Shown: positions 1 to 64,000 of the stretch, in pieces | How the letters are laid out: every line of letters starts with the position of its first letter | Position numbering within the stretch: the first letter of the stretch is position 1 | DNA from: Deltaproteobacteria bacterium | Lineage (GTDB): Bacteria; Myxococcota_A; UBA796; UBA9615 | Assembly (NCBI GenBank): GCA_023954745.1 | Contig: JAGSHC010000005.1 | Coordinates: 4,550-68,549, forward strand | DNA: 64,000 bases | Direction: 5' to 3' | Notes under the pieces: generated by a model | Databases searched by the model: none | Seen by the model: the letters and a program-made list of their open reading frames with translations, nothing else | Told to the model about the DNA's origin: nothing | Position numbers and translations under genes: made by a program

Positions 1-642
1 CGCACGATCCCGGTGCTGAACGAGGCGGTCGCGACCATCGAGGCCGGGGAGGTCGTGGCGGTCGTCGGCAAGTCCGGCTCGGGCAAGAGCACCCTGCTCC
101 AGCTCCTCGGGTTGCTCGACCAACCCACCGGGGGTCGCATCCTCTACGACGGGCGCGACCTTCGCTCCCAGCGGCCTGATGTGATAGAGGACTTCCGCAA
201 CCGGTACGTGGGTTTCGTGTTTCAGTTCCACCACCTGCTGCCGGAGTTCACTGCCACGGAGAATGTGATGATGCCCGCGCTGATTGCGGGCTGGTCGATG
301 GGGGACGCCCGCACGAGGGCCATCTCCCTGTTGGAGCGGGTCGGACTGGGTCCGCGCCTCGACCACGCGCCGGGCGAGTTGTCCGGCGGGGAGCAGCAGC
401 GGGTCGCGCTCGCGCGCGCGTTGTCTCTATCCCCATCCCTCGTCCTCGCTGACGAACCGACCGGAAACCTCGACCCACGAACCGCAAGCGACATCCACGA
501 GCTCCTCATCGAGCTCAACCAGGAGATCGGGACCACGCTGCTCGTCGCCACCCACAACATGGCCCTCGCCCGCATGCTGCCGCGCACGTTGACGCTGCAG
601 GACGGTGGGCTCGTGCCGTGGACCGAGGAGGAAGGAGCATGA
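1..642 (+). CDS. ABC transporter ATP-binding protein, LolD/FtsE-like; 5'-truncated by the window edge
   Basis: Walker [13 protein letters not shown] signature LSGGEQQRV, Walker [13 protein letters not shown] and H-loop ATHN are present. The reading frame is open back to position 1. The stop TGA overlaps the bamA ATG. Confidence 0.8.
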
Positions 643-3041
643 GCCGGCTTCTCGTCGTGTGCGCCCTGATGCTCGCGGTGCTCTCGCCGTCGCTGGCCTC
701 GGCCTGGGACTGGGAGGACCGCATCGGTGAGATTCGGGTCGGAGGCAACGAGAAGGTCGAGTCCGAGGCGATCCTCGAGATCATCCGGCTCCGCACGGGC
801 GACATCCTGCGCAAGGAGGCCATCGCCCAGTCCATCCGCGACACCTATCGCCTGAGGTACTTCAAAGACGTGCGCGTGGAGGTAGAGGACGGAGTCGACG
901 GCCCCATCGTCCTCATCGTCGTTGCTGAGAAGCCGTCCATCCGTGACGTCGTCATCAACGGCAACAAGAAGGTCACCACCGAAGACATCAAGGAGGTCAT
1001 GAACCTCCGACCGTTCTCGATTCTCTCCGAGGCCAAGGTGCGCAGCAATGCGCGGAAGGTGGAGGACCTGTATCTCGAGAAGGGCTTCTTCCTCGCCGAG
1101 GTCGACACGACCATCACCGACGAGGGCAGCAACGAGGTCACGATCACCTTCGACATTGCCGAGAACAAGAAGGTTCTCGTCAAGGAGGTCAACCTCGTCG
1201 GCTGCGAGAACGTCAAGGCGTCGTACATCAAGGCGCGTCTCCAGACGAAGCCAGCTGGGATTCTCCCCGGGCTGGGCCAGGGCGGCACCTACCGCCGCGA
1301 CACGCTGGACACCGACACCGAGATCATCCAGTACCTGTATTCCTCCTTCGGCTACGTCGATGCGCAGGTGAGCAAGCCCGAGGTCTTCCTCAGCCCCGAC
1401 AAGCGTTGGGTCTACGTCACGATGCACGTCGAAGAGGGAGAGAAGTACCGGGTCGGCACCGTCGACATCGAAGGGGACATGATCTTCCCCAAGGAGGACC
1501 TTCAGAAGCTCCTCCGGACGAAGACCGGTGAGGTCTACAACCGAGTGCAAGTCGCCGAGGACGTCCAGCGGGTCGTCGACAAGTACAGCGCCGAGGGCTT
1601 CGCCTTCGCCAACGTCATCCCGCTCCCTCGGCAGGACCGCGAGCGCAAGGTCATCGACCTGGTGTTCGATGTCGCCAAGGGCAACGAGATTCACCTCGAA
1701 GACGTCGTGATCACCGGCAACCTGTCCACCTGGGACAAGGTCATTCGCCGCGAGGTGCCGATGGTCGAGGGGCAGCTGTTCCGCGGCAATGACATCGAGC
1801 GCACTCGTCGCCGCCTGGAGCGCCTCGGCTACTTCGAAGAGGTGAAGATCACCACCCCCCGAGGGAGCGACCCGGACACCCTCGATCTCGCCATCGACGT
1901 GACCGAGAAGCCCACCGGGACCTTCTCGCTGGGCGCTGGGTTCAGCACCACCGAGTCGTTCGTGTTCACGGCCAACATCAGCCGGGCCAACTTCCTGGGC
2001 CTCGGCTACACGATGAGCCTGAACGCCAACCTCAGCCTGGGGCGCAACCTGGTCGAGCGCGGGTTCTTCAACGGCGAGAACAGCCAGCAGCAGATCAGCT
2101 TCTCGATCTTCGACCCGTACTTCCTCGACACCCGTTGGACTGCGTCACTGTCGATCTTCTCGGTGAACCGCACCTATCAGGTCAGCGAGTTCAGCCGGGG
2201 GCTCAACGTGAGCTTCGGTCACTACATCGGCAAGAACGACGATGCCCAGGCGTCGCTCCGCTACTCGCTCGAAACGGTGGGTCTGACGTCGTTGCGGGAG
2301 ACGCAGAAGCGCCAGTACGGCGGGCAGCTCTATCGGTCAGGCACCAAGAGCTCGCTCACCGCGTCCCTCATCTGGGACAAGCGCGACAACCGGATCACGC
2401 CCACGAAGGGCTTTTACCTGACCGGCTCTGCGGAACTCGCCGGTGGGTTCGGGACGAGGGCGAACGAAGAGACGGGGGAGGCCGCGAAGGTGGTCAACCT
2501 CCTCGGCGGCGACTTCCGGTTCCTGCGACTGCAGGCGAACTGGCGCTTCTTCTACCCACTGGGCACGCCCTTGCTGGTGTTCCGCTGGAACCTCTCCGTG
2601 GGCTACGTGAAGTCGCTCGACGGCACCCTGGTGCCCTTCACGGAGCGGTACCGCTCCGGTGGCATCAACTCGATTCGCGGCTTCCAGCCGCTGTCCCTCG
2701 GTCCGCAGGTCCGGTACCTGGTGAACAGCGACCCGGTGCACAGCAGCCGGTCGATCCCCATCGGCGGCACCGCCAGCCTGGTGAACAACCTCGAGATCGA
2801 GTTCCCAATCATTCCGCCGGCCCAGGTGCGCGGCGTCGTGTTCTTCGACAGCGGGAACGCGTTCGGTGGCCTCTACGGCACCGAGCCCTTCAACCCCGCC
2901 AATATTCGCCTGTCCGCCGGGTTCGGAGTCCGGTGGCGTTCGCCCATGGGTCCACTGCGTTTCGAGTGGGGCTTCCCCATCAATCGCAAGCCCGGGGAGC
3001 AAGGCCAGGTCTTCGAGTTCACCATTGGATCGTTCTTCTAG
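639..3041 (+). CDS. bamA: Outer membrane protein assembly factor BamA (Omp85)
   Basis: Signal peptide [22 protein letters not shown], then POTRA-like repeats and a C-terminal beta-barrel ending ...FTIGSFF. It is followed by skp as in the conserved bamA-skp cluster. I chose the ATG at 639, which overlaps the upstream stop. Confidence 0.9.
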
Positions 3042-3140
3042 GGCTGCCTAGAGAACCTCGCCGCGCGGGACCCGCGCGCCCGGCCGATCCGGTCGGTACC
3101 AGGGGGGCGGCCCTTTGCACCCGCCCCAAGGAGAGAGCCC

Positions 3141-3650
3141 ATGCGCCGTACGTTGCTTCTGATCACGCTGACCCTGTCCCTCCTCGCGCTGCCCTCCATG
3201 GCGAGCGCCCAGACGATGAAGCTCGGCGTCGTCGACTTCCAGGCTGCCCTCAACGATGTCGAAGAGGGCAAGAAGGCCCGCAAGGTCCTCGAGACCCGCT
3301 TCGAAGAGAAGCGCATGGGGCTCGAAGCTCGACGGACCGAGCTGGAGACGATGCGGGAGAACCTCGAGGCCCAGAAGGCCCTGCTCAGCGAAGACGCGCT
3401 GCGCGGCAAGGAGGCTGAGTTCAACACCCTCGCGGTGGAGTTCCAGCAGGATATGGTCGAGGCCCAGCAGGAGATGGCGCTGATGGAGCAGGAGCTCACC
3501 GGCGGCATCCTCGAGAAGCTGCTCAACGTGGCTCAGGCCATCGGCAAGGAGCAGGGCTACACGCTCATCGTCGAGGCGCAGGCCGTGGTCTTCGCCGACG
3601 ACAGCCTGGACATCACGAGCCAGGTCATCGCGCGCTTCAACACGAAGTAG
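3141..3650 (+). CDS. skp: Periplasmic chaperone Skp/OmpH
   Basis: 169 aa. Signal peptide ...LPSMASAQ, a coiled-coil-rich E/K/Q sequence of the OmpH family, and a position immediately 3' of bamA. Confidence 0.8.
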   Translation: MRRTLLLITLTLSLLALPSMASAQTMKLGVVDFQAALNDVEEGKKARKVLETRFEEKRMGLEARRTELETMRENLEAQKALLSEDALRGKEAEFNTLAVEFQQDMVEAQQEMALMEQELTGGILEKLLNVAQAIGKEQGYTLIVEAQAVVFADDSLDITSQVIARFNTK

Positions 3651-3674
3651 CCACCGACTCGCTCGGAGGGGCAC

Positions 3675-4145
3675 GTGACCGAACACTCGACTCCCGCAGT
3701 GGATCCCCGAGGGGTCCTCGCACTGCTACCGCACCGGTATCCCTTCCTGCTCGTCGACCGCGTCGAGACCTGGGAGAAGGACGCCAAGATCGTCGCCACG
3801 AAGAACGTCACCTGGAACGAGCCCTACTTCACGGGCCACTTCCCCGGTGACCCCGTGATGCCGGGCGTCCTTCAGGTCGAGGCCCTCGCCCAGGCGGCGG
3901 CCCTGCTCGGCATGCTGAGCAAGCCGGAGCTGACCGAGAAGGGTGGCGGCGTGCTGCTGATGGGCCTCGACAAGGTGCGCTTTCGGCGCAAGGTCGTACC
4001 GGGCGACGTGCTCACCCTCACCGTCGAGGTGACTCGTCAGCGTGGCGACATCTGGCGGGTCAAGGGCGCAGCGACCGTGAGCGGCGAGCGGGCGGCCGAG
4101 GCCGACATCATGGCGACGTTCGTCGGTCCCGAAGCGATCGGCTGA
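3675..4145 (+). CDS. fabZ: 3-hydroxyacyl-ACP dehydratase FabZ
   Basis: Hot-dog fold motifs LLPHRYPFLLVDRV and HFPGDPVMPGVL; 156 aa. Confidence 0.9.
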   Translation: MTEHSTPAVDPRGVLALLPHRYPFLLVDRVETWEKDAKIVATKNVTWNEPYFTGHFPGDPVMPGVLQVEALAQAAALLGMLSKPELTEKGGGVLLMGLDKVRFRRKVVPGDVLTLTVEVTRQRGDIWRVKGAATVSGERAAEADIMATFVGPEAIG

Positions 4146-4151
4146 GCCCCC

Positions 4152-5234
4152 GTGAGCACGCTGTTGCTCAGCGCCGGCGAGCGCAGTGGCGACCTGCTCG
4201 GCGGGGCCGTGCTCCGCTCGCTCCTTCAGCTCCAGCCTGACCTCAGCGTCACCGGCGTCGCTGGGCCGGCGATGCGGGCGGCTGGTCGCGACAGGCTGCA
4301 ACCCTTCGCCGACATCGATCAACTCTCAGGGGCTGGGCTCGTCGAGTTGGTCCCACGCCTTCCTTCCATCCTGGGGGTGCGGACGCTTCTGCGCGAGGCC
4401 ATCGAGCTTGGGCAGCCTCGGGCGGCGGTCCTCATCGACGCTCCCGATCTGCACCTCCCTCTGCTTGCGCGGGCGCGGCAGGCGGGCGTCCGAGCCATTC
4501 AGCTGGTGGCACCGCAGTTCTGGGCATGGAGGCCGGGGCGGGCTCGACGTCTCGCCGAGGGAGCCGACTGCGTTCTGTGCCTCTTCCGCTTCGAAACCCA
4601 GCGCCTCGAAGAGGTGGGGGCACGCGCCGTCTGGGTGGGACACCCCGTGGTCGAGCGGGCGGCTGATGCCCGCGCGGGGCGCAGGCAGGGGCGACGGCGC
4701 CTGGTGCTCTTGCCGGGGTCCCGGGCCCACGAACAGGCGCGACACGCCGAGGCGTTCGTCGAGGCGGCAAAGGAAGCGACCCGAGGACTGGACGTGCAAG
4801 TCGTGCTCTCATGGCCCTCGAAGCGTCCGTCTCCACCCGGGGTCGAGACGAGTGACGAAGAAGGAATCGCCCTGCTCGCCGGAGCAGACGCTGCCCTCGT
4901 CGCACCCGGTACCGCCACCCTGGAGGCCGCGATGGTGGATTGCCCGACGGTCGTTGCCGGTGCCCTGCATCCGGCGAGTGCCTTCGTCGCCCGCCGGCTC
5001 CTGCAGGTGGACCATGTGGCGCTGCCCAATCTCTTGCTCGGCACGCGTCGGGTGCCCGAAGTCCTCCAGGACCTCAGCGCACATCGCCTCGCTCCCGTGT
5101 TGAGGCGTGCCTTGGACCCGGAGGCGAGGCTCCAAGCCCGCGGGCTCCGAGAGGAACTGGCTGAGGTTCTCGGCCCCCCGGGGTTCGGCGATCGAGCGGC
5201 GCGGGCGATTCTCGAGAACTTGGAGATGGCGTGA
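4152..5234 (+). CDS. lpxB: Lipid-A-disaccharide synthase LpxB
   Basis: N-terminal SAGERSGDLLGGAVL motif of the GT19 LpxB family; ~360 aa; position after fabZ. Confidence 0.85.
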   Translation: MSTLLLSAGERSGDLLGGAVLRSLLQLQPDLSVTGVAGPAMRAAGRDRLQPFADIDQLSGAGLVELVPRLPSILGVRTLLREAIELGQPRAAVLIDAPDLHLPLLARARQAGVRAIQLVAPQFWAWRPGRARRLAEGADCVLCLFRFETQRLEEVGARAVWVGHPVVERAADARAGRRQGRRRLVLLPGSRAHEQARHAEAFVEAAKEATRGLDVQVVLSWPSKRPSPPGVETSDEEGIALLAGADAALVAPGTATLEAAMVDCPTVVAGALHPASAFVARRLLQVDHVALPNLLLGTRRVPEVLQDLSAHRLAPVLRRALDPEARLQARGLREELAEVLGPPGFGDRAARAILENLEMA

Positions 5235-6898
5235 CGTCCTGGCGGCGCACGGCGGCCCTGGTCCGTCCCTACGCGGGGCCGCTGGTGGCGGCGTCGGTCC
5301 TCGCCGCGGTCGTGGCTGGCTGCCGCGGGCTGCTCGTGTGGCTCGTGCGGGACGTGCTCAACGGACTCCTCGTGGACTCGGATGCTCGGCTCGCGCTGCT
5401 GATCCCGCTGGGCATCGTGCTGCTCTTCGCAGTGCAGGGGGCCGCCCGCGCCGGTCGTACCTGGCTCACCCGGCGCTCAGCGATTCAGGCCGAGGCTGCA
5501 CTGCGCCAGAGGCTCTTTGAGCACCTCCTAGGTCGTTCACCGGCGCGCCTCTCCGAAGACGGCGTCGGGGACCGCCTGAGTCGCTTGAGCCACGACGCGG
5601 GCAAGGTGCGCACGGCGATGGGCGCCGCGGTGACTGTGGTTCAGCGTCCACTGTCCGCGTTGGCGTTGCTGGCGGCGGCGGCGGTGATGGCGCCTTCGCT
5701 CTTCGTCTGGAGCCTGGTCGCCCTCCCGGCGGTCGCCGGGGTCATCGCGTGGAGCGGCCGGCGCACACGTAGCTCTTCGCTGGCTCACGCACGCTCTCTT
5801 GGGCGCCTCGAGACCCTCGCGCGGGACGCCTTGCGCGGCTTGCGGAGCATCCAGGCCCACAGCGCAGAGGACGCGGTGGCTCGGCAATTCGCGACCGACA
5901 ACGAGCAGCAGGTCCGCTCCGCGCTGCGCACCACCGGCTACCGCGTCGTAGGGCCGCCTCTCGTCGAGCTCTCCGGGGCCGTCGGCGTGGCAGCGGTCAT
6001 CGGGCTCGGCTCGGTTCAGGTCGCCCGTGGCGAACTGACGCCGGGAGCCCTCGTCGCGTTCCTGGTGGCTCTGGGGATGCTGAACGAACCGCTGAAGGGC
6101 TTCGCAGTGGCCCACGGACTCTGGTCGGACGCGCGAGGGGCGCTGGAGCGCGTGTTCGCGGAACTCGACACCTCCGATGCCCCCGTCGAGGGCGGCGTGC
6201 AGTTCGACTCCGACCGGGTGTGTCTGACCCTCGAGGCCATCTCGGTGGACCGCGGCAGGGGACCGGTGCTCGCAGGCGTCGATCTGGCCCTGGTCCCGGG
6301 AGAGATCGTGGTTCTCCACGGCGCCAACGGGGCGGGCAAGAGCACGCTCCTCGATGTGATCGCTGGGTTCTGCCCAGCGGATGGCGTCGTCCGTTGGAAT
6401 GGTGTGCCCGCGTCGGGGCTGAGCTTGCGCAGTCGCCGGAGTCACCTCGCCCTGGTGGACCAGCACACCTGGCTCGGGGTGGGGACGCTCCTCGACGCAG
6501 TACTGCTGGGGCGTCCCAGCGCGTCGCGAGAAGAGGCCCTCTCGGCTCTCCACGCGGTCGGCTTCGCCCCAGGAGAAGGACTGCTCGGTGAGCTTCCACA
6601 CGGGGTGGACACCCCGGTGGGGGACGCAGGCGCCGCTCTGTCAGGAGGAGAGCGGCAGCGCATCGCCCTCGCACGGGCACTCCTCCGAGATGCGCCCGTG
6701 CTGCTCCTGGACGAGCCCACCGCGCACCTCGACCCCGAGCATGGGGTCGACCTCCTCGACGTCCTTCGTCAGCTCGCGCCGGGGCGCACGGTGCTCATTG
6801 TCAGTCACTCCGAGCAACCGGATCTCATCGCAGATCGGGTCTTCGCGTTGCGGGACGGACGCGTCCGAGAGAGCTCTCGGCGGGCGGCGGCTTCGTGA
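5231..6898 (+). CDS. msbA: ABC exporter, fused permease-ATPase, MsbA-like lipid A flippase candidate
   Basis: N-terminal ~6 TM helices, then a C-terminal NBD ([38 protein letters not shown]). It has a GTGA start/stop overlap with lpxB and sits upstream of lpxK as in msbA-lpxK operons. Confidence 0.65.
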
Positions 6899-7521
6899 AC
6901 CGCCGGCGAATCGGACGAGGACTGCTGCTGTTGATCGCACCGTGGCTCGCCTCGCTCCGCATGAAGGTGGTCGGCCGCCGGCGGGTCGAGGAGCTGAGAG
7001 CCCATGGGGCGCCCTACCTCTACGCTCTGTGGCACTCGGACCAGTTGTTGGTCCTCCCGACCCACCGTCGAGACGACTGCACGGTGCTCGTCTCCCAGAG
7101 CGAAGACGGCGCGTTGCTCACGGGGGCCCTCGAAGGCTTGGGATACGAGGTCGTGCGCGGGTCGAGCTCCCGGGGCGGTGTGGCAGGCTGGCTGGGTCTT
7201 CGCCGGGCCATGAAGCGGGGGCGCACCCCGACGTTCGCCGTGGACGGGCCCCGGGGTCCTGCGCGTTCTGTCGCGGCGGGGGTCTTGGCATTGGCGCGGG
7301 CATCGGGCGCTCCCATCGTTCCGATCACGGCGTCGGCCCGGCGCGAGACCCGCACCCGAGGATGGGACCGGACCCGCGTGCCGTGGCCCGGGTCACGGGC
7401 GGTGGTGGTCTACGGCCGGCCGATCCGAGTCGCTCGGGAGGAAGAACTCTCGGACGCGGCGGCCCGCCTCGAAGCCTCTCTCCGCCATGCGAGCGACCGC
7501 GCCGAGAGACTCACGCGGTGA
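6895..7521 (+). CDS. DUF374 / lysophospholipid-acyltransferase-like protein
   Basis: ~208 aa with the YALWHSDQL motif typical of DUF374 proteins that usually accompany kdtA/lpxK. Its GTG start overlaps the upstream stop. Confidence 0.55.
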   Translation: MNRRRIGRGLLLLIAPWLASLRMKVVGRRRVEELRAHGAPYLYALWHSDQLLVLPTHRRDDCTVLVSQSEDGALLTGALEGLGYEVVRGSSSRGGVAGWLGLRRAMKRGRTPTFAVDGPRGPARSVAAGVLALARASGAPIVPITASARRETRTRGWDRTRVPWPGSRAVVVYGRPIRVAREEELSDAAARLEASLRHASDRAERLTR

Positions 7522-8462
7522 GTCGGTGGGCTCACGCGGCGACGGCGCCCCTCCGGCTGGTCACGCGCTTGCGTCGGGCCCGCGAAGAATCCTGGCCGGG
7601 ACTCCCGAGACCGTCGGTGTGTGTCGGAAACATCGCCCTGGGGGGGAGGGCGAAGACGCCGCTCACGGCCGGCCTCGTGGCTGCCTTGAAGGAGCGGGGC
7701 TTCAGGCCGGGGATCCTCGCCCGGGGCTACCCCCGCGTGAGTCGGTCGAGTCAGCCCGTCGTGATCACGCGTGAGGGTCCCGTCGAGCCACCTTGGCTCC
7801 AACAGCTGGTCGTGGGCGGTTCACAGAGCACCGCTCACGCTGCGGCAGGCGTCCTGGGGGAAGAGGCGCCGTGGCTGGCAGCCGTCGCCGGCGCACCCGT
7901 CGCCGTCCATCCGGTGAGGACTCACGCGGCTCACGCGCTCATCGGGAGTCACCCGCATGTCGACGTGCTCGTTCTGGACGACGGGTATCAGTCCGCGGTG
8001 CGGTGTGATGTGGACGTGGTGGTAGTGGATCCGGAGGTGGATCTGCGAGGGAGAGGGGCTCTGCGTGAGTCGCCAGACCTGCCCGACGGGTGCCTGATCG
8101 TCTCCCTTCGGGGCTCGCTGGTGAAGAAGCCGGGTGGGCTGCGAGACCTCCGCACAGGTGTCCCGATGGCTCGCCCGACCCACCCCCTTACGCTGTGCGC
8201 GGCCGTCGGCGACCCCATGTCGGTGGAGCGCACCGCGCTCGATGCTGGGGTCACGCTCGCTGGGTCGCTCCGGCTGCGCGACCACCACGGACCCTCCGCG
8301 AGACGTCTGCGCGACGTCTCGGGTCCGATCCTCGTCACCGAGAAGGACGCTGTCGGCTGGGCCTTCGCGTCGGGTCGCGACGGCGTGGTGCTCGGGCTCG
8401 AGCTCGAAGGCGTCGAGGCGATCGCCGGGGCCGTGGCACGACAGCTTGAGGCTGGCTCGTGA
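7518..8462 (+). CDS. lpxK: Tetraacyldisaccharide 4'-kinase LpxK
   Basis: P-loop-like VCVGNIALGGRAKTP, comparable to LpxK VGNLTVGGTGKTP. I chose an internal GTG start at 7518 overlapping the upstream TGA. The longer upstream ORF in this frame overlaps the DUF374 gene and was rejected. Confidence 0.75.
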   Translation: MSRWAHAATAPLRLVTRLRRAREESWPGLPRPSVCVGNIALGGRAKTPLTAGLVAALKERGFRPGILARGYPRVSRSSQPVVITREGPVEPPWLQQLVVGGSQSTAHAAAGVLGEEAPWLAAVAGAPVAVHPVRTHAAHALIGSHPHVDVLVLDDGYQSAVRCDVDVVVVDPEVDLRGRGALRESPDLPDGCLIVSLRGSLVKKPGGLRDLRTGVPMARPTHPLTLCAAVGDPMSVERTALDAGVTLAGSLRLRDHHGPSARRLRDVSGPILVTEKDAVGWAFASGRDGVVLGLELEGVEAIAGAVARQLEAGS

Positions 8463-9469
8463 GGCGCGTCCTGCATGTGGACCTGTCCCCCCGCTACCGA
8501 GGGGGACAGCGACAGCTCAGGCTCCTCGCCGTCGCTCAGCAACAGCAGGGGACCGATGCGCCGACCGTGGTGACGGCCTCGGAGCTCCTGCGAGAGCAGC
8601 TCCGGTCCGAGGGGGTCCCCGCCATTCGAGTCAGCGCTAACCCGGTGCTCGCGCTCCCGAGGATCCGGAGGCTCGTCGCCCAGTCCGAGATCCTCCATGC
8701 CCATGAAGCGCGCGCCCACGGGCTCTTGCGGGCTGCCCGGGGGAAGGGGTTGGTGGTGCACCGTCGCATCGACGACCCGCCATCCCCGCGCAGGACCACC
8801 CGCTGGAAGTACGCGGCCGGAACCGTGCTCTGCGTCTCTGAAGCGGTCCGGTCCGCCATGCGAACGTTTGGGGTGCCAGAGGAGCGGCTCCGTGTCGTCT
8901 ACAGCGCCGCGCCCTCCTCGGAGTCCCTGGAGCACGTCGCAGAGGCTGGCCCGCTGCGGGTGCTGGCCCTCGGCGCCCTCGTCGAGCACAAGGGCCACCT
9001 CGATCTCGTGCAGGCGGTGCGCCACCTCGACGTGCCCGTGGTCGTGGATGTCGTCGGGGGGGGGCCTCTCCGTCGCTCCCTGGAGCAGGACGCGCGCCCG
9101 CTGCCGATTCGGTTTCTAGGAGACCCTCGAGGGGTCATGCCCAGGTTCGAGACCTACGACCTTCTGGTCCACCCCTCGCGCACCGAAGGCCTCGGGACCG
9201 CCACCTTGGATGCCCAGGTGGCGGGCCTCCCCGTACTCGCGACGACAGCCGGGGGCCTGCCTGAGGCCGTGGCCCCCTCCGGGTGGCTCGTTGCGCCGCA
9301 GAGTCCAAGGGCGCTGGCCGCCCAACTCGCGGCGATTGCCGCCCTGCCCCGACAGGAACTCCGGGCGCGGGGCGCTGCTGCGCGGCAGTGGGCGTCGCGC
9401 CGATTCTCGGTGGCGCGGATGCGGGACGAGGTAGCCGCCGTCTATGCGGATGTAGACTCGCTGAAGTGA
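8459..9469 (+). CDS. Glycosyltransferase family 4 (likely LPS core or lipid glycosylation)
   Basis: GT4 C-terminal motif HPSRTEGLGTATLDAQVAGLPVLAT with E-x7-E. The GTG start overlaps the lpxK stop (GTGA). Confidence 0.7.
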   Translation: MRRVLHVDLSPRYRGGQRQLRLLAVAQQQQGTDAPTVVTASELLREQLRSEGVPAIRVSANPVLALPRIRRLVAQSEILHAHEARAHGLLRAARGKGLVVHRRIDDPPSPRRTTRWKYAAGTVLCVSEAVRSAMRTFGVPEERLRVVYSAAPSSESLEHVAEAGPLRVLALGALVEHKGHLDLVQAVRHLDVPVVVDVVGGGPLRRSLEQDARPLPIRFLGDPRGVMPRFETYDLLVHPSRTEGLGTATLDAQVAGLPVLATTAGGLPEAVAPSGWLVAPQSPRALAAQLAAIAALPRQELRARGAAARQWASRRFSVARMRDEVAAVYADVDSLK

Positions 9470-10710
9470 CCGAATACAAGACCGACTGTCGTCTCTTTAC
9501 CGGCTTCTCCCCCTGTCAGTTCCGCCGCTCGTGTGCGGACTGTCCGCACTACGCCCCGGTGGGAGAGCGGGTCCTCCTGATTCAGCTCGACGCCCTGGGG
9601 GACGTCCTGCGGATGACCGCGCTGCTGCCCGCGATCCGTCGTGCCTACCGTGATGCCCACATCACGTGGCTCACGCGTGGCGAGTCGGCTCCCCTCCTCG
9701 CCAACAATCCGCTGGTCGATCGGGTCTTGCTCCTTGGGGACGCGACAGTGGCGACCCTGGAGGCCCTCAGCTTCGACCGCGTGCTCTGTCCCGAGAAGAG
9801 CGTTCCGGCGTGCGCGCTTCTCGATGTGGCCCGCGCGCCAGTGAAGAAGGGGTTCGGCCTCGACGCGGGGGGAGCCATCGTGCCCCTCGACGAGGACGCC
9901 GAGCCCCTCTACCGACTCGGACTGGACAACCACGCGAAGTTCTTCGAGAACGAGAGCTCCGCCCAGGAACTCGCGGCGCGCGCCGTGGGGCTGCCCTGGC
10001 ACGGGGAGCGCTACGTGGTCGTGCTCGACGACGAGGAGCGCGCGGTCGCTCGCGCCGACCGGGAGGCTGCCCGGGTGCGTGACGACGAGGTGCTCATCGG
10101 TTGGAACAACGGCTGTGGGCCCCGCTACCCCTACAAGCGGCTGCTCGTCGACGACCAGGTGATGCTCATGAAGGCGACCTGGGAGCGCCTCACGGCGAAG
10201 GAGCGCACCGGCTTCGCGCTGCTAGGTGGTGGCACGGGGGACGGAGAGCGCAACCGGGAAGTGGCGCGCCGGCTCGCTCACGAAGGCATCGCCGTCACGG
10301 AGACGCCGACGACTGCGGGCCTACGCCGGGGGCTCGCTTCGGTGGCGGGGTGCGACATGGTCTTCTCTGGCGACACTCTCGGGCTGCACATGGCGATCGG
10401 GCTGCGCAAGCCGGTGGTCGCCTGGTTTGGGATCACCTGCCACCAGGAGATCGAGGTCTTCGGGCGCGGCGTGAAGGTTCTCGCGGACGTCCCCTGCCGC
10501 CCCTGCTGGCTCCAGTCGTGCGATCTGGAGACGAAGTGCTATCGCTCGCTTCCCTGGGATGACGTGGCCAGCGCAGTCGCCGAGATGGCCGGCGGGCTGC
10601 TTCGGGACGGGTCCTGGGAAGGGGAGTTGCTCATTGGGGAGCTGCTTCGCGAGGACCGGGTGCCGCCTCCACTGGGGAACTCTCCGGGGCCCATCCTCCA
10701 CGTCCTCTAG
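9466..10710 (+). CDS. Glycosyltransferase family 9 (ADP-heptose:LPS heptosyltransferase-like) with a Cys4 N-terminal extension
   Basis: GT9 N-terminal motif VLLIQLDALGDVLRMTALLPAIRRAYRDAHITWL and a C-terminal GDTLGLHMAIGLRKPVVAWFG. The GTG start at 9466 overlaps the upstream TGA. A ~35-aa leader carries C-x8-C-x6-C-x2-C. Confidence 0.7.
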   Translation: MTEYKTDCRLFTGFSPCQFRRSCADCPHYAPVGERVLLIQLDALGDVLRMTALLPAIRRAYRDAHITWLTRGESAPLLANNPLVDRVLLLGDATVATLEALSFDRVLCPEKSVPACALLDVARAPVKKGFGLDAGGAIVPLDEDAEPLYRLGLDNHAKFFENESSAQELAARAVGLPWHGERYVVVLDDEERAVARADREAARVRDDEVLIGWNNGCGPRYPYKRLLVDDQVMLMKATWERLTAKERTGFALLGGGTGDGERNREVARRLAHEGIAVTETPTTAGLRRGLASVAGCDMVFSGDTLGLHMAIGLRKPVVAWFGITCHQEIEVFGRGVKVLADVPCRPCWLQSCDLETKCYRSLPWDDVASAVAEMAGGLLRDGSWEGELLIGELLREDRVPPPLGNSPGPILHVL

Positions 10711-10812
10711 CGGCCCGCTCGGCCGTCTTTTTCCTCCTTCTCTCGAATGCCCACGGGAGCCGCTCCGTCCTAGGGACAGATGCGGCGATGTGCCGCTGAT
10801 TGGAGAGAAGCA

Positions 10813-11976
10813 ATGCTAAACAACCGAGTCTTTGTACCCGTTGTCTTGATCTTGTCCCTCTTGATGCCGACGGCTGCGTTCGCTGGCAGGAAGGGGCACT
10901 CCCGAGACCGGGACTACGCCCACGGGCGGAACCACCGAGCCCCTGTCGAGCAGGGGTACATCACAGTCCGTAACGACAACGATGCCGCCCTCGAAGTCCT
11001 TGTTCGCGGCAAGGTGCAGGGCGAGGTCGACGCCATGAGCACCGCGCGCTTTGGACCATTCCCCGAGGGGAACCACAAGGTGCGAGTACGCTTCAACCGC
11101 CGAGGACTTCGGTTCCCGGTCACCGTGCAAAAGGTGTACGTCGGACACGGCCCCGCCCGCGTCTTTGCCGCCCAGGCAGACGTCGGCCTCCTCAAGGTAC
11201 GCAACGACTGGGTCGAGCCCATGACCGTGGTGCTCAACGGCCGCTCGGTCGGGACCATCGGTGCGAACCAGAAGCAGCTGTTCAAGCTCAGAGACGCCTA
11301 CGGGCGGGTGGAGCTCCGCACTCCGCGGGGCACGACGGCGCTGACCAAGCACGTGAGCCTCCAGGGGCTGCAGCGAGACAGGGTCGCCATCGTTCCTCCG
11401 CGGGAGGGCACGGTGACCATCACCAACCCCAGCCGCCAGCACGCACTGGACATCCTCTGCGCGCGGGGCAGCGTGGTGGCGACCCTGCCTCCGAGCGCTC
11501 GACGCACGGTGATCCAGCCGGCGGGTGATGTGACGCTGACCGCCGCCTACCGCGGCCAGGCCATCCAGCGGACGACCGTCTTGAGCTCGCCGTACGACCG
11601 GTCGGCCTGGACTGTGGCCCTGCCGACCCGTTCGACGCTGGGGGTGCGGAACCCGAACCGGTTCTCGGTGGACGTCTTCGTCGGGGGCCAGTTCTTCGCG
11701 ACGGTGGCTGGCAACGACAAGCTGATGCTGGACAACGTGCCGGTGGGCCACATTCAGGTGGAACTCGTCGGTCAAGGCCGCCGCGGTGGCATCTCGCAGG
11801 TGGTCAGCACTCGGGTGGACGCCCTCAGTGGCGGCTTCCTCCCCATCCCGCAGGTGCGGGTGGCGGACGGGCGCGGCGGGTCGTCGAGCAGCTGCGACAG
11901 TGGATACGCCGAGGTCCCGCCCCGGGACACGAGCCGTCGAGGTCGGGGGCGGAGCCGGAGCTACGCCCGGAACTAG
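10813..11976 (+). CDS. Secreted hypothetical protein built from four ~75-aa internal repeats
   Basis: Signal peptide MLNNRVFVPVVLILSLLMPTAAFA with a GGAGAG RBS 6 nt upstream. Repeated modules begin ITVRNDN, LKVRNDW, VTITNPS and LGVRNPN. Confidence 0.55.
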   Translation: MLNNRVFVPVVLILSLLMPTAAFAGRKGHSRDRDYAHGRNHRAPVEQGYITVRNDNDAALEVLVRGKVQGEVDAMSTARFGPFPEGNHKVRVRFNRRGLRFPVTVQKVYVGHGPARVFAAQADVGLLKVRNDWVEPMTVVLNGRSVGTIGANQKQLFKLRDAYGRVELRTPRGTTALTKHVSLQGLQRDRVAIVPPREGTVTITNPSRQHALDILCARGSVVATLPPSARRTVIQPAGDVTLTAAYRGQAIQRTTVLSSPYDRSAWTVALPTRSTLGVRNPNRFSVDVFVGGQFFATVAGNDKLMLDNVPVGHIQVELVGQGRRGGISQVVSTRVDALSGGFLPIPQVRVADGRGGSSSSCDSGYAEVPPRDTSRRGRGRSRSYARN

Positions 11977-12000
11977 CTCTCCAGAGCAGCGCTGAGCAGG

Positions 12001-12032
12001 CGAGCCCGCTCCGATTCGTCGGGGCGGGCTCG
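12001..12032. terminator. GC-rich hairpin (9-bp perfect stem CGAGCCCGC/GCGGGCTCG, 14-nt loop) between convergent genes
   Basis: The inverted repeat is read directly from the sequence. It lies 25 nt after the plus-strand stop and 5 nt after the minus-strand stop. There is no T-tract, which is common in high-GC genomes. Confidence 0.35.
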
Positions 12033-12037
12033 TCGCT

Positions 12038-12538
12038 TCATGGGTCCGAGCGCCGCCAGGCCCACCACGCAAGGGGGACCAGGATCGGCCACGCGAAGAA
12101 GCCCACGTCGGAGTCGAACCAGCCGAGCTCGAGGGGCCGCATCGAGAAAGGGAACAGGTACCGGTAGGAGGGCCGGACATGCCACTGCATCACGTCGAGG
12201 AGGAGATGCGCTACGCCTCCCCCGAGCAGGAGGGCCGCGAGCCGTCGCCTGGGAACTCCATCGAGGAGGAACCTGGGGAGGCCGGCCGCGAGGGCGGTCA
12301 CCACGAACAGTAAACCCAGGGGCAGGTGCAACGCTCCAAACCCGGTCACGACCCAGTCCAGATCGACGCCTTGGGACACGGCGATGGGCTGGATGGTGCG
12401 GGAAATCGAGATGGCCGGGACCCGACTGACGATGTCGGGGAGCACTCCTCCGAAGACGAAGACCAGGAGTTCACGGCGTCGGAGACGGCCGGCCGGCAGC
12501 GCGACGTTGAGCAGCGTGTGGGTGAGCAGGTCAGGCAT
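12038..12538 (-). CDS. Membrane-bound metal-dependent hydrolase, YdjM/DUF457-like
   Basis: Starts MPDLLTHTLLNVAL, matching the MDxLTHxLLG signature of YdjM-like proteins. It has several TM helices. The start overlaps the upstream stop (ATGCCTGA). Confidence 0.5.
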   Translation of the reverse strand: MPDLLTHTLLNVALPAGRLRRRELLVFVFGGVLPDIVSRVPAISISRTIQPIAVSQGVDLDWVVTGFGALHLPLGLLFVVTALAAGLPRFLLDGVPRRRLAALLLGGGVAHLLLDVMQWHVRPSYRYLFPFSMRPLELGWFDSDVGFFAWPILVPLAWWAWRRSDP

Positions 12539-12971
12539 GGGAGGGCCGATGGCGCCACCGGCGCAGAACCCAGAACCCCAGAGCCAGGAGCCATGCCCCG
12601 AGCATCGCGATTCCCGTGACCTCCTTGAACCGGCGGTAGGGGTGTTCCTTGACCAGCTCTGGCACGACGACGAGGCCGCCGCCGTGGTAGCCGACAACCG
12701 AGATGATCGTGCCAGGGGAGGGGAGTGGCTCGTCGGGGAGCCAGGGGGTGACCTGCACGGGCCCCATCCAGCTTCGAAGGGACACGGTGTCGCCCTCTGC
12801 GGCGACGACCCTGGTGAACCCGAGATAGAGCTCGCGACCCTCGCAGGAGGCCGGGCGCGCCGCGCACTCGGCCAGGGACACCGATCGCGCGTCGATGGCC
12901 CGACCAAACAGACCGACGAACAGGAGGGCGCAAAGGACCGAGACGAGGGCGAGTCCGTGGCGCGGGGTCAT
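12531..12971 (-). CDS. Two-TM membrane protein, DUF3592-like
   Basis: An N-terminal TM (LALVSVLCALLFVGLF), a ~90-aa middle domain and a C-terminal TM (GIAMLGAWLLALGFWVL). It sits 2 nt downstream of the rhomboid gene. Confidence 0.4.
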   Translation of the reverse strand: MTPRHGLALVSVLCALLFVGLFGRAIDARSVSLAECAARPASCEGRELYLGFTRVVAAEGDTVSLRSWMGPVQVTPWLPDEPLPSPGTIISVVGYHGGGLVVVPELVKEHPYRRFKEVTGIAMLGAWLLALGFWVLRRWRHRPSHA

Positions 12972-12972
12972 G

Positions 12973-13716
12973 TCAGTGGTAGATCGGCCCGTCGTCGCCG
13001 ACGACCCGAAGGTGCGACGGCCGCTTCGGTTTCGGGTCCCGCCGCACGAGCGGCCGGCTCCCGTCGTCTCCGAACAACCTCAAGATCACCCACCCGAGCA
13101 GCAGCCCGATGAGGTGCGCCTCGTGGCTGACTCCGGGGCTCGGGAACCCAAGCTCCAGTCCCACTGCCATCGGGATCAGCCAGATGGCGTCGAACTCAAA
13201 GGGGATGAAGAGCAGGTTGATCGGCCGCTTGGGAAAGGTCAGCGCGAACACCGCCATGACGGTGTAGACCGCGCCCGATGCACCAAGGGACCGGGACCCC
13301 CAGACGAGAAAGGGAAGGTCCCAGCCGGTCAGGTGGAGGATGCCCTCGAGCGCTACTTGAACCAAGCCGCCGGCCACGCCAGAGCCCATATACAGCCAGA
13401 GGAAACGCTTGTACCCCCAGCGCTGCGCGATGGTCGACCCAAACATCCAGAGGATGAAGAGGTTCCCAGCCAGATGCCCAAACTCCGAGTGGAGGAACAG
13501 GCGCGTCAGAGGTTGCCAGAGCATTCCTCGGAAGAACTGCGTGCTCTGAAGCGCCCCGTACTCCTCGATGAAGGTCGTCCCGCCTCCGATGCCGATCACT
13601 CGCTGGAGCACAAAGACGGCAGCAGTGGCGATGAGCAGATGCTTGATCACCTGGGGGGTGGCGGTGGGCCCAAACCGGAATTGGGCACCGCCTTGCTGGC
13701 CACCGGAGCGACTCAT
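12973..13716 (-). CDS. Rhomboid family intramembrane serine protease (active)
   Basis: TM2 WQPLTRLFLHSEFGHLAGNLF, catalytic GASGAVY (GxSG) and HEAHLIGLLLG (catalytic His). The C-terminal tail is ...DDGPIYH. Confidence 0.8.
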   Translation of the reverse strand: MSRSGGQQGGAQFRFGPTATPQVIKHLLIATAAVFVLQRVIGIGGGTTFIEEYGALQSTQFFRGMLWQPLTRLFLHSEFGHLAGNLFILWMFGSTIAQRWGYKRFLWLYMGSGVAGGLVQVALEGILHLTGWDLPFLVWGSRSLGASGAVYTVMAVFALTFPKRPINLLFIPFEFDAIWLIPMAVGLELGFPSPGVSHEAHLIGLLLGWVILRLFGDDGSRPLVRRDPKPKRPSHLRVVGDDGPIYH

Positions 13717-13743
13717 GAACCACCTCCAGTGAGTGGCGCCAAC

Positions 13744-14580
13744 TCAGTGATAGATCGGGCCATCTGACCCTCCCTTCACGGTGTCCTCGACGGCGCGAAG
13801 AAGGCGGTCACCCTTCGCTCGGCGGGCGCGCCTCCGGGGGTCGAGTCGGTCGCGATAGCGCCAGAAGAGCCAGCCGCCAGCCATGCCTCCCAGCTCGTAG
13901 CCGCCGACTCCCGGTGCTGCTCCGAAGGGGACGAACATGCCCAGCGTGCGGCCGACGACGAGGAACGCCACTCCCACGGCGATCCACTTGAGCTTGACGG
14001 GCAAGACCATGAAGAAGCTCACGAATGCATCGGGCGTAAGCGAGCAATTCACAACAATGATCGCGAGCACGACTGCGCCGAAGCCGTAGTGGTATCCGGG
14101 GGGCTGCTGGATGAAGCCAAAGAGGGCCGCGCCCACGAGGGAGCCCACCGTCGCGGCCACCCACAGCTCCAGGAACCGCCTTCGCCCCAGGAACCGTTCG
14201 ACGGTGTGGCCGAAGAAGCCGAGCCCAAAGAACCCCAGGACGTACCCCCCGAGCCCCCAGGGGGGGTAGAGCAGCGGCCCCGTGACGAGCTGCCACCAGC
14301 GGAAGCCGACGCCCATGGGGGGGCCGCCTCCCCCAGGCGCGCTCAGGGCGAGCAGGTTGGCCAGCGGGACCCGGGTGCCGGCGATGCTGGGAGCGAACAG
14401 CGGTGCGGCGTCCGTGGGAATCAGCGAGATCACCCAGCCGATGGCCCAGAGCGCGCCATAGAACAACAGGATGCTCCGCCCCAGATCCGTGAACTGGAGT
14501 CGAAAGCTGCCACTACGGGGAAGCGCTGCGGGGGTTGCCGCCATCGTCTTGACCATGACCTCGAAGACTCCCCTTGACAA
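13744..14580 (-). CDS. Rhomboid-like membrane protein, probably a catalytically inactive pseudo-rhomboid paralog
   Basis: A polytopic membrane protein related to the adjacent rhomboid. The GxSG serine is replaced (GFGAVVL) and no TM6 His is recognisable. It has the same C-terminal ...SDGPIYH tail. Confidence 0.55.
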   Translation of the reverse strand: MSRGVFEVMVKTMAATPAALPRSGSFRLQFTDLGRSILLFYGALWAIGWVISLIPTDAAPLFAPSIAGTRVPLANLLALSAPGGGGPPMGVGFRWWQLVTGPLLYPPWGLGGYVLGFFGLGFFGHTVERFLGRRRFLELWVAATVGSLVGAALFGFIQQPPGYHYGFGAVVLAIIVVNCSLTPDAFVSFFMVLPVKLKWIAVGVAFLVVGRTLGMFVPFGAAPGVGGYELGGMAGGWLFWRYRDRLDPRRRARRAKGDRLLRAVEDTVKGGSDGPIYH

Positions 14581-14583
14581 TAC

Positions 14584-14607
14584 CTGTACATCCGTTCATT
14601 ACTGAAC
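14584..14607. promoter_or_regulatory. Putative LexA operator (SOS box) in the divergent lexA / rhomboid-operon promoter region
   Basis: CTGTACATCCGTTCATT matches the Myxococcus-type LexA box CTRHAMRYBYGTTCAGS (recalled from memory) at 15 of 17 positions. It overlaps a perfect inverted repeat GTTCA-N4-TGAAC (14594-14607). It lies ~55 nt upstream of the lexA start. Confidence 0.5.
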
Positions 14608-14656
14608 AAACGTGTAGACCCAGCGACGCCCGCTGGGATCGCGGAAGGAGCACCCC

Positions 14657-15334
14657 ATGAAGGGCTTGTCGTCGAGGCAGAGAGAGATCCTGGAGTACAT
14701 GCACGAGCGGCTGGTCGAGGATCAGGTGCTCCCGTCGTACCGCGAGATTGGTGACGCCATGGGCATCAAGTCCACAAATGGTGTGTCCGACCACGTCAAG
14801 GCCCTGGAACGAAAGGGGTATGTCTCGCGCCGTGGAGGCGGGGGCAGGGGAGCGCTTGCTCGGGCGCTGACCCTGACGGAGCAGGCACTCCTCGAACTCG
14901 GCATCACGGCAAACGAGCCCGACCCGATCCTCACGGGGGACGTGGTCCAGATCGGGGTGTACGGCCAGGTGGCGGCTGGGCAGCCCGTCCTCGCGGTGGA
15001 GAACCGTGAAGAGACTCTGTTCGTCGACTCGTGCATGGTGCCCGGCGGTGGTCAGGTCTTCGCGCTCCGCGTCTCCGGAGAGTCGATGATCAACGCGGGC
15101 ATCCTCCCGGGCGACTATCTCTTCATCCGCAAGCAGCGCACAGTCCGCAACGGGGAGATCGCGGTGGTCGTGATCGACGGGGACGCCACCGTGAAGACCT
15201 TCTTCCGAGAGGGAGACCGGATCCGCCTGCAGCCCGAGAACGACACGATGGAGCCGATCTACGTGGCGGCGTCCGAGTTCCGGGATGTGCAGGTCATGGG
15301 GGTTGTGTGCGGCGTCTATCGGAAGATGCACTGA
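14657..15334 (+). CDS. lexA: LexA repressor
   Basis: An N-terminal winged HTH, the AG cleavage site (VAAGQP), and an S24 peptidase domain with GESM (Ser) and VVVIDGDATVKTF (Lys). Confidence 0.9.
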   Translation: MKGLSSRQREILEYMHERLVEDQVLPSYREIGDAMGIKSTNGVSDHVKALERKGYVSRRGGGGRGALARALTLTEQALLELGITANEPDPILTGDVVQIGVYGQVAAGQPVLAVENREETLFVDSCMVPGGGQVFALRVSGESMINAGILPGDYLFIRKQRTVRNGEIAVVVIDGDATVKTFFREGDRIRLQPENDTMEPIYVAASEFRDVQVMGVVCGVYRKMH

Positions 15335-15407
15335 GCTTCGATTGACGGAGGCCGTCCAGAGTTCTATAGATCGCGCCGCTCCGAGAGGAGCCCACGAATC
15401 TCTTCGT

Positions 15408-15483
15408 GGGGGATTAGCTCAGCTGGGAGAGCGCAGCGTTCGCAACGCTGAGGTCAGGGGTTCGATCCCCCTATCCTCCACCA
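15408..15483 (+). tRNA. tRNA-Ala (anticodon CGC)
   Basis: I folded the cloverleaf by hand. The acceptor stem GGGGGAT/ATCCTCC has a G3:U70 pair, which is the alanine identity element. The D-arm is GCTC/GAGC, the anticodon loop is TTCGCAA, the T-loop is TTCGATC, and the 3' CCA is encoded. Confidence 0.9.
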
Positions 15484-15541
15484 ATCTCGACGAGGCCCTG
15501 GGGTAATGACACCCCGGGGCTTCGTTCCTTGGAGGCGTCGT

Positions 15542-16288
15542 ATGTCAGCTGCTCGTTGGCTCGCGCTCGCTGTCGTGTCGCTCGGGGGAGCGTGCAGCCC
15601 CGGCTGCGGCCCCGAGAAGGTCTCGCCCACTCCGTCCCTGGCCCAGGCTCCCGACGTCGCCCAGGAGCCCTCTGTGGGCTCTCCCGAGCCCACTCCAGTC
15701 CCTGAGTCTGCCGAGCCGGTCCCCAGCGCCGAGGTCGAGTCTGAGCCTGCGACACCGCCATCCACCCTCGAGGCGCGTCGTGCGGTGATGCGCGAGATCC
15801 TCGGACCGCAGGACCTCGGCACCTACGAAGTAGGCAGTGCCTACGACCTCGGAGCCATCAAGATGGCGAGCCTGGAGCGGAGCGGCGACGCGCAGCCGAT
15901 TACGGCGCTGTCCGTGGCGGCCCAGAATGCGGGCTTTTCGACGGGGCTGCTCCAGCGCGCCTTCACGACCGGTGAGGGCGACGGTGGTCAGACGCACCCG
16001 CTCGAGGTGCTCGGGTACGACCTGGTTCAACCGCGGGGCGTGGGCGCACTGACTCTCGGGTCGCGCAGCATGCCGAGACTCGACTACGCCTGGCTGCGGG
16101 TCGATGAGGACTCGGGCGTGCGAGAGAACGGCTCGGGGTCCGCGGTCTGGCTGCACTGCTCCGACGACTCTCCGGGGCCGGTGGGAGACCGGTTCGTTCT
16201 CGTCAGCTCGGAGATGCCGTCGGACCGATACAAGGGAGAGCGTCTCGAGGCGTTCCTCGCATCCCTCAACTGGTGTGCGGGTCCCTAA
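15542..16288 (+). CDS. Hypothetical lipoprotein with a Pro/Glu-rich linker
   Basis: Signal and lipobox MSAARWLALAVVSLGGAC, then a low-complexity P/E/S linker, then a globular C-terminal domain. Confidence 0.5.
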   Translation: MSAARWLALAVVSLGGACSPGCGPEKVSPTPSLAQAPDVAQEPSVGSPEPTPVPESAEPVPSAEVESEPATPPSTLEARRAVMREILGPQDLGTYEVGSAYDLGAIKMASLERSGDAQPITALSVAAQNAGFSTGLLQRAFTTGEGDGGQTHPLEVLGYDLVQPRGVGALTLGSRSMPRLDYAWLRVDEDSGVRENGSGSAVWLHCSDDSPGPVGDRFVLVSSEMPSDRYKGERLEAFLASLNWCAGP

Positions 16289-16300
16289 ATGGGCTTCTCT

Positions 16301-16385
16301 GTGCTCCAGGGCACCCCGATGTGCTCCAGGACACTCCCATGCACAACGTCCGATAATCAATATTATGTAAACTAATGAATTCGAA
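16301..16385. repeat. Tandem 20-bp direct repeat (GTGCTCCAGGgCACcCCgAT x2, 17/20 identical) followed by a ~35-bp AT-rich tract (~25% GC)
   Basis: Read directly from the sequence. It sits in a convergent intergenic region between the lipoprotein gene and bamB-like, and is very atypical for a 70% GC genome. Confidence 0.6.
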
Positions 16386-16474
16386 CCAGAGGGACGAGAG
16401 GCCTCAGGTTCAACGTGAGCATTGCGGTGCGAACCGCGGCGTCGTGGGCGCGAACCGGGCGGAACTGCCGCGGA

Positions 16475-17872
16475 CTACCAGCCCAGTGGGCGGTCCGCTC
16501 TCCAGCCGGGCTCTTCACTTCGGTCCGAGACGAGCCCACTCTCCGCGATGAGCGAGACGAGCAGTCCACCGCTGGTGGGAAACACAATCTGGCGCCCGTC
16601 CACGGCGATGGTGCTGGCGATGCCCGCGATGCGCGTCCCGTCCGATGGCCGCCACCGCCACTGGAGCTTGCCCTCGTAGCGGTCGAGCGCGTACAGGGAG
16701 CCGTCCACGTCGGCGACGAGGATGCTCCCGCCGGCCCGGGTCGGCGGCCCAAAGAGCCGGCCCTTCTTCTCCCAGGTCCACTCCACCTCGCCGGTCTCAG
16801 CGACGATGGACTGCACGCGGCCCTTGCTGTCTGACGTGTACACGGAGCCGCCAGCTTCGACCATCGAACTGACAGCGCCCGCGTCCTCGACGGTCCACAG
16901 GACGCGGCGCGTCTTGGGGTCGATGCCCATGACGGGCCCGTCGAACGCTCCGGCAACGAGGACTCCGTCCACCAGCAGCGGCTCCGCCTCGATGTCCGGG
17001 AACTGCCCCGAGCCCACGCGGGCCTCCCAGCGCAGACGACCCGACGCGGGGTCGAGCCCCACGACGACTCCGTCGGAGAACCCAGCCAGGACGACGCCCT
17101 CGGCCACCGTCGGCGCGGGCGAGCCGAGAATCGCGAGCTCCATGGAGGTCCGCGCGACTTCGCGCTTGTAGCTCCAGACCCACTTGCCCGTCGCGAGGTC
17201 GATCGCGGTGACCTGATCCCGCGCAGTGCTCACGAGGACCTGGTCTCCATTGACCACGGGGGTGCGGTACACGGCTCCCCCTGCGTCGTAGGGCGACTCC
17301 CACGCGGACTCGAAGGTCGCGTCCAGCCGCTGGATCTGCCCAAAGGTGTCGGCGACGATCCATCCACCGAGCACGGTGACGGACTCGCTCCTGGTCATGA
17401 ACTCGTCGGTCCCGGCAATGGGCACCTGGACTTCGCGGGACTCCTCGGCGAACAGCGGCAGGGGGGCCGCTTGCACGGGCCCCGAGGTGCTCAGTACGCG
17501 ACGGAGCAGGCCGTCGGCCCGGTCCATGACCAGCAGGCCGGCCTTGCGGGAGCTGCCCACCAGGAGCAGGTCCCCGTGGAGGGCCGGCACGCCGAGCTCC
17601 ATCCGGTCGAGAGCCCAGCGGCCCTCATCCGGCAACTCGTAGGTCCAGTCGTCCGAGAGCGGCAGCCGAAAGCCGCCGTCGTACTTCCGCTCGGCGCGCG
17701 TCTGCTCGCCAGCACCAGCGAAGAAGCCGTCGCCCGCCCATGCGTCGAGACGCACGGGGTTGGTGAGCTGCGGCTCGCTGGGCCCAGCCATCGACGCCGA
17801 GCGCCGACAGCCGGTCTGCGCCGCGACCGCAAGTGCGAGGCTCAGCGTGAGTGTGAGCTGTGCGGCTCTCAC
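16475..17872 (-). CDS. bamB: PQQ-repeat beta-propeller lipoprotein, BamB-like
   Basis: Lipoprotein signal LALAVAAQTGC and repeated PQQ-like blades (GxVYxxxxDGxLxAxDxxTGxxxW). It is linked to yfgM-like and der as in E. coli yfgM-bamB-der. Confidence 0.55.
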   Translation of the reverse strand: MRAAQLTLTLSLALAVAAQTGCRRSASMAGPSEPQLTNPVRLDAWAGDGFFAGAGEQTRAERKYDGGFRLPLSDDWTYELPDEGRWALDRMELGVPALHGDLLLVGSSRKAGLLVMDRADGLLRRVLSTSGPVQAAPLPLFAEESREVQVPIAGTDEFMTRSESVTVLGGWIVADTFGQIQRLDATFESAWESPYDAGGAVYRTPVVNGDQVLVSTARDQVTAIDLATGKWVWSYKREVARTSMELAILGSPAPTVAEGVVLAGFSDGVVVGLDPASGRLRWEARVGSGQFPDIEAEPLLVDGVLVAGAFDGPVMGIDPKTRRVLWTVEDAGAVSSMVEAGGSVYTSDSKGRVQSIVAETGEVEWTWEKKGRLFGPPTRAGGSILVADVDGSLYALDRYEGKLQWRWRPSDGTRIAGIASTIAVDGRQIVFPTSGGLLVSLIAESGLVSDRSEEPGWRADRPLGW

Positions 17873-17875
17873 GTG

Positions 17876-18673
17876 CTACTGCAGCGACGCCAGGCGGGCC
17901 TGCGCATCCGGGAGCAAGAGGCTGTCGGGGAACTCCTCCTCGAAGGTGGCGAGGAGGCCCTTTGCCTTGTCCTTGTCGCCGCTGGCGGCATGCACTCGAG
18001 CGAGATCGAGGGTGGCCTGCGCCTTCATGTCCCCCTTCGTCGCGCCGCGAAGGCTCTCGAGGATGCTTCCGGCTCCGGTGAAGTCGCCCTTTGCCTCGAG
18101 CACGTAGGCCTTGCCTACTTGTGCGCTGAGCCCCGTGAGGCTCTTGCCCGAAGCGACCGGCTCGTAGAAGCCGAGAGCCTCATCGTGCTTGCCGAGGCGG
18201 TATGCGATGCCGCCGGCGTCCACGCGGGCCTGATCGGCCTGCGGTGTCCCGTCGTACTCGTCGATGACGCCGGAGAGCGCGGTCAGGGCCTTGCCCAGAG
18301 CCTCGGTGTCCTCGGCGCCCACGTCGCTGGGAGGAGCGTTCAGCGCGGGAAGATCACGCCGCGCCTTGAACAGCGCCTCGGAGGCTTCCTGGGCCTTGTT
18401 GGCGGACATCGTGCCCATCAAGCCCCACACGAAGAGGAGCACGATGACGGCACCGACGGCCATCCCCAGCTCCTTGACGTGATCGAGCACCCAATCGATG
18501 AAAGGGCGACCCTGCTGCTGGAACTGGTCCGGCTGCTGGATCTCCTCGACGACTTCCTTGTGCTTCGTTCGTCGCTTGATGACCGCGTTTGCCCGCCGCT
18601 CCTTGCGGTTCATGGGGGCGTCGGGCGTAGGCCCTGCGGGGATTTCGTTGGGGTCAGGCTGCTCAGCGGCCAC
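17876..18673 (-). CDS. YfgM-like membrane-anchored TPR protein
   Basis: A basic cytoplasmic N-terminus, a single TM (GMAVGAVIVLLFVWGLMG) and a periplasmic TPR-like helical domain. It is adjacent to der and bamB. Confidence 0.5.
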   Translation of the reverse strand: MAAEQPDPNEIPAGPTPDAPMNRKERRANAVIKRRTKHKEVVEEIQQPDQFQQQGRPFIDWVLDHVKELGMAVGAVIVLLFVWGLMGTMSANKAQEASEALFKARRDLPALNAPPSDVGAEDTEALGKALTALSGVIDEYDGTPQADQARVDAGGIAYRLGKHDEALGFYEPVASGKSLTGLSAQVGKAYVLEAKGDFTGAGSILESLRGATKGDMKAQATLDLARVHAASGDKDKAKGLLATFEEEFPDSLLLPDAQARLASLQ

Positions 18674-18745
18674 TGGTCACTCTCCGAAGGGCTCCGGGGG
18701 CCTCCCCGGAGCGACGCGCACAAATACGCGAACGAGGCGCCTTGG

Positions 18746-20446
18746 TCAAGACCCGGAGCGGTCCTTGAACACAAGTCGCACCGGCGTTCCCGACAGGTCG
18801 AACGCCGCGCGCAGCTGGTTGTTCAAGAACCGCCGGTACGAGACCGGGAGCGCTTTGGGTTGGTTGCAGAAGAACGTGAAGGTCGGTGGGCGTATTCCCG
18901 TCTGGGTCACGTAGTAGAAGCGAACGGGCCGGTGCTTGTGCATCGGCGGGGGCGTGCGGCCCCAGATCTCGCGGCCCCAGCGGTTCAGTTGCCCGGTGGA
19001 GATCGTGTAGCGATGGGCGAGGTTCGCCCGGTCGATGGCCGCCCAAATCTTGTGCACGCCGCGCCCCGTGAGGGCCGACAGGAACATCACGTCGGCCCAG
19101 GCGATGTGGGGGAAGCGTCGCCGAAGCTGGAAGAGGAACTCGCGTCGCGGTCCCTCGCCCTTCGGCTTCAGATCCCACTTGTTCACCACGACGATGACCG
19201 CCCTCCCCTGCTCCGAGGCAACCGCCGCGAGGCGGGCCTCCTGCTCGGTGACGCCCTCTTCGCCGTCCACCAGGAGCATGACGACGTGGGCCGCCTCGAT
19301 GGTGCGTAGCGAGCGTCCGACGGTGAGCTTCTCGAGGCGGTCGTCGATGCGCCGGCGCTTGCGCACCCCGGCGGTGTCGATGAGCACGAACTTGTTCCCC
19401 TCGTGCTCGAAGTACACATCGACGGAGTCGCGGGTGGTCCCGGCCATGGGGGACGTGATCGAGCGCTGGTAGCCCAGCAGACGATTGAGGAGCGTGCTCT
19501 TTCCGACGTTGGGGCGCCCCAGCAGCGCAATGCGCGGGATGAAATCCTCCCGCTCTTCGGGCTCGAAGTCCGCGAGGTCCTCGGGATCGACGTCCTCGGC
19601 GTCAAAGGGCACGTCTTCGTCGTACAGCGGGCCCTCCCAGATGACCTCGACGCCGTCCTCGTCCATCACGACGCCGGGCTCGATGACCACGGGGTCCCCT
19701 TCCCCCTCGTCGGCCCAATCGGGCTCGGGGTCCGGCGCCTCGTCCTCGTCCCCGTCCCACGGCTCGGAGCCAGGGCCGCGGGCGGTCGTCGGCTCCATGG
19801 GCATGGCGTCGCCCAGCCGCATGAGTCGGCCGCCCTTCTCTGCCGTGCCCCTCTTCTCGCGACCGCGTCGCCGGCTGGGCTTCTCTCGCGCGCCCACGCC
19901 GTCCCAGGGGTCTTCGACGACACCGCGGGACTCCTCGTCTTCGGGCAGGACCGCAGCGATCGCGTCCTCGAGCTCTTCGAAGTTCAGCCCGTGCTCGGCG
20001 GAGACGTTGAAGAAGCCGTCTACGCCGAGGCGATAGAAGTCGGCCGTCATCACATCCGTCTTGGGGTGGTCCGCCTTGTTCAGGACGTAGAACACTGGCT
20101 GGGAGATTCCGCGCAGACGCTGGGCGATCTCCTCGTCGGTGGCGGTGAGGCCCGCCCGGATGTCCATGACGAACACGATGACGTCGGACTCCTCGATGGC
20201 GACGAGCGCCTGCTGCCGAATGAGGCGGGCCATGCGCTCGGTGGCGATCCCTTCTCGCTCCTCGAACCCCCCCGTGTCGCACAGAAGCACCGTGCGCTCG
20301 CCGATCTCGGCGAGAGCGTAGTTCCGGTCACGCGTGACCCCCGGGGTGTCCTGGACCAGGGCTTTCCGCCGCCCGAGGATGCGGTTGAAGATGGAGCTCT
20401 TTCCCACATTGGGGCGGCCCACGATGGCGACGACGGGCCGACTCAT
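18746..20446 (-). CDS. der: GTPase Der (EngA) with a ~130-aa acidic insertion between the two GTPase domains
   Basis: Two G-domains with GRPNVGKSS and GRPNVGKST P-loops, DTGG/DTAG and NKAD/NKWD motifs, and a KH-like C-terminus. An extra D/E/P-rich segment spans residues ~168-302. Confidence 0.9.
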   Translation of the reverse strand: MSRPVVAIVGRPNVGKSSIFNRILGRRKALVQDTPGVTRDRNYALAEIGERTVLLCDTGGFEEREGIATERMARLIRQQALVAIEESDVIVFVMDIRAGLTATDEEIAQRLRGISQPVFYVLNKADHPKTDVMTADFYRLGVDGFFNVSAEHGLNFEELEDAIAAVLPEDEESRGVVEDPWDGVGAREKPSRRRGREKRGTAEKGGRLMRLGDAMPMEPTTARGPGSEPWDGDEDEAPDPEPDWADEGEGDPVVIEPGVVMDEDGVEVIWEGPLYDEDVPFDAEDVDPEDLADFEPEEREDFIPRIALLGRPNVGKSTLLNRLLGYQRSITSPMAGTTRDSVDVYFEHEGNKFVLIDTAGVRKRRRIDDRLEKLTVGRSLRTIEAAHVVMLLVDGEEGVTEQEARLAAVASEQGRAVIVVVNKWDLKPKGEGPRREFLFQLRRRFPHIAWADVMFLSALTGRGVHKIWAAIDRANLAHRYTISTGQLNRWGREIWGRTPPPMHKHRPVRFYYVTQTGIRPPTFTFFCNQPKALPVSYRRFLNNQLRAAFDLSGTPVRLVFKDRSGS

Positions 20447-21369
20447 TCTCCCGCCCCCCCTCGGAAGTTCCCCAGGCGCTGCAGGAGGCTCCGATCATGC
20501 GTCCACTTGGACTTCGTTCCGACGGTCAACTGCAGGTACACCCGGCATCCGAGCAGGCGCTCGATGTCGAGTCGCGCCGCCGTGCCGATTTCCTTCAGCT
20601 TGCGCCCTCCTCGCCCGATCACCATGGCCTTCTGGGTGTCTCGCTCGACCCAGATGCGGGCCATGATCCGTACGAGGTCCTTGCCTTCCACCTCCTCGAA
20701 CTCCTCGACCTCCACCGCAGTGGCGTAGGGAATCTCCTGGCCGGTGAGGCGAAAGACCTTCTCACGGACGAGCTCGCTGACGATAAAGCGCTCGCTGACG
20801 TCGGTGAGCTGATCCTTCGGGAAGAAGGGTGGCGACTCGGGCAGACGACCGACGATCTCTCGAAGCAGGTCCCCTACCCCATCACCCTTCTCCGCGGACA
20901 CCGGAACGATGGCCTCCCAGGTTCCGGCCTGGTCCCAGGCCGCGAGGAGCGGGAGCAGGTCGGGGCGCTTTACGCGGTCGATCTTGTTGAGCACGGCCAC
21001 CACTGGGAGGTCGCGCTTCTCCAGCGCGTCCAGCACCAGTCGGTTCCGCTCGGGCAACGCGGCGCTGCCGGCGACGTCGATCATGAAGATGACGAGGTCC
21101 ACCTCGGACAACGCGTCCACGGCGGCGTCGACCATGCGCCGGTTGATGGGCGACTGGGCCTCGTGAATCCCCGGTGTATCCAGAAAGACGACTTGGGCGT
21201 CATCCCGGTTGTACAGACCGAGGATGCGGTTGCGGGTCGTTTGGGGCTTGCGGCTGACAATGCTGATCTTCTGCCCGAGCACACGATTTAGGAGCGTGCT
21301 CTTGCCCACATTGGGGCGGCCGATGATCGCTACGTAGCCGCAGCGGTGCTCGTTTGTTTCTTCGGACAT
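20443..21369 (-). CDS. era: GTPase Era
   Basis: GRPNVGKSTLLN, DTPG, NKID and a C-terminal KH domain (VIGRGGRKLKEIG). It has an ATGA overlap with der. Confidence 0.9.
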   Translation of the reverse strand: MSEETNEHRCGYVAIIGRPNVGKSTLLNRVLGQKISIVSRKPQTTRNRILGLYNRDDAQVVFLDTPGIHEAQSPINRRMVDAAVDALSEVDLVIFMIDVAGSAALPERNRLVLDALEKRDLPVVAVLNKIDRVKRPDLLPLLAAWDQAGTWEAIVPVSAEKGDGVGDLLREIVGRLPESPPFFPKDQLTDVSERFIVSELVREKVFRLTGQEIPYATAVEVEEFEEVEGKDLVRIMARIWVERDTQKAMVIGRGGRKLKEIGTAARLDIERLLGCRVYLQLTVGTKSKWTHDRSLLQRLGNFRGGAGE

Positions 21370-21396
21370 GACGGGTTCGCCTGGAACGGGGGGAGG

Positions 21397-22479
21397 TCAG
21401 GAAGCCTTGCGCGCTCCTCGGAGCGGTGGGACCTCGTCGCGCTCAACCAACCCCGCGATCGCGCGGATACGTCCTCTCGGCTGCTCACTCAGGGCGAGCA
21501 CGCGGATGGTGTCGAGGCGGAATCGCTCCTGAAAACCTCGAAGGGTGCTGTTCTCGTGACCGCGTAGCCAAGACTCTTCACGCGGGTGCACTACGAACGT
21601 CACGGCGCGTGTACCGAAGCTCCAGGCCGAAGTCAACGCGGCGCTGGCGGCTCCGCGAAGTAGTTCCGTCTCGACGCGGGTCCTCAAAGAGGGGTCGAAG
21701 GGCCCCGACAAGACCGGTGGTGCCTCCCACAAGTCCTGATCCGGCTGGAGCCCGACCCGAAGGACCGGGACCCCGGCGCTGCGCAGAGCACGGACCATCT
21801 CGCGGCAGGTCGTGATCGCTTCGCGGACCTCCATGGGGATCCAGCGACCGCGCCGATGGTGGGCGCCCAGGCGCGTCCCCCCCAACGCGAGGGCGGGGAG
21901 AATCCTGACACCGTCTGGCCGCGCACGAAGCACAGCGTCGACGGTCGTCATGGCCGACCGGTGCGAGCTCATGGGGAGACCGGGGGTCAGGACCGCGATG
22001 GCGCGGAGCCGGGCGCGATGCAGGCGCCCCAGAGCGTCGAGGCCAGCGCGGGCGGGTCGCGTGATCCCCAGAGCCCGAAGGGACTCCGGGTGCACCGTCA
22101 GCACATGCACCTCGACGGCCACCACCCCCCGGGCCCTGAACTCTCCGAGCGGCGCGCGCAGGACCGACTTCGGCCCCAGCGAGAGCCGAATGCCGCAGGC
22201 ACGACGACGACGCACTTCCGTCTCCGCCGCGTCGAGCAGCGCGGTGCGCGGAGCTCGGGGAAGAGCCCACAGGTCCCCGCCATAGAAGGCGATCTCGACC
22301 GGAGTGCCCCCCGACTTGAGGAGGGCCCGCTCCACGGCCTGGTGCACCGCCTCCGGTCTGGGGCTCGGGGCGGCGTGGCGGCGCGCATCCGGGCCAGTGG
22401 ACGGAGGACACAGCGGGCATCCGGGCTCGCAGTCAGTGTGGGGGAGCACGACCGGCGCGATGGTGTTCCGCCCCTTCAT
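21397..22479 (-). CDS. Radical SAM domain protein
   Basis: An N-terminal CEPGCPLC (Cx3Cx2C) motif followed by a TIM-barrel-like region (EIAFYGGD). It is wedged between rnc and era, with a 4-nt overlap with rnc. Confidence 0.45.
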   Translation of the reverse strand: MKGRNTIAPVVLPHTDCEPGCPLCPPSTGPDARRHAAPSPRPEAVHQAVERALLKSGGTPVEIAFYGGDLWALPRAPRTALLDAAETEVRRRRACGIRLSLGPKSVLRAPLGEFRARGVVAVEVHVLTVHPESLRALGITRPARAGLDALGRLHRARLRAIAVLTPGLPMSSHRSAMTTVDAVLRARPDGVRILPALALGGTRLGAHHRRGRWIPMEVREAITTCREMVRALRSAGVPVLRVGLQPDQDLWEAPPVLSGPFDPSLRTRVETELLRGAASAALTSAWSFGTRAVTFVVHPREESWLRGHENSTLRGFQERFRLDTIRVLALSEQPRGRIRAIAGLVERDEVPPLRGARKAS

Positions 22480-23186
22480 GTCCCCTTCCCGATCACCGCA
22501 TCCAGGGCAGCCTTCGCCGCCGCTTCGTAGGCCTCTCTCTTGCTGCTGCCGGCCCCCTGACCCAGCTCTGTATCACCGATGAGGACGGCCGAGAGGAACT
22601 CCGGGGAGTGGTCGGGCCCCGACCGCGAAAGAACCTCGTAGCGCGGGGTGCCGCGCCTCTGTTGCTGCAGCCGCTCCTGCAGCTCTGTACGTGGGTTTCG
22701 GGGGGACCAGGGGCCGCCGTCACGGTCCCGTCGAGCGAGGGAGTCGGCCATCAGCCGCGTGACGAACGCGCGGGCTGGATCGAAGCCACCGTCCCTGTAG
22801 ATGGCCCCGATGACCGCCTCGAGGGCGTCGCTGAGGATCGAGTCCTTCTCTCGGCCACCCTGGTCGGCCTCGCCTCGGCCCAACCGCAGATACTCCCCGA
22901 GCTCCAAGGTGCGCGCGTGGCGGCTGAGGCTCTCCGCTCGGACCAACATGGCCCGCGCCCGGGTAAGGCGCCCTTCGTCTACGTCGGGGAACTCGCGGAC
23001 GAGGTACTCGGCGATCACCAGGCCCAGCACGGCATCGCCGAGGAACTCGAGCCGCTCGTTGTCCACCGCGGCGGGGGTCTGATCGTGAGCCCATGAGCGA
23101 TGCACGAGGGCGCGGTCCAAGAGCTCGGGCCGAGCGAAGGAGTATCGGAGAGCGCCTTGGAGCGCTTGGAGGGCACCGGTGTTCAC
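22476..23186 (-). CDS. rnc: Ribonuclease III
   Basis: The RNase III signature ERLEFLGDAVLGLVIAEYL and a C-terminal dsRBD. Confidence 0.9.
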   Translation of the reverse strand: MNTGALQALQGALRYSFARPELLDRALVHRSWAHDQTPAAVDNERLEFLGDAVLGLVIAEYLVREFPDVDEGRLTRARAMLVRAESLSRHARTLELGEYLRLGRGEADQGGREKDSILSDALEAVIGAIYRDGGFDPARAFVTRLMADSLARRDRDGGPWSPRNPRTELQERLQQQRRGTPRYEVLSRSGPDHSPEFLSAVLIGDTELGQGAGSSKREAYEAAAKAALDAVIGKGT

Positions 23187-23198
23187 CGGCGGATCATG

Positions 23199-24674
23199 TC
23201 ACGGCGAGACGACCAGCGGGTCAGGCACGCCCGGAGCACCAGCAACCGCGGTGAAGCTGCTCGACGGGCCCACGACCCAGAACTGCCTCTCGGGGGACGC
23301 AATGGCGAGCTCCCGGTCCACACCGAGGCCCTGGGGGTCCCACAACAGCGCCAGGCGCACCCGGGGCTCGCCTGGAATCACCCGCACCACGCCATCGCCG
23401 GAGCCAGGCATCGTGCTGACGGAGAGGATGGGAAGCGGGGCGGCGAACTGCCCTCCCCCCGTTCCTCGGAGCATGTAGACCCGACCGTCGTCGTCGGCGC
23501 GCAGTCCCAGGAACAGGTCCGCGACGCCATCCCCGGTGCCATCCCCGAGGTCGATGGAGTCGTAGGCCATGGGCAGCACCGCGCGCACCACTCCGCCGCT
23601 CAGGCCACCGTTGCCATCGCCGATCCACAAGCGGCACTGCGCGGCCACGGCCTCTTCGGCGCAGATCAGGAGGTCCGAAGCCCCATCGAGGTTCACATCG
23701 ATCAGTCGGGGCGCGACGGCCCATCGCTCGCCTGCGGCCACCGCATCGATGGTGATGCTCGTAGTGCGTAGCTGGTACTCCCCGTCGCCTTCGCCGAGGT
23801 GCACGAAGATCGATCCCGCGCCTACGCTGTCGAGGAGCACGCTGACGAGATCCCCCGAACCATCGCCGTCCAGGTCTCCACCGGCGACGACCAGACTTCG
23901 ACTTCCCAAGGAGACCACCTCGTTGATGGGCCCGGTCCAGTCGCCCTCGCACGTCCGGGAGATGGACGCGACGTCGTCCGCATCGGGATCCGAGGGGTCC
24001 ACCTGCTGCCGCATCCATTCCGTCGCTCCGTCGCCGTCGAGGTCCACTGCGATGGCTGAGCCCACCACTCCGGAGGGGACCGGAGCCCCGAGGCCCTGAG
24101 GGTCACCCAGAGCCTCTCCGTCGACCGCCCAGACCCGCAGATCGCCTCCGGGGCCCGCGACGCCCACCCTCGGGGCGAGGTCGGCGGGGACCGGCTCGTC
24201 GGTGAGACCATCGCAGTCGTTGTCGACCCCATCGCACTCCTCGGCCAACTCCGGGGACACGTCGGCGCTCTCGTCGTCGCAGTCCCCTTCGCAGGGCCTC
24301 AGTCCATCGGTGTCGGAGTCGGACTCATCGTCTGGGACAAGCGCGTCGCAGTCGTTGTCGAGGCCATCGCAAAGCTCCGGGGCGCCGTCGAAGATCGTGG
24401 CGTCCTCGTCGTCGCAGTCAACGCAGTCGTGGGCCCCGTCCCCGTCGTCGTCGGCGAGCTCGCTGTCGTCGCCATCGACGAGGCCGTCGCAGTCGTTGTC
24501 CACCCCGTCGCAGACTTCGGGGAGACCGGGCGCGACCGCCGCGCTCGTGTCGTCGCAGTCTCCATCTGTCGGGAGCACGCCGTCCTGGTCACCGTCGATC
24601 GCCTCATCGGGATAGAACGCGTTCGGGGCACATCCCCCCAGAAGCGCGGAGAGCAGAAGGAGGACTCTGATCAT
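23199..24674 (-). CDS. Lipoprotein with MopE-like Cys-rich putative metal-binding repeats (CDGVDNDCDGxxDE) and C-terminal FG-GAP/VCBS-like repeats
   Basis: Lipobox LLSALLGGC. It has five or more copies of DxDxDGxxxxxDCDD...CDGxDNDCDG and several DLDGDGxxD Ca-binding-like repeats. It is translationally coupled (4-nt overlap) to the upstream paralog gene. Confidence 0.6.
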   Translation of the reverse strand: MIRVLLLLSALLGGCAPNAFYPDEAIDGDQDGVLPTDGDCDDTSAAVAPGLPEVCDGVDNDCDGLVDGDDSELADDDGDGAHDCVDCDDEDATIFDGAPELCDGLDNDCDALVPDDESDSDTDGLRPCEGDCDDESADVSPELAEECDGVDNDCDGLTDEPVPADLAPRVGVAGPGGDLRVWAVDGEALGDPQGLGAPVPSGVVGSAIAVDLDGDGATEWMRQQVDPSDPDADDVASISRTCEGDWTGPINEVVSLGSRSLVVAGGDLDGDGSGDLVSVLLDSVGAGSIFVHLGEGDGEYQLRTTSITIDAVAAGERWAVAPRLIDVNLDGASDLLICAEEAVAAQCRLWIGDGNGGLSGGVVRAVLPMAYDSIDLGDGTGDGVADLFLGLRADDDGRVYMLRGTGGGQFAAPLPILSVSTMPGSGDGVVRVIPGEPRVRLALLWDPQGLGVDRELAIASPERQFWVVGPSSSFTAVAGAPGVPDPLVVSP

Positions 24675-25912
24675 CGGACCCGGACCCCTACGTCGAACCC
24701 GCCGCCGGCCGTGAGATGCGGCTTCGCGTCACCGGCGCTGCGGGCACCCACCGGGGAGCTCTCCGACGCAAACGCGTACAGCGCGAGCACCGGTTGCACC
24801 GCCGCCCCGGGCTTCGCCCCCGCGATGCGAACGCCCAGCTCAGGCCCCTGCACAAGGTAGGCGGCCGGGCCGGCGTAGCCGTCGGGAAGCAAAGCAGCTG
24901 CAGCCCCGGCGCCCGCGAAGGACCACGCAAGGAGCGGTCCCAGAGCGATGGGGCCCGCAGGGAATGCAGCGGCGATCTCCAGCCGAACTCCAACCTGTCC
25001 TGCCGGAGGCGCACCTGACGCTCCCCGGAGTCGCTCGCCGCGAGTCACGCCCAACAGGAGCGCCGCGTCGAGGAGAAGCCGCTCGTTGGCGACTCCGAGC
25101 TGTGCCCCCACGAGAAACCTCGCGGAGGCCCCCGCGTTGCCCTGCTGCGCGAACCCCGCGCCTCCTGTCTGGATCATCAGCCCACCAGAGGGTGGCGGCG
25201 GCGCCACGACAGGCGAGGCCTTCTTGGGGGCGGGACTCCGAGCGGGGCGTCGCGTGCGGGCCTTGTCCTCCGACTTGCGCTCGCCATACACCCCCGAGCC
25301 CGACGATTCGACCGAGGGCCGAAGGTCCATCCGCGTCACGCCCTTGGCGACGACCTCGACGATGTGGGCGCCGACCCGATAGCTCCCCACGGGGAGGTAG
25401 ATGGAGGTGGATCCGTCCTCGAGCTCGCTCATTCTCTGGCGCGCGGCTTCGAACGCGCGCTTCAGCTCGGGGTCGAGGAGCGGGGTCGCCGGGGCCGGGC
25501 GAGTTGCCCCCGCCGCCGTGCCCCCGATGATGAGCACCTTGCCGAAACGGCTGGTGAGGAAGTCATGAAACTCCGCGAACTCGGGGTCGAGGCGCGGAGA
25601 GAGAGCCGCCGCCGTCTTGGCCGCCTCGACGGCCCCCGCCAGCTCGCCCAGCGAGTAGCGAGTGCGCGCGATCTGTTCGTGGAGCTCCGCCGCAGCCTGG
25701 CCCTCTGGCAGGAGAGCCGCGGCCTCGAACTCCGCGAGGGCCTGTCGCGCCTGACCCGACTGCAAAAAGAAGCGTCCCTGCGCCATGCGGTGGCCGAAGC
25801 TGCTCGCAGGGGTCGTCGTAGGCTCCTCCTCCTCGGCATGAGCCGAGCCTGGAACGAGCCCGAGGCACAGGGCGGCCAGCGCGAGGCTAGAAGCGGAGCG
25901 CGAGACCCACAT
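24671..25912 (-). CDS. Secreted protein: TPR-like helical N-domain plus Gly/Ala-rich C-domain (paralog 1)
   Basis: Signal peptide MWVSRSASSLALAALCLGLVPGSAHA. It shares the motifs FLQSGQARQALAEFEAA and LPVGSYRVGAHIVEV with the next gene. The start was chosen at the internal ATG, because the longer ORF has a junk-like S/R-rich N-terminus. Confidence 0.5.
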   Translation of the reverse strand: MWVSRSASSLALAALCLGLVPGSAHAEEEEPTTTPASSFGHRMAQGRFFLQSGQARQALAEFEAAALLPEGQAAAELHEQIARTRYSLGELAGAVEAAKTAAALSPRLDPEFAEFHDFLTSRFGKVLIIGGTAAGATRPAPATPLLDPELKRAFEAARQRMSELEDGSTSIYLPVGSYRVGAHIVEVVAKGVTRMDLRPSVESSGSGVYGERKSEDKARTRRPARSPAPKKASPVVAPPPPSGGLMIQTGGAGFAQQGNAGASARFLVGAQLGVANERLLLDAALLLGVTRGERLRGASGAPPAGQVGVRLEIAAAFPAGPIALGPLLAWSFAGAGAAAALLPDGYAGPAAYLVQGPELGVRIAGAKPGAAVQPVLALYAFASESSPVGARSAGDAKPHLTAGGGFDVGVRVR

Positions 25913-27152
25913 CGAGGCCACCTCCGATCCGCAGGAACTGCCGGGTGTCGAGGCCCACGAGCTCCGTGCCGAGTCCGGCGAGGAGGACTCCCTCGGCTCC
26001 AATGAAGCTGCCGCCGACCGCCTCGACCGACGCTCCGATACGAATCCCGACCCGCCGCGGGTCGCCGGCTGGGAGGATGAGCAGGTCGAGCCCGAGCAGT
26101 CCGCCGGCTCCCCCCGTGCCAAGGGCACACTCGCCCAGCCAGCCGTGCCCGGTGGCGGTCTGCAAGGTCTCGCAGCCGACCACCGCGGGGCCGAGGAGCC
26201 CGCCCAGGAACCCCAGGTGGGGGGTCAGCCATGCTCCTCCGCCCAGGCGCACGTCGAGACCCACGTCGAGAATGCCGACAATCTCTGCGCCCACCGACTG
26301 CCGGCCCGGGTTCGTGGGGGAGGTTGGGCTCACCGCGCGGGAGCCGGCCACGCGGGCGCGTCCCTGCACCCGCGCGGGACCCACGTGAACTCCGATGCCG
26401 AAGACCCCGCCCAGTCGCAAGGGAGAGGTGCCGACCGTGCCGCCGGGGATCCCGGTCAGCCCGACGTGGGCGCCCACGAAGAACTCTCGGGGCCCGCCCA
26501 AGGCGACGAAGCCCGCGTCGTCACCGCGCAATGCGCCGGTCTGGAACGGGACGTCCTCAGCGTCGAGCACCAGCGCGAAGGCTTCGCCCGCGGTCACCTC
26601 GAACTCGTGCGAGCCCAGCGAGTAGGTGCCGAAGGGCAGCCACACGGTGGGCTCGGTGAGTCCCTTCCGCCCAGTGCGTTCCACGAGGGCTGCGAGGGTC
26701 TCCTTCTGCTTCGGGTCGATGAGGAAGCCCGTGTGGGCGAGGTCCAGCGGGCGCGTTGGCAGCTCGCGGCCCTCCGGCGCGTACAACAGCAGGCGGCCGT
26801 AGGAGGAATAGAGACGATCCAGTTCAGCCTTTGCCTCACGCTGGGCTTCGTCGCCCAGTACCGAGGCCAGCTCCCACGCGTGGATTGCCAGGCCTACCCG
26901 GCCGGCCTTCTCAGCGGCATTGGCGAGCTTGCTGTGGCAAGGCCGTGAGACCTTGCCCTCCGCGGTGTCGCAGGCCTCCTCGAGGGAATCGGCCGCTTCG
27001 TCGAACTTCCCGAACTGGAACAGCAGGTCGGCCTGCCGACTGAGGAACTCGAAGGACTTCGGTTCCTCTTCCGTGGTCGATTGGGCGGTCGCTCCGTAGG
27101 GGGCCAGAGCCCACGCCAGGAAGCACACCGCGCTCAGGGCACGCAGGGTCAC
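25887..27152 (-). CDS. Secreted protein: TPR-like helical N-domain plus Gly-rich C-domain ending in Phe (paralog 2)
   Basis: A signal peptide, LLFQFGKFDEAADSLEEA, LPFGTYSLGSHEFEV, and a Gly-rich C-terminal half ending ...GLALRF (a C-terminal aromatic as in OM barrels). It lies 6 nt downstream of the short CpaF gene. Confidence 0.5.
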   Translation of the reverse strand: MTLRALSAVCFLAWALAPYGATAQSTTEEEPKSFEFLSRQADLLFQFGKFDEAADSLEEACDTAEGKVSRPCHSKLANAAEKAGRVGLAIHAWELASVLGDEAQREAKAELDRLYSSYGRLLLYAPEGRELPTRPLDLAHTGFLIDPKQKETLAALVERTGRKGLTEPTVWLPFGTYSLGSHEFEVTAGEAFALVLDAEDVPFQTGALRGDDAGFVALGGPREFFVGAHVGLTGIPGGTVGTSPLRLGGVFGIGVHVGPARVQGRARVAGSRAVSPTSPTNPGRQSVGAEIVGILDVGLDVRLGGGAWLTPHLGFLGGLLGPAVVGCETLQTATGHGWLGECALGTGGAGGLLGLDLLILPAGDPRRVGIRIGASVEAVGGSFIGAEGVLLAGLGTELVGLDTRQFLRIGGGLDVGLALRF

Positions 27153-27158
27153 CCGGAC

Positions 27159-28319
27159 TCAGGCCTCTTCGCTGGTCTTCGAGGCGCGCCGGCGATCCCG
27201 CTCGGCACGACGCGCGCGGGCCGCATCGAGCATCTCCTTGGGGAAGCGCAGCCCCGCGAGCTTGATCTGCTCGGCGAAGGACGGCAGACGGCCCGTCGGC
27301 TCCAGGCGTCCCAGGATCTTGCCGTCCTCGTCCTTGCCCTCGGCCTTGAACGTGAAGAGGTCTCGCACCTGGTACTGACCGTCCGCGAGCTCCAAAACCT
27401 CGGTGATGTGGGTGATCTTCCGGCTGCCGTCGTGGAAGCGGGCCTGCTGCACGACCACGTCGAGAGCCATGGCGATCTGACTTCGCAGCGCCCACAGGGG
27501 CAACTCCACGTCGCCCATGAGGCACAGCGTCTCGAGCCGGGACAGCGTCTCCATGGGCGTCGACGCGTGAGTCGTGGACATGGACCCCTTGTGGCCCGAG
27601 ACCATGGCCTGGATCATGTCCAGCGCCTCGCCGGAGCGGACCTCGCCGATGACCACCCGGTCGGGGCGCATCCGCATCGCTGAGCGGAAGAGGTTGCGAA
27701 TCGTGACGGCCCCCCTGCCCTGGCGGTCCGGCGGCCGAGACTCGTAGTAGAGGAGGTGCGGCTTCTGGAGCTGGAGCTCCGTGCTGTCCTCGATGACGAT
27801 GATTCGCTGGTCGTCGGGGATGAACGAGCTCATCACGTTCAGAAGGGAGGTCTTCCCCGAGCCTGTTCCTCCCGCGATGACGATGTTGCACTCGATCTTC
27901 ACGGCGGCGTCGAGGAACTCGGCCGCGGCGGGGGTCATGGACCCGAAGCCCAGCAGCTTCTCTACCGTCAGTGCTTCCCGGAAGAACTTGCGGATGGCGA
28001 TGCAGATGCCCTTGCGGGCGACGGGCGGCATCGTGATGTGCACGCGGCTGCCGTTGGGCAGGCGGGCGTCCAGCAAGGGGCTCTCCCAATCGATCACCCG
28101 CCCGACGTACTGGGCGATGTTCTTCGCGAGAGCAAACACGTGGTCCTCGTGGGCGAACTTCGCGTCCGTCAACTCGAGCTTCCCGCCCCGCTCCACAAAG
28201 ACCTCTTCGGGACCGTTGATGAGGATCTCAGAGACGGAGTTGTCGTCGAGGTGGTGCTGGATGGGCACGAGGTACAGCGCGAGAGTCTGCTCGAAGACGC
28301 TCTCGAGAGTGGCGGTCAT
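27159..28319 (-). CDS. CpaF/TadA-family secretion ATPase, minimal form without an N-terminal regulatory domain
   Basis: Walker A GGTGSGKTS, Asp box, Walker B RIIVIEDSTEL, and a His box GHKGSMSTTHA of the VirB11/CpaF family. Confidence 0.85.
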   Translation of the reverse strand: MTATLESVFEQTLALYLVPIQHHLDDNSVSEILINGPEEVFVERGGKLELTDAKFAHEDHVFALAKNIAQYVGRVIDWESPLLDARLPNGSRVHITMPPVARKGICIAIRKFFREALTVEKLLGFGSMTPAAAEFLDAAVKIECNIVIAGGTGSGKTSLLNVMSSFIPDDQRIIVIEDSTELQLQKPHLLYYESRPPDRQGRGAVTIRNLFRSAMRMRPDRVVIGEVRSGEALDMIQAMVSGHKGSMSTTHASTPMETLSRLETLCLMGDVELPLWALRSQIAMALDVVVQQARFHDGSRKITHITEVLELADGQYQVRDLFTFKAEGKDEDGKILGRLEPTGRLPSFAEQIKLAGLRFPKEMLDAARARRAERDRRRASKTSEEA

Positions 28320-28352
28320 GGTGCTCCTGGAGGTCGGGGGCGCAGCTCGGCG

Positions 28353-29792
28353 TCAGTTGCCGAAGACAGAGCCGCCCTTTTTGCCCCGCATCAACTTGTC
28401 GAGGACCTTCTTCTGCTTGCGACCGAACTGATAACGCTCGTCTTCCTTGTCCGGGAAGATGCGCTGCAGCCGCTCCATCTCTTCGAGGGCTCGGTCGTAG
28501 TTTCCTGCGGACTTCTCCCGCACGTAGGCCAGCTTGAGACGGCGGAACTCCTGGTCGAGCAGACCCTCAGCCTCGGCGATCTTCCGGTCCATCTCGCTGG
28601 CGAAGGCCGGCCAGTTTTCCGGGGGCACGAGCCCGAGCTGGCCCTTGGAGCGCTTCATGAACTCCACAGAGGTCCACAGGTTCTCGTCCGCGATCTGGTA
28701 CTCGCGGAGGTACGTGGAGCCGATGCCAAAGAGCCGCTGGGCCTCGGCGATGATCTCCTGGTCCGTCCGGTCGTTGCGGGGCGGGAGGATGATCTCCTCG
28801 GGCGTCGGGGTCGTCGTGCCCGGGCCCGGCGCCACGGGCGCGGTGCTTGGCTGGGTCAGCGCATAGGCGAACGACAGCAAGATGACGACGGCGGCGCCAA
28901 CCAGCACGACGTTGCGGATGAGGGGGAGGTTCGGCGGAGCCTTCTTGCCCTTCCCCTTTCCGCGGCCCTTCTTCTTCCGCTTCTTCGCGGTGATCACACC
29001 GGAGGAAGACCTGCGCGGGCCGGGAGCGCCCGGGCCCGGGGCCCGGCCTGGCGTCCCCGGCATCCCTGCGGACGAGGGCATCCCGGGAGCGGGAGGCATC
29101 CCCATGGACGAGCGACCCATGTTGGGGGGCATCCCCATCTGGGAGGGCGGACCCTGGGGCGGAACCCCCGGCGGCAGGCCGAACTGCGAGGGCGGGCCCT
29201 GGGGGGGGCCGCCGCGCGGTGGCGGTGGCGGCGCACCGAGGTGCGCGGGGTGCTGGCCGGAGAGGTGCCCGTAGGTGCCGGTCCCGATTCCTCCTGGAGG
29301 GGGCCCGGGAGGAGGCCCGGGGGGCAGTCCTCCGAGGGGGCCGGGAGGGTGCGTGTCCTGGCCACCGTGGGTGGGGCCTTGCTTGACGACGGTCGCCTCA
29401 GCCCCCGGCTTGGGGAGGGGCGCGCCCGCGCGCGAGTCCATCGAGCTCCCGGCGAACGCCACCGTCGCTTCGGGGTCCTGCTTCGCCGCTCCCTCCCGAG
29501 GGATACGCACCCGCAGCGCGATATCGCAGAACGTGATCAAGTCCCCGTCCTGCACGTAGACCCGCTCGATGGGACGGTCATTGAGGTACGTGTGGTTGAC
29601 GGTGCCGAGGTTCTCGAGGACGAGCTGGTCGCCTTGCCAACTCATCTCACACTGCTGGCGGCTCACATGCGGAGAGGACACCTGGAGTTGGCACTGGGAA
29701 CCCCTGCCGACAAGGATCGTGTCCTCGCGGAGGGAATAGGTCTCGCCGACATCTGGGCCGGCGAGGATTTCGACCTGGATCAGTCGCGCCAA
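28353..29792 (-). CDS. FHA domain - PG-rich linker - polyLys - TM - periplasmic domain protein (YscD/PrgH-like topology)
   Basis: An FHA signature (ILVGRGSQCQLQVSSPHVSRQQCEM...LENLGTVNHTYLND), ~150 aa of P/G-rich low complexity, KKRKKKGRGKGKGKK, a TM LIRNVVLVGAAVVILLSFAYAL, and a ~160-aa C-terminal domain. The start is uncertain. I chose an in-frame TTG (L49 of the track ORF), because the upstream 48 codons look non-coding (S/R-rich) and this choice leaves a 73-nt gap to tadC. Confidence 0.6.
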   Translation of the reverse strand: MARLIQVEILAGPDVGETYSLREDTILVGRGSQCQLQVSSPHVSRQQCEMSWQGDQLVLENLGTVNHTYLNDRPIERVYVQDGDLITFCDIALRVRIPREGAAKQDPEATVAFAGSSMDSRAGAPLPKPGAEATVVKQGPTHGGQDTHPPGPLGGLPPGPPPGPPPGGIGTGTYGHLSGQHPAHLGAPPPPPRGGPPQGPPSQFGLPPGVPPQGPPSQMGMPPNMGRSSMGMPPAPGMPSSAGMPGTPGRAPGPGAPGPRRSSSGVITAKKRKKKGRGKGKGKKAPPNLPLIRNVVLVGAAVVILLSFAYALTQPSTAPVAPGPGTTTPTPEEIILPPRNDRTDQEIIAEAQRLFGIGSTYLREYQIADENLWTSVEFMKRSKGQLGLVPPENWPAFASEMDRKIAEAEGLLDQEFRRLKLAYVREKSAGNYDRALEEMERLQRIFPDKEDERYQFGRKQKKVLDKLMRGKKGGSVFGN

Positions 29793-29865
29793 ACTCGTTC
29801 TCGTTGCCTTCGAAGAGTACCAGTGTTCACGCGACCGACGGAAAGCCCGCCGGTGCGCGATCGAG

Positions 29866-30780
29866 CTAGAAGAGCTCGCCCTTCGCGGCTCGTACGATGA
29901 TGCCGCCGAACAGCGTGAGCAAGACCGCACCGACAATGAAGAGCAGCGGCATGATCATCTTGACCGGTGCCTCGCCCGCGAGCTTCTCGGCGCGCTGGCT
30001 CCGCTTGAGGCGGATCGCCTGGGCCTGAATCCGCAGGATGTTCGTCAGAGGAGTACCCATCTGCTCAGCCTGGACCACGGAACTCACCAGGCCTGAGACG
30101 TAGTCCGATGGGATGCGGTCCTTGAGATTGATCAGGGCCTCACGCCGGGTGGTGCCCATCTTCACTTCCTGAAGCACGTACCGCATCTCCTCCACGAGGG
30201 GGCTGTCCGTGGAGTCCTTGTTGACGATGCGCTCGAGCGAACTGTTGAAGTCGAGACCTGCGCCGACGGACAGCGCGAGCACGTCGAGCATGTACGGCAG
30301 GTCCTTGTTGATGGACGTGATCCGCGTCATCACCTGCTCGTCGAGGTACATCACGGGGAAGTAGGCGCCGAACATCGCCGCGACCATGCACAGCGGGATG
30401 CGGGGGCTGCCGGTGACGCTGGTGTTGAAGAAGAACGCCAGTCCAAAGAAGCTCAAGGCGCTCAGGACGCCGAAGGCGAGGTACTCGTCGGGGGTGAAGC
30501 CCCCCATGTAGCCCGCCCGGGCCAGCCGATCCCGCAGGCCGTTGCGCAGATTCGTGATGGGGAGCAGCTCGCCCCAGAACGTGAAGATCTTCAGCGTGCT
30601 GATGAGGATGCGGTAGATGGGCGACTGCGCCATCAACTGCCGGCGCTTGTTCATCAGGTACCCGCGCTCGGGCACCGTGCCCCGATACTCCTCGTCCGGG
30701 AAGAACCCGAGACCGAAGAGGAACACCGCACCAATGGCCAGGAGGCCAGCGACGATGCTCAGCAGGGTGCTTGTGGCCAT
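29866..30780 (-). CDS. TadC-like inner-membrane platform protein (T2SS F family)
   Basis: ~304 aa polytopic membrane protein with a GspF-like cytoplasmic domain, positioned next to tadB. Confidence 0.7.
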   Translation of the reverse strand: MATSTLLSIVAGLLAIGAVFLFGLGFFPDEEYRGTVPERGYLMNKRRQLMAQSPIYRILISTLKIFTFWGELLPITNLRNGLRDRLARAGYMGGFTPDEYLAFGVLSALSFFGLAFFFNTSVTGSPRIPLCMVAAMFGAYFPVMYLDEQVMTRITSINKDLPYMLDVLALSVGAGLDFNSSLERIVNKDSTDSPLVEEMRYVLQEVKMGTTRREALINLKDRIPSDYVSGLVSSVVQAEQMGTPLTNILRIQAQAIRLKRSQRAEKLAGEAPVKMIMPLLFIVGAVLLTLFGGIIVRAAKGELF

Positions 30781-30793
30781 CGACCTGGCTCTC

Positions 30794-31651
30794 CTAGACG
30801 TCCACCGAGACGATCTTGCGAATCATGAAGATCCCGACAATCTCGAAGAGGGCGATGAAGAAGAGGATGATCCAGCCGATGGGGTCCTCCCAGAGGGGCG
30901 AGACCATGAGCGGGTCGACCTTGTAGATGAGCACCGCCATGCCGACGGGCAGCGACCCGAGGACCCAGGCCTGCATGCGGCCCTGAGCGGTCATCGTCTC
31001 GATCTTGTCCTCGAGGCGGCGGATGTCCCGAATCGCCTCGGCGGTGTCCTCGAACACCTGGGGCAAGTTGCCACCGGCGACACGCGCGACCTGCACCGAC
31101 GTGATCACGAGGTCGAGGTTCTTGCTGCGGACCCGCTCGCCCATGTTGTTCATGGCTTCATCGAGCGTCAGGCCCAGCTTGTGCTCCTTGAGCATCAAGC
31201 CGAACTCCTGGGCGATGGGCGGCGCGGTGTTGTCCACGAGGATGCCGATGGCCTGCGGCAGGGTGAGGCCGGCGCGCAGAGAGTTCGACATGGAGATGAG
31301 CGCGTCGGGGATCTGATCTTCGAGCCGCTCCAGGCGCTGTCGCTTCGCCCGGGCGAGGCCGAGCCACGGGAACAGCCCCACCAGAATCGAGACGAGCACG
31401 CCGTTGGCCGGCCCGAGCAGGTAGCTCACGAAGATGAACAAGACCGTCGTGATCGCGATGTGCGTGTAGAAGTACTTCTTCGGGTCGGTGCGCGAGTAGA
31501 TCGCATCCAGCGCCCGGTGCAGCCGCTCCAGATAGGAGCGCTCGAAGCGCTTCCAGCCCGTGATCAGCTCGGGGCCGTTGAGCCAGGCGAGCAGAAACAC
31601 AATCCCGCCAATGGCGAGCCCGATGACGGTGACGATGAGGGACGCGTCCAT
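30794..31651 (-). CDS. TadB-like inner-membrane platform protein
   Basis: ~285 aa with an N-terminal TM, a cytoplasmic GspF-like domain and C-terminal TMs. It has a TAATG overlap with the upstream ATPase gene. Confidence 0.7.
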   Translation of the reverse strand: MDASLIVTVIGLAIGGIVFLLAWLNGPELITGWKRFERSYLERLHRALDAIYSRTDPKKYFYTHIAITTVLFIFVSYLLGPANGVLVSILVGLFPWLGLARAKRQRLERLEDQIPDALISMSNSLRAGLTLPQAIGILVDNTAPPIAQEFGLMLKEHKLGLTLDEAMNNMGERVRSKNLDLVITSVQVARVAGGNLPQVFEDTAEAIRDIRRLEDKIETMTAQGRMQAWVLGSLPVGMAVLIYKVDPLMVSPLWEDPIGWIILFFIALFEIVGIFMIRKIVSVDV

Positions 31652-33528
31652 TAGATGAAGCTCCCGTCGGCGATGATGCCGGAGTTGATGAGGTCCGGGA
31701 TGAAGCTCGGGATGTACCCGGTGAGCACCATTTCCCCGACGATCTTCCCGTTGTCATCGATGCCGCGCTGCTGGAACTTGAAGATGTCCTCGAGCCGAAG
31801 CCGCCCGTCGTCATCGAGGCCCACGCACTCGGTGACATGGGTCACCCGGCGGGTGCCGTCCGAGAAGCGCGACTGCTGCACCACCACATGAATGGCGGCG
31901 GCGATCTGCTCGCGGATTGCCTTTACCGGCAGGTCCATTCCCGCCATGAGCACCATGGTCTCGAGGCGGCTCATCATGTCGGTGGGGGTGTTCGCGTGGC
32001 CCGTAGTGAGGGAGCCGTCGTGACCGGTGTTCATGGCCTGGAGCATGTCCAGGGCCTCTCCCCCGCGGCACTCACCCACGACGATGCGGTCGGGGCGCAT
32101 GCGCAAGGAGTTCTTCACGAGGTCGCGGATCTCGTAGGCCCCCTTCCCTTCGAGGTTGGCGGGTCGGGTCTCGAGGCTGACCACATGGTCCTGAGGCAGT
32201 CGCAGCTCCGCGGCGTCCTCGATGGTGACGATGCGCTCCTTGTTGGGAATGAAGCTGCTCAGGCAGTTGAGCAGTGTCGTCTTCCCGGAGCCGGTGCCGC
32301 CAGAGATGATGATGTTCTTGTGTCCGAGTACGCACTTCTCGAGGAAGCTCGCAATCTGCTGGGTCACCGAGCCGAACCCCACCAAGTCCTGCATGGTGAG
32401 GGACTTCTTGCCGAACTTCCGGATCGTGATGCAGGGGCCCTTGATGGCCAGGGGCGGGATGATCGCGTTGACGCGCGAGCCGTCCTTGAGGCGGGCGTCC
32501 ACTAGCGGTGAACTCTCGTCGATGCGGCGCCCCAGGGGCGTGATGATGCGCTCGATGACCGCCAGGACCGCTTCGTGGCTCGTGAAGGTCTTCCCGGTGA
32601 ACTCGATGTTCCCCGCGCGCTCCACGTAGATCTGGTCCTTGTTGACGACCATGATCTCCGTGATGGAGTCGTCGTCGAGGAAGTCCTCGAGGGGGCCGAG
32701 GCCGAGGGCCTCGTTGAGGACCTCTTTGATGAGCAGCTCGCGGTCGAGGTCGGGCTCAATGTCCGCTTCGAGCTCGGCGATGATGTCGAAGAGGAGGTTC
32801 CGCGCACGCTCGCGAAGGTCCTCTTCGGCCACCTTGTCCATGTCGAGAGTCTTGAGGTCCAGGTACTGGAGCAGGCGGCGGTGGACGCGCCGCTTCAGGT
32901 CGACGGGAGCGGAACGAGCTCCCATCCAGTGGCCCGCGATCTGAGGGCCGTCTGCGTGGGGCTGGTGTCCAGCTGCGACCGGCGCCTGGCCCTGATGCAG
33001 GACGAGGGCCCCGTCGGCGTGGGCCTGCTGCTCGTAGTACTCGGCGGGATACTGCTGTTGCTGCTGGGCGTAGGCCTGGTCGTAGCCCTGCTGCTGCACC
33101 GTCGCCTGGTGGGCGGCCGCTCCGGAGTCGGCGGGAACCTGGCCGTGGGCCTGCTGCTGATAGTACTCCGCCGGATACTCGCCCTGGCCGGCCGCCGCCT
33201 GGGCCCGGTTGTACTCGTCCCATGCCTGGTGAAGCTGCGCTTCGGTGTAGACCGAGAGCACGACGTTGCCGATGCCCACGCGGTCACCCACGTTGAGGAT
33301 CTGCTTGCCGAACACCCGCTCGCCGTTGACGAACGTTCCGTTGGTGGACCGGTCTGTGAGGGTCACGGACTCACCGTTCACGAGGAACTCGGCGTGGTAA
33401 CGCGAGACCTCCATGTAGGGGAGGACGAGTTCGTTGCCGCCCTCACGCCCCGCGCGGATGTGGTCCGTGTCGAAGTCCGACTGGACCTCCCGCTGGCTCT
33501 CCGGATCCCGGTAGACGATGCGGATCAA
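31651..33528 (-). CDS. FHA domain :: CpaF/TadA ATPase fusion with a Gln/Tyr-rich linker
   Basis: An N-terminal FHA (NELVLPYMEVSRYHAEFLVNGESVTLTDRSTNGTFVNGERV), ~90 aa of Q/Y/A low complexity, then a full CpaF core (GGTGSGKTT, IVTIEDAAEL, GHDGSLTTGHA). Confidence 0.85.
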   Translation of the reverse strand: MIRIVYRDPESQREVQSDFDTDHIRAGREGGNELVLPYMEVSRYHAEFLVNGESVTLTDRSTNGTFVNGERVFGKQILNVGDRVGIGNVVLSVYTEAQLHQAWDEYNRAQAAAGQGEYPAEYYQQQAHGQVPADSGAAAHQATVQQQGYDQAYAQQQQQYPAEYYEQQAHADGALVLHQGQAPVAAGHQPHADGPQIAGHWMGARSAPVDLKRRVHRRLLQYLDLKTLDMDKVAEEDLRERARNLLFDIIAELEADIEPDLDRELLIKEVLNEALGLGPLEDFLDDDSITEIMVVNKDQIYVERAGNIEFTGKTFTSHEAVLAVIERIITPLGRRIDESSPLVDARLKDGSRVNAIIPPLAIKGPCITIRKFGKKSLTMQDLVGFGSVTQQIASFLEKCVLGHKNIIISGGTGSGKTTLLNCLSSFIPNKERIVTIEDAAELRLPQDHVVSLETRPANLEGKGAYEIRDLVKNSLRMRPDRIVVGECRGGEALDMLQAMNTGHDGSLTTGHANTPTDMMSRLETMVLMAGMDLPVKAIREQIAAAIHVVVQQSRFSDGTRRVTHVTECVGLDDDGRLRLEDIFKFQQRGIDDNGKIVGEMVLTGYIPSFIPDLINSGIIADGSFI

Positions 33529-33535
33529 GCGTCAC

Positions 33536-34789
33536 CTACCACTTCGTCTCCGCCGCATCGTAGATGTCGAGCGTCTCGCGGATCTGCTTGCGCATCTGGC
33601 GACGGTCGGCGTCCAGGAGGACCGGGGTAAGTACGATGATCCCGTCGGTGTCGCCCTTCTGCCAGGAACGGCTGCCGAAGAGCACGCCGATGCCGGGAAT
33701 CTGGGAGAGGCCGGGGAGGCCGGTGATCTGACGCCCGTTGTCGCGTCGGAGGAAGCCGCTGAGCGCGAAGCTCTCGCCCTCGCGGAGCTGCACGTGCGCC
33801 GTGTGGTTCTGGCGGTTGATGGAGGGCACCACGCCGCCGAGCTCGAGCTCGCCGACCGTGCTGAACTCCACCGTGATCTTGAGGTCGATGTCCCCGTCGT
33901 CGTCGATGATGGGGAGCGCCTTCACGAGCAGACCCACGTCCCGCTCGAGGAACGTGCCCACGCCGGTGCCCTGAGCCACCGTCGAGAAGATCAGGGTCTT
34001 GCCGCGCTGGAAGGTCACCTCTTCGCCCGACACCGTCGTGAAGAAGTCCTTGTCGAGCACCCGGCGCACATCCGTGGTGGCGGTGAAGTCGTAGAGGTCG
34101 TCCGGGCGACGGAGGACGTTGCCGGCCTGATCGGTGATGTTTCCGATGCCGAACTGCACGTAGCTCAGGGTGTCCAGAACCAGCGAGATGGGCCCGTTGC
34201 CTGACCAGTCGATGCCGATGTCGTGGTCGCGGTTGCGGTTCACCTCGAGCACCTGGAAGTGCAGCTGGATCTGGGCCTTCCTGACGATGTCCCGCTCGTC
34301 GAGGATCACGAGGCTGTACACGTCCTTGTTGTTGGACGCGACGATCTCCTGCACCCGGGCGAAGTCGTCCCTCCGCTTGACCAGACCGTCGATGACCACC
34401 CTCTCGCCCGAGGTGAGGACCTCGACGCCCGGAATCTCCAGAAGGAGGGTCTCCACGTCGCGGCGCAGCCGCTCCACGTCGCCCAGGACGGTGATGTCGT
34501 AGTCGGTCTCGCCGACCTGCAGGCTGGAGTAGCCGGGACGCAGGGCGAAGATGACGATCTTGTCGCCGTCCTCGTGGCGCTTGGCCTCGATCACCTGGGG
34601 GTTGCCGACGCTGACGGTCTTGATGCGGCCGAGGAAGATCGTGATCGACTCGCCGACCCGCAAGACCTTCTCGATGCCAGCGTGCGCCTCCCCAGGCGTC
34701 GCCAACTGCACCGTCAGTGCCATCAACACGGCGATGAGCACCAGCCCGAGCCGCCGCGCTCCTCCTCCGAACTCGTTGTTCGCCTTCAA
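33536..34789 (-). CDS. Secretin CpaC/RcpA
   Basis: A signal peptide, N-domains and a C-terminal secretin domain (GLPGLSQIPGIGVLFGS...GIIVLTPVLLD). Confidence 0.8.
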   Translation of the reverse strand: MKANNEFGGGARRLGLVLIAVLMALTVQLATPGEAHAGIEKVLRVGESITIFLGRIKTVSVGNPQVIEAKRHEDGDKIVIFALRPGYSSLQVGETDYDITVLGDVERLRRDVETLLLEIPGVEVLTSGERVVIDGLVKRRDDFARVQEIVASNNKDVYSLVILDERDIVRKAQIQLHFQVLEVNRNRDHDIGIDWSGNGPISLVLDTLSYVQFGIGNITDQAGNVLRRPDDLYDFTATTDVRRVLDKDFFTTVSGEEVTFQRGKTLIFSTVAQGTGVGTFLERDVGLLVKALPIIDDDGDIDLKITVEFSTVGELELGGVVPSINRQNHTAHVQLREGESFALSGFLRRDNGRQITGLPGLSQIPGIGVLFGSRSWQKGDTDGIIVLTPVLLDADRRQMRKQIRETLDIYDAAETKW

Positions 34790-34818
34790 CTGCTGCTCCG
34801 CTCCCCGTGCACCCGCGC

Positions 34819-35679
34819 TCAGCGCCGGCGGCCTCCGGGCGTCAGGATGGTGATTCCCTCGTCGCGCTTCTTCTGGATTCTACGACGTTCCTTCGGCTGG
34901 AAGATGTCCGCGAAGTTCTTGCCACTGAGTTCCATCTCAGTGTTCACGTCTTCCTCGTTCCGCATGGTGATCGAAAGCTCGCCCCGGTCCTGGGCAAACA
35001 CGAGGAGTTCAGCCTCCTCCGGGGTGACGAGCACCGTCACGGTGTCGATCCTCACCCTACCCCCGCGGGCGTTTCCGCCCCCGGTGTCCGCGATGGCGCG
35101 GCCGGTGCCGAGCTGGGCGCCGACGGCGAGTACGGTCACGTTCTGAAGGAGGGTGACCGTCTCCACGTCCCCTTCCCCGGGCTTCTGGAAGGTGCCGAGA
35201 ATGTCGACGTGGTCCTTCGGCCGAAGCAGCCCACCGAAGCTGGTGACGCGGTCCACCGGCAGAGCCAGCGCACGCATCTTCTCCGAGATCACCCGGGAGA
35301 GCTTCGCCTCGCTCTGGGTCGAGGCGAGGTCGGTTGTGAGGATGGGGTCTCCCCGCTTGACGCTGTACGAGGTGGTCTGGCCGATGACGTCATCCGCCAG
35401 GCCCTTCTGCAGGTGGCGCGGCGGTAGGTAGTTCTGCGGGTACTCACGGGTCATGAGCATCGAGCGCTCCAGGACCGTGAAGGCAGGGACATCCTCCTTG
35501 GCGACCAGGATCGGCACCCGCTTGCCGGCGACACCGAGCTCTTCCTTGAGGTTCGCCTTGTAGAGCTGCATCAGCACGACTGCGAGCAGCGCGAGGATTC
35601 CGGAGAACAGCAGGACGATCTTACGATTCACGGTTGCCCTTCCGAGCGGGGGGAGCTGCCCCGCCTCGTCTCGCCGCAT
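34819..35679 (-). CDS. CpaB/RcpC Flp pilus assembly protein (SAF domain)
   Basis: An N-terminal TM, a SAF-like region and a C-terminal CpaB-type domain. It is adjacent to the secretin. Confidence 0.65.
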   Translation of the reverse strand: MRRDEAGQLPPLGRATVNRKIVLLFSGILALLAVVLMQLYKANLKEELGVAGKRVPILVAKEDVPAFTVLERSMLMTREYPQNYLPPRHLQKGLADDVIGQTTSYSVKRGDPILTTDLASTQSEAKLSRVISEKMRALALPVDRVTSFGGLLRPKDHVDILGTFQKPGEGDVETVTLLQNVTVLAVGAQLGTGRAIADTGGGNARGGRVRIDTVTVLVTPEEAELLVFAQDRGELSITMRNEEDVNTEMELSGKNFADIFQPKERRRIQKKRDEGITILTPGGRRR

Positions 35680-35844
35680 TGAAGAAAACCGGGGCTACCG
35701 GGCTTCCTCAATGCGTGGGCGAGTCTACAACAAAGCCTACCCAGGGGTGGCCGCGGGACCGGACACAGGGTTGGCACGTTGTGAGGAAGGAGCCGCTGTA
35801 CGCGCTGTGCGCGGGTTCGTGCCCTGGTTGCAGGGCCTACCAAA

Positions 35845-36858
35845 TCAGGTGCGGTGGTAGACGACGACCGTGCTCGTGACGCTGTTCTCAGCGGACTCTT
35901 CGAGGGAGATGTACGCCTCGCGCCCGTCCTTGAGGAACAGGAACGTGTTTGGCGAGTCCATCTGCTCTTCCATCTTCTCGCGGCCGGCCATGAAGTTCTG
36001 GGAGAGGCCCCAGCCCTCGAGCTCCATCGCCTGCAGGAAGTGATTCTCGGCCTGGTCGATGGACGAAGCGCCCCGGTAGATGTGGATGGAGTAGTCGGCG
36101 TCGCCCAACTCCTGCCCGAACGTGATCAGCCGGAAGCTTCCGCGAGGGCGCGGAATGTCCTCGATGTCGTAGCCGACCCCATCCTGACGCCGCTTCGGCC
36201 GCATGTTCTTGCGGTTGAAGTTTTCGTCGGGCCACACGTTCATGTACTGAGTGCCGCCGTTGGCGTCGTCGGCGAAGGCCACCACGATCTTCGCGTCGCC
36301 CAGGGCAGAGACCTCACCAGTCTTGTCGAAGTTCTCGAAGCGGGTCTTCATGTCGGCAGACCACTCGGCCTCGCCTTCCTTGCCCGTGACGATGGTCGCG
36401 AAGGCGCCCCACTTCTCGCCATCCAGGCGCACGTAGCGCTGGTTGATGAGCTTCTCGGTCTCTTCGATGCGGCGGGCGTGCTCGGCCCGGTCCTTGGCGT
36501 TCTTGACCGTCTTCAGCAGCCGGTCCTTGGTGGCCTGGTCAGCCACCTCGCGGACGTCACCCTTGTACATGTTCTCGTAGTAGTCGAGCAGTGTGTCGAT
36601 GGGCTTGCTGGACCGGTACTGCGTGTAATAGAGGGTGTTGCCGTTGAGGTACACCTCGTTGACGTCCCCGTCCTTCACGCGGGTCTTCATGTAGGCCGGA
36701 ACGCCCTCGAGGGCGCGTCCCAGGTCCATGTACACCTCGGCGGCGGCGGTGGGCGGGCGCGGGGTCATGAAGTGGCCGAAGCCGAACACGCCCACGACGA
36801 GCACGCAGATGAGGACGACGCGGAAGCCGCGAGCGGACAGAGTGCGGAAGACGTTCAT
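35845..36858 (-). CDS. Hypothetical membrane-anchored periplasmic protein with K/E/D/N/Y-rich composition
   Basis: An N-terminal TM (VVLICVLVVGVFGFGHF) and a ~300-aa soluble domain with amino-acid usage unlike the neighbouring genes. I recognise no family. Confidence 0.4.
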   Translation of the reverse strand: MNVFRTLSARGFRVVLICVLVVGVFGFGHFMTPRPPTAAAEVYMDLGRALEGVPAYMKTRVKDGDVNEVYLNGNTLYYTQYRSSKPIDTLLDYYENMYKGDVREVADQATKDRLLKTVKNAKDRAEHARRIEETEKLINQRYVRLDGEKWGAFATIVTGKEGEAEWSADMKTRFENFDKTGEVSALGDAKIVVAFADDANGGTQYMNVWPDENFNRKNMRPKRRQDGVGYDIEDIPRPRGSFRLITFGQELGDADYSIHIYRGASSIDQAENHFLQAMELEGWGLSQNFMAGREKMEEQMDSPNTFLFLKDGREAYISLEESAENSVTSTVVVYHRT

Positions 36859-36871
36859 CTCTGGACTCCTC

Positions 36872-37468
36872 TCAGTACGAAGAGAGCGCGACGGCGGACC
36901 ACGCCATCAACGCGCCCTTGACGGCCATGATCTGGAGGTCGCCATAGGTCTGCTTCTTGTGCCACGTGCCACCCGACACGAAGTGCCGACTCCTCACGTG
37001 GGTGCCGCCAGGCAGCGTGTTGTCGAGGATGGAGTTGGGGGCATAGGTCGCGCCCACCTCGAAACCTCTCGTCTGGCTGGCGAACGAGAGCATGTTGCTC
37101 AGCGACGAGGCCATGTTCAGCGGGCCCGAGCTGGGGAAGCTCGAGTTCGCGGAGCTGGGGTTGGCCGCGGGGTCGAAGGGCGCCAACTCGACGTAGGTCG
37201 GGTTGTGGTCCGTCATCGGGTAGTACGCCTGGGCCCGGCTCATGATCTGGCTGTCTTCGAGGTCCGTCTCGGCGACGCTGGCGGTGGCGGTGGCCATGTA
37301 GCGCGCGGCCATGTGGCAAGTGAGCTTGAGCTCGTATGCCTTACCGAACCACAGGATGCCCTCGATCATCGCGAGCAGGACGAAGACCCAGATGACGAAC
37401 TCCGCCATCGCCTGTCCTCGCTGGCCCTTGCCATCCCGTGCGTCTCGGATTCGTTGAATGGAAAGCAT
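36872..37468 (-). CDS. TadE-like pseudopilin
   Basis: An N-terminal GQAMAEFVIWVFVLLAMIEG TadE motif (G-x4-EF). Confidence 0.6.
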   Translation of the reverse strand: MLSIQRIRDARDGKGQRGQAMAEFVIWVFVLLAMIEGILWFGKAYELKLTCHMAARYMATATASVAETDLEDSQIMSRAQAYYPMTDHNPTYVELAPFDPAANPSSANSSFPSSGPLNMASSLSNMLSFASQTRGFEVGATYAPNSILDNTLPGGTHVRSRHFVSGGTWHKKQTYGDLQIMAVKGALMAWSAVALSSY

Positions 37469-37477
37469 GTCCGTCTC

Positions 37478-38965
37478 CTAGTGCGCGATGACTGCGTCGA
37501 CGCCCGAGCCCGAGAGCGCGGTGAGGGAACCAACCAGGCCGCCCACGCCGCCGGGGGCGCCCTCGCTGGTGCTGCCGGCGCCCGGAATCCAGCCAGCGGC
37601 TGCGCTCGCGGTGTCCGAGCCCATGGTCACGGGGGCGAGGTGCGTGCGCCAGTGGGGGCTGAAGAGTCCGCCGTCACTGTGCGGGCTGTAGATCTGGGCC
37701 TGGGCGACAGTGATCATCCCGACCGTGTCGCCGTAGGTGTTCTGGAACACATCGGGGATGAACTTCGCGGCGATGTCGTCCGGCGTCTTGTAGGCGAATC
37801 CGTAGTAGTCACGCCGCTCTTCCCAGTCCTCCGCGAGGATGAACGGTTGGACGTTGGGGTTGCCCGAGTCCAGGAAGGCGAAGAAGGCTCCGAGGTAATA
37901 GAACGGGTTCGGGATGGAGAAGTTCTCGTCGTCGCACCAGAGGCACCACCCGGGGGCGTCCACCTCGAAGTTGACGGAGCTGGGCCCGAAGCTGCCGCCG
38001 CACATCACCGCGTACCTCGCCCACACCGCCATGATGAACATGACGTTGGTGAAGTGATACGGCGCCTTGCTGGCCCAGAATGCGTGATACGGAATCTGCA
38101 TCTCGCCCCAGAGCGGACCGCCCAGGCCCACCGCGGCGAGGATGTCCGACGCGATGTCCCGGAAGTCCCCCGCGTAGGAGAAGCCACTGATCTCGTCGAC
38201 AGCGGCTGCGAGCGACCCTCCCAGGCTGTACTGGATCTCGTTGTAGCCGCCAGCGTTCTCGCCGCTCAGCGTGCAGGAGCAGAGGTCTTCGAGCTCGCCC
38301 TGCTCTTCGGGGATCGAGGGCGGATACATGATCCCGAAGGCCGCGCCGTTCTTCATGGCGAGGCGTGCGCTCTCGATCTCGGCGATCCAGGGGAAGAGGT
38401 TGTCGACGTTCTCTTCGACGTCCGACAGGGTCTCCATGATGTCCCAGATGAAGTCCTCGTCGTCCTCTGTCTCCATGAGCACGCCCGGCAGCTGCAGGGT
38501 GTCGATGAAGGCGTCCACGGGAATCTGGAACTGGCCGGTCATGGCGGCGACTGCGGCCCAGAAGGCCTCGATGGCCGGGCTGAGGAGCAGCGCCGTCAAG
38601 GCAGTCCAGAACACGGCCTTGAGGTAGATCTCCTGGGCGAGGAGCATCGCCATGAAGATGTTCATCATGGAGTTGAGGTTCATCGCCCGGGCGATCCAGG
38701 TGCTCCCGGAGAGCACGGCTGCATCCGCCGCGGACTGCGCCTGCATCTTGTCGTGCAGCAGCGCCCCGCTGTTGATCACCATGAAGGTGAAGCAAGCGAG
38801 CAGGAACAGGATCAGCGCGATGTAGACGATGGACTGGCCGCCCTCGTCCCGGTGCACGTCGCTCAGTCGCGTGCGGGCACGCTCGAGCAGGCTGTGAAGT
38901 GATCGGGTCACGTCCATCTCCCTACATGTCCCAGAAGCCGCTGATCGGCGGGTCGCCGGTCTCAC
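37478..38965 (-). CDS. TadG-like protein (Tad_N pilus-assembly N-terminal domain)
   Basis: GGQSIVYIALILFLLACFTFMVINSGALLHDKMQAQSAADAAVLSGSTW resembles the TadG-like N-domain, followed by a large ~400-aa C-terminal domain. The start may be the internal ATG (MDVTRS) at ~38917. Confidence 0.5.
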   Translation of the reverse strand: MRPATRRSAASGTCREMDVTRSLHSLLERARTRLSDVHRDEGGQSIVYIALILFLLACFTFMVINSGALLHDKMQAQSAADAAVLSGSTWIARAMNLNSMMNIFMAMLLAQEIYLKAVFWTALTALLLSPAIEAFWAAVAAMTGQFQIPVDAFIDTLQLPGVLMETEDDEDFIWDIMETLSDVEENVDNLFPWIAEIESARLAMKNGAAFGIMYPPSIPEEQGELEDLCSCTLSGENAGGYNEIQYSLGGSLAAAVDEISGFSYAGDFRDIASDILAAVGLGGPLWGEMQIPYHAFWASKAPYHFTNVMFIMAVWARYAVMCGGSFGPSSVNFEVDAPGWCLWCDDENFSIPNPFYYLGAFFAFLDSGNPNVQPFILAEDWEERRDYYGFAYKTPDDIAAKFIPDVFQNTYGDTVGMITVAQAQIYSPHSDGGLFSPHWRTHLAPVTMGSDTASAAAGWIPGAGSTSEGAPGGVGGLVGSLTALSGSGVDAVIAH

Positions 38966-39929
38966 CCTCGAGGGGCAGGACGGCGTGGGCTCTAATCTCG
39001 GTGTACTGACCGGGAAGGTTCAAGCTGAAGAACGGCGGCAGCGACAGGAGTGACCAGTCGTCGCCGATGAAGCGGTTGACGAGCGGAATCGCCAGGTAGA
39101 AGCGGTGGCTCACGATGACGCCCACGTCGCTCTCCGTGGGCCAATCCCAGGTGGCGGTGCCGGAGACCTCGGTGCCCCCGCTCTCATCCGCCTTGTAGAG
39201 GGCGGCGCTCGTGGCGAAGGTGGAGTAGGCGTAGCGCTGCAGTGCGCTGTCTACGTACTCACCGGCGATGCCGAGGCCGCTCATCATCTGGCTGAAGGTC
39301 GAGAAGGCCGAGCTGATGATGTCGCCCACGAAGGGCAGGCCGTCGAGCACCACGCTCGCTCGGGGCGAGATGGGCACGCAGGCCATGGCGGCGGCCTGGT
39401 TCACCTTGTCGTACTTGTCACCGCCGTCGACGTTGATGCTGTGCTTCGGCTCTCCGCCCACTTCGCTGGGGATGTAGACGATGGCGGCGCGCGCGGCGGA
39501 GAAGGCGGCGTAGGTGACGACGTTCTTCGCCTGGTACATGAGCGCGAGCTGCATGAGGATGAGCGTCGTGATGAGCACGATGGGGAAGCTGATGGCGAAC
39601 TCGGTCATCGCCTGACCGCGGGTCCCCAGGGAGAGGCTGCGCCGTGCCCGGGCGCTCAGGAAGAAGCCCGCCGTCGCCTTCGCGAGGACCCAGGCCATCT
39701 TCCCGCCTGCGACGAGCGCGGCGGCGGCCATGAGGCCGAAGAGCATGATGTCGGCGTTGTAGAGGGGCTGCACCAGAGGCGTCGCGGCGTCGTAGGCTGT
39801 GGCCATGCCGCTCCCGAGGAGCGCGACGCTCTCCCGGCCCCAGGTGGTGCCGCCGGACCAGCTCGCGAGACCCAAGGAGAGGGCGGCGAAGCCAGTGGCC
39901 GACAGGGCGATGCGTGTGTGAGGAGTCAT
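38922..39929 (-). CDS. TadE/TadF-like pseudopilin with an N-terminal extension
   Basis: GQAMTEFAISFPIVLITTLILMQ motif. The start is ambiguous: ATG at 39929 (MTPHTRI, with two extra TMs) or ATG at 39698 (MAWVLAK, the canonical length). Confidence 0.5.
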   Translation of the reverse strand: MTPHTRIALSATGFAALSLGLASWSGGTTWGRESVALLGSGMATAYDAATPLVQPLYNADIMLFGLMAAAALVAGGKMAWVLAKATAGFFLSARARRSLSLGTRGQAMTEFAISFPIVLITTLILMQLALMYQAKNVVTYAAFSAARAAIVYIPSEVGGEPKHSINVDGGDKYDKVNQAAAMACVPISPRASVVLDGLPFVGDIISSAFSTFSQMMSGLGIAGEYVDSALQRYAYSTFATSAALYKADESGGTEVSGTATWDWPTESDVGVIVSHRFYLAIPLVNRFIGDDWSLLSLPPFFSLNLPGQYTEIRAHAVLPLEGETGDPPISGFWDM

Positions 39930-39943
39930 CTCTGCGCTCCGTC

Positions 39944-40495
39944 TCAGAAGTCCAGCCCGAGGAACGAACCGACGCCGAGCTGGATCTCGACGAGGGCCCA
40001 CGCCCAGCCGCCCACGATGGCGACTCCAAGCGGGAAGGCATCACTGTTCTGCTCGTCGAGCTCTTCGGGCTCGAGGAACGGAACCAGCGACGTGAAGATG
40101 TATCGCCACATGTTCTTGAGGGACCGCAGCAGCTTGCCCTTCCAGATCATGATTCCGAGGGCCATGACGCCCGAGAGCAGCCCCATGTAGAGGAGCCCCA
40201 GGATGGTGGCGTGCAGTCCGGTGAGGGCACCGAGCCCGGCGGCGAGCTTGACGTCCCCTCCCCCGATGCCGCCGAACATCATTCCCAGGAAGAGGATGAG
40301 GAATCCGAGGCCGAAGCCCTGGAGCGAGGAGACGAAGCCGCCGAGTCCGCCGGTGGCGAACCCGAGAGCGAGACCGAGCAGGATGGCGGGGTACGTGAGC
40401 GCGTTGGGGATGCGGCCTTGCTTCACGTCGGAGTACAAGGCTCCGGCCATGACGGCTGCACTCGCGGTCATCGTCACCATCTGCATCGTCTCCAT
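39944..40495 (-). CDS. Prepilin peptidase CpaA/TadV (A24 family)
   Basis: A polytopic protein with GGGDVKL and a second catalytic Asp region, positioned next to the pilin genes. Confidence 0.8.
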   Translation of the reverse strand: METMQMVTMTASAAVMAGALYSDVKQGRIPNALTYPAILLGLALGFATGGLGGFVSSLQGFGLGFLILFLGMMFGGIGGGDVKLAAGLGALTGLHATILGLLYMGLLSGVMALGIMIWKGKLLRSLKNMWRYIFTSLVPFLEPEELDEQNSDAFPLGVAIVGGWAWALVEIQLGVGSFLGLDF

Positions 40496-40627
40496 GGTTG
40501 AGGGTGGTTCCTGTCGAGCGTCGGGTCAGGCCTGGAGCGGTGACCCGCGTTCCTGCGGAGGAGAGGCGTCAGCCTCAAGAGGGGGAATCGGTTTCCTGGC
40601 GGGCGAGGTCAAGGAGCCGCAAGGGAC

Positions 40628-40643
40628 GCGTATTTCAATACGC
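40628..40643. promoter_or_regulatory. 16-bp palindrome GCGTATTtcAATACGC, 3' of the flp1 pilin gene and 5' of the prepilin peptidase gene
   Basis: A perfect inverted repeat read from the sequence. It is AT-rich for this genome and looks like a candidate operator. Confidence 0.3.
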
Positions 40644-40684
40644 AACCGAGCGAGCGACGCCGACATCGCCCGCCAGGGAGCCGA

Positions 40685-40903
40685 TTACAGGTTGGAGTCG
40701 ACGTTGTCGATCTCTCCGTCGGCCGTCTCGAACAGGCCCTTGATCTTGCCGCCGAAGGACACGGCGATGGCGATGCAGACCACGGCGATGGCGACGAGGA
40801 TGATGACGTACTCGGTCATGCCCTGGCCGCGCTCGTCGCTGTGGAGGCGGGCGAAGGCGTTCTTGGCGGAGTCGGCGACGATGGCGAGGTTGCGAGCGAT
40901 CAT
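40685..40903 (-). CDS. Flp-family type IVb pilin
   Basis: Leader ...HSDERGQG followed by MTEYVIILVAIAVVCIAIAV (the Flp motif, G then xxxxEY, and a hydrophobic helix); 72 aa. Confidence 0.75.
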   Translation of the reverse strand: MIARNLAIVADSAKNAFARLHSDERGQGMTEYVIILVAIAVVCIAIAVSFGGKIKGLFETADGEIDNVDSNL

Positions 40904-40973
40904 TTGGGTGTCTCCTTGAGGTCGGTGGCGTTCATGTAGGGAGCGCGGCTCCCCCGGTTGTTGGTTTCGAGGA

Positions 40974-41159
40974 CTAGGGAATGGGGAGGCTGATCCACGT
41001 GGCGGCGAACGCGTAGTAACGCTCGAAGGCCTCCTGCAGCGCGCCCATCACGGGGATGAGGCCGATGAAGACGGCCACGACGAGCACGATGTACTCGGTC
41101 ATTGCCTGTCCTCGCATGGAGGAGGTGCGGGTCGTTGAGGGAGCGCGAAGCAGCTGCAT
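40974..41159 (-). CDS. Flp-family type IVb pilin (second copy)
   Basis: ...SSMRGQA followed by MTEYIVLVVAVFIGLIPVMG. The start was chosen at the ATG MQLLRAP. A longer in-frame start at 41216 is possible. Confidence 0.7.
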   Translation of the reverse strand: MQLLRAPSTTRTSSMRGQAMTEYIVLVVAVFIGLIPVMGALQEAFERYYAFAATWISLPIP

Positions 41160-41216
41160 GGTCGAGGCTTCTCCCGCTCGATGCCTCGCGTTCAATCGTC
41201 GCGGCGGTCCGAGCAA

Positions 41217-41307
41217 GGGAAAGCTACCGGGGGGTTCGCGAGGGCGTCAACAAAATCACGCGAAACCCTTTGCATTTCGTTGACAAGTCGTTTGACAACA
41301 GAGGTAT
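41217..41307. promoter_or_regulatory. AT-rich putative promoter/leader region upstream of the flp2 pilin gene
   Basis: ~45% GC versus ~70% in the flanks. On the opposite strand it contains tandem TTGACA hexamers (TTGACAagtcgTTTGACA). I found no convincing sigma54 -24/-12 element. Confidence 0.3.
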
Positions 41308-41742
41308 CTAGCTGAAAAACCACAACAAAATTGCAAACACCAGCGAGGTAACAAGAAAGGCCCAAGGGAGAAGACTGCTTCCGGCGCCGCCCGACGGGAC
41401 GGTTCCGAGGTCGAGTTGGTCCCCCGGCTCGGTCTGGCTCTGTGCGATTACTCCCACGGGCAACTCAATCGCCCGCTGAGCCCGCAAGTAGAGGCGGGTG
41501 AAGCCCAGGGGCTTGAGGTTCGTGATGGCCCGAAGGACGAGCCCGTCCCGGTCGACGAAGATCACGTCCAGCGCGAAGCGCATCCCGAACATGTGCACGG
41601 AGTTGCACGGCGAGATGATGAGGGCCTCGCCGGGCTCCAGCCCGTCCGAGTCGAGCAAGCCCCGCGCGCGGTCGGCGCCCGTCACCGCCCAGCGTTCCCG
41701 GTCGGCCAGCACCGTCCCGCGCGTGACGTTGCGGATGCTCAC
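41308..41742 (-). CDS. DUF192 (COG1430) domain protein with a C-terminal TM
   Basis: The core GEALIISPCNSVHMFGMRFALDVIFVDRDGLVL is typical of DUF192, which often accompanies Tad loci. I chose a GTG start at 41742. The longer ORF has a junk-like N-terminus. Confidence 0.5.
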   Translation of the reverse strand: MSIRNVTRGTVLADRERWAVTGADRARGLLDSDGLEPGEALIISPCNSVHMFGMRFALDVIFVDRDGLVLRAITNLKPLGFTRLYLRAQRAIELPVGVIAQSQTEPGDQLDLGTVPSGGAGSSLLPWAFLVTSLVFAILLWFFS

Positions 41743-41746
41743 TGGA

Positions 41747-42853
41747 TCAGGAGGGGGGGAGCGTAAACAGCCACACCCGACGCCAGGCTTGAGCCTCCGA
41801 GCCCCGCATGCCCTGGGACACAAACGCGACGGTGACTCGCCCCTCGCCGTCCTTGCCGACGTTGGGCTCGGAGTTGTTGACTGTGCCGGTCTGCAACGCG
41901 CGGGAGAGCTTGCTCGCAACGTCCACGATCATCAGGGGGTCCCCCGCGTTCGGGTCGTCCTTGACGGTGACGATGGAGCGCGAGTCCGGCGTCCACGCCG
42001 GACCGCGGCGCTCGTTGGGGATGACGTCCTCGAGGAGCTTCTGGGGGATTCCATCACCACTGGCGGCCGCCACGTAGAGGTCGAAGTGGGTGCGGTCCTC
42101 CTTGTGGTGATTGCTGTAGAAGGCGATCCGGCGGCCGTCGGGAGACCAGGACGGCTTAAGCTGCGTGGCCTTCCAGGCCGTGAGGGCCCGTGCCGTGGGC
42201 GACGCTGCGCTCACGTCATCGATGACGTGGATGTTGGCCCCATCCTCGTTGAGCGAGGAGTACGCCAGCGCGCTGCGGTTGGGCGCGAAGTCGGCGTAGA
42301 ACTCCAGGCCAGGGTCTGCCGTGAGGCGCCTCGGCGGCGCTTCGAGCTCGAAGATGTCGATGAGGTAGAGGTCCCCTTCCCCGGTGCGGGCCGAACTGAA
42401 CGCGAGGTAGCGCGAGTCGGAGGAAAAGACGGCGCCGCCCTCCTTCTCTTCGCTGCCGATGGGGGTGGTGACCCCCTTGATGTACAGGTCGAACTCGTCG
42501 TCGGCCCCGGAGCTGGCGAAGGCGTAGAGCCCACCTCGACTCGCCCACGAGAACTCGTGGTTTACCTGCTTGCGCTCCAGGAAACGGCCTCCGAGACCCG
42601 AGCTCCCTGACGGCGGGAGGACCTCCTCTTCCCGACCCGTGCGCGCCTCCACCATGAACAGCGACGTGACCTTCTCCCGGGGAAAGGTCACCTCATAGGC
42701 CACCTGGGCACCGTCGGGGGACCAGCGGGGATTGAGCGCGTTGCCCTCACGATCCGGAGAGAGCGGTGTCGCGGTCTGGCCTGCCACCGCGCCGGGGACG
42801 GGCAGCAGCAGCAGCGCAGAGAGCGACATCCAACCAAACAGCTTGCTCATCAT
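41747..42853 (-). CDS. Periplasmic TolB-like (PD40/WD40-like) beta-propeller protein
   Basis: Signal peptide MMSKLFGWMSLSALLLLPVPGAVAG and repeated WSPDG..(I/V)A(F/Y) blades. The start overlaps the stop of the upstream ABC ATPase gene. Confidence 0.6.
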   Translation of the reverse strand: MMSKLFGWMSLSALLLLPVPGAVAGQTATPLSPDREGNALNPRWSPDGAQVAYEVTFPREKVTSLFMVEARTGREEEVLPPSGSSGLGGRFLERKQVNHEFSWASRGGLYAFASSGADDEFDLYIKGVTTPIGSEEKEGGAVFSSDSRYLAFSSARTGEGDLYLIDIFELEAPPRRLTADPGLEFYADFAPNRSALAYSSLNEDGANIHVIDDVSAASPTARALTAWKATQLKPSWSPDGRRIAFYSNHHKEDRTHFDLYVAAASGDGIPQKLLEDVIPNERRGPAWTPDSRSIVTVKDDPNAGDPLMIVDVASKLSRALQTGTVNNSEPNVGKDGEGRVTVAFVSQGMRGSEAQAWRRVWLFTLPPS

Positions 42854-43821
42854 TCCTCCGAGGACACCGCGGTCCGTGCCCAGCACGCCACCCGATGCCC
42901 CACTCCGATGGGGGTCAGCTCCGGCTCGGTGGTCCGGCACCGCTCCCAGAGCGCATGGCCGGGCTCCACCTCGTGGCAGGAGCCGCGGTAGCGGCAACCT
43001 TCCGCTTCGTCGGTCCGGTCCGGAACCATGATCGCACGACTTCCGGGCGCAAGCGACGTGGAGAGGAGGCGCTCCGTGTACGGATGCCTCTTCCCGGGGT
43101 GCACGCTCGTATCCAGCTGCCTCGAGGGCATCTCTTCCACCACCTTGCCGCGATTCATCACCAACACACGGTCAGACACATATCGGACGACATCCAGCTC
43201 ATGGGAGATGAAGATCCACGCCTGTCCGGGCCGCCGAGCCTCCAGCATCACCTTGAGAACGTCAGCCTTCACGGACGCGTCGAGGCCCGCCGTCGGCTCG
43301 TCTGCGATGACGATGCGCGGCTCGGGAAGCAAGCACCGGGCAACGCCCACCCGCCGTCGCTCTCCGCCAGACAGCTCCCTCGGTCGCCGGTCCGCCCGGC
43401 CTTCGAGCCGGAAGCGAGCGAGAGTCTCGGCGATGATCGTGTCTTCGTTCCCCTTCTGGTCGGGGCGGTGGAGTCGCAAGGTCTCCCGGAGGTGTTCGCT
43501 GACGGTCATGCCGGGGTTCAGGGCGGCAGCCGCCGACTGGTAGATCATCTGGGCGCGGGTGCGGGCAAGGCGGAGCTGGCGCGCGTCCAGGGCGCCAAAG
43601 TCCTCGCCGAGGAACTCGATGGCCCCACCGTCGGGCTCGATGATGCGAAGCAGCAGCTTCCCGAGGGTGGTCTTGCCGGAGCCGGACTCCCCCACCAGCC
43701 CGAGGACCTCGCCCGAATGAAGCGTGAGGTCCACCCCATCGACCGCGCGAAGCCCTGGCGCGCCGTCGCTTCCAGCGAAGGTCTTGTGCAGACCGGTGGC
43801 GCAGAGCGCGATCTCTCTCAT
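42850..43821 (-). CDS. Oligo/dipeptide ABC transporter ATP-binding protein (DppF/OppF-like)
   Basis: GESGSGKTT, LSGGERRRV and a C-terminal oligopeptide-transporter extension with Cys residues. Confidence 0.8.
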   Translation of the reverse strand: MREIALCATGLHKTFAGSDGAPGLRAVDGVDLTLHSGEVLGLVGESGSGKTTLGKLLLRIIEPDGGAIEFLGEDFGALDARQLRLARTRAQMIYQSAAAALNPGMTVSEHLRETLRLHRPDQKGNEDTIIAETLARFRLEGRADRRPRELSGGERRRVGVARCLLPEPRIVIADEPTAGLDASVKADVLKVMLEARRPGQAWIFISHELDVVRYVSDRVLVMNRGKVVEEMPSRQLDTSVHPGKRHPYTERLLSTSLAPGSRAIMVPDRTDEAEGCRYRGSCHEVEPGHALWERCRTTEPELTPIGVGHRVACWARTAVSSEE

Positions 43822-44834
43822 CGGCGACTCAGGAAGCAGGCGACGCGATGTCCATCACCAAAGGGCACGAGCGGCGGGACCTCGCTGTAGCAGCGCTCCT
43901 GGTCGTGTTCGCGACCCACGGCCATGCGAGCGCAGCGCTTTACGTAAGGGCACGACGCGCCTGCGGGCCCGCTCGGGGCACGAAGAGAGGGAGGGGGCGG
44001 ACGCCCCTCCTCCAGCGCGAGGACCCGTGCCTGCAGCTCCCGCGAGTAGGGGTGCTCGCCCGGGCCTGGCTCGAAGAACGCGCTGCGGGGCCCGTCCTCC
44101 ACGAGCCGACCCTGATAGAGAACCAGGACCCGGTCCGCCATGTGTCGGACGACGGCGAAGTCGTGGGTGATCAGGAGGAGAGTGAGGCCCTGTTCGTCCT
44201 GGAGGCGAGCCAGCAGGTCCAGCACTTCGCGGCGGACGGACCAGTCGAGTCCAGTAGTTGGTTCGTCCGCCACCAGGAAGCGCGGTTCCGTCGCGAGGGC
44301 GACCGCCACGGCGACCCGTTGGGCCATGCCCCCCGACAGCTCGTGTGGATGAAGCTCGGCGACGGCGCGGGGGTTGGGCAGGGCCACCTGGGCAAGCCAG
44401 TGCTCGGCGCGCTCCCGGCGCTCTGCCGTGCTGGCCCGCGGCCGGGCGACCCGCACCGAGTCAGCGACCTGGCGCCCCACGGTTTGGTACGGGTCGAGTG
44501 CCTCGAGAGGGTGCTGGAAGACGTAGCCGGCCCAGCCCGGGCGTACGGTTGTCAGCGAGCGCCGGCGTCCCGGACGTCGGGGCGCCAAGGCTGCCTCCCC
44601 CTCCTCGGTCCACGCCGTGGCGCGCCCTTGCATCACACCTGGCTTCGCTGAGGTGATGCCCAGCAGCGAGCGCATGAGCACGGTCTTTCCGCTCCCCGAC
44701 TCCCCCACCAGCGCGACGACCTCGCCTCGGCCGAGGGAAAACGACACGTCATCGACGACCACGACCTCCTGGCCGTCGAGAGGATCGGTCACCCCGACGC
44801 TGAGGTTCTCGACGCGGAGTAGAGGGGTGCTCAT
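43818..44834 (-). CDS. Oligo/dipeptide ABC transporter ATP-binding protein (DppD/OppD-like)
   Basis: GESGSGKTV, LSGGMAQRV, ADEPTTGLD. The start was set at the ATG MSTPLL, which gives an ATGA overlap with the permease gene. Confidence 0.8.
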   Translation of the reverse strand: MSTPLLRVENLSVGVTDPLDGQEVVVVDDVSFSLGRGEVVALVGESGSGKTVLMRSLLGITSAKPGVMQGRATAWTEEGEAALAPRRPGRRRSLTTVRPGWAGYVFQHPLEALDPYQTVGRQVADSVRVARPRASTAERRERAEHWLAQVALPNPRAVAELHPHELSGGMAQRVAVAVALATEPRFLVADEPTTGLDWSVRREVLDLLARLQDEQGLTLLLITHDFAVVRHMADRVLVLYQGRLVEDGPRSAFFEPGPGEHPYSRELQARVLALEEGRPPPPSLRAPSGPAGASCPYVKRCARMAVGREHDQERCYSEVPPLVPFGDGHRVACFLSRR

Positions 44835-45742
44835 CCTCGGGTCTCCGCGAAGTGGCGTGCCAAGGCCAGGAGCCCACCGATCGATACGACGATGGCGAGG
44901 GTGGGGGCGAGGAGCGCCAGGGCGGCGCCCTCGTTGATGGCCCGCTCCAGCCCAAGAGCGATGTCCCACGGGGCCCAGCTGTCGGGCCGGGCCAGAGACC
45001 GCACGTGAATCACCTGGCTGCGCACATCGGAGAGGATGTTCCCCCACGAGGGACGCGGCGGCGGCACACCGTAGTCGCCGAGGTAGGAGAGGGACGTCTC
45101 CACGAGGAGGAACGAGGCGAAGAGCAGGCAGCACTGGCGAAGGACGAGTTCACGGCAGTTGGCCCACAGGATATGCACGAAGAGAATCCGGTGGTCGGGC
45201 AGCCCATGGGCTCGCGCTGCCTCGACGAACTGTGCGCGCTGAAAGGTGAGGACCCGCTCCGAGAGCTCCTGGGCGAGTTGGGGCACAAAGGAGATCGCCA
45301 CCAACAGCGCCAGCACGTACAGCCTCAGGCCGGCCCACTCGGCAGGGTCGGAGACCGACACCATGAAGATCGCGACGACCACCACGACCAAGACCAGCCG
45401 GGGCCACGCCCCGACGATCGTGAGACCCAGGCGTGCCACGGCCGTGGCCTTGGCCCGAGGCCAGAATCCGATGGCAGCTCCGAGGGGGACCCCTACCAGG
45501 AGGGCCACGAGCACGGCGAACAGCCCCGGAACGGCAAAGGCTTCAGTGGATTCGATCATGCGCACCAACAGGTCTCGCCCGAGCTGATCGGTGCCGAGAA
45601 GGTGGGCTGAGGACGGGCCCAATAGCGGTGCGTCGGTCGGCTCGGCGGGGTCCACGTGCACGAAGAGCGCGAGCAGGCGCACCCCGACCAGGATGGACAC
45701 GACGATGGCGCCCAGGACTGCGCTCAGGGAGCGAAGCCTCAT
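44831..45742 (-). CDS. ABC peptide transporter permease (DppC/OppC-like)
   Basis: A six-TM BPD_transp_1-type permease. It overlaps its neighbours by 4 nt. Confidence 0.75.
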   Translation of the reverse strand: MRLRSLSAVLGAIVVSILVGVRLLALFVHVDPAEPTDAPLLGPSSAHLLGTDQLGRDLLVRMIESTEAFAVPGLFAVLVALLVGVPLGAAIGFWPRAKATAVARLGLTIVGAWPRLVLVVVVVAIFMVSVSDPAEWAGLRLYVLALLVAISFVPQLAQELSERVLTFQRAQFVEAARAHGLPDHRILFVHILWANCRELVLRQCCLLFASFLLVETSLSYLGDYGVPPPRPSWGNILSDVRSQVIHVRSLARPDSWAPWDIALGLERAINEGAALALLAPTLAIVVSIGGLLALARHFAETRG

Positions 45743-46608
45743 GCAACGCCCCGAGAGAGGTCCCGCCGGTCCTTGCGTACCCGAGGGTCGACCAGCACGC
45801 GCAGCACATCGACGCCCAGCGACGCCCCGGCGACGAGGGCGGTCACGAACACTGTGATCGCGACGAGTAGCGGCAAGTCCGCGGTGTCCGCCGCCCGGTA
45901 CCCGATGAGACCCAGCCCCTGGATCCCCAGGACCATCTCCAGCACGAGCACGCCTCCGATGAGCCAGGCGGTCCGCGAGGCCGCGATCTGGGCCACCGGG
46001 AGCGCCATGTGAGCGAGCACGTGCTTCCAGACCGACGTGCCCCGGAGCCGCGCTGACTGGATGAAGTCGCGCTCACGCAGCCGCCGGTACTCGGAGTCCA
46101 GTCCAAGGAGCACGTCCGACAGCATGCCGTCTCCCATGGCGAGGATGACCACAGCGGCGAAGCTCTGGCGTGGTCCCTCGGGCGGCACGGCAAAGAGCAC
46201 CAGGGCGAGATAGCCGAGCAGGAACACGGGACAAAGGGAGAGGGCGTGGAGCGCCCCTCGGAGCACCCGGCCAAGACGACCGAGCCGGTCACCGATGGCA
46301 AGGACGAGCACCGCGCCGCTGCCCAGAGACAAGATCAGGGCCATGGCGATGAGGGGCAAGGATCGCAGCGCCCCCCGCCAGACCATCTCGTGCACCGGGA
46401 CTCCCCGATACGAGCGTCCGAGGTCCCCGGTGAACACGCCGCGCCAGAAGGACACAAGCCAGTCGAGGAACGAGGCGTTGCCGGTTTCGGCGGCCTTCTC
46501 GGCTGCTCCGGGCACCGTCCAGAGCAGCCCGCCGAACACGACAGAGCTGACGAACACCACGAGGGCGAAGGAGAGCGCTCGACGACCGAGGAGTCGGAGC
46601 GCGGGCAT
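45739..46608 (-). CDS. ABC peptide transporter permease (DppB/OppB-like)
   Basis: Permease with a C-terminal ...VLVDPRVR. The start was set at the ATG MPALRLLGRR. The longer ORF has a junk-like R/G-rich N-terminus. Confidence 0.65.
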   Translation of the reverse strand: MPALRLLGRRALSFALVVFVSSVVFGGLLWTVPGAAEKAAETGNASFLDWLVSFWRGVFTGDLGRSYRGVPVHEMVWRGALRSLPLIAMALILSLGSGAVLVLAIGDRLGRLGRVLRGALHALSLCPVFLLGYLALVLFAVPPEGPRQSFAAVVILAMGDGMLSDVLLGLDSEYRRLRERDFIQSARLRGTSVWKHVLAHMALPVAQIAASRTAWLIGGVLVLEMVLGIQGLGLIGYRAADTADLPLLVAITVFVTALVAGASLGVDVLRVLVDPRVRKDRRDLSRGVA

Positions 46609-46628
46609 CGAACTGCCCAAGGCCGTGG

Positions 46629-48185
46629 CTACCGGCCTCCGACGGCCGTCATCGTCCAGTCCGGGAACTGGGAGAAGTAATAGAACGGCTGGATGAAGAC
46701 CGATTCCACTTCGCGGCGCAGCGCGGTGTAGGAGCGAAGGCTCCAGAGGAAGACGTAGGGCGACTCCTGGGCCAGCTGCCGATGCACTTCCTGCATGTAG
46801 ACGACCTTCGCGGCGGGGTCCGTCTCGGCGATGGCCTTCTCGAGGAGAGAGTCCACCTCCTTGTTCGCGAAGCCCACGAAGTTCTGGGTGCCGTCGCTGT
46901 GGAAGAGGTCGTAGATGTTCTCGTTCTTGTCGAAGGACCAGCTGTCGAGCACCAGGTCGAAGTCGCGCTCGCTGAAGACCTTCTCGTTCCACACCGCCTT
47001 GTCCATGGCGACGGGGTCGGACGCGTCCAGACCGAAGCGGCGGAGCTGCGCCTGCAGGTTGAGCGCCACCGTCTGGCCCTGATCGCCCATGCCGGCGCGG
47101 TAGAAGATGCGCAGCTTCAGAGCCTCGCCCTTCATCTTCCACTGGGACTCGCCCTCGCGCTCGTAGCCCGCCGTCTCCATCAGCTGGGTGGCCTCGGCGA
47201 CGTCGTGATCGACGAGCTTCACCGACTCGGCGTGGTTGTAGTACTTGCTGGACGGAACGAACGGACCCGAGATGCGGTAGCCCTCGCCGATCAGCGCCAG
47301 CGAGGCGTCGAAGTCCACGGCCCGCGCGATGGCAGCCCGCACGGGGTCCTCCTTCAGGGCCGAGTTCTTGAAGTTCATGCCGAGGTACCACCACGACTTG
47401 CTCTGGTAGGGGATCAAGTCCGCGTTTCGACTGCGCTCGACCTCGGCGAGGTACTGCGAGGGCACATTCACCATCGCCTGGATGTAGCCGTACCCCAGCG
47501 AACTGACCTGCTGGTTCTTGTCCGGCATCTCGCGGACCTTGACCTCAGAGACGGCCGGCTTGCGCATGGCCTCGTTGTTCGCCTGGAGCGACCAGGTCCC
47601 GAGGTCCTGGGCCTTGAGGGTGTACGGACCGGAGGTGGTGGGCTTGAACCAGAAGGGGTGGGTGCGCGGCACCGCCGGAGTCTCGAAGCGATGGGCCGGG
47701 AGGATCTTGAAGTAGAACTTCTCCAGGGGCTCGAACTCGGGATCGTGGAACGTCAGCTTGACCGTGGTCTTCGCAGTGGCTTCGGCCTTCTTGATGAAGG
47801 CGAGGCGCGAGCGGTCGGGGCTGTCGGTCTTCGGGTTCTGGTAGGCCTTGATGCTGAAGACGACGTCTTCGGCAGTGATCGGCAGTCCATCCGACCAGCG
47901 CAGGCCCTCCTTGATGAAGACCTGCATCTCCATCTTGTCCTGCGAGAGGTCGTAGGCGTCGGCAAGGCGCGGCTCGGGGTAGCCGTCGTAGCCCGGGCCC
48001 CAGAGCGACTCGAAGAGCAGCTCGTTCAAGCGCGTCTCCGCCATCGACAGCTCATGGAGCGGATTCAGCGAATACGCGAGCTCGTCCTCGGCGAACTCAA
48101 AGCCTTCCGCACCGGCGTGCCCGGACGCAGAGAGCATGAGCCCCGCGAGAGCGAGGACGGTGGCTGAACGAAACGTGATGCTCAT
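46629..48185 (-). CDS. ABC transporter substrate-binding protein, family 5 (peptide/nickel)
   Basis: Signal peptide MSITFRSATVLALAGLMLSASGHAGA and the SBP_bac_5 architecture (~518 aa). Confidence 0.75.
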   Translation of the reverse strand: MSITFRSATVLALAGLMLSASGHAGAEGFEFAEDELAYSLNPLHELSMAETRLNELLFESLWGPGYDGYPEPRLADAYDLSQDKMEMQVFIKEGLRWSDGLPITAEDVVFSIKAYQNPKTDSPDRSRLAFIKKAEATAKTTVKLTFHDPEFEPLEKFYFKILPAHRFETPAVPRTHPFWFKPTTSGPYTLKAQDLGTWSLQANNEAMRKPAVSEVKVREMPDKNQQVSSLGYGYIQAMVNVPSQYLAEVERSRNADLIPYQSKSWWYLGMNFKNSALKEDPVRAAIARAVDFDASLALIGEGYRISGPFVPSSKYYNHAESVKLVDHDVAEATQLMETAGYEREGESQWKMKGEALKLRIFYRAGMGDQGQTVALNLQAQLRRFGLDASDPVAMDKAVWNEKVFSERDFDLVLDSWSFDKNENIYDLFHSDGTQNFVGFANKEVDSLLEKAIAETDPAAKVVYMQEVHRQLAQESPYVFLWSLRSYTALRREVESVFIQPFYYFSQFPDWTMTAVGGR

Positions 48186-48267
48186 CCTCGTCAAATTCCC
48201 CGACCCAATGGTACGCAAAGTCGCTTCTCCGTGCTCGCGCGGCGCTGATTCTGCCAGTGCGCGACGT

Positions 48268-49797
48268 CTACTGCTGACTGGTCTTCCCCTGGACGCCAAT
48301 CCCGCTGGCCGCGTCCAGTTGGCCCAACTGGTAGGCGGCACCCGCAAGACCTGGGAACCGCTCGACCAGTGGATGGAGGTATTCCCGGCCCACGCCGGGG
48401 CGTCGTCCCGCGCTGTGCACGCCCCCCAGACGCACCAGAAACCCTGCGTCGTTTCGATGGGAGATTCGCGTCATGTCGTCCCCTGCCCCACTCGACGCCA
48501 CGTCGAGACTTCGTTCCCCCAGCCTCAAGGCCACGACGGGGGCGCCTGCGTCGGAGACCTCGATCATGCGTCGCCTGAGGAGTTGGTCAGCGAACCTTCG
48601 AGACAGCTCGAGGTCGCGTACGAGGCTCTTTCCGTCAGGCGAGCTGGCGAGCCCCTCGAGGCTCTGGCCCAGGCTTTGGTCGAGGCGAGCCTCGAAGCGC
48701 AGGACACGGTCGACGTCCGCGGGCGTGAGTCCCTCCGTGAGGCGCTCCGCGGGAACTGCCGCCGCAACGCGGGCGAGCAGCGAGGACCCCCCGGGGAGCC
48801 CCCAGCTCGCTCGGAGATCCGCGCCGTCGAGCCAGGCCCCCCCGAACCAGGTGAGGGCGGGTTCGACCGTTCCCTTCGCCGGGGTTGGTGGGGCGAGGGT
48901 CGGCGCGGCCTCACCCCAGGCATCGTGGGCGATGGAGACGAGCTCTTGCCCAGCTTCGCCAGCGGCCCCGGCATGGGTCAGGACGCTGAGGAGCTCCGCG
49001 CGCAGGCGGGCCCTCGAGACCTCCGGATCCCACCAGGAGATCGTGAACTCCAGCCCCGCTGCGGCGTCCTCGCCTAGAGGATCGACGTAATCGGGGCTGG
49101 CGGTGTCGAGGGTGCTGGAGGCCGGCTGTTCGCCAGCAGCGAGCGTCGCGCCGGCCGCCAGCCGTTCGGCCAGGGGGCTGGGAAGACCAGCCGGTGGGGC
49201 GGTCCCCGAGGAGCGGGCCTCGAGCAGCGCAAGGAGCGCCGTCCCCGGAGCTGGGTCGACTCCTTCCCCAGGCGTCCAGGCGCGGGCTCGTTTCAGCGAG
49301 GCTGAAGTCCCCTCCCCGTTGGGGGCAAGGGCTTGCAAGGACAGCGCTGCGAGGAGGGGCTCGTAGGCACCCACTCGAATGCGGTCCGCGCGCAAGGCGC
49401 GGTACTCGACCCCCTCGGGGACGATGCGCTCCTGCAGGTCCCGGGCGGCGACCAGGACGTCCGCGCGGGCGAGGGCGACGCGAGCCAGGCCGAGCTGCAC
49501 TGCGGGGTGGGTGGAGTCCGGGGACGCGAGGAACGCAGCCTCTGCCTGGGAGAGCTCGCCGCGGAACAGGGCCAGCCACCCTTCGCCGCCCGGTCCGTCA
49601 ATGAGGCCTGCGACTGCGTCGGGCTGGGATGGCACGGCGGCGTACCAGGTGCCTGCCACGACAGATGCGAGGGCGTCCCGGTCTTCGCTGGCCACGGCGG
49701 GCGGGGCGCCCTCGTCGGAGGGGCCACAGCCGGCGGTGACGAGACCGAGAGTAGCGAGGAGGAGTGCCGGTCCGCGCCTTGCGCGGAGCCGCGTCAA
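48268..49797 (-). CDS. Ala-rich hypothetical lipoprotein
   Basis: Lipobox LLLATLGLVTAGC. A ~500-aa A/L/G-rich helical protein with a 4-nt overlap with the kinase gene upstream. Confidence 0.45.
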   Translation of the reverse strand: MTRLRARRGPALLLATLGLVTAGCGPSDEGAPPAVASEDRDALASVVAGTWYAAVPSQPDAVAGLIDGPGGEGWLALFRGELSQAEAAFLASPDSTHPAVQLGLARVALARADVLVAARDLQERIVPEGVEYRALRADRIRVGAYEPLLAALSLQALAPNGEGTSASLKRARAWTPGEGVDPAPGTALLALLEARSSGTAPPAGLPSPLAERLAAGATLAAGEQPASSTLDTASPDYVDPLGEDAAAGLEFTISWWDPEVSRARLRAELLSVLTHAGAAGEAGQELVSIAHDAWGEAAPTLAPPTPAKGTVEPALTWFGGAWLDGADLRASWGLPGGSSLLARVAAAVPAERLTEGLTPADVDRVLRFEARLDQSLGQSLEGLASSPDGKSLVRDLELSRRFADQLLRRRMIEVSDAGAPVVALRLGERSLDVASSGAGDDMTRISHRNDAGFLVRLGGVHSAGRRPGVGREYLHPLVERFPGLAGAAYQLGQLDAASGIGVQGKTSQQ

Positions 49798-52700
49798 AGG
49801 GCTCCCTCGGACAGATCCTGGAGTGCAGCGATGGCGTCCTCGGCTCGGGTCGCCTCACGGGGCCGGTACGTGTTGTTGGCCATGTGGCGGTAGCGCTTCC
49901 ACACCGCGATCGCGTCGGACAGGTAGTCCAGGTTCTCGGTGCCCTGGTACAGGCCCTTGTAGGACTTGGCCTGGATCTCCCAGATCTTGAGCTGTCGGTC
50001 GGTCCGTGATCGCGCGGGGATGTCCTGCGCATGGAGTTCCGCGACCCGAGAGGTCTCCAGGGCGTCTTCGTAGCGCCCCTGGCGGAGGTGGCACTTGCTC
50101 ATCTCCAGGTTCCACTGCGGGTCTGCGTAGTTCCCGGGCTGTCCGAGCACCTCGCCGGCGAGGTCGCAGTGCTTTGCGCCATCGCCGGTCGCTTCGAACT
50201 GCGCGAGGAGCACGGCGCGGCTGTTCTCGTAGGAAGACGCCGAGGGGGCAATGGCTTCGAGCTGCTCGATGGCGTCTGCCTCGAGGCGGCCACGGCGCGC
50301 GGCGTCGCTGTAGTCGTCGATCACCTGCTGTGCGCTCGGCGCGTCGACCATGGCGACGGCGTCGTCGGAGGTCGCGCTGTCGCTCGATCCGGAGTCCTCG
50401 TCGCCGTAGGGGGAGCGCACGTCGCTCGAGGCAGTGTCCCAGTCATCGCTGGACGACGAGCCTGAGTCGCTGCTCGATGAGGCGGTGGCGTCGCTGCGGG
50501 GCGAGGAGCCACTGGAACGCGACGAACCCGACGAACCGCTAGACCCGGACGAACTCGACGAGCCACCGGTGTATCGAGGCTCTGCGGCGCGGGACGAGGA
50601 ACCAGAGTCCGAGCTCGCCGATCGGCTACTGCTCGATCCCGTGTCGCGCGAAGACGAACGCGACGTGGTGTCCCGGGCGGACGAACTCGAGCTTCGGGAG
50701 TCGGAGGCCCTTGCCGAGGAACTCGAACTGCGCGCGCTCGCCCCCCCTGTGTTCGACGTCGAAGACCGGCTGCTCGAGGCCGAGGCGCGCGAGTCCGAGG
50801 AGCGGCTGCCGGAGCTGCTCCGGTCGCTGGTGTTGGACCGCGACGACGCCACGGCCGCGGGGGTCGGGTCGGGGTCTCGCTCCGGCGTGGGCGCTGCGGC
50901 CTCGGCGTCAGAGCCGGCGTCGGCCACCGCGTCTCCGCTGTCGCCTGATGCCTCGGACTCCGAGGCGCCCTCGGCGCTGGCGGAGTCCTGGGCCTTTGCG
51001 TCGGCCTCTTCCGTGGATGCAGCATCCTGACCAGCGAGAGGCTCCGCGCCCGTCTCGAGATCACCCGTCGCGATGGCATCCCCACCCGGGTCACTGCCCG
51101 GGAGCATCAGCCACACGACCGCGCCGAGCAGCAAGACCACGACGGCCACGGCTACGTACACGGCCATGTTGCTGCCGCCCTCGTCCCAGTCGTCGTACCC
51201 GTCGTCGTACCCGTCGTCCGCTCCGTCCACGTCCATCATCACCGGTTCGGGCGAGCTGTTGGCGGCTCTAGCCACCGGAGCAGCCTGGACCGGTGCTGGC
51301 TTCGGCGGAGGCGGCGCAGCGGCAACGGGCGGCGGTGGCGGTGCCGCCACCGGCTTCGGCTTGATGGGAGGAGTCGGGACGCCCGCGGGAGGAATGGTGG
51401 GCTTGCTGGCGGCCATCGACGCGGTTGCGGCCACGTTCGCCCCAGCCGCCCCAGCCGCCCCAGCCGCCGCCGCAGCTGCGGCCTTCGCCTTGTCCCTCTT
51501 CTTCTGGCGACGTGATCGCTTGCCCTTCGGAGCCGGTGCCCCGGGATTCGTGGCCCGCGCAGCGGGGGACTGAGAGGCAGCTGCGAGCTCGGCCCGGGCC
51601 TGAAGTCCCGTCGCCGAGGGGGGGGCTGCCACGTCGTCGGAGACCGTCTTCGCCTGGGTCGGGGTGCGGGGAAGAGGCGGCTGAGGGGGAGCCGTGGGCG
51701 CGTTCCCCGGCTCCGTCTTCGCCATGTTGGTGAGAGAGACGGGTGGCGGCGGCGCTGCCTTCAGGTTCTTCTTGGACTCGGTGTCCTTGAGCACCAGGGC
51801 CTTCAGAGCCGCGACGGACTCCGCAAACGCGACCTCCTGTGCGGGCGTCTCCTCCACAGTGCTCGCCGGCTCGGGGGGCGCGGCGTCGGGAAGGTCAACA
51901 GGCTCGTCGGGCTCGTCGACGTTGGCCGTCGCGAGGTTTGTTCCCTCGGAGAGGCGCCCGGCGGCGTCCCGGGCGAGCTGCGTGATCTTCGCCATGTACT
52001 CGCGGAGGTGCGACGGCGAGAGGTCGACCTTCATCTGTTCCGCGACGAAGCGCAGGTCCTTGAGGACGAGGCCCATGCTCTGGTACCGAAGCTCGCGCTT
52101 CCGAGCGAGCATCCGCAGCAGAATCATCCGAAGTCCGGGCTCGATGCCCTTCTTGGTGATGTCCTTGAGCCCGACGTTGAGGTCCTTGATGGAGTTGATG
52201 ACCGTCAGGTAGTTGGTGCCATCGACCAGCTTCTCGAGCGTCAACATCTCCCAGAAGACGGCGCCGAGGCTGAAGATGTCGCTCGCGGGCGTGAGGTTCT
52301 GCTCTCCGCTCGCCTGCTCGGGCGACATGTAGTTGGCGGTGCCCTTGACCACCGAGCCGGTGTTGCTGGTGTCGCCCACGCGCGCAATACCGAAGTCCGT
52401 CAGCTTGACGATCCCGCGATTGCTGATGAGCACGTTGCTCGGCTTGATGTCCCGGTGGATGAGCCGGATCGGCTTGCCGTCCATGTCCGTCGCCGAGTGG
52501 GCGAAGTCCAGGGCTTCACAAAGAGACAGGGCGATGTGGAAGAAGATCGACAGCGGGAATCGGAGGTCGTGGTCCCGGTGCACCTGGATCGCCTGTGCAA
52601 CATCGATCCCGTCGATGTACTCCATGACGATGTAGTAGTCGTCGTCGATCCGGCGAAGGTCGTTTACTCGCACGATGTTGGTGTGCTGGAGCTGCCCGAG

Positions 52701-52898
52701 CAGCTTCGCCTCTTGGACCAACTGACGAATGAAGTACTGGTCGAGGGCGAAGCCGCCGTGAAGCCGCTTCAGGGCCACGAGGGTCTTGAAGTCCTCGTCG
52801 CCTTCACGCTCGGCGAGGAAGACTTCGGCCATCCCGCCCTCGCCGATCTTTCTCAGCAGGGTGAACTCGCCGCGCTTCTGAGGGAACGTCAACATCAC
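49794..52898 (-). CDS. Membrane Ser/Thr protein kinase with a P/A-rich linker, TM, long Ser-rich and TPR-like extracytoplasmic region (1034 aa)
   Basis: Hanks kinase motifs GEGGMAEVF, VALKRL, HRDIKPSNVL, DFGIA and SPEQ. The TM is MAVYVAVAVVVLLLGAVVWLMLPG. It has a >150-aa stretch of S/R/D/T simple sequence and a C-terminal helical repeat domain. Confidence 0.8.
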   Translation of the reverse strand: MMLTFPQKRGEFTLLRKIGEGGMAEVFLAEREGDEDFKTLVALKRLHGGFALDQYFIRQLVQEAKLLGQLQHTNIVRVNDLRRIDDDYYIVMEYIDGIDVAQAIQVHRDHDLRFPLSIFFHIALSLCEALDFAHSATDMDGKPIRLIHRDIKPSNVLISNRGIVKLTDFGIARVGDTSNTGSVVKGTANYMSPEQASGEQNLTPASDIFSLGAVFWEMLTLEKLVDGTNYLTVINSIKDLNVGLKDITKKGIEPGLRMILLRMLARKRELRYQSMGLVLKDLRFVAEQMKVDLSPSHLREYMAKITQLARDAAGRLSEGTNLATANVDEPDEPVDLPDAAPPEPASTVEETPAQEVAFAESVAALKALVLKDTESKKNLKAAPPPPVSLTNMAKTEPGNAPTAPPQPPLPRTPTQAKTVSDDVAAPPSATGLQARAELAAASQSPAARATNPGAPAPKGKRSRRQKKRDKAKAAAAAAAGAAGAAGANVAATASMAASKPTIPPAGVPTPPIKPKPVAAPPPPPVAAAPPPPKPAPVQAAPVARAANSSPEPVMMDVDGADDGYDDGYDDWDEGGSNMAVYVAVAVVVLLLGAVVWLMLPGSDPGGDAIATGDLETGAEPLAGQDAASTEEADAKAQDSASAEGASESEASGDSGDAVADAGSDAEAAAPTPERDPDPTPAAVASSRSNTSDRSSSGSRSSDSRASASSSRSSTSNTGGASARSSSSSARASDSRSSSSSARDTTSRSSSRDTGSSSSRSASSDSGSSSRAAEPRYTGGSSSSSGSSGSSGSSRSSGSSPRSDATASSSSDSGSSSSDDWDTASSDVRSPYGDEDSGSSDSATSDDAVAMVDAPSAQQVIDDYSDAARRGRLEADAIEQLEAIAPSASSYENSRAVLLAQFEATGDGAKHCDLAGEVLGQPGNYADPQWNLEMSKCHLRQGRYEDALETSRVAELHAQDIPARSRTDRQLKIWEIQAKSYKGLYQGTENLDYLSDAIAVWKRYRHMANNTYRPREATRAEDAIAALQDLSEGAL

Positions 52899-55108
52899 AG
52901 CACCTCATCCGACGGGGCCGCATGACCCCGAGGAAGTGTATCGGAGCGCACGTACTCGCTGCCCGCCAACCCCTGGATCGACGCCACCTGGGTCGTGGAG
53001 TTCCCAAAAAGCGCGGCGCTGGGGCCGTACTTCTTGACCAAGAGCAGCGCGAGGATCGCGAGCAGAAGGACAATCACGATGATCAGTGCCCCGATGACAT
53101 TCGGTGGCACGCCCTTGCGGCGTCGCTTGGGCGTCGTCCTACGCTTCCCGCCCCGCCCCTTCGTCTTGCGCCGCTTCGTCGGGCGCTTTCGCGCCCTCTT
53201 GGGACGCCGCTTCGGCTTCCTTGGAGCCGCTGGTGGGGCCTGCCAGGAGCCGGAGGCGCGCGCGACCGCCGCTGCTTCGGGCCCCATCGTCGGCTCCGGA
53301 ACCGCCTCGAGCGCGTTCGCGGTTTGGGTCGGCGGCGGGGGGCCGGCGTAGAAACGGGTGGGGTCGTCGAGATCGGTGCGCGGTGCGCTCGTGCGGGCTG
53401 CGCTGTGCGGGACCGCTGGCGCGGGCCCACTCGGACGAGACTGGGGAGGAGCCGACACGCCCGCGATCTGCGGCATGGGGCCTCCGGGGAGCGGACGTGT
53501 CCTGTCCTCATCGCCTCCCGTGACCGCACGCATCTCTCCCGTGCCGTACACCCCGGATTGAGCCGGGGTGGGGCCTGCGTAGACCCGTGTGCGATCAATG
53601 TCGTCCCAGTCGCTCGCCGGGGCAGGTCGAGCAATGGAGGCGTGGCTTGCCGCCTGTGGCCGCGCCGGCGGGGGCGTGGGGGCGTCGGCCGCGAGCGCCG
53701 CCGGGTTCGGGACAGGCGTGCCGCCGACGGGGGTTCCGCTGATGAACTGCGAACTCATTGGAGGCGGAGGCGCGGCGAGGGTCGCGGCGTCCAGGGGGTC
53801 GCGCGAGCCGGGGCGCTGCGGGCGGGGGGCGGGGGCCTCCTTGGGCGGGAGGGCGACCAGCCCTTGCGCCGTCGCGGTAGGAAGTTGCTGCACCTCGCCC
53901 GTCGACTCCAATGCCGCGATGGCGATGTAGGAGTCGAGCAGGTCCTTCCGAACCGCCTGGGTCACCGGGCCGCTGCGTTCCAGGCGCTGCTGGGGCACGG
54001 GGGTCGGCGGTGTCGCAGGGCCCACTGCTCCCAGTGGCTGCGATGTGGGCGGAGGAGGAGGAGGAGGAGGAGGAGCCACTGGCTCCGGCGGGGCCGGGGT
54101 GGGGCCGAGTTGCCGGGCGGCGCCCTCGTTGGGGAGTGCGGTCAGCCCGACGTTGCTCAGAGTCACACGACCCGGGGCGCGGCCCAGGATGCCCATGAGG
54201 CGGCCGACGTACGCTCGGATTCGGTGCCAGGAGAGGTCCACCTTGAGGCGGTCCGCCACGAACTGCAGGTCGTTCCGGACGTTGTCCATCTCGGAGTACC
54301 GCGACGCGGCGTCCGAGGAGAGCATCTTCGCGATGACGACACGCAGGCCGGGCTCTACCCCGAGCTGGGCGAGTTCTTCGACGGAGACGCGGCGCTCGCG
54401 CACCTGGTGGATCGCCTTGAGGTAGTTGTCCCCGTCGATGAGGGGGCGGCCCGTCAACATCTCGTAGAAGACGGAGCCCAAGGAGTACACGTCCGAGGCT
54501 CCAGTGAGCCGCTCCTCTCCGAAGGCCTGCTCTGGGGACATGTAGTTGGCGGTCCCCTGGACGAGGCCCCCGGTCACTGAGCCGTCCCCCACGTGGGCGA
54601 TGCCGAAGTCCGTCAGCTTCACGATGCCACGTCGGCTGAGCATCACGTTGCTGGGCTTGATGTCGCGGTGGATCAGAGGCGTCGGATTGCCGGACGGGTC
54701 CACGGCGTTGTGGGCGTAGGCGAGCGCCTCCGTGAGGCTCAGGGCGACGTGGAAGAAGAAGGGGCGGGGAATCCGGGTCTTGCGGGTGCGGTGGACCTTG
54801 ATGACGGCGGCGAGATCGATGCCGTCCACGAACTCCATGACCACGTAGTACTCGTCGCCGATGCGGCGCAGGTCGAAGACCTTGACGATGTTGTTGTGCT
54901 CGAGCTGTCCGAGCAGCCGCGCTTCCCGGACCAACTGGCGGATGAAGTAGCTGTCCATGGCGAGGCCACGGTGCAGTCGCTTGAGCGCCACGCGCGTGCG
55001 GAAGCCGTCGTCCCCCAGGCGCTCTGCCAGGAAGACGTCTGCCATTCCCCCTTCACCGATCTTGTGAAGGAGGCGGAATTCACCCCGCGTTCCGAGCGCT
55101 TCGGTCAT
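52895..55108 (-). CDS. Membrane Ser/Thr protein kinase, paralog of the downstream kinase, with a Pro-rich region and a C-terminal TM (737 aa)
   Basis: The kinase domain is highly similar to the neighbour (GEGGMADVF, HRDIKPSNVM, DFGIA). It has a poly-Pro tract, the basic cluster RKPKRRPKRARKRPTKRRKTKGRGGKRR, and then a TM VIGALIIVIVLLLAILALLLV. Confidence 0.8.
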   Translation of the reverse strand: MTEALGTRGEFRLLHKIGEGGMADVFLAERLGDDGFRTRVALKRLHRGLAMDSYFIRQLVREARLLGQLEHNNIVKVFDLRRIGDEYYVVMEFVDGIDLAAVIKVHRTRKTRIPRPFFFHVALSLTEALAYAHNAVDPSGNPTPLIHRDIKPSNVMLSRRGIVKLTDFGIAHVGDGSVTGGLVQGTANYMSPEQAFGEERLTGASDVYSLGSVFYEMLTGRPLIDGDNYLKAIHQVRERRVSVEELAQLGVEPGLRVVIAKMLSSDAASRYSEMDNVRNDLQFVADRLKVDLSWHRIRAYVGRLMGILGRAPGRVTLSNVGLTALPNEGAARQLGPTPAPPEPVAPPPPPPPPPTSQPLGAVGPATPPTPVPQQRLERSGPVTQAVRKDLLDSYIAIAALESTGEVQQLPTATAQGLVALPPKEAPAPRPQRPGSRDPLDAATLAAPPPPMSSQFISGTPVGGTPVPNPAALAADAPTPPPARPQAASHASIARPAPASDWDDIDRTRVYAGPTPAQSGVYGTGEMRAVTGGDEDRTRPLPGGPMPQIAGVSAPPQSRPSGPAPAVPHSAARTSAPRTDLDDPTRFYAGPPPPTQTANALEAVPEPTMGPEAAAVARASGSWQAPPAAPRKPKRRPKRARKRPTKRRKTKGRGGKRRTTPKRRRKGVPPNVIGALIIVIVLLLAILALLLVKKYGPSAALFGNSTTQVASIQGLAGSEYVRSDTLPRGHAAPSDEVL

Positions 55109-55132
55109 CCATTCCCGCCAGCGGCGCTGGCT

Positions 55133-55642
55133 TTACTCGCCCTGGCGCAGAACGCCGGTCCCAGTGTTGGTCTCGCCCAGGCTCGTATCGACGAGATTGC
55201 CGACGTCCTCGACATCAATGGTGTCTGGGTAGAGCGTGGTGTCCACTTGGAGCGTCCCCCGGTCGTACAGGACCGCGTCCCGCCAGATGTGGTAGCCCGG
55301 CTTGTAGATGGTGACTTCGTAGTAGTACCCCGGCGGCATCCCCAGGTCGGTGCCCGCTTCATCAGACACGTGGTCGACGACCCAGCGGCCGCCCTCGGTG
55401 GTCACTGCGAGCCCCCGGGTGCCGTCAGGCAGGGTCTCCGTCGTGCCACGCCCGCGCTCCATACTTTCGTCTGGTGCTTGAGGAAGGATCGATATCTTCG
55501 CGAAAGGAATGGGCTTTCCCTCGGCGTCGAGCACGAGGCCGGACAGCATGTCTGGCTCCTTGCCCTTGCCCTTGCCGCCGCCCGTCGTCACACAGCCAGC
55601 GAGAAGCAACGCCGCCGCCACTGTGACGATGAGGGAGGACAT
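55133..55642 (-). CDS. Small lipoprotein with a carboxypeptidase-regulatory-like beta domain
   Basis: Lipobox AAALLLAGC, then GLVLDAEGKPIPFAKISI... The start was set at the internal ATG MSSLIV. Confidence 0.4.
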   Translation of the reverse strand: MSSLIVTVAAALLLAGCVTTGGGKGKGKEPDMLSGLVLDAEGKPIPFAKISILPQAPDESMERGRGTTETLPDGTRGLAVTTEGGRWVVDHVSDEAGTDLGMPPGYYYEVTIYKPGYHIWRDAVLYDRGTLQVDTTLYPDTIDVEDVGNLVDTSLGETNTGTGVLRQGE

Positions 55643-55748
55643 CGCTGCTTTGCGTCTGGTCACGTGGGTCTCCTTGCGCTGACGTCGATATAGCAAAGCC
55701 CGGGGGAGCGGTCGCTCCTACCCGGGCCGTGCGCACCGCGAGGGTGAA

Positions 55749-56123
55749 TCACTGAGGACGTGGAAGCACGCCGTTGTCGTCCTCGGTCGGGTCCAGGGAT
55801 GCACCGTTGGGTGCGTAGTCGCTGCACCCAGCGGCCGTCGTCAGCTGACTGAGGTTGTCGGCGCACTGCAGGCGCACGGTGCGCTGGTCTTCCACCGGCT
55901 GGATTCCGATCGTCGCAGTGACGCGGGCCTGGCACGTGGTGATGTAGTCGTTGGCGTCGTCGTAGCCAAAGTCGGCCCACAGGGCCTCCCAGTGCTCCAG
56001 ACACGAGTCGACGTAGCGGGCGTTCTCCACGCAGAGCGTCTGGCAGACCGGCTGACAGCCGGAGAACAGCGCAGCACCGCCGATGGCGGCAAGCGTGACT
56101 AGGAACCGGGACAGAACGCGCAT
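55749..56123 (-). CDS. Small Cys-rich lipoprotein
   Basis: MRVLSRFLVTLAAIGGAALFSGC, then eight more Cys in ~100 aa. The start was set at the internal ATG. Confidence 0.4.
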   Translation of the reverse strand: MRVLSRFLVTLAAIGGAALFSGCQPVCQTLCVENARYVDSCLEHWEALWADFGYDDANDYITTCQARVTATIGIQPVEDQRTVRLQCADNLSQLTTAAGCSDYAPNGASLDPTEDDNGVLPRPQ

Positions 56124-56225
56124 CGAGCCCTCCTGCTCAGCAACGTTGGACATTCGCGCGGGCGAAGCCCGAGGCCTGAATTCTGGCACGTTGGCTCAGC
56201 GCAGTACACCGAGACCGCGACCATA

Positions 56226-57362
56226 TTACCGGGGGGCAGTCGCCTGTCTGGTCACGAGAGAGGAACGGCTGGCCCTTGCGCGCGCCACTGTGCCCCCACC
56301 CAGGACCTCGGAACCCGCCCCATAAAGCACCGCCGCCTGGCCCGGCGCGAGCGATCGAACCGGCCGCCGGAGCACCGCCTCGACCTCAGTCCCCACTTCC
56401 GTCCAGGAGTCCACGGGTGCGGAGCCGCCCCGGTAGCGGACCTTGAGGGACGTGGGCTCGTCCGCCGCCGGTCGACGGAGCCAGCTCCACTCCTCGATGG
56501 AGACCTCGGTGGCGCCGAGTCTCTCGGCACTGGCGACAACCAGTCGCCCGCGTCCGGCGTCGATCTCCCGCACATACAGAGGCTCCGCCGATGCGATGCC
56601 GAGGCCTTTGCGCTGTCCGACGGTGAACGAGTGCACTCCCTGATGGGTTCCGAGCACCCTCCCCTCCTCATCGACGATGGCCCCGGGATCCCCTGCCCCA
56701 CCGTGACGCGACACGAATCCGGCGACGTCCCCGTCCGGGATGAAGCAGATGTCCTGCGAGTCCGGCTTGTTTCTTGTCCGCACCTCGAGCCGCTCCGCCT
56801 CCGCGCGGACCTCCGCCTTGGTCATGCCCCCCAGCGGCATGCAGAGGCGGTCGAGGGCTGGTCGGGTGGTTCCTCCGAGGAAGTAGCTCTGGTCCTTCCC
56901 GGGATCGACGCCCGCGAGCAGCCTCGCGCGGCCGGTGTCGTCGAGGACCACCTGTGCGTAGTGGCCCGTGGCCACCCAGTGGGCATCGAGCTCCGCCGCC
57001 CGGTCCATCAGGCGGTCAAACTTGAGGTGGTTGTTGCAGCGCACGCAAGGGTTGGGAGTGAGGCCCTGTTGATAGGCCTTCACGAACGGCTCGATCACCT
57101 GGGCCGCAAACGGGGCTCGGTAGTTCAACAGGTAGTGCGGAACGCCGAGATCGCGGCACACCCGCCGGGCGTCGAGGATGTCGTCCGGTGTGCAGCAGCC
57201 TCCGTCGGGGCCATTGGGGTCCGGGTCCTCCCACAAGGAGAGGGTGATGCCGACGACGTCGCACCCGGCCTCCGCGAGCATCGCGGCGGCGACGGAGCTG
57301 TCCACGCCACCGCTCATCGCGACGACAACCCGTTCTCCGGGTCGCGGCGCGGCGGTTCTCAC
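56226..57362 (-). CDS. mnmA: tRNA-specific 2-thiouridylase MnmA
   Basis: PP-loop RVVVAMSGGVDSSV and the catalytic Cys region NPCVRCN. The GTG start overlaps the upstream TGA (GTGA). Confidence 0.85.
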   Translation of the reverse strand: MRTAAPRPGERVVVAMSGGVDSSVAAAMLAEAGCDVVGITLSLWEDPDPNGPDGGCCTPDDILDARRVCRDLGVPHYLLNYRAPFAAQVIEPFVKAYQQGLTPNPCVRCNNHLKFDRLMDRAAELDAHWVATGHYAQVVLDDTGRARLLAGVDPGKDQSYFLGGTTRPALDRLCMPLGGMTKAEVRAEAERLEVRTRNKPDSQDICFIPDGDVAGFVSRHGGAGDPGAIVDEEGRVLGTHQGVHSFTVGQRKGLGIASAEPLYVREIDAGRGRLVVASAERLGATEVSIEEWSWLRRPAADEPTSLKVRYRGGSAPVDSWTEVGTEVEAVLRRPVRSLAPGQAAVLYGAGSEVLGGGTVARARASRSSLVTRQATAPR

Positions 57363-58516
57363 GCGGTGGCCTGCAGCGCGCGAAGCTTGGCGACCTCGGC
57401 GACGACAGCGTCGATGACCTCGTCCACCTGCGCCTCGTCGTTCCCGGTCCCCAAGGAGAAGCGGATCGCCGCCGCCAGCCACTCGTCCCCCTGCTCGAGG
57501 GCCACGAGCACATGACTCGGATCCAAGGAGCCCGACGTGCAGGCGGACCCGGTACTGATGGCGATTCCGCGCAGGTCGAGGTTGAGGACGTGCGCTGCCC
57601 CGGCGACCCCCGAGAAGGAGAGGTTGGTGGTGTTCGGGAGGCGACCGTCGGGGTCGCCGTTGACCCGCACCCGCTCGACACGACTGACAATCCCTTCTTC
57701 GAGGCGGTCACGCAGCCTCGATACGTCCTGCTCCCAGCCCGAGGCGAGGCGCTCTCCTGCGAGGGCGGCGGCCTTGCCGAATCCGACGATCCCCGCCGCG
57801 TTGTAGGTGCCGCAGCGTCGGCCGCGCTCCTGCCCCCCGCCTCGGATGTAGGGCTCGAACGGCGTCTTCCGCTTCACCCAGAGGGCACCACACCCCTTCG
57901 GGCCGCAGATCTTGTGCGCCGAGATTGAGAGCAGATCGACCCCGAGGGAGCCCACGTCGATGGGCACCTTTCCAAGGGCGTTGACGGCGTCGCAGTGCAC
58001 CAGGGCGCCGTGCTCGTGGGCGATCTCAGAGATGGCCGTGATGTCGTTGATGTTCCCGATCTCGTTGTTCGCGAGCATCAGCGACACCAGGGTGGTGTCG
58101 TCGGCAATGGCCTCCCGCACCTCGTCCAGGTCGTGCCGCCCTCGTCCGTCGACCCCGAGCAGGGTGACGCGGACGTCGTGGGCGGTCTCCAGCCACTTGG
58201 CCATGTCGAGGATGGCCTTGTGCTCGATGGACGAGGTCACGAGGTGGCGCCCCCGAGGTCGCGCAGCGAGCACGCCCATCAGCGCGGTGTTGTCCGACTC
58301 GGTTCCTCCGCTCGTGAAGAACAGGTCTCTGGCGCGGGCTCCGATGAGATCGGCCACCTGGTCCCGGGCGTCGTCGATGAGGCCCGCGGGCTCGCGTCCA
58401 GCCCAGTGAATGGATGACGGGTTCCCCCAGTGCTCGCTGTAGAGCGGCCACATCGCATCCAGCACGGGCTTGGCCACGGGGGTCGTCGCGTTGTGGTCCA
58501 TGTAGATGCGGCTCAT
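57359..58516 (-). CDS. Cysteine desulfurase (IscS/NifS family)
   Basis: IYMDHNATTP, the PLP-Lys region SISAHKICGPKG, and the active-site loop SACTSGS. The start was set at the ATG MSRIYMDH. Confidence 0.85.
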   Translation of the reverse strand: MSRIYMDHNATTPVAKPVLDAMWPLYSEHWGNPSSIHWAGREPAGLIDDARDQVADLIGARARDLFFTSGGTESDNTALMGVLAARPRGRHLVTSSIEHKAILDMAKWLETAHDVRVTLLGVDGRGRHDLDEVREAIADDTTLVSLMLANNEIGNINDITAISEIAHEHGALVHCDAVNALGKVPIDVGSLGVDLLSISAHKICGPKGCGALWVKRKTPFEPYIRGGGQERGRRCGTYNAAGIVGFGKAAALAGERLASGWEQDVSRLRDRLEEGIVSRVERVRVNGDPDGRLPNTTNLSFSGVAGAAHVLNLDLRGIAISTGSACTSGSLDPSHVLVALEQGDEWLAAAIRFSLGTGNDEAQVDEVIDAVVAEVAKLRALQATA

Positions 58517-58896
58517 CGAGGCTCCTCGTCTGGCCCCCCCACGGCGCGCTCTGCGCTCGGGAATCGGATGCGGGGGGTCAACAGCGCGGCCATCTTGATT
58601 CCGATTCCGGGCACCTGCAACAAGTCCGAGGGGCTGCGCAAGGCCCCGTCGGCAGCGGCGCGACTGAGGACGGCGGCTCGCGACGGCCCCACTGCTGGGA
58701 GAGCCTCCCAGGCGAGTGGGTCCGCACAGGTGGCAGGGATCTGCCAACCGATGGCGACGGCGTCCGCGATGGAGTCGGGTTGGTCCGGTGGCTCGAAGCC
58801 TGCTGTGACGCGCTCGGAGGGGAGCAGGATCCCCACGGCCAGAATCAGTCCGAGGACCGTGGCTCCCACGGCATGGCTGCGTTGCTGATCATCCAC
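58513..58896 (-). CDS. Small membrane protein with a helix-hairpin-helix motif (ComEA-like)
   Basis: TM GATVLGLILAVGILL and a C-terminal LLQVPGIGIKMAALL HhH. A GTG start at 58896 has a GGGGGAG RBS, but it would overlap the tsaE 3' end by ~50 nt, so the call is tentative. Confidence 0.35.
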   Translation of the reverse strand: MDDQQRSHAVGATVLGLILAVGILLPSERVTAGFEPPDQPDSIADAVAIGWQIPATCADPLAWEALPAVGPSRAAVLSRAAADGALRSPSDLLQVPGIGIKMAALLTPRIRFPSAERAVGGPDEEPR

Positions 58897-59378
58897 GGTC
58901 GTGCTCCCCCTGGTGGACTGCGCTCCTGCAGCCACCGCAACTCGCCGCCGTCGCCTTCGGCAACCGTCACGCGGCGCTGTCCCTCTTCGTGTTCGAGGCG
59001 GATCCACAACGCATTGGGGGGGATGAGCTCGGGCAGGCGTCCGGCCCACTCGACGACTCCGATGCCGTCGCCGTCACAGAGACGGTCGACTAGACCGATG
59101 TCTTCGGCTTCGCTGATGTCCCCGAGTCGGTACAGGTCTACGTGCAGCAGGGGCACGCGCGTGGGGTACTCGTTGCAGACAGTGAACGTCGGGCTTTGTA
59201 CCGGAACGCCCGCCGGTAGGTCCAGAGCTTCCGCGAGCCCCTGCACGAGAGTCGTCTTACCTGAGCCGAGGGGGCCCACCAAGGCGAGAACATCGCCGGG
59301 GAACAGCGCCTCGCCGAGCAGAAGCCCCAGCGCTCTGGTGGCTGCGGCGTCGGGCAGGAGCGTCGTGATGGCGCTCAC
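58845..59378 (-). CDS. tsaE: tRNA t6A biosynthesis ATPase TsaE (YjeE)
   Basis: GPLGSGKTTLVQGL, SPTFTVCNEY, HVDLYRL. Confidence 0.75.
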   Translation of the reverse strand: MSAITTLLPDAAATRALGLLLGEALFPGDVLALVGPLGSGKTTLVQGLAEALDLPAGVPVQSPTFTVCNEYPTRVPLLHVDLYRLGDISEAEDIGLVDRLCDGDGIGVVEWAGRLPELIPPNALWIRLEHEEGQRRVTVAEGDGGELRWLQERSPPGGARPWMISNAAMPWEPRSSD

Positions 59379-60946
59379 CAGGCCCTCCAGCCGGAAGGGA
59401 GCGCGAGAAAGGGCGGTGGCGTGTGCTCGGCAGCAGCCAGGGCCGCACCGAGGGCTTCCGCGATGTCGGACGCCAACACGGAAGGCTCCCCGAGCTGCTC
59501 GGCGGCTCGGTCCCCTGCGAGGCCGTGCCAGAAGACCCCGGCGGGAGCAGCCTCCTCTGGGGAGAGGCCTCGGGCCAGGAGGGCTCCGATCACGCCGGTC
59601 AGGACGTCGCCAGACCCAGCGGTGCCCATGCCGGGGTTTCCGGTGGGGTTGAGCAGGGTGTCTTCGACGCGCCCCACGAGGGTCCCTGCACCCTTGAGCA
59701 CGGCCACGGAGTGAGTCAGGATCTGGAGCGCCCGGACGCTCCCAAGTCGGTCCGACTGGACCTCACCGCTCGAGCTCCCGAGCAACCGCGAAGCCTCCCC
59801 GGGGTGGGGGGTGACCACTCGCGCACCCGTGGCCGGCCAAGGCGAACCCACCATGACGTTCAGCCCGTCGGCGTCGACCACGGACGGGATCTGGAGAGCG
59901 CGGAGCAAGGCAGTGATGAAGGTCCGCGCGCCGTCGCTGGTCCCCACGCCGGGGCCGACCGCGACGGCGTCTCGGGTCGCCGCGAGGGCCAGGATCGGGT
60001 CGAGGGAGCTCTCATCGAAGCCCCCCTCCCCTGCGGCGATGCGCTCGACCATCACTTCGGGGCGGAGGTTGGCGAGGGAGTCGACGGGAACTCCCCGGGG
60101 CAGCGCGAGGGTCACGAGCCCTGCCCCTGCCCGAAGCGCTGCTTCGCAGCAGAGCCGTGCAGCCCCGACCTTCCCGGGGCCCCCGGCGACGACGAGGAGG
60201 TGCCCAAAGGTGCCCTTGTGCGCTGCGGCTTCTCGGGGCGCCAGGGATGCGAGGACCGAAGCATCGATGAGTCGGGGGGCGTCTTCGACGACATCTGGCC
60301 ACCGAGCGATGGGGATGCCGATGTCGGCGACGACGAGCTCGCCTCGCTGAGAGGCTCCCGGCTCGGTGAAGTGTCCGATCTTCGGGGCGCCGAACGTGAC
60401 GGTCACGTCCGCGCGGCACGCCCTTCCGAGGACCCTCCCCGTGCGCCCGTCGACCCCCGACGGAATGTCCACCGCGAGGAGCGGAAGGCCCGCGTCGTTG
60501 GCGGCGCGGATGTACGCCCCGGCCACGCCGGTCACCTCCCGATCCAGTCCAGTCCCAAAGAGGGCATCCACCACCACGCCAAATGCGTCGAAGGGCAAGT
60601 CCGCATCGGGGGCGTGCACCGGGACATCGACCGCCTGGGCGAGCTCCAGCTGCCTGCGCGCGTCTCCATCCAGCTGGTCCGGAGCGCGGGTGAGCAGCGC
60701 TTCAGCCTCAATCCCAAGGCAGGCGAGCCGGCGAGCGATGGCCAAGCCATCTCCGCCGTTGTTCCCAGGTCCGCAGAGCACGAGAACCCCCCGCTGTGCA
60801 GCTTGCTCGCTCCAGCGCTCAAGCACGGCCTGCACGCAGGCGGTTGCCGCCGTCTCCATGAGAACGAGCCCAGGAACCCCGAGTTCGTCGATGGTCCGGC
60901 GGTCCATCTCCGCCATCTGGCGGGGGGTCAATAGCGGCACGGACAC
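59375..60946 (-). CDS. nnr: Bifunctional NAD(P)H-hydrate repair enzyme Nnr (YjeF-N epimerase plus carbohydrate-kinase-like dehydratase)
   Basis: N-terminal LVLCGPGNNGGDGLAIARRL and a C-terminal dehydratase domain (HKGTFGHLLVVAGGPGKVGAARL ... GSGDVLTGVIGALLA). Confidence 0.8.
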   Translation of the reverse strand: MSVPLLTPRQMAEMDRRTIDELGVPGLVLMETAATACVQAVLERWSEQAAQRGVLVLCGPGNNGGDGLAIARRLACLGIEAEALLTRAPDQLDGDARRQLELAQAVDVPVHAPDADLPFDAFGVVVDALFGTGLDREVTGVAGAYIRAANDAGLPLLAVDIPSGVDGRTGRVLGRACRADVTVTFGAPKIGHFTEPGASQRGELVVADIGIPIARWPDVVEDAPRLIDASVLASLAPREAAAHKGTFGHLLVVAGGPGKVGAARLCCEAALRAGAGLVTLALPRGVPVDSLANLRPEVMVERIAAGEGGFDESSLDPILALAATRDAVAVGPGVGTSDGARTFITALLRALQIPSVVDADGLNVMVGSPWPATGARVVTPHPGEASRLLGSSSGEVQSDRLGSVRALQILTHSVAVLKGAGTLVGRVEDTLLNPTGNPGMGTAGSGDVLTGVIGALLARGLSPEEAAPAGVFWHGLAGDRAAEQLGEPSVLASDIAEALGAALAAAEHTPPPFLALPSGWRAW

Positions 60947-60949
60947 CGG

Positions 60950-62290
60950 CTACGCCTCGGGAGGGATGCACTCGCGAGCACATGCCTCGATGCGGTCGGC
61001 CCAGGTGTCCACGAGCCCCCTCGCGGGACCCTCTACCTGGATGCGCAGGACGGGCTCGGTCCCCGAGTACCGCAGAAGTCGACGGGCGCCGCCGGCGTGC
61101 AAGGCGGCATCTGCTTCCTCGAGGAGCGCCACGAGGGGCGGCAAGGAGTCCAGGGCCGGGCGGGCCCCGACGCGGACTGAGCGCTTGCTGGACGGGTCGC
61201 GGGGGATGGCGCCCAGGAGGGCGCTCAAGGGCTCGTCGGCAAGCCGTGCCTGGCGGAGGACCTCCAGCGCCACCCGAATACCGTCCCCGGTGGGGCACAG
61301 GTGAGGCGTCAGGACGTGGCCGGAACTCTCCCCTCCAATGACTGCTCCGCTGGTCTCCATCAGCGCAGCGACGTTGCGGTCCCCCACGGCGGAGCGGAGC
61401 AGACTCACTCCTCGATCGGCGAGGTAGCGCTCGAGCCCCGAGTTGGTGGTGACGGTGCCCACGACGACGTCTCCGGCCAGCTGGCCGGCGCGAAGGAGTC
61501 CGTCGGCGAGGAATCCGAGGATCGGGTCGCCGTCGTGGACCACGCCGCGCTCGTCGACGAGGGTCACGCGGTCGCCGTCGCCGTCGACGGACACTCCCGC
61601 CCAGGCTCCGTGCTTCACGACGGCCGCCGCCAGCTCTTCGGGGTGGACTGCTCCGCAGCCGTCGTTGATGTTCCGGCCCGTGGGCGGCGGGCTCGACCGG
61701 CGCACCTCGGCCCCTGCCGCTGAGAGCGAGAGAGGAAGGGCCTCAAAGGCCGCTCCCGCCGCGCTGTCAGCGACGACGAGTCGACCATCGAGTCGACCTC
61801 CTCCAGCGAAGGCGCCCGCGAGTGACTCGAGGTAGTCCGGAAGAACCTTGGCGCCCTTCACGGCTCCAAATCGGTCGGTCTCGCGGACCTCGCCCAGGCG
61901 GGCTTCAGCTGCTCGCTGTACGGCGTCGGGCGTCTTGCTGCCGTCGGCGGCGAAGAGCTTCAACCCGTTGTCGAACCACGGGTTGTGGCTCGCGGTGATC
62001 ATCACTCCGCCGAGGAGCCCGTCCGTTCGCGCCATCCACCAGCTGAGAGCTGGGGTGGGCACGACCCCGAGATCGATCACGTCGCAACCCGCGGACGTGA
62101 GGCCAGCGGCCACCACCGAGGCGAGCATCGGGCCGGACTCCCGCGTGTCTCGGGCGATCGCCACCGCGCCGTCCCCCAGCATCGAGCGGACGGTCACGCC
62201 GAAGGCGGTGGCGAGGGCCAGAGCTCCCTCGGGGGACAGCGGGCCCACTCCGGCCTTGCCTCGTACTCCATCGGTCCCAAACAGGCTCAC
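60950..62290 (-). CDS. glmM: Phosphoglucosamine mutase GlmM
   Basis: MSLFGTDGVRGKAG and the active-site TASHNP. Confidence 0.85.
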   Translation of the reverse strand: MSLFGTDGVRGKAGVGPLSPEGALALATAFGVTVRSMLGDGAVAIARDTRESGPMLASVVAAGLTSAGCDVIDLGVVPTPALSWWMARTDGLLGGVMITASHNPWFDNGLKLFAADGSKTPDAVQRAAEARLGEVRETDRFGAVKGAKVLPDYLESLAGAFAGGGRLDGRLVVADSAAGAAFEALPLSLSAAGAEVRRSSPPPTGRNINDGCGAVHPEELAAAVVKHGAWAGVSVDGDGDRVTLVDERGVVHDGDPILGFLADGLLRAGQLAGDVVVGTVTTNSGLERYLADRGVSLLRSAVGDRNVAALMETSGAVIGGESSGHVLTPHLCPTGDGIRVALEVLRQARLADEPLSALLGAIPRDPSSKRSVRVGARPALDSLPPLVALLEEADAALHAGGARRLLRYSGTEPVLRIQVEGPARGLVDTWADRIEACARECIPPEA

Positions 62291-63351
62291 GGTTCCTCCT
62301 CCGGTTCATCGGGGGTTGCGCCCTCTTCTGGGATGGCGGAATCGGGGGTCTCGACCAGCTCGCTGCGGAGGACGATGGCCGAGGGAGAGACCGCAACCAC
62401 CTCGATTCTCTCCCCTCGCGGGTGGTCGATGCGCAGGGTCAGCCCCAGCTCGCCTTCGGCGCGCGCACCGGGTGCCCAGCCCACGCTCGATTCTTCCCCC
62501 ACCGCGGGCAGCTTCCCAACGGGCCCACCAAGCTCCAGGGTGAGGTTCTCCGTACGCAGCAGATCGAGCACGGGGACGGGGCCCTTGAGCGTGACCAGGG
62601 CCGCGGTGGGTTCGAGGAGTAGCCCGAGTCGAGCGGAGAGTCCGCGGGAGAGCGACACCCGCACCGCGCCGTATTCTCGTTCTGCCATCACCTCTTCCAC
62701 CACCAACTTCACGCTGACGCTCGAGGCACTCTCCGGAAGGAGGTGGAGGCCGGTGGTGTCGAGCGCGAGGTCGCCGTCGAAGCCCTGGGCGTAGCGATCG
62801 AGCCGAAGCGGAGTGGTTTGGATCGACGTGAGCTCCGCCAGCTCCGACTTCGCGCCAGCGAGAGCGACCTCCGCGGGCACCACTGAGCGCTCCGTCTCCA
62901 CGAATCCAGCCGGAAGGCTGCCGCGCACGCGAATCTGCACCGGGACCAGTCTCCGGTCCTGTTCATCGAAGGAGAACCGGATCATCGCCGGCGACACCGT
63001 GGAGATGCGTAGGCGCTCGGGAAAGCTCGAGGGGGGCTGTCGGAAGCTGTATTCGGTCGTCCCGGAGTTCGCCTCCTCGAGGTCGACGACATACCGAAGG
63101 TCCAGGTCCTGGGTCCGACTGAGGGCGGTGCGTGTGCCCGAGGCGACGATCACGACCTGCTCAGGCAGCGGGTCGTCATTCATCAACACGAGATCGGCGG
63201 GGAAGAGGTATTCCACGGGGACGCGGAAGGTGGCCTCCTCGTTCTCCTCCCCGTGCGAGTAGAGGAACGACAGCACCGCGAGGACCAGGGCGAGCACCTT
63301 CAGGCCCAGGTTCTGCGTAAGCATCAAGCGGATTCGGCTGAGCACCTTCAC
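62287..63351 (-). CDS. cdaR: YbbR-domain protein, CdaR-like regulator of diadenylate cyclase
   Basis: An N-terminal TM (LKVLALVLAVLSFLY) and repeated YbbR-like beta domains. It sits between the DAC gene and glmM in the canonical cdaA-cdaR-glmM order. Confidence 0.65.
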   Translation of the reverse strand: MKVLSRIRLMLTQNLGLKVLALVLAVLSFLYSHGEENEEATFRVPVEYLFPADLVLMNDDPLPEQVVIVASGTRTALSRTQDLDLRYVVDLEEANSGTTEYSFRQPPSSFPERLRISTVSPAMIRFSFDEQDRRLVPVQIRVRGSLPAGFVETERSVVPAEVALAGAKSELAELTSIQTTPLRLDRYAQGFDGDLALDTTGLHLLPESASSVSVKLVVEEVMAEREYGAVRVSLSRGLSARLGLLLEPTAALVTLKGPVPVLDLLRTENLTLELGGPVGKLPAVGEESSVGWAPGARAEGELGLTLRIDHPRGERIEVVAVSPSAIVLRSELVETPDSAIPEEGATPDEPEEEP

Positions 63352-64000
63352 GCGTGGCCATCCTTGTCGGCGATGGTCTCCGTCGAGCCACTGCTCGCAG
63401 CGCCATTGCGCTTCACCGGTCGGCTCGTCCCGGTGAGGGTCAGGCCCCGAGACTCCTCAGCCTCCTCCGCTTCGAGCTGAAGGAGGCGCTGGACTTCGAG
63501 GCGGAGCTCATCGGGGGTGTCCACGATGTGCAGGTCGCCCTTGAAGGCGATGCTGACGCGGCGCCGCTCCTCCGAGACGCAGAAGATGAGGGAGTCCGTC
63601 TCCTCGGTCAGCCCCATGGCCGCGCGGTGCCTCGTCCCCAGAGAGCGGTCGATGTCGGTGCGCCGGGTGAGCGGAAGGAATGCGCCGGCCACCCAGATGC
63701 CGCCCTCGCGCACCACCACCGCCCCATCGTGGATGGGGCTGGTGGGCTGGAAGATCGCGACGAGCAGCTCCTCGCTCAAGGACGCATTGAGCACCGTGGC
63801 GTCGTCCTCGAGCTCGTCGAGGTTGGCGGCGCGCTCCACCACGATGAGGGCTCCCTTGCCCTGGTCGGCGAGCCGGAAGCAGGCGCGCGCGACCTGTTGG
63901 TAGAGGCCCTCGCGGCTGTCGCTGGGTGCCCGGCCGAGCCACGGCCCTCCCACGCGGGCCAGGCCGCGGCGAATGTCCTCCTGGAAGAGGATGATCACGG
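63348..64000 (-). CDS. cdaA: Diadenylate cyclase CdaA (DAC domain), 5' end beyond the window
   Basis: DAC motifs GALIVVER, HDGAVVV and GTRHRAAMGLTEETD. The ORF is open to the window edge, and the expected N-terminal TM segments are not yet visible. Confidence 0.7.
   Translation of the reverse strand, partial: VIILFQEDIRRGLARVGGPWLGRAPSDSREGLYQQVARACFRLADQGKGALIVVERAANLDELEDDATVLNASLSEELLVAIFQPTSPIHDGAVVVREGGIWVAGAFLPLTRRTDIDRSLGTRHRAAMGLTEETDSLIFCVSEERRRVSIAFKGDLHIVDTPDELRLEVQRLLQLEAEEAEESRGLTLTGTSRPVKRNGAASSGSTETIADKDGHA

Follow-up and report, generated by a model that had tools for sequence, protein, structure and literature searches.

Importers of the Opp/Dpp type (PepT family), such as DppABCDF and OppABCDF of Escherichia coli, App of Bacillus subtilis, and OppABCD of Mycobacterium tuberculosis, are the closest known relatives of the ABC importer described here. 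They combine one family-5 binding protein with two six-helix permeases that carry an EAA-type motif and two C-terminally extended ATPases. The same set of proteins is encoded in the window, by which we mean the whole stretch of 64,000 nt that was analysed and to which all coordinates refer.

For the pilus genes that follow, the closest described system is Kil of Myxococcus xanthus, whose components include an FHA-fused ATPase plus another FHA protein, a short secretin, and both Flp-type and TadE/G-like minor pilins (PMC8460266, PMC12075869). Kil cluster 1 starts with two beta-propeller-type proteins, MXAN_3102 and MXAN_3103, to which no function is assigned (PMC8460266, PMC12075869), and its authors have proposed an FHA-based signaling cascade (PMC8460266). 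The published Kil gene table lists neither an ABC importer nor a PD40 or DUF192 protein, and the two Kil publications mention neither an ABC transporter nor oligopeptide uptake (PMC8460266, PMC12075869). Two smaller genes lie between importer and pilins. Their points of reference are TolB, a periplasmic protein with PD40 repeats, and the DUF192/UPF0127 family (COG1430), whose members with solved structures (e.g., PDB 3M7A) have no assigned function.

An Importer–Propeller Cassette Headed by Kinases

Importer, propeller, DUF192 gene, and both Flp pilin genes lie in this order on the minus strand with all genes intact, as had been claimed from the sequence, and public gene calls for an identical contig agree with our gene set. 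The substrate-binding protein (46629..48185, 518 aa; Pfam SBP_bac_5, 179.6 bits) has Lmo0135, AppA, and further peptide binders as its best solved relatives. After a gap of 20 nt come permease 1, of the OppB/DppB type (45739..46608, 289 aa; Pfam BPD_transp_1, 49.4 bits), and permease 2, of the OppC/DppC type (44831..45742, 303 aa; NCBIfam Opp4C-like, 124.7 bits; Pfam BPD_transp_1 at 26.1 bits, slightly below the cut-off of 26.4). Both have six hydrophobic segments in a transmembrane scan, with the motifs RDFIQSARLRG and AQFVEAARAHG, respectively.

ATPase 1 is OppD/DppD-like (43818..44834, 338 aa; Pfam ABC_tran, 92.4 bits) and ATPase 2 OppF/DppF-like (42850..43821, 323 aa; ABC_tran, 108.4 bits, with a weak oligo_HPY match of 22.2 bits). 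Walker A, LSGG, Walker B, and H-loop are present in both, in ATPase 1 with the sequences LSGGM, FLVADE, and ITHD after the Walker A motif. The importer therefore has all five components with its catalytic motifs preserved, which bears out the original prediction of a full Dpp/Opp-type set. Both ATPases end in a tail with four cysteines (295/301/315/333 in ATPase 1, 276/282/295/313 in ATPase 2), which resembles the Fe-S cluster domain known from certain OppD/OppF proteins.

The binding protein shares with DppA (D408) and OppA (D419) the Asp that holds the peptide N-terminus. This residue is present in 40 of 40 family members, whereas NikA has Pro, and its conservation makes peptide uptake plausible. 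The carboxylate-binding Arg355 of DppA is not conserved. The importer would take up periplasmic peptides, or some other ligand whose alpha-amino group is free. All importer parts score far under all NCBIfam equivalog cut-offs; the binding protein, for example, reaches 94 bits vs. 650 for Opp4A.

Unlike in described Opp/Dpp systems, the operon runs on, translationally coupled, into a secreted PD40 beta-propeller, the last gene of the cassette (42853/42850 to 41747, minus strand; 367–368 aa; Pfam PD40, 84 bits). Overlaps of 4 nt (ATGA) join permease 1 to permease 2, permease 2 to ATPase 1, ATPase 1 to ATPase 2, and ATPase 2 to the propeller gene, so that the coupling originally noted at this last junction is confirmed. 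The propeller stands alone and has a signal peptide. An AlphaFold2 model (pLDDT 87.7) is all-beta and without an N-terminal domain. The earlier description of a TolB-like periplasmic propeller stands as far as the PD40 repeats are concerned, and TolB chains are the best matches in both sequence and Foldseek searches, but identity with TolB was rejected: the N-terminal alpha/beta domain of TolB is missing, the Foldseek TM score to TolB is about 0.48 (against 0.6–0.66 to S9-peptidase propellers), and the score against the NCBIfam TolB equivalog is 84 bits with a cut-off of 343. In addition, unlike tolB of the Tol-Pal system, the gene does not adjoin pal, tolA, tolQ, or tolR.

A second difference from Opp/Dpp operons lies upstream of the importer, where a TPR-like lipoprotein and receptor kinases are encoded, all on the minus strand. 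The first gene of the conserved cassette encodes a CarboxypepD_reg-like lipoprotein (55133..55663, 176 aa; Pfam CarboxypepD_reg at 26.1 bits, below the cut-off), whose gene has the ribosome-binding site AAGGAG and starts with GTG, and which carries the lipobox LLLAGC; its identity to a 143-aa family of 17 related loci is 29% (E 3e-12). Next are two Ser/Thr kinases, kinase 1 (52895..55108, 737 aa; Pfam Pkinase, 137.5 bits), whose gene has a 4-nt overlap with the following one, and kinase 2 (49794..52898, 1034 aa; Pkinase, 139.9 bits). Each has one transmembrane helix (residues 664–701 and 573–605, respectively) and an extracytoplasmic C-terminal part. The alpha-solenoid, TPR-like lipoprotein (48268..49797, 509 aa) has no Pfam match and is a core member of the cassette. 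The cassette thus extends from 55663 to 41747 and begins about 7.5 kb upstream of position 48185, where the original prediction had placed its end coordinate.

DUF192 and the Tad Locus

Only 4 nt separate the propeller gene from that of the DUF192 protein (41308..41742, minus strand; 144 aa; Pfam DUF192, 58.7 bits), which makes read-through from the cassette likely. The protein lacks a signal peptide and has a hydrophobic C-terminal tail. Its match to the solved structure 3M7A is weak (E 0.014), and it belongs to a subfamily that differs from the DUF192/UPF0127 proteins with solved structures in being short, without a signal peptide, and embedded in tad operons, with a conserved PCNSVHMFGM motif and invariant R25, G28, L29, H50, D59, V60, E93, and G97. 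That DUF192 recurs with Tad, as had been suggested, holds for this subfamily: tad neighbors were found at 43 of 80 metagenomic DUF192 loci, with the same strand shared in 41 of the 43, and at 31 of the 49 whose flanks reach 3 kb or more. In 20 of the 80 loci DUF192 follows a TadA-type ATPase gene at a distance of no more than 300 nt, in 8 it follows TadC in this way, and in two other Myxococcota it is placed between T2SSF and FHA genes. Outside the window's clade, the importer–propeller cassette was not found at the 80 metagenomic DUF192 loci. One of these loci, L167, has a single ABC-ATPase match about 4.8 kb away. From this distribution, DUF192 is evolutionarily part of the Tad side, as an accessory gene of the Tad locus. 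The searchable literature contains no mention of such an association.

The 148 nt between DUF192 and flp1 hold a promoter block of their own (41221..41285, minus strand), conserved across six aligned loci. It consists of an operator-like element, TGTCAACGAAATGCAAAG (41285–41268), a -35 box TTGACG (41250–41245), an 18-nt spacer, and a -10-like TAGCTT (41226–41221). Its core (the operator-like element, TTGAC, and TAG) is common to all six loci, whichever genes lie upstream. The operator-like motif occurs once in the window, with 0 occurrences expected by chance, and is absent upstream of the importer and the kinases. Transcription may in part continue into the pilin genes, as no terminator was predicted in this gap; the co-transcription originally claimed is not required, though, since flp1 is preceded by a conserved promoter block of its own.

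Both pilins, again on the minus strand, show the G|xxxxEY motif. Flp pilin 1 (40974..41159, 61 aa, MQLLRAPSTTRTSSMRG|QAMTEY...) is 80–100% identical among relatives of the clade, and Flp pilin 2 (40685..40903, 72 aa, ...ERGQG|MTEY...) has copies in relatives that match Pfam Flp_Fap weakly. Directly 3' of flp2 is a long GC-rich, attenuator-like hairpin without a U tract (40595..40677, minus strand); the RNA fold of 40496–40690 reaches -88 kcal/mol (z = -5.49), and none of 200 shuffles was as good. The Tad assembly genes extend from a CpaA/TadV-like prepilin peptidase (39944..40495, minus strand; Pfam Peptidase_A24, 61.9 bits) down to about 27159 and encode TadE/TadG, RcpC, a short secretin (417 aa), an FHA-fused T2SSE ATPase, two T2SSF proteins, a separate FHA protein (527 aa), and a second T2SSE ATPase. 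In gene content the locus resembles Kil (PMC8460266, PMC12075869). It differs in being a single cluster and in its second T2SSE ATPase, Kil being described with one.

Distribution of the Cassette in Relatives

The cassette was surveyed by tblastn and clustering at 80 species-representative loci, as a comparison of neighborhoods only, with flanks of up to 10 kb; ORF calling on the relatives' loci was crude, and the tblastn maps are independent of it. Across the 80 loci, the order is kinase, 143-aa lipoprotein (in some), the 509-aa lipoprotein family, binding protein, both permeases, both ATPases, a 416-aa protein (in some), and PD40, and the propeller is linked to the importer in about 45 (39 + 3 + 6 short). 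Loci were taken as informative if they had at least three importer parts upstream of PD40 and at least 3 kb downstream (n = 42 species-level genomes). Tad genes follow importer and propeller in 3 of these 42, and none was found within 3–10 kb in the other 39. What lies 3' of PD40 varies by lineage and includes a lytic transglycosylase with an M24 peptidase, ArgRS, DUF2058, kinases, and others.

The expected order of importer, propeller, DUF192, and flp is nevertheless kept in the window's own clade, down to about 54% PD40 identity. In the PD40 tree the Tad-linked loci are monophyletic, with one locus without tad, L012, nested inside. This clade is fairly deep (PD40 52–80% and TadA 63–87% identical), and its junction varies, with DUF192 in inverted orientation in L009/L089 and inserts of 0.7–1.6 kb in L011 and L004/5.

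A Probable Junction of Two Modules

The region is probably a head-to-tail junction of two independently evolved gene modules. The first (55663 to 41747) is a cassette shared among uncultured Myxococcota, with one or two membrane-anchored Ser/Thr kinases near its head and a divergent Opp/Dpp-type importer (PepT family) whose propeller would be made at a fixed ratio to the ATPases. In the periplasm, propeller and TPR lipoprotein may serve as scaffolds or help to handle the ligand, and the kinases may form the signaling side. The second would be a Kil-like Tad pilus locus whose pilin genes fire from their own promoter. The two would have become neighbors in the ancestor of one clade and mostly stayed adjacent since, with nothing tying importer function to pilus function. 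As the cassette is common in uncultured Myxococcota without pilus genes, its Tad adjacency is a feature of one lineage and provides no evidence of prey feeding. Several observations count against this two-module explanation: adjacency was kept across a fairly deep clade despite local rearrangements, so selection for linkage is possible; the upstream kinases, together with FHA domains on the Tad ATPase and the 527-aa protein, make a phospho-signaling link conceivable; no terminator is predicted ahead of flp1; and the importer parts match no NCBIfam equivalog that would name the substrate.

Such a link could be regulatory. By analogy with PpkA–Fha1 control of type VI secretion, the cassette would sense periplasmic peptides or envelope damage through its binding protein, propeller, TPR lipoprotein, and receptor kinases, and the kinases would gate pilus firing by phosphorylating targets that the two FHA proteins of the Tad locus, its ATPase and the 527-aa protein, recognize through these domains. 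The two receptor-type kinases at the cassette head, the two FHA proteins of the Tad locus, the cascade proposed for Kil (PMC8460266), and the adjacency throughout the clade are consistent with this. However, 28 of the 39 loci without tad also have a same-strand upstream kinase, with no FHA gene detected by tblastn within the flanks, which suggests that the kinases serve the cassette itself; we therefore regard a regulatory link as unlikely.

Quite unlikely, too, is a role in envelope maintenance unrelated to the pilus, in which the cassette would recycle murein peptides as MppA–OppBCDF does, with the propeller at the peptidoglycan/outer-membrane interface. This would fit the Slt70-like lytic transglycosylase (SLT 98 bits, plus TPR) and M24 peptidase directly 3' of PD40 in about 10 distant loci, the SLT gene near the cassette in L006, the relatedness of the propeller to TolB propellers, its nearest in sequence, and the murein-peptide binder MppA, to which the binding protein is related among proteins of solved structure. 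However, the transglycosylase is a neighbor in some subclades only and not in the window, the MppA match is weak (E 4e-9) beside generic peptide binders, and the cassette has no amidase or LD-carboxypeptidase.

Finally, the original prediction of a prey-consumption arm, with importer and propeller co-expressed with a Kil-like killing machine and taking up peptides from lysed prey, is very unlikely: the single strand, the tight spacing without a predicted terminator, the conserved arrangement within the clade, the Kil hallmarks of the Tad locus (FHA-fused ATPase and 417-aa secretin; PMC8460266), and the peptide-type Asp would all suit it, but the cassette lacks adjacent tad genes in 39 of 42 informative species and has varied neighbors there, which is largely the outcome that the prediction had itself named as speaking against it, the adjacency has a single-clade origin with one loss, relatives have an inverted DUF192 or extra genes at the junction, the pilins have their own promoter, with a motif that neither importer nor kinases have in front of them, and the two Kil publications are silent on ABC transporters and oligopeptide uptake.

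Within the single Tad-linked clade, cassette and Tad locus may still be functionally linked. No description of the combination of kinase, TPR-like lipoprotein, importer, and PD40 propeller was found in a literature search, and the locus is modestly novel in two respects: the undescribed link between DUF192 and Tad, and the kinase–importer–propeller cassette.

Organization of the importer and pilin genes

The window has a G+C content of 64-72%, and a GC3-based gene call places almost all genes between about 16.5 kb and 64 kb on the minus strand. On this strand, the importer begins with a family-5 substrate-binding protein (SBP; 48185 to 46629; SBP_bac_5, 179.6 bits against a cut-off of 32.4), followed after 20 nt by permease 1 (46608 to 45739; BPD_transp_1, 49.4 bits), permease 2 (45742 to 44831; BPD_transp_1, 26.1 bits against a cut-off of 26.4, and NCBIfam Opp4C-like, 124.7 bits), ATPase 1 (44834 to 43818), and ATPase 2 (43821 to 42850). 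Next come a secreted PD40-repeat protein (42853 or 42850 to 41747; 84 bits) and, after a 4-nt spacer, a DUF192 protein (41742 to 41308; Pfam PF02643, 58.7 bits against a cut-off of 27). A gap of 148 nt with lower GC then leads to two Flp-type pilin genes, flp1 (41159 to 40974) and flp2 (40903 to 40685), both with the motif G|xxxxEY; a prepilin peptidase gene and the full Tad set lie 3' of them. Four further genes of the cassette are located 5' of the SBP gene; they share its strand and are separated by no more than 82 nt. They encode a CarboxypepD_reg-like lipoprotein of 176 aa (55663 to 55133), two Ser/Thr kinases of 1034 and 737 aa, each with a single transmembrane pass and joined by 4-nt overlaps, and a 509-aa lipoprotein that has no Pfam match.

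The layout is confirmed, since the minus-strand genes are as described and gene calls made independently on an identical short contig agree with those of the window. Gene calls and Pfam matches thus bear out the predicted order of complete importer, propeller, DUF192, and Flp pilins on one strand. Similarly, the predicted 4-nt coupling into the propeller gene is present as ATGA overlaps at all four junctions from permease 1 through the PD40 gene; translational coupling links the importer to a periplasmic propeller within a cassette of lipoproteins and receptor kinases. Exact-sequence look-ups of the PD40 protein (with the ATG at 42853 as start) and of ATPase 2 returned no match, and the 367-aa version of the PD40 protein is known solely from a 2.9-kb contig. 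The Rfam and tRNA scans detected only a tRNA-Ala (15408-15483), far from the importer/Tad region.

Between 39900 and 50000, a consensus promoter scan predicted no promoter, and a terminator scan returned only two terminator-like sites, both intragenic, which is fewer than in shuffled sequences. Read-through from the importer genes into DUF192 is likely in the window. A promoter block was detected only when the 300 nt 5' of flp1 from six homologous loci were aligned. It is composed of TGTCAA-GAAATGCAAAG, then (G)TTGAC, 17-18 nt, and a TAGCTT-like hexamer, and is present in the six loci regardless of the sequence upstream. In the window (41285-41221, minus strand) it reads as an operator-like TGTCAACGAAATGCAAAG, a -35 TTGACG, and a -10-like TAGCTT, the core motifs being common to the six loci; the operator-like 18-mer occurs once within the 64 kb. 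A sigma-54 promoter upstream of flp1 was also considered and rejected, as by eye its GG...GC spacing is off by 2. Directly 3' of the flp2 stop codon is a long GC-rich hairpin with no U tract (40595-40677, minus strand; z = -5.5 against shuffled sequences). Hairpins are common after major pilin genes, and it is possible that this one is an attenuator that sets the ratio of pilin to machinery expression.

Within the Tad-linked clade, the junction between DUF192 and the pilins varies among homologous loci (L-numbers, from other genomes and metagenomes). In L009 and on the short contig L089, the DUF192 gene that lies between PD40 and flp1 has the opposite orientation; it is separated from flp1 by 0.7 kb in L011 and by 1.6 kb with two extra ORFs in L004/5. 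In L012, importer, PD40, and DUF192 are retained and 8 kb of unrelated genes follow. Given these inversions and insertions, and the promoter block that flp1 itself possesses, importer and pilin genes need not be co-transcribed, and in some relatives they cannot be; in the window, with no terminator predicted, they may be.

Conservation of the cassette independently of tad genes

A profile scan for PD40 with one genome per species returned 80 loci, nearly all in high-GC MAGs, most of which are labelled Myxococcota or Deltaproteobacteria. The cassette was defined by tblastn of 25 window proteins onto these loci, together with ORF clustering. We considered as informative those loci, 42 in number, in which three or more importer parts directly precede PD40 and the sequence continues for 3 kb or more beyond it. 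Genes for tad were found downstream of the cassette in three of these and were absent in 39, among which 28 have a kinase upstream of the importer. The cassette is therefore conserved independently of tad genes. The original prediction, in which the importer would be a prey-consumption arm if the Tad apparatus were a killing or feeding device, is for the most part refuted by the pattern that it had itself named, a transporter with housekeeping neighbours and unlinked to tad in all relatives.

Relatives whose PD40 proteins are 80%, 58%, and 54% identical have, as in the window, two kinases, the 509-aa protein, importer, PD40, DUF192, flp, and tad. At 39% and 33% identity, what is kept is a kinase, a small lipoprotein, a protein of about 460-500 aa, SBP, permeases, (ATPases), a protein of about 400 aa, and PD40; the next genes are unrelated (Usp/acetyltransferase, ArgRS, DUF2058), with neither DUF192 nor tad. 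The expected conservation of importer, propeller, DUF192, and flp thus holds among close relatives and is absent from these more distant ones. In a neighbour-joining tree of PD40, the Tad-linked loci form one clade, to which the window belongs, and its sister group and all other importer-linked lineages are without tad. Conservation of the cassette extends upstream of the stretch 41308-48185, and it stops at the propeller.

In 25 loci of the distant clade (e.g., L030, 8688-9938; L008, 8795-9997), the ATPase genes and PD40 are separated by a gene for a protein of about 416 aa with no Pfam match. Its N-terminus is TPR-like and its C-terminal end (...NFSFAF) is outer-membrane beta-barrel-like; it is missing from the window's clade. 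A number of species-representative MAG records with this high-GC cassette (66-74%), among them L043, L045, L050, and L062 and others filed as "uncultured Enterobacterales/Rickettsiales", bear titles such as Klebsiella pneumoniae, Bifidobacterium breve, or Enterobacterales; all of these organism labels are almost certainly wrong.

The genes 3' of PD40 vary by lineage and include large TIG/PKD-type secreted proteins and opposite-strand kinases. In about ten distant loci (L020, L024, L026, L030, L035, L043, L045, L064, and others), the genes just downstream of PD40 encode an Slt70-like lytic transglycosylase (SLT and TPR) and then an M24 peptidase. Such neighbours hint at a cassette that recycles murein peptides in some lineages; however, the window offers no support for this role.

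The importer and the PD40 propeller

The SBP belongs to family 5 (cluster C). Among its relatives of solved structure are binders of peptides and of nickel, and the best matches include the peptide binders Lmo0135 and AppA. EAA-type loop motifs, read straight from the translations, are present in the two permeases (RDFIQSARLRG and AQFVEAARAHG), each of which has six hydrophobic segments. Both ATPases have the Walker A motif GESGSGKT, with the signatures LSGGM and LSGGE, the Walker B motifs FLVADE and IVIADE, and the H-loops ITHD and ISHE. The importer is complete and, from these motifs, probably active. For the oligo_HPY extension, ATPase 2 gives a weak match (22.2 bits against a cut-off of 27.1) and ATPase 1 none. 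Both ATPases end in Cys-rich tails of roughly 60-80 aa, each with four Cys at matching spacing (ATPase 1, 43818-44000, CX5CX13CX17C; ATPase 2, 42850-43050, CX5CX12CX17C). An Fe-S cluster domain has been reported for some OppD/OppF proteins, and the spacing in both tails would be compatible with such a domain.

When 40 members of the SBP family were aligned with DppA, OppA, and NikA of E. coli, the column of DppA D408 and OppA D419 contained Asp in all 40, and Pro in NikA. We take this residue, from the crystal-structure literature, to be the Asp that binds the free N-terminus of the peptide ligand. In the same alignment, DppA Arg355 is not kept in the family, and none of the importer components reaches an NCBIfam equivalog cut-off. 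The assignment of the importer to the Opp/Dpp (PepT) family, as a divergent member, is firm; its putative substrate is a peptide, or some other ligand that bears a free alpha-amino group.

The propeller had been described as TolB-like. It is indeed a secreted PD40 beta-propeller: the AlphaFold2 model (pLDDT 87.7) displays an all-beta propeller after the signal peptide. Identity with TolB is ruled out, as the alpha/beta N-terminal domain is missing, the score for the TolB equivalog TIGR02800 is 84.4 bits against a cut-off of 343, and the neighbours are ATPase 2 and DUF192 instead of a tol-pal cluster with an adjacent pal. Matches to TolB in the PDB (E ~1e-6) cover partial stretches only, and the model superposes better on the propellers of S9 peptidases and oligogalacturonate lyases (TM 0.6-0.66) than on TolB (0.48). 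The predicted structure of the 509-aa lipoprotein is a TPR-like solenoid with generic matches only.

Two Fibrobacteria-labelled MAGs encode PD40 proteins with 28-29% identity. In L086 the gene is directly upstream of SBP, two permeases, and two ATPases on the same strand; in L087, a shorter contig, it is upstream of a family-5 importer SBP, the only importer gene detected. The pairing of propeller and importer, in another order, thus also exists outside Myxococcota. The literature searched contains no description of PD40 genes in ABC-importer operons.

We propose that the binding protein would catch periplasmic peptides and hand them to the permeases, that the propeller and the TPR lipoprotein may be periplasmic partners of the importer, and that the kinases would tie this system to signalling.

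The DUF192 protein, the Tad locus, and their relation to the cassette

The DUF192 protein of the window is a short form with no signal peptide, a PCNSVHMFGM motif, and an additional hydrophobic C-terminal tail; its subfamily has eight invariant columns, including R25, H50, D59, and E93. When metagenomes were scanned with this subfamily, 80 loci were obtained. Genes for tad are present in 43 of them, and in 31 of the 49 whose flank reaches 3 kb or more; they share the strand of DUF192 in 41 of the 43. DUF192 follows a TadA-type ATPase gene by no more than 300 nt in 20 loci, and tadC in 8. The predicted recurrence of DUF192 with Tad therefore holds for this short subfamily, with 28 genes in such close proximity. 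When the two short contigs of the window's clade are set aside, the only importer match near DUF192 in these loci is one ABC ATPase, about 4.8 kb away (L167). A counter-example is an Actinobacteria-labelled MAG that has DUF192 and no tad. By its associations, DUF192 is to be placed on the Tad side. No paper that ties DUF192, UPF0127, or COG1430 to Tad was found in the literature searched, in which this association and the composition of the cassette both appear to be undescribed.

The Tad locus (27159-40495, minus strand) encodes a prepilin peptidase, TadE/G-like proteins, RcpC, a secretin (417 aa), a T2SSE ATPase of 625 aa fused to an FHA domain (FHA, 57.8 bits; T2SSE, 203 bits), two T2SSF proteins, a further FHA protein (527 aa), and a second T2SSE ATPase (27159-28319). 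Just past it, beside the RNase III gene, a 491-aa protein (23199-24674) has MopE-type metal-binding motifs and FG-GAP repeats. Kil, the Tad-like killing apparatus of Myxococcus xanthus, has a central ATPase with an N-terminal FHA domain and additional FHA proteins (PMC8460266). The window's locus, from an uncultured MAG, is Kil-like in its FHA-fused ATPase, extra FHA protein, and 417-aa secretin; however, Kil is described with a single ATPase, and the window has two. Kil cluster 1 begins, before the prepilin peptidase, with MXAN_3102/3103, two proteins of unknown function annotated with beta-propeller-type domains (cytochrome cd1-like, YWTD; PMC8460266 Supplementary file 1). The Kil papers and their supplements make no mention of an ABC transporter, PD40, TolB, or DUF192, and no importer, PD40, or DUF192 appears in the published gene lists. 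In two other Myxococcota, DUF192 is flanked by a T2SSF gene on one side and by several consecutive FHA/TPR genes on the other, a layout similar to the end of M. xanthus Kil cluster 2. More generally, none of the 29 TadA-type ATPases beside DUF192 in metagenomes aligns over the FHA part, which indicates that DUF192 is associated with Tad loci in general and is not specific to the Kil type.

A link between cassette and Tad machine specific to this clade, whether through signalling or nutrition, is possible but unsupported. The form in which the cassette kinases signal to the FHA domains of the Tad machine is, in our view, unlikely. A broader reading, which we hold to be decidedly unlikely as a whole, combines output of the cassette kinases to the FHA domain of the Kil-like Tad ATPase with DUF192 as a Tad accessory across several phyla. 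The cassette (kinase, TPR lipoprotein, importer, and propeller) would then serve Myxococcota to sense and take up peptides in the periplasm, pilus firing and nutrient uptake would be coordinated in this clade, and DUF192 would represent a short cytoplasmic subfamily so far unrecognised in Tad pili. A nutritional link within this clade is very unlikely in view of the 39 cassette loci without downstream tad.

If the adjacency of importer and Tad were functional, it would provide the first genetic handle on a contact-killing Tad coupled to nutrient capture, which the evidence makes unlikely. The embedding of this DUF192 subfamily in tad operons from many lineages gives a cellular context to a domain of unknown function, and a candidate component for Tad/Flp pilus biology. 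The cassette itself is widely conserved in uncultured Myxococcota. Its combination of a divergent peptide-type ABC importer and a stand-alone PD40 propeller with two lipoproteins and receptor Ser/Thr kinases suggests a coupling of ABC import to eukaryote-like kinase signalling in the Myxococcota that carry it.

Follow-up and report, generated by a model that had tools for sequence, protein, structure and literature searches.

Two membrane-anchored Ser/Thr kinases encoded in tandem near a Tad/Kil-like pilus locus raise the question of which cellular machinery they serve. The pair (K1 and K2) is found in a Deltaproteobacteria bacterium, within the 64,000-nt stretch of DNA analysed here (the window; contig JAGSHC010000005.1, positions 4,550-68,549, forward strand), and all features described below lie on its minus strand. 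An earlier note on this DNA had named the kinases as the obvious writers for two FHA readers of the Tad locus. Based on a comparison of about 100 loci related to the K1/K2 locus, sequence evidence suggests that the kinases are tied to an adjoining peptide-type ABC importer and envelope proteins, not to the nearby pilus genes, and that they form a rare catalytically intact branch of a family consisting mostly of predicted pseudokinases.

Both open reading frames encode Hanks kinases, and their minus-strand coordinates as first reported proved exact. K2 (52895-55108, 737 aa) and K1 (49794-52898, 1034 aa from a GTG start) are bitopic proteins with Pfam Pkinase domains at 54287-55075 (E 7.1e-40, 137.5 bits) and 52080-52862 (E 1.3e-40, 139.9 bits), respectively, against a gathering cutoff of 31.7 bits. 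The G-loop, VALK, QEAK, HRDIKPSN, DFG and SPE motifs are all kept in each protein, and both are predicted to be active kinases with intact catalytic residues. The two catalytic domains share 60% identity and 77% similarity over 309 aa, which makes them clear paralogues and not the nearly identical copies first described. Their junction reads ...CTG TGA TG..., the GTG start of K1 overlapping the K2 stop as GTGA where ATGA had been noted; an alternative ATG start one codon on would give a 1-nt overlap. A 4-nt stop/start overlap was present in six of the seven orthologous genome loci holding both genes (ATGA in five, GTGA in one), and every K1 and K2 orthologue has one TM helix. The description of tandem paralogous bitopic kinases, translationally coupled, with diverged tails and a TPR-like ectodomain on one of them, thus holds.

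In K1, the kinase domain is followed by a Pro/Ala-rich juxtamembrane region with a basic patch (51483-51530), an acidic DDGYDD patch (51174-51233) and the sole TM helix (aa 578-599, 51102-51167). C-terminal of the TM helix are an acidic linker (50856-51098) and a low-complexity tract forming part of the periplasmic linker (aa 682-846, 50361-50855), in agreement with the earlier layout of a TM helix, a Ser/Arg/Asp tract of more than 150 aa and a TPR-like ectodomain. The tract comprises 165 aa (48% Ser, 10% Arg and 10% Asp) and holds the conserved islands EPRY and DDW..RSPY, the DDW motif being almost exclusive to the window's clade. K2 likewise has the tail that was reported: a poly-Pro run (PPPPPPPPP, aa 346-354, 54047-54073), a polybasic cluster (aa 629-666, 53111-53224) of 38 aa with 24 K/R and no D/E, a single TM helix immediately after it (aa 671-691, 53036-53098) and a non-conserved outside tail of 45 aa (52898-53032). 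The TM helix and polybasic cluster are conserved among K2 orthologues while the tail is variable, and K2 has no sensor domain. It is confined to the window's clade, and two kinase genes were found nowhere else among the sampled loci.

The Ser-rich tract had been proposed to be encoded by AGC/TCG simple repeats and to be possibly hypervariable. All six Ser codons are used in it (TCG 32, AGC 19, TCC 16, AGT 6, TCT 4 and TCA 2), exact DNA repeats inside it reach 13 nt at most, it contains no perfect triplet run of three or more copies, and TRF reported only weak short arrays with scores of at most 50. The tract therefore is not simple-repeat DNA, and the long perfect or near-perfect short tandem repeat of a phase-variable simple-sequence locus is not found in it. 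Variability itself was borne out, as the linker evolves much faster than its flanks: it is 44-48% identical to that of relatives whose kinase domains are 96-97% identical, and its length is 165 aa in the window versus 171-207 aa in those relatives. Its composition depends on the species, different repeat units having been expanded in different species. Such differences in length, identity and repeat unit are what a contingency locus would produce, in which slippage-prone DNA frequently changes length and varies the ectodomain tether within a population. At least eight related contigs also break within or just upstream of the tract region, and the protein database has 12 entries for close K1 orthologues, none of them longer than 490 aa, which is under half the length of K1. 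However, the contig breaks may stem merely from high-GC low-complexity DNA, and the intermixed codons and short repeats fit selection on the composition and length of a disordered linker. We regard a contingency locus as very improbable.

The last part of K1 is a periplasmic domain of about 170 aa (CTD, 49797-50318), the defining domain of the family. Two Cys in it are invariant, and conservation extends to its last residue (alignment A1). An AlphaFold2 model of the domain is all-helical with a pLDDT of 92, and its best Foldseek matches in the PDB are TPR proteins, namely MamA, kinesin-light-chain TPR, LGN, PcrH and BamD (TM-score 0.5-0.69, E >= 1e-3). On this model a TPR-like fold is predicted with confidence. 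A profile of alignment A1 seeded with K1 retrieved 168 cluster representatives, 129 of them at E <= 1e-10 and including K1 itself (P0148, 1033 aa). In full-length members the CTD is at the extreme C-terminus, with the profile match ending a few residues before the end of the protein; an N-terminal Pkinase domain was present in nine of nine scanned, and in 73 of 76 members of at least 700 aa a low-complexity linker comes after a predicted TM helix. About 73 full-length proteins thus comprise a kinase domain, one TM helix, a low-complexity linker and the C-terminal domain. Four catalytic residues (K/D/N/D) were checked across the family; 60 of 73 members retain none of them and only six retain all four, so that most members in the distant loci are predicted to be unable to phosphorylate. 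K1 differs from this degenerate majority in retaining K/D/N/D, and four of the six intact members belong to the window's clade. The other intact branch comprises P0157 and P0179 (loci L017 and L039). This kinase/pseudokinase family is widespread, and it has apparently not been described so far.

The genes around K1 and K2 indicate a partner for this family. A helical-repeat/TPR-like lipoprotein of family X (Lipo509, 48268-49797) follows K1, its TTG start overlapping the K1 stop (TTGA). Next is a five-gene Opp/Dpp/Nik-type importer dependent on a family-5 solute-binding protein (42850-48185), consisting of the binding protein (SBP_bac_5, 46629-48185), two permeases (45739-46602 and 44831-45742) and two ATPases (43818-44834 and 42850-43821). 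The best NCBIfam matches of the importer are Opp/Nik/Gsi/Dpp models, all far under their cutoffs, and no equivalog reached its cutoff to give a substrate class. The importer is followed by a TolB-like PD40/Tricorn-type beta-propeller (41747-42853, start approximate; PD40 E 2.6e-23), which scores 85 bits with the NCBIfam TolB propeller model against a cutoff of 343 bits. Upstream, a CarboxypepD_reg-like lipoprotein with an LLAGC lipobox (55133-55696; PF13620 E 1.4e-5, under the gathering score) lies 24 nt from K2, and upstream of this is a small Cys-rich lipoprotein with an LFSGC lipobox (55749-56189), which is conserved only in the window's clade and whose place in the module is uncertain. Importer genes are joined by 4-nt overlaps in the window and in the related locus L015, where K1, the lipoprotein, binding protein, permeases and ATPases are all chained in this way; there the chain runs into the PD40 gene with an overlap of 1 nt, and K2 is followed by a gap of 8 nt.

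Wherever a sampled distant locus is long enough, a family member heads this same operon, with module orthology based on tblastn and hhalign. The order there is kinase, CarboxypepD_reg-like gene (directly 3' of the kinase), X (homologous to Lipo509), binding protein, permeases, ATPases, Y and PD40, the propeller being the last gene of the module wherever the end can be seen. The window holds every component on one strand: the CarboxypepD_reg-like gene, the X lipoprotein, SBP_bac_5, two permeases, two ATPases and the propeller. In the window's clade, the order differs in that the CarboxypepD_reg-like gene lies upstream of the kinases, Y is absent and DUF192 has been added. Four distant loci share with the window only about 40% identity in the binding protein, 30-39% in the kinase domain and 27-32% in the CTD. 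Because the same operon occurs in distant loci and, in the 20 of them with readable sequence beyond it, no Tad genes follow, the transporter module is the conserved partner of the K1-type family. Gene order inside the window's clade says little either way, as its synteny extends to the housekeeping genes IscS and MnmA.

This linkage also bears on whether K1 and K2 might be general regulators of growth or the envelope, as PknA and PknB are, with a position beside the transporter and Tad genes that is functionally meaningless. The mycobacterial pknA-pknB genes sit in an operon of fhaA, fhaB, pstP, rodA and pbpA. Like K1 and K2 they encode adjacent paralogous single-pass Hanks kinases, one with an extracytoplasmic sensor and one short-tailed, with FHA proteins encoded in the wider neighbourhood. 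The PknB/Stk1 model (NF033483) is also the best NCBIfam match of both K1 and K2, and no segment of the locus is better conserved than the kinase domains (97-98% identity with L015, versus 88% for the binding protein, 74% for MnmA and 52% for IscS), as expected of hub kinases. However, the model scores only 214 and 232 bits against a cutoff of 450 bits and matches the kinase domain alone, and K1 and K2 have no Pfam match to PASTA repeats; they were therefore not classed as PknB/Stk1 PASTA kinases. In place of PASTA repeats K1 carries a helical, TPR-like domain tethered by about 260 aa, and the window module, unlike the pknA-pknB locus, has neither a PP2C phosphatase (PstP) nor cell-wall synthesis genes, its partners being an ABC importer, lipoproteins and a propeller. 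A family made up mostly of pseudokinases fits a hub kinase poorly, and translationally coupled linkage to the transporter persists down to about 40% binding-protein identity in dozens of loci, which chance adjacency would not produce. A general regulatory role consequently seems improbable.

A link to the pilus genes deserves more weight and is nonetheless unlikely. DUF192 and then the Tad locus (27159-41928) lie downstream as context and not as a part of the module; the locus encodes two Flp-type pilins, prepilin peptidase, TadE/G-like proteins, RcpC, secretin and TadB/C. An FHA-CpaF ATPase (FHA and T2SSE domains, 31651-33531) retains the canonical pThr-binding residues GR...SRxH...STNG, and a second protein (FHA-TM, 28353-29954) consists of an FHA domain, a Pro-rich linker, a polybasic patch and a TM helix. 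K1 and K2 would, by analogy with PpkA and Fha1 in type VI secretion, write the pThr marks that these two proteins read and so gate the assembly or firing of a Kil-like killing machine, the transporter and lipoproteins acting as accessory sensors like TagQRST. Between 58.7 and 25.9 kb all genes share one strand, the Tad locus follows the module in 14 of the 15 clade loci that reach far enough, and this clade is one of two family branches with catalytic residues and the only one in which the kinase is duplicated. On the other hand, clade synteny that covers IscS and MnmA is weak functional evidence, and the FHA domain of FHA-TM is partly degenerate, with SRQQ and GTVNH in place of SRxH and STNG. 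The earlier note was right that the kinases have a Kil-like Tad neighbour, but "next to" is too close: nine genes and 8.7 kb (Lipo509, the five importer genes, the propeller, DUF192 and a second small Flp-like ORF) separate K1 from the first pilin (Flp) gene, both FHA genes are 16-20 kb from the kinases, and the roughly 260 nt from DUF192 to the pilin genes could hold a separate promoter.

Comparison with distant loci also speaks against the kinases as writers for the FHA proteins. In 20 distant loci the sequence can be read past the propeller, for at least 2 kb in 18 of them and for less than 1 kb in L019 and L020, and none of the 20 shows Tad genes there. The arrangement that the earlier note had itself set against its idea, kinases conserved beside the dpp transporter in genomes lacking the Tad locus, is therefore matched at locus level in 20 of 20 distant loci, as far as their sequence can be read. 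The available sequence of the other intact branch (L017 and L039) also lacks Tad genes, it is only in the window's clade that the Tad locus comes after the module, and within that clade L007 has no Tad gene within 1.35 kb downstream. A kinase-to-FHA link is possible and gains no support from this comparison, and a clade-specific functional fusion of the module with Tad is likewise possible.

Two of the closest known systems bear on this link. The Kil apparatus of Myxococcus xanthus is a Tad-like prey-killing machine described with a single ATPase, and the window locus resembles it in its FHA-CpaF-type ATPase, further FHA proteins, nearby beta-propellers, Flp pilin and pseudopilins, prepilin peptidase, secretin and RcpC (PMC8460266). 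It differs in forming a single uninterrupted cluster that includes a second T2SSE ATPase lacking FHA (27159-28352), and is Kil-like in its gene content. Published work on Kil predicts an upstream phospho-signalling cascade without naming a kinase, which would leave a place for K1 and K2, and no true kinase was found in the M. xanthus kil clusters. The TagQRST-PpkA-PppA-Fha1 pathway of Pseudomonas aeruginosa, a threonine phosphorylation pathway of type VI secretion (PMC7817224; cited in PMC8460266), is the model underlying the earlier kinase-FHA idea. The likeness lies in a Hanks kinase that is membrane-bound and has a periplasmic domain, accompanied by a lipoprotein of the outer membrane, an ABC-type complex and an FHA protein gating an envelope-spanning machine. 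Unlike it, the window has no vWA domain, TagR-like protein or PppA-type phosphatase, and where PpkA/PppA/Fha systems encode a PP2C with the kinase, none was present among about 65 ORFs scanned across the 64 kb. Its ABC system is a binding-protein-dependent importer and not TagST, and the conserved neighbour of the K1 family is an importer and not a secretion machine.

We consider that K1 and K2 are probably the signalling head of a conserved envelope/transport operon, an active coupled kinase pair and not dedicated Tad components. The family layout would place an N-terminal kinase or pseudokinase in the cytoplasm, joined by one TM helix and a long disordered periplasmic tether to the C-terminal TPR-like domain, with K1 as the version of this CTD-bearing family in the window's clade. 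As to partners, ligand and direction of signalling, we infer that the tethered domain senses proteins of the periplasm (the liganded binding protein, the lipoprotein or the propeller) and signals their state through the membrane. Such a signal would have to be passed on without catalysis in most of the family, and would be passed on by phosphorylation in the window's clade. The relationship between the two kinases would then be that of sensor (K1) and partner or amplifier (K2), as for PknB and PknA, K2 being a clade-specific duplicate of the kinase domain, sensor-less and anchored by its polybasic patch and TM helix.

The best functional analogy for a kinase that might report the state of a periplasmic binding protein is PknG-GlnH-GlnX of Actinobacteria. 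There a kinase gene lies beside a solute-binding protein gene in nutrient sensing, detection of the signal is linked to the kinase through a TPR module, and the FHA protein GarA/OdhI reads the output (PMC6069109, PMC8546545, PMC9769921). PknG is soluble with a cytoplasmic TPR and GlnX as membrane relay, whereas K1 is itself membrane-spanning, with its TPR-like domain in the periplasm. The K1 system also differs in having a family-5 binding protein with a complete importer and in belonging to a mostly pseudokinase family. Hanks kinase genes adjoin ABC transporter genes in mycobacterial PknF-Rv1747 and PknD-PstS2 as well. Their transporters, an FHA-bearing exporter and a phosphate system, are of other classes than that of the K1 module, their sensor domains differ from that of K1, and no conserved multi-gene envelope module accompanies them; the PknD gene, like the kinase gene of the PknG system, adjoins a solute-binding protein gene.

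Two adjacent minus-strand open reading frames encode Hanks-type kinases at exactly the coordinates claimed in an earlier note, namely K2 (52895-55108; 737 aa) and its paralogue K1 (49794-52898; 1034 aa when counted from its GTG codon). Both match the Pfam Pkinase model with an E-value of about 1e-40 and retain all canonical catalytic motifs (GEGGMAEV, VALK, HRDIKPSN, DFG and SPE). The two genes overlap as described, but not by ATGA: the boundary reads CTG-TGA-TG, placing the K1 start inside the K2 stop (GTGA), with the following ATG as an alternative start. Translational coupling of K2 and K1 is a conserved feature, because a 4-nt stop/start overlap was found in six of the seven orthologous genome loci having both genes. 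The paralogy is equally clear, although the catalytic domains are only 60% identical (kinase domains plus a 35-aa extension) rather than nearly identical. Orthologous kinase domains are 75–98% identical within the window's clade (close relatives with K2 and a downstream Tad locus) compared to about 60% between the paralogues, suggesting that the duplication is old within the clade and that both copies are strongly constrained.

A single strong hydrophobic helix was predicted outside the kinase domain in all K1 and K2 orthologues examined, with the exception of a truncated K2 (locus L013), which has none. In K1, the kinase domain is followed by a Pro/Ala-rich juxtamembrane region of ~265 aa, an acidic DDGYDD patch, a transmembrane (TM) helix (aa 578-599) and a periplasmic part, comprising an acidic stretch, a 165-aa Ser-rich tract and a C-terminal domain (CTD) of about 170 aa. 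We considered whether a weak Ala/Gly-rich segment (aa 473-497) might form another TM helix, which would leave the CTD in the cytoplasm, and rejected this due to its low hydrophobicity and its absence from all orthologues, each with a single strong TM helix. K2 consists of the kinase domain, a Pro-rich region including a nine-proline run, a polybasic patch (24 Lys/Arg in 38 aa, zero acidic residues), a TM helix and a 45-aa tail that differs between species and lacks conservation. The AlphaFold2 model of the K1 CTD is an all-helical repeat (pLDDT 92) with TPR proteins as top PDB structural matches at modest scores, which upholds, as a fold class, the TPR-like ectodomain previously noticed. The CTD was assigned to no known family by Pfam or by sequence-profile search of the PDB, where neither the CTD profile nor Lipo509, a TPR-like lipoprotein encoded 3' of K1, had a significant match. 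Database entries that look like short 'standalone' CTD proteins lie at contig ends and were dismissed as truncated K1 calls.

The Ser-rich tract (K1 aa 682-846; window 50361-50855, minus strand; 165 aa, 48% Ser) had been attributed to simple, potentially hypervariable DNA repeats, an attribution contradicted by its nucleotide sequence: all six kinds of Ser codon are intermixed, exact repeats reach 13 nt at most, perfect triplet runs of at least three copies are absent, and TRF reported weak arrays only. Its evolution is nonetheless fast: in relatives with 96–97% identical kinase domains and 76–84% identical CTDs, the tract is 44–48% identical and 171–207 aa long, as compared to 165 aa in K1. 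Linkers of farther orthologues (172–261 aa) are also of low complexity, but are built from other units, including SSRDTY, PDPTPRSTYRE or EPEPE..DDW repeats. In our view, the tract is a disordered tether selected for length and composition, rather than a slippage-driven switch. At least eight related contigs end within or just upstream of the tract region, and all 12 database entries for close K1 orthologues are ≤490 aa, under half the length of K1, which is consistent with difficult assembly, and possible heterogeneity, of this DNA. Between two closely related MAGs (L008 and L010), the K2 tails are nearly identical while the K1 linker repeats differ, with expansions of DTSSSRDTYR and EPDPTPRSTYR, respectively. 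Two islands within the variable linker are conserved across the clade, EPRY(T/V)GG and a tryptophan-acidic DDW..R(S/D)PY (K1 aa about 775-835; window 50361-50560, minus strand). Tryptophan-acidic peptides are ligands of kinesin light chain TPR domains and, by analogy, the linker might bind to the CTD or to Lipo509. The DDW motif was discarded as a family-wide TPR ligand, being nearly restricted to the window's clade, and stays a clade-level idea.

Lipo509 (48268-49797, minus strand) begins with a TTG overlapping the K1 stop and carries a conserved lipobox Cys. Its NCBI copy (P0136, KDA24_02025; 475 aa, 100% identical) is annotated from a start 34 codons further on, and so without the lipoprotein signal peptide, whereas the TTG start and lipobox Cys are kept in orthologues. 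Exact-sequence look-ups of K1 and of P0136 gave no entry and no contig, respectively. Between about 58.7 and 25.9 kb, every gene is on the minus strand, in the order IscS, MnmA, a small Cys-rich lipoprotein, a CarboxypepD_reg-like lipoprotein, K2, K1, Lipo509, a family-5 solute-binding protein, two permeases, two ATPases, a TolB-like PD40 propeller, DUF192 and the Tad locus. The latter encodes two Flp-type pilins, a prepilin peptidase, TadE/G-like proteins, RcpC, a secretin, an FHA-CpaF ATPase, TadB/C, an FHA-TM protein and a second ATPase. For the importer, the best-scoring models were Opp, Nik, Gsi and Dpp, none of them anywhere near its cutoff. A scan of 40-59 kb identified no promoter-like sites and fewer terminator-like sites than the shuffled expectation.

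Scanning species-representative genomes with the CTD recovered 12 loci, to which further metagenome contigs were added. All 12 belong to marine MAGs labelled Deltaproteobacteria, Proteobacteria or, mostly, 'uncultured Rickettsiales'; a separate protein match (P0013) is labelled Myxococcota. Gene order from IscS to Tad is identical in all clade loci of sufficient length, and two kinases together with Tad genes were present in all five clade metagenome loci reaching far enough. Since the housekeeping genes are also collinear, synteny within the clade cannot tell functional linkage from shared ancestry. No Tad gene was found within 1.35 kb downstream in L007, a locus of Tara Red Sea MAG RS363; the stretch after DUF192 (L007:19200-20558) resembles nothing in the window and represents either an insertion or a broken adjacency between the importer module and Tad. 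Two contigs of MAG binchicken_co46_645 (L010 and L011; 240 and 280 kb) have identical 20-kb locus maps, reflecting either a large duplication or binning/assembly redundancy.

Searches with the kinase domain found no intermediate relatives, identity falling from ≥65% to ≤43%, and yielded no distant gene contexts, in contrast to the CTD profile. Against 1.84 billion cluster representatives, this profile matched 168 proteins (129 with E ≤ 1e-10), about 73 of which are full-length (700–1260 aa). The CTD forms the extreme C-terminus of the full-length members, an N-terminal Pkinase domain was detected in all nine that were scanned, and a single predicted TM helix with a low-complexity linker is present in all 73, the linker being again Ser/Arg-rich in some unrelated members. 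The survey (proteins P0163-P0297; loci L018-L020 and L029-L100) indicates that the family consists mostly of pseudokinases, because 60 of the 73 have none of the β3 Lys, HRD Asp, catalytic Asn and DFG Asp. Degenerate members typically show VVVRR, HLAL.P and G.[YF]G, with a highly conserved C-lobe (RALSLNPRHRYQRAFVLREDLRGLMAGYSF). Only six keep all four residues, comprising four from the window's clade as well as P0157 and P0179.

Distant contexts were obtained from four contigs via family proteins and from dozens of 80 metagenome loci, in a scan centred on the binding protein. The recurring operon encodes one kinase or pseudokinase, a CarboxypepD_reg-like protein, a Lipo509 counterpart (X), SBP_bac_5, two permeases, two ATPases, an extra gene (Y) and the PD40 propeller. 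An hhalign comparison showed homology between X and Lipo509 (probability 99.6%, E 2.4e-24), with the lipobox Cys conserved. The operon ends after the propeller, with opposite-strand genes next in L019 and L020, and tblastn with Tad queries (Flp, prepilin peptidase, TadE/G, RcpC, secretin and CpaF) found no match in any of 18 further distant loci extending at least 2 kb past it. Ten ORFs downstream of distant operons were unrelated in a Pfam scan, eight matching an ACE-like peptidase, a trypsin-like protease, two SLT transglycosylases, a MopE-repeat protein, an ABC exporter, a sulfatase and a deaminase, and two having no match. Just past the PD40 gene of five distant loci, a convergent gene encodes a conserved, soluble kinase of ~490 aa with a C-terminal domain (minus strand; L054:17956-19416, L060:12095-13579, L063:17703-19457, L069:17098-18579 and L077:18487-19998). 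It has HCD for HRD, with the Lys kept and DFG usually kept, and may be a partner of the pseudokinase.

Judged by these sequence comparisons, the deep conserved tie is that of a CTD-bearing kinase or pseudokinase with the lipoprotein, importer and propeller module, and the K2 duplicate and Tad neighbour are clade-specific additions. The earlier observation is thus real, if overstated in the gene junction, paralogue identity and DNA repeats, and its headline interpretation, that K1 and K2 are the obvious writers for two FHA proteins of the Tad locus, found no comparative support. Conservation of the kinases beside the transporter in the absence of Tad genes, which the note itself had named as counter-evidence, is what we observe at the locus level, as the family adjoins the importer module without adjacent Tad genes in distant loci. 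The idea is attractive because a phospho-signalling cascade upstream of the Myxococcus Kil system was predicted by its authors (PMC8460266), with no kinase named for it. Kil hallmarks are an FHA-CpaF fusion and an extra FHA protein (PMC8460266), and the window's Tad locus has both. The FHA domain of the CpaF ATPase retains the canonical phosphothreonine-binding residues; the other, in the FHA-TM protein, is partly degenerate (SRQQ and GTVNH for SRxH and STNG). Unlike M. xanthus Kil, described with a single ATPase (PMC8460266), the window has a second, FHA-less T2SSE/CpaF-like ATPase at the end of the locus (27159-28352, minus strand). No PP2C phosphatase was found among ORFs scanned across the 64-kb window. 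An additional input from K1 and K2 to the FHA proteins of the adjacent Kil-like machine is a reasonable hypothesis for the window's clade only, though on the improbable side; if true, it would yield the first tangible kinase candidates for a phospho-signalling trigger that has long been suspected in Kil-type Tad killing machines. The FHA-TM protein (28353-29954, minus strand) has the same juxtamembrane build as K2, a Pro-rich linker leading to a polybasic patch (KKRKKKGRGKGKGKK) and directly to the TM helix.

The deep tie to the lipoprotein, importer and propeller favours a model in which the TPR-like domain reads the periplasmic proteins of the module. The tethered domain would sense their state and relay it through the membrane, necessarily without catalysis in most lineages and via phosphorylation in the window's clade, where K1 would be the sensor and K2 its partner lacking a sensor. 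PknB (sensor) and PknA (sensor-less partner) serve as the model for these roles. The closest functional analogy to the proposed K1 model is PknG-GlnH-GlnX, in which a binding protein controls a TPR-bearing kinase and an FHA protein reads the output (PMC6069109, PMC8546545, PMC9769921). Transporter coupling, if correct, would constitute a widespread module wiring a membrane kinase or pseudokinase to a binding-protein-dependent importer, in parallel to that system yet within one bitopic protein.

An alternative reading, which we consider unlikely, is that killing and feeding are joined in one super-operon of a marine Myxococcota-like clade. The ancient sensing and import module of TPR-tethered kinase, lipoproteins, Opp/Dpp-type importer and propeller would have been placed directly upstream of the Kil-like Tad killing machine in a clade that retained or regained catalysis and had its kinase duplicated. 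K1 would detect prey-released peptides or envelope fragments in the periplasm upon contact, and K1 and K2 would turn this signal into phosphothreonine marks recruiting the FHA domain of the CpaF/KilF-like ATPase, thereby supplying the missing upstream kinase of Kil-type systems.

To our knowledge, stimuli and partners are not known for nearly all bacterial Hanks kinases. The present locus offers a sensor domain without a Pfam model, fixed candidate periplasmic partners and a natural comparison of intact and dead versions of one receptor. We found no description of the CTD family or its operon in the literature and, as far as we could find, this receptor family with its fixed operon partners and active/dead contrast is undescribed.

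Further features were observed around the module. A CdaA (DAC domain), CdaR (YbbR) and GlmM trio (60950-63998, minus strand), the conserved c-di-AMP synthase operon, lies upstream of Nnr (YjeF), IscS and MnmA. A rhomboid-family gene pair (12973-15334; second match weak) is divergent from a LexA gene. MopE-type Cu-binding repeat proteins are encoded near the module in the window (23199-24728, minus strand) and in two unrelated distant loci (L017:2582-5689 and L055:9815-11644), two of the three having FG-GAP repeats.
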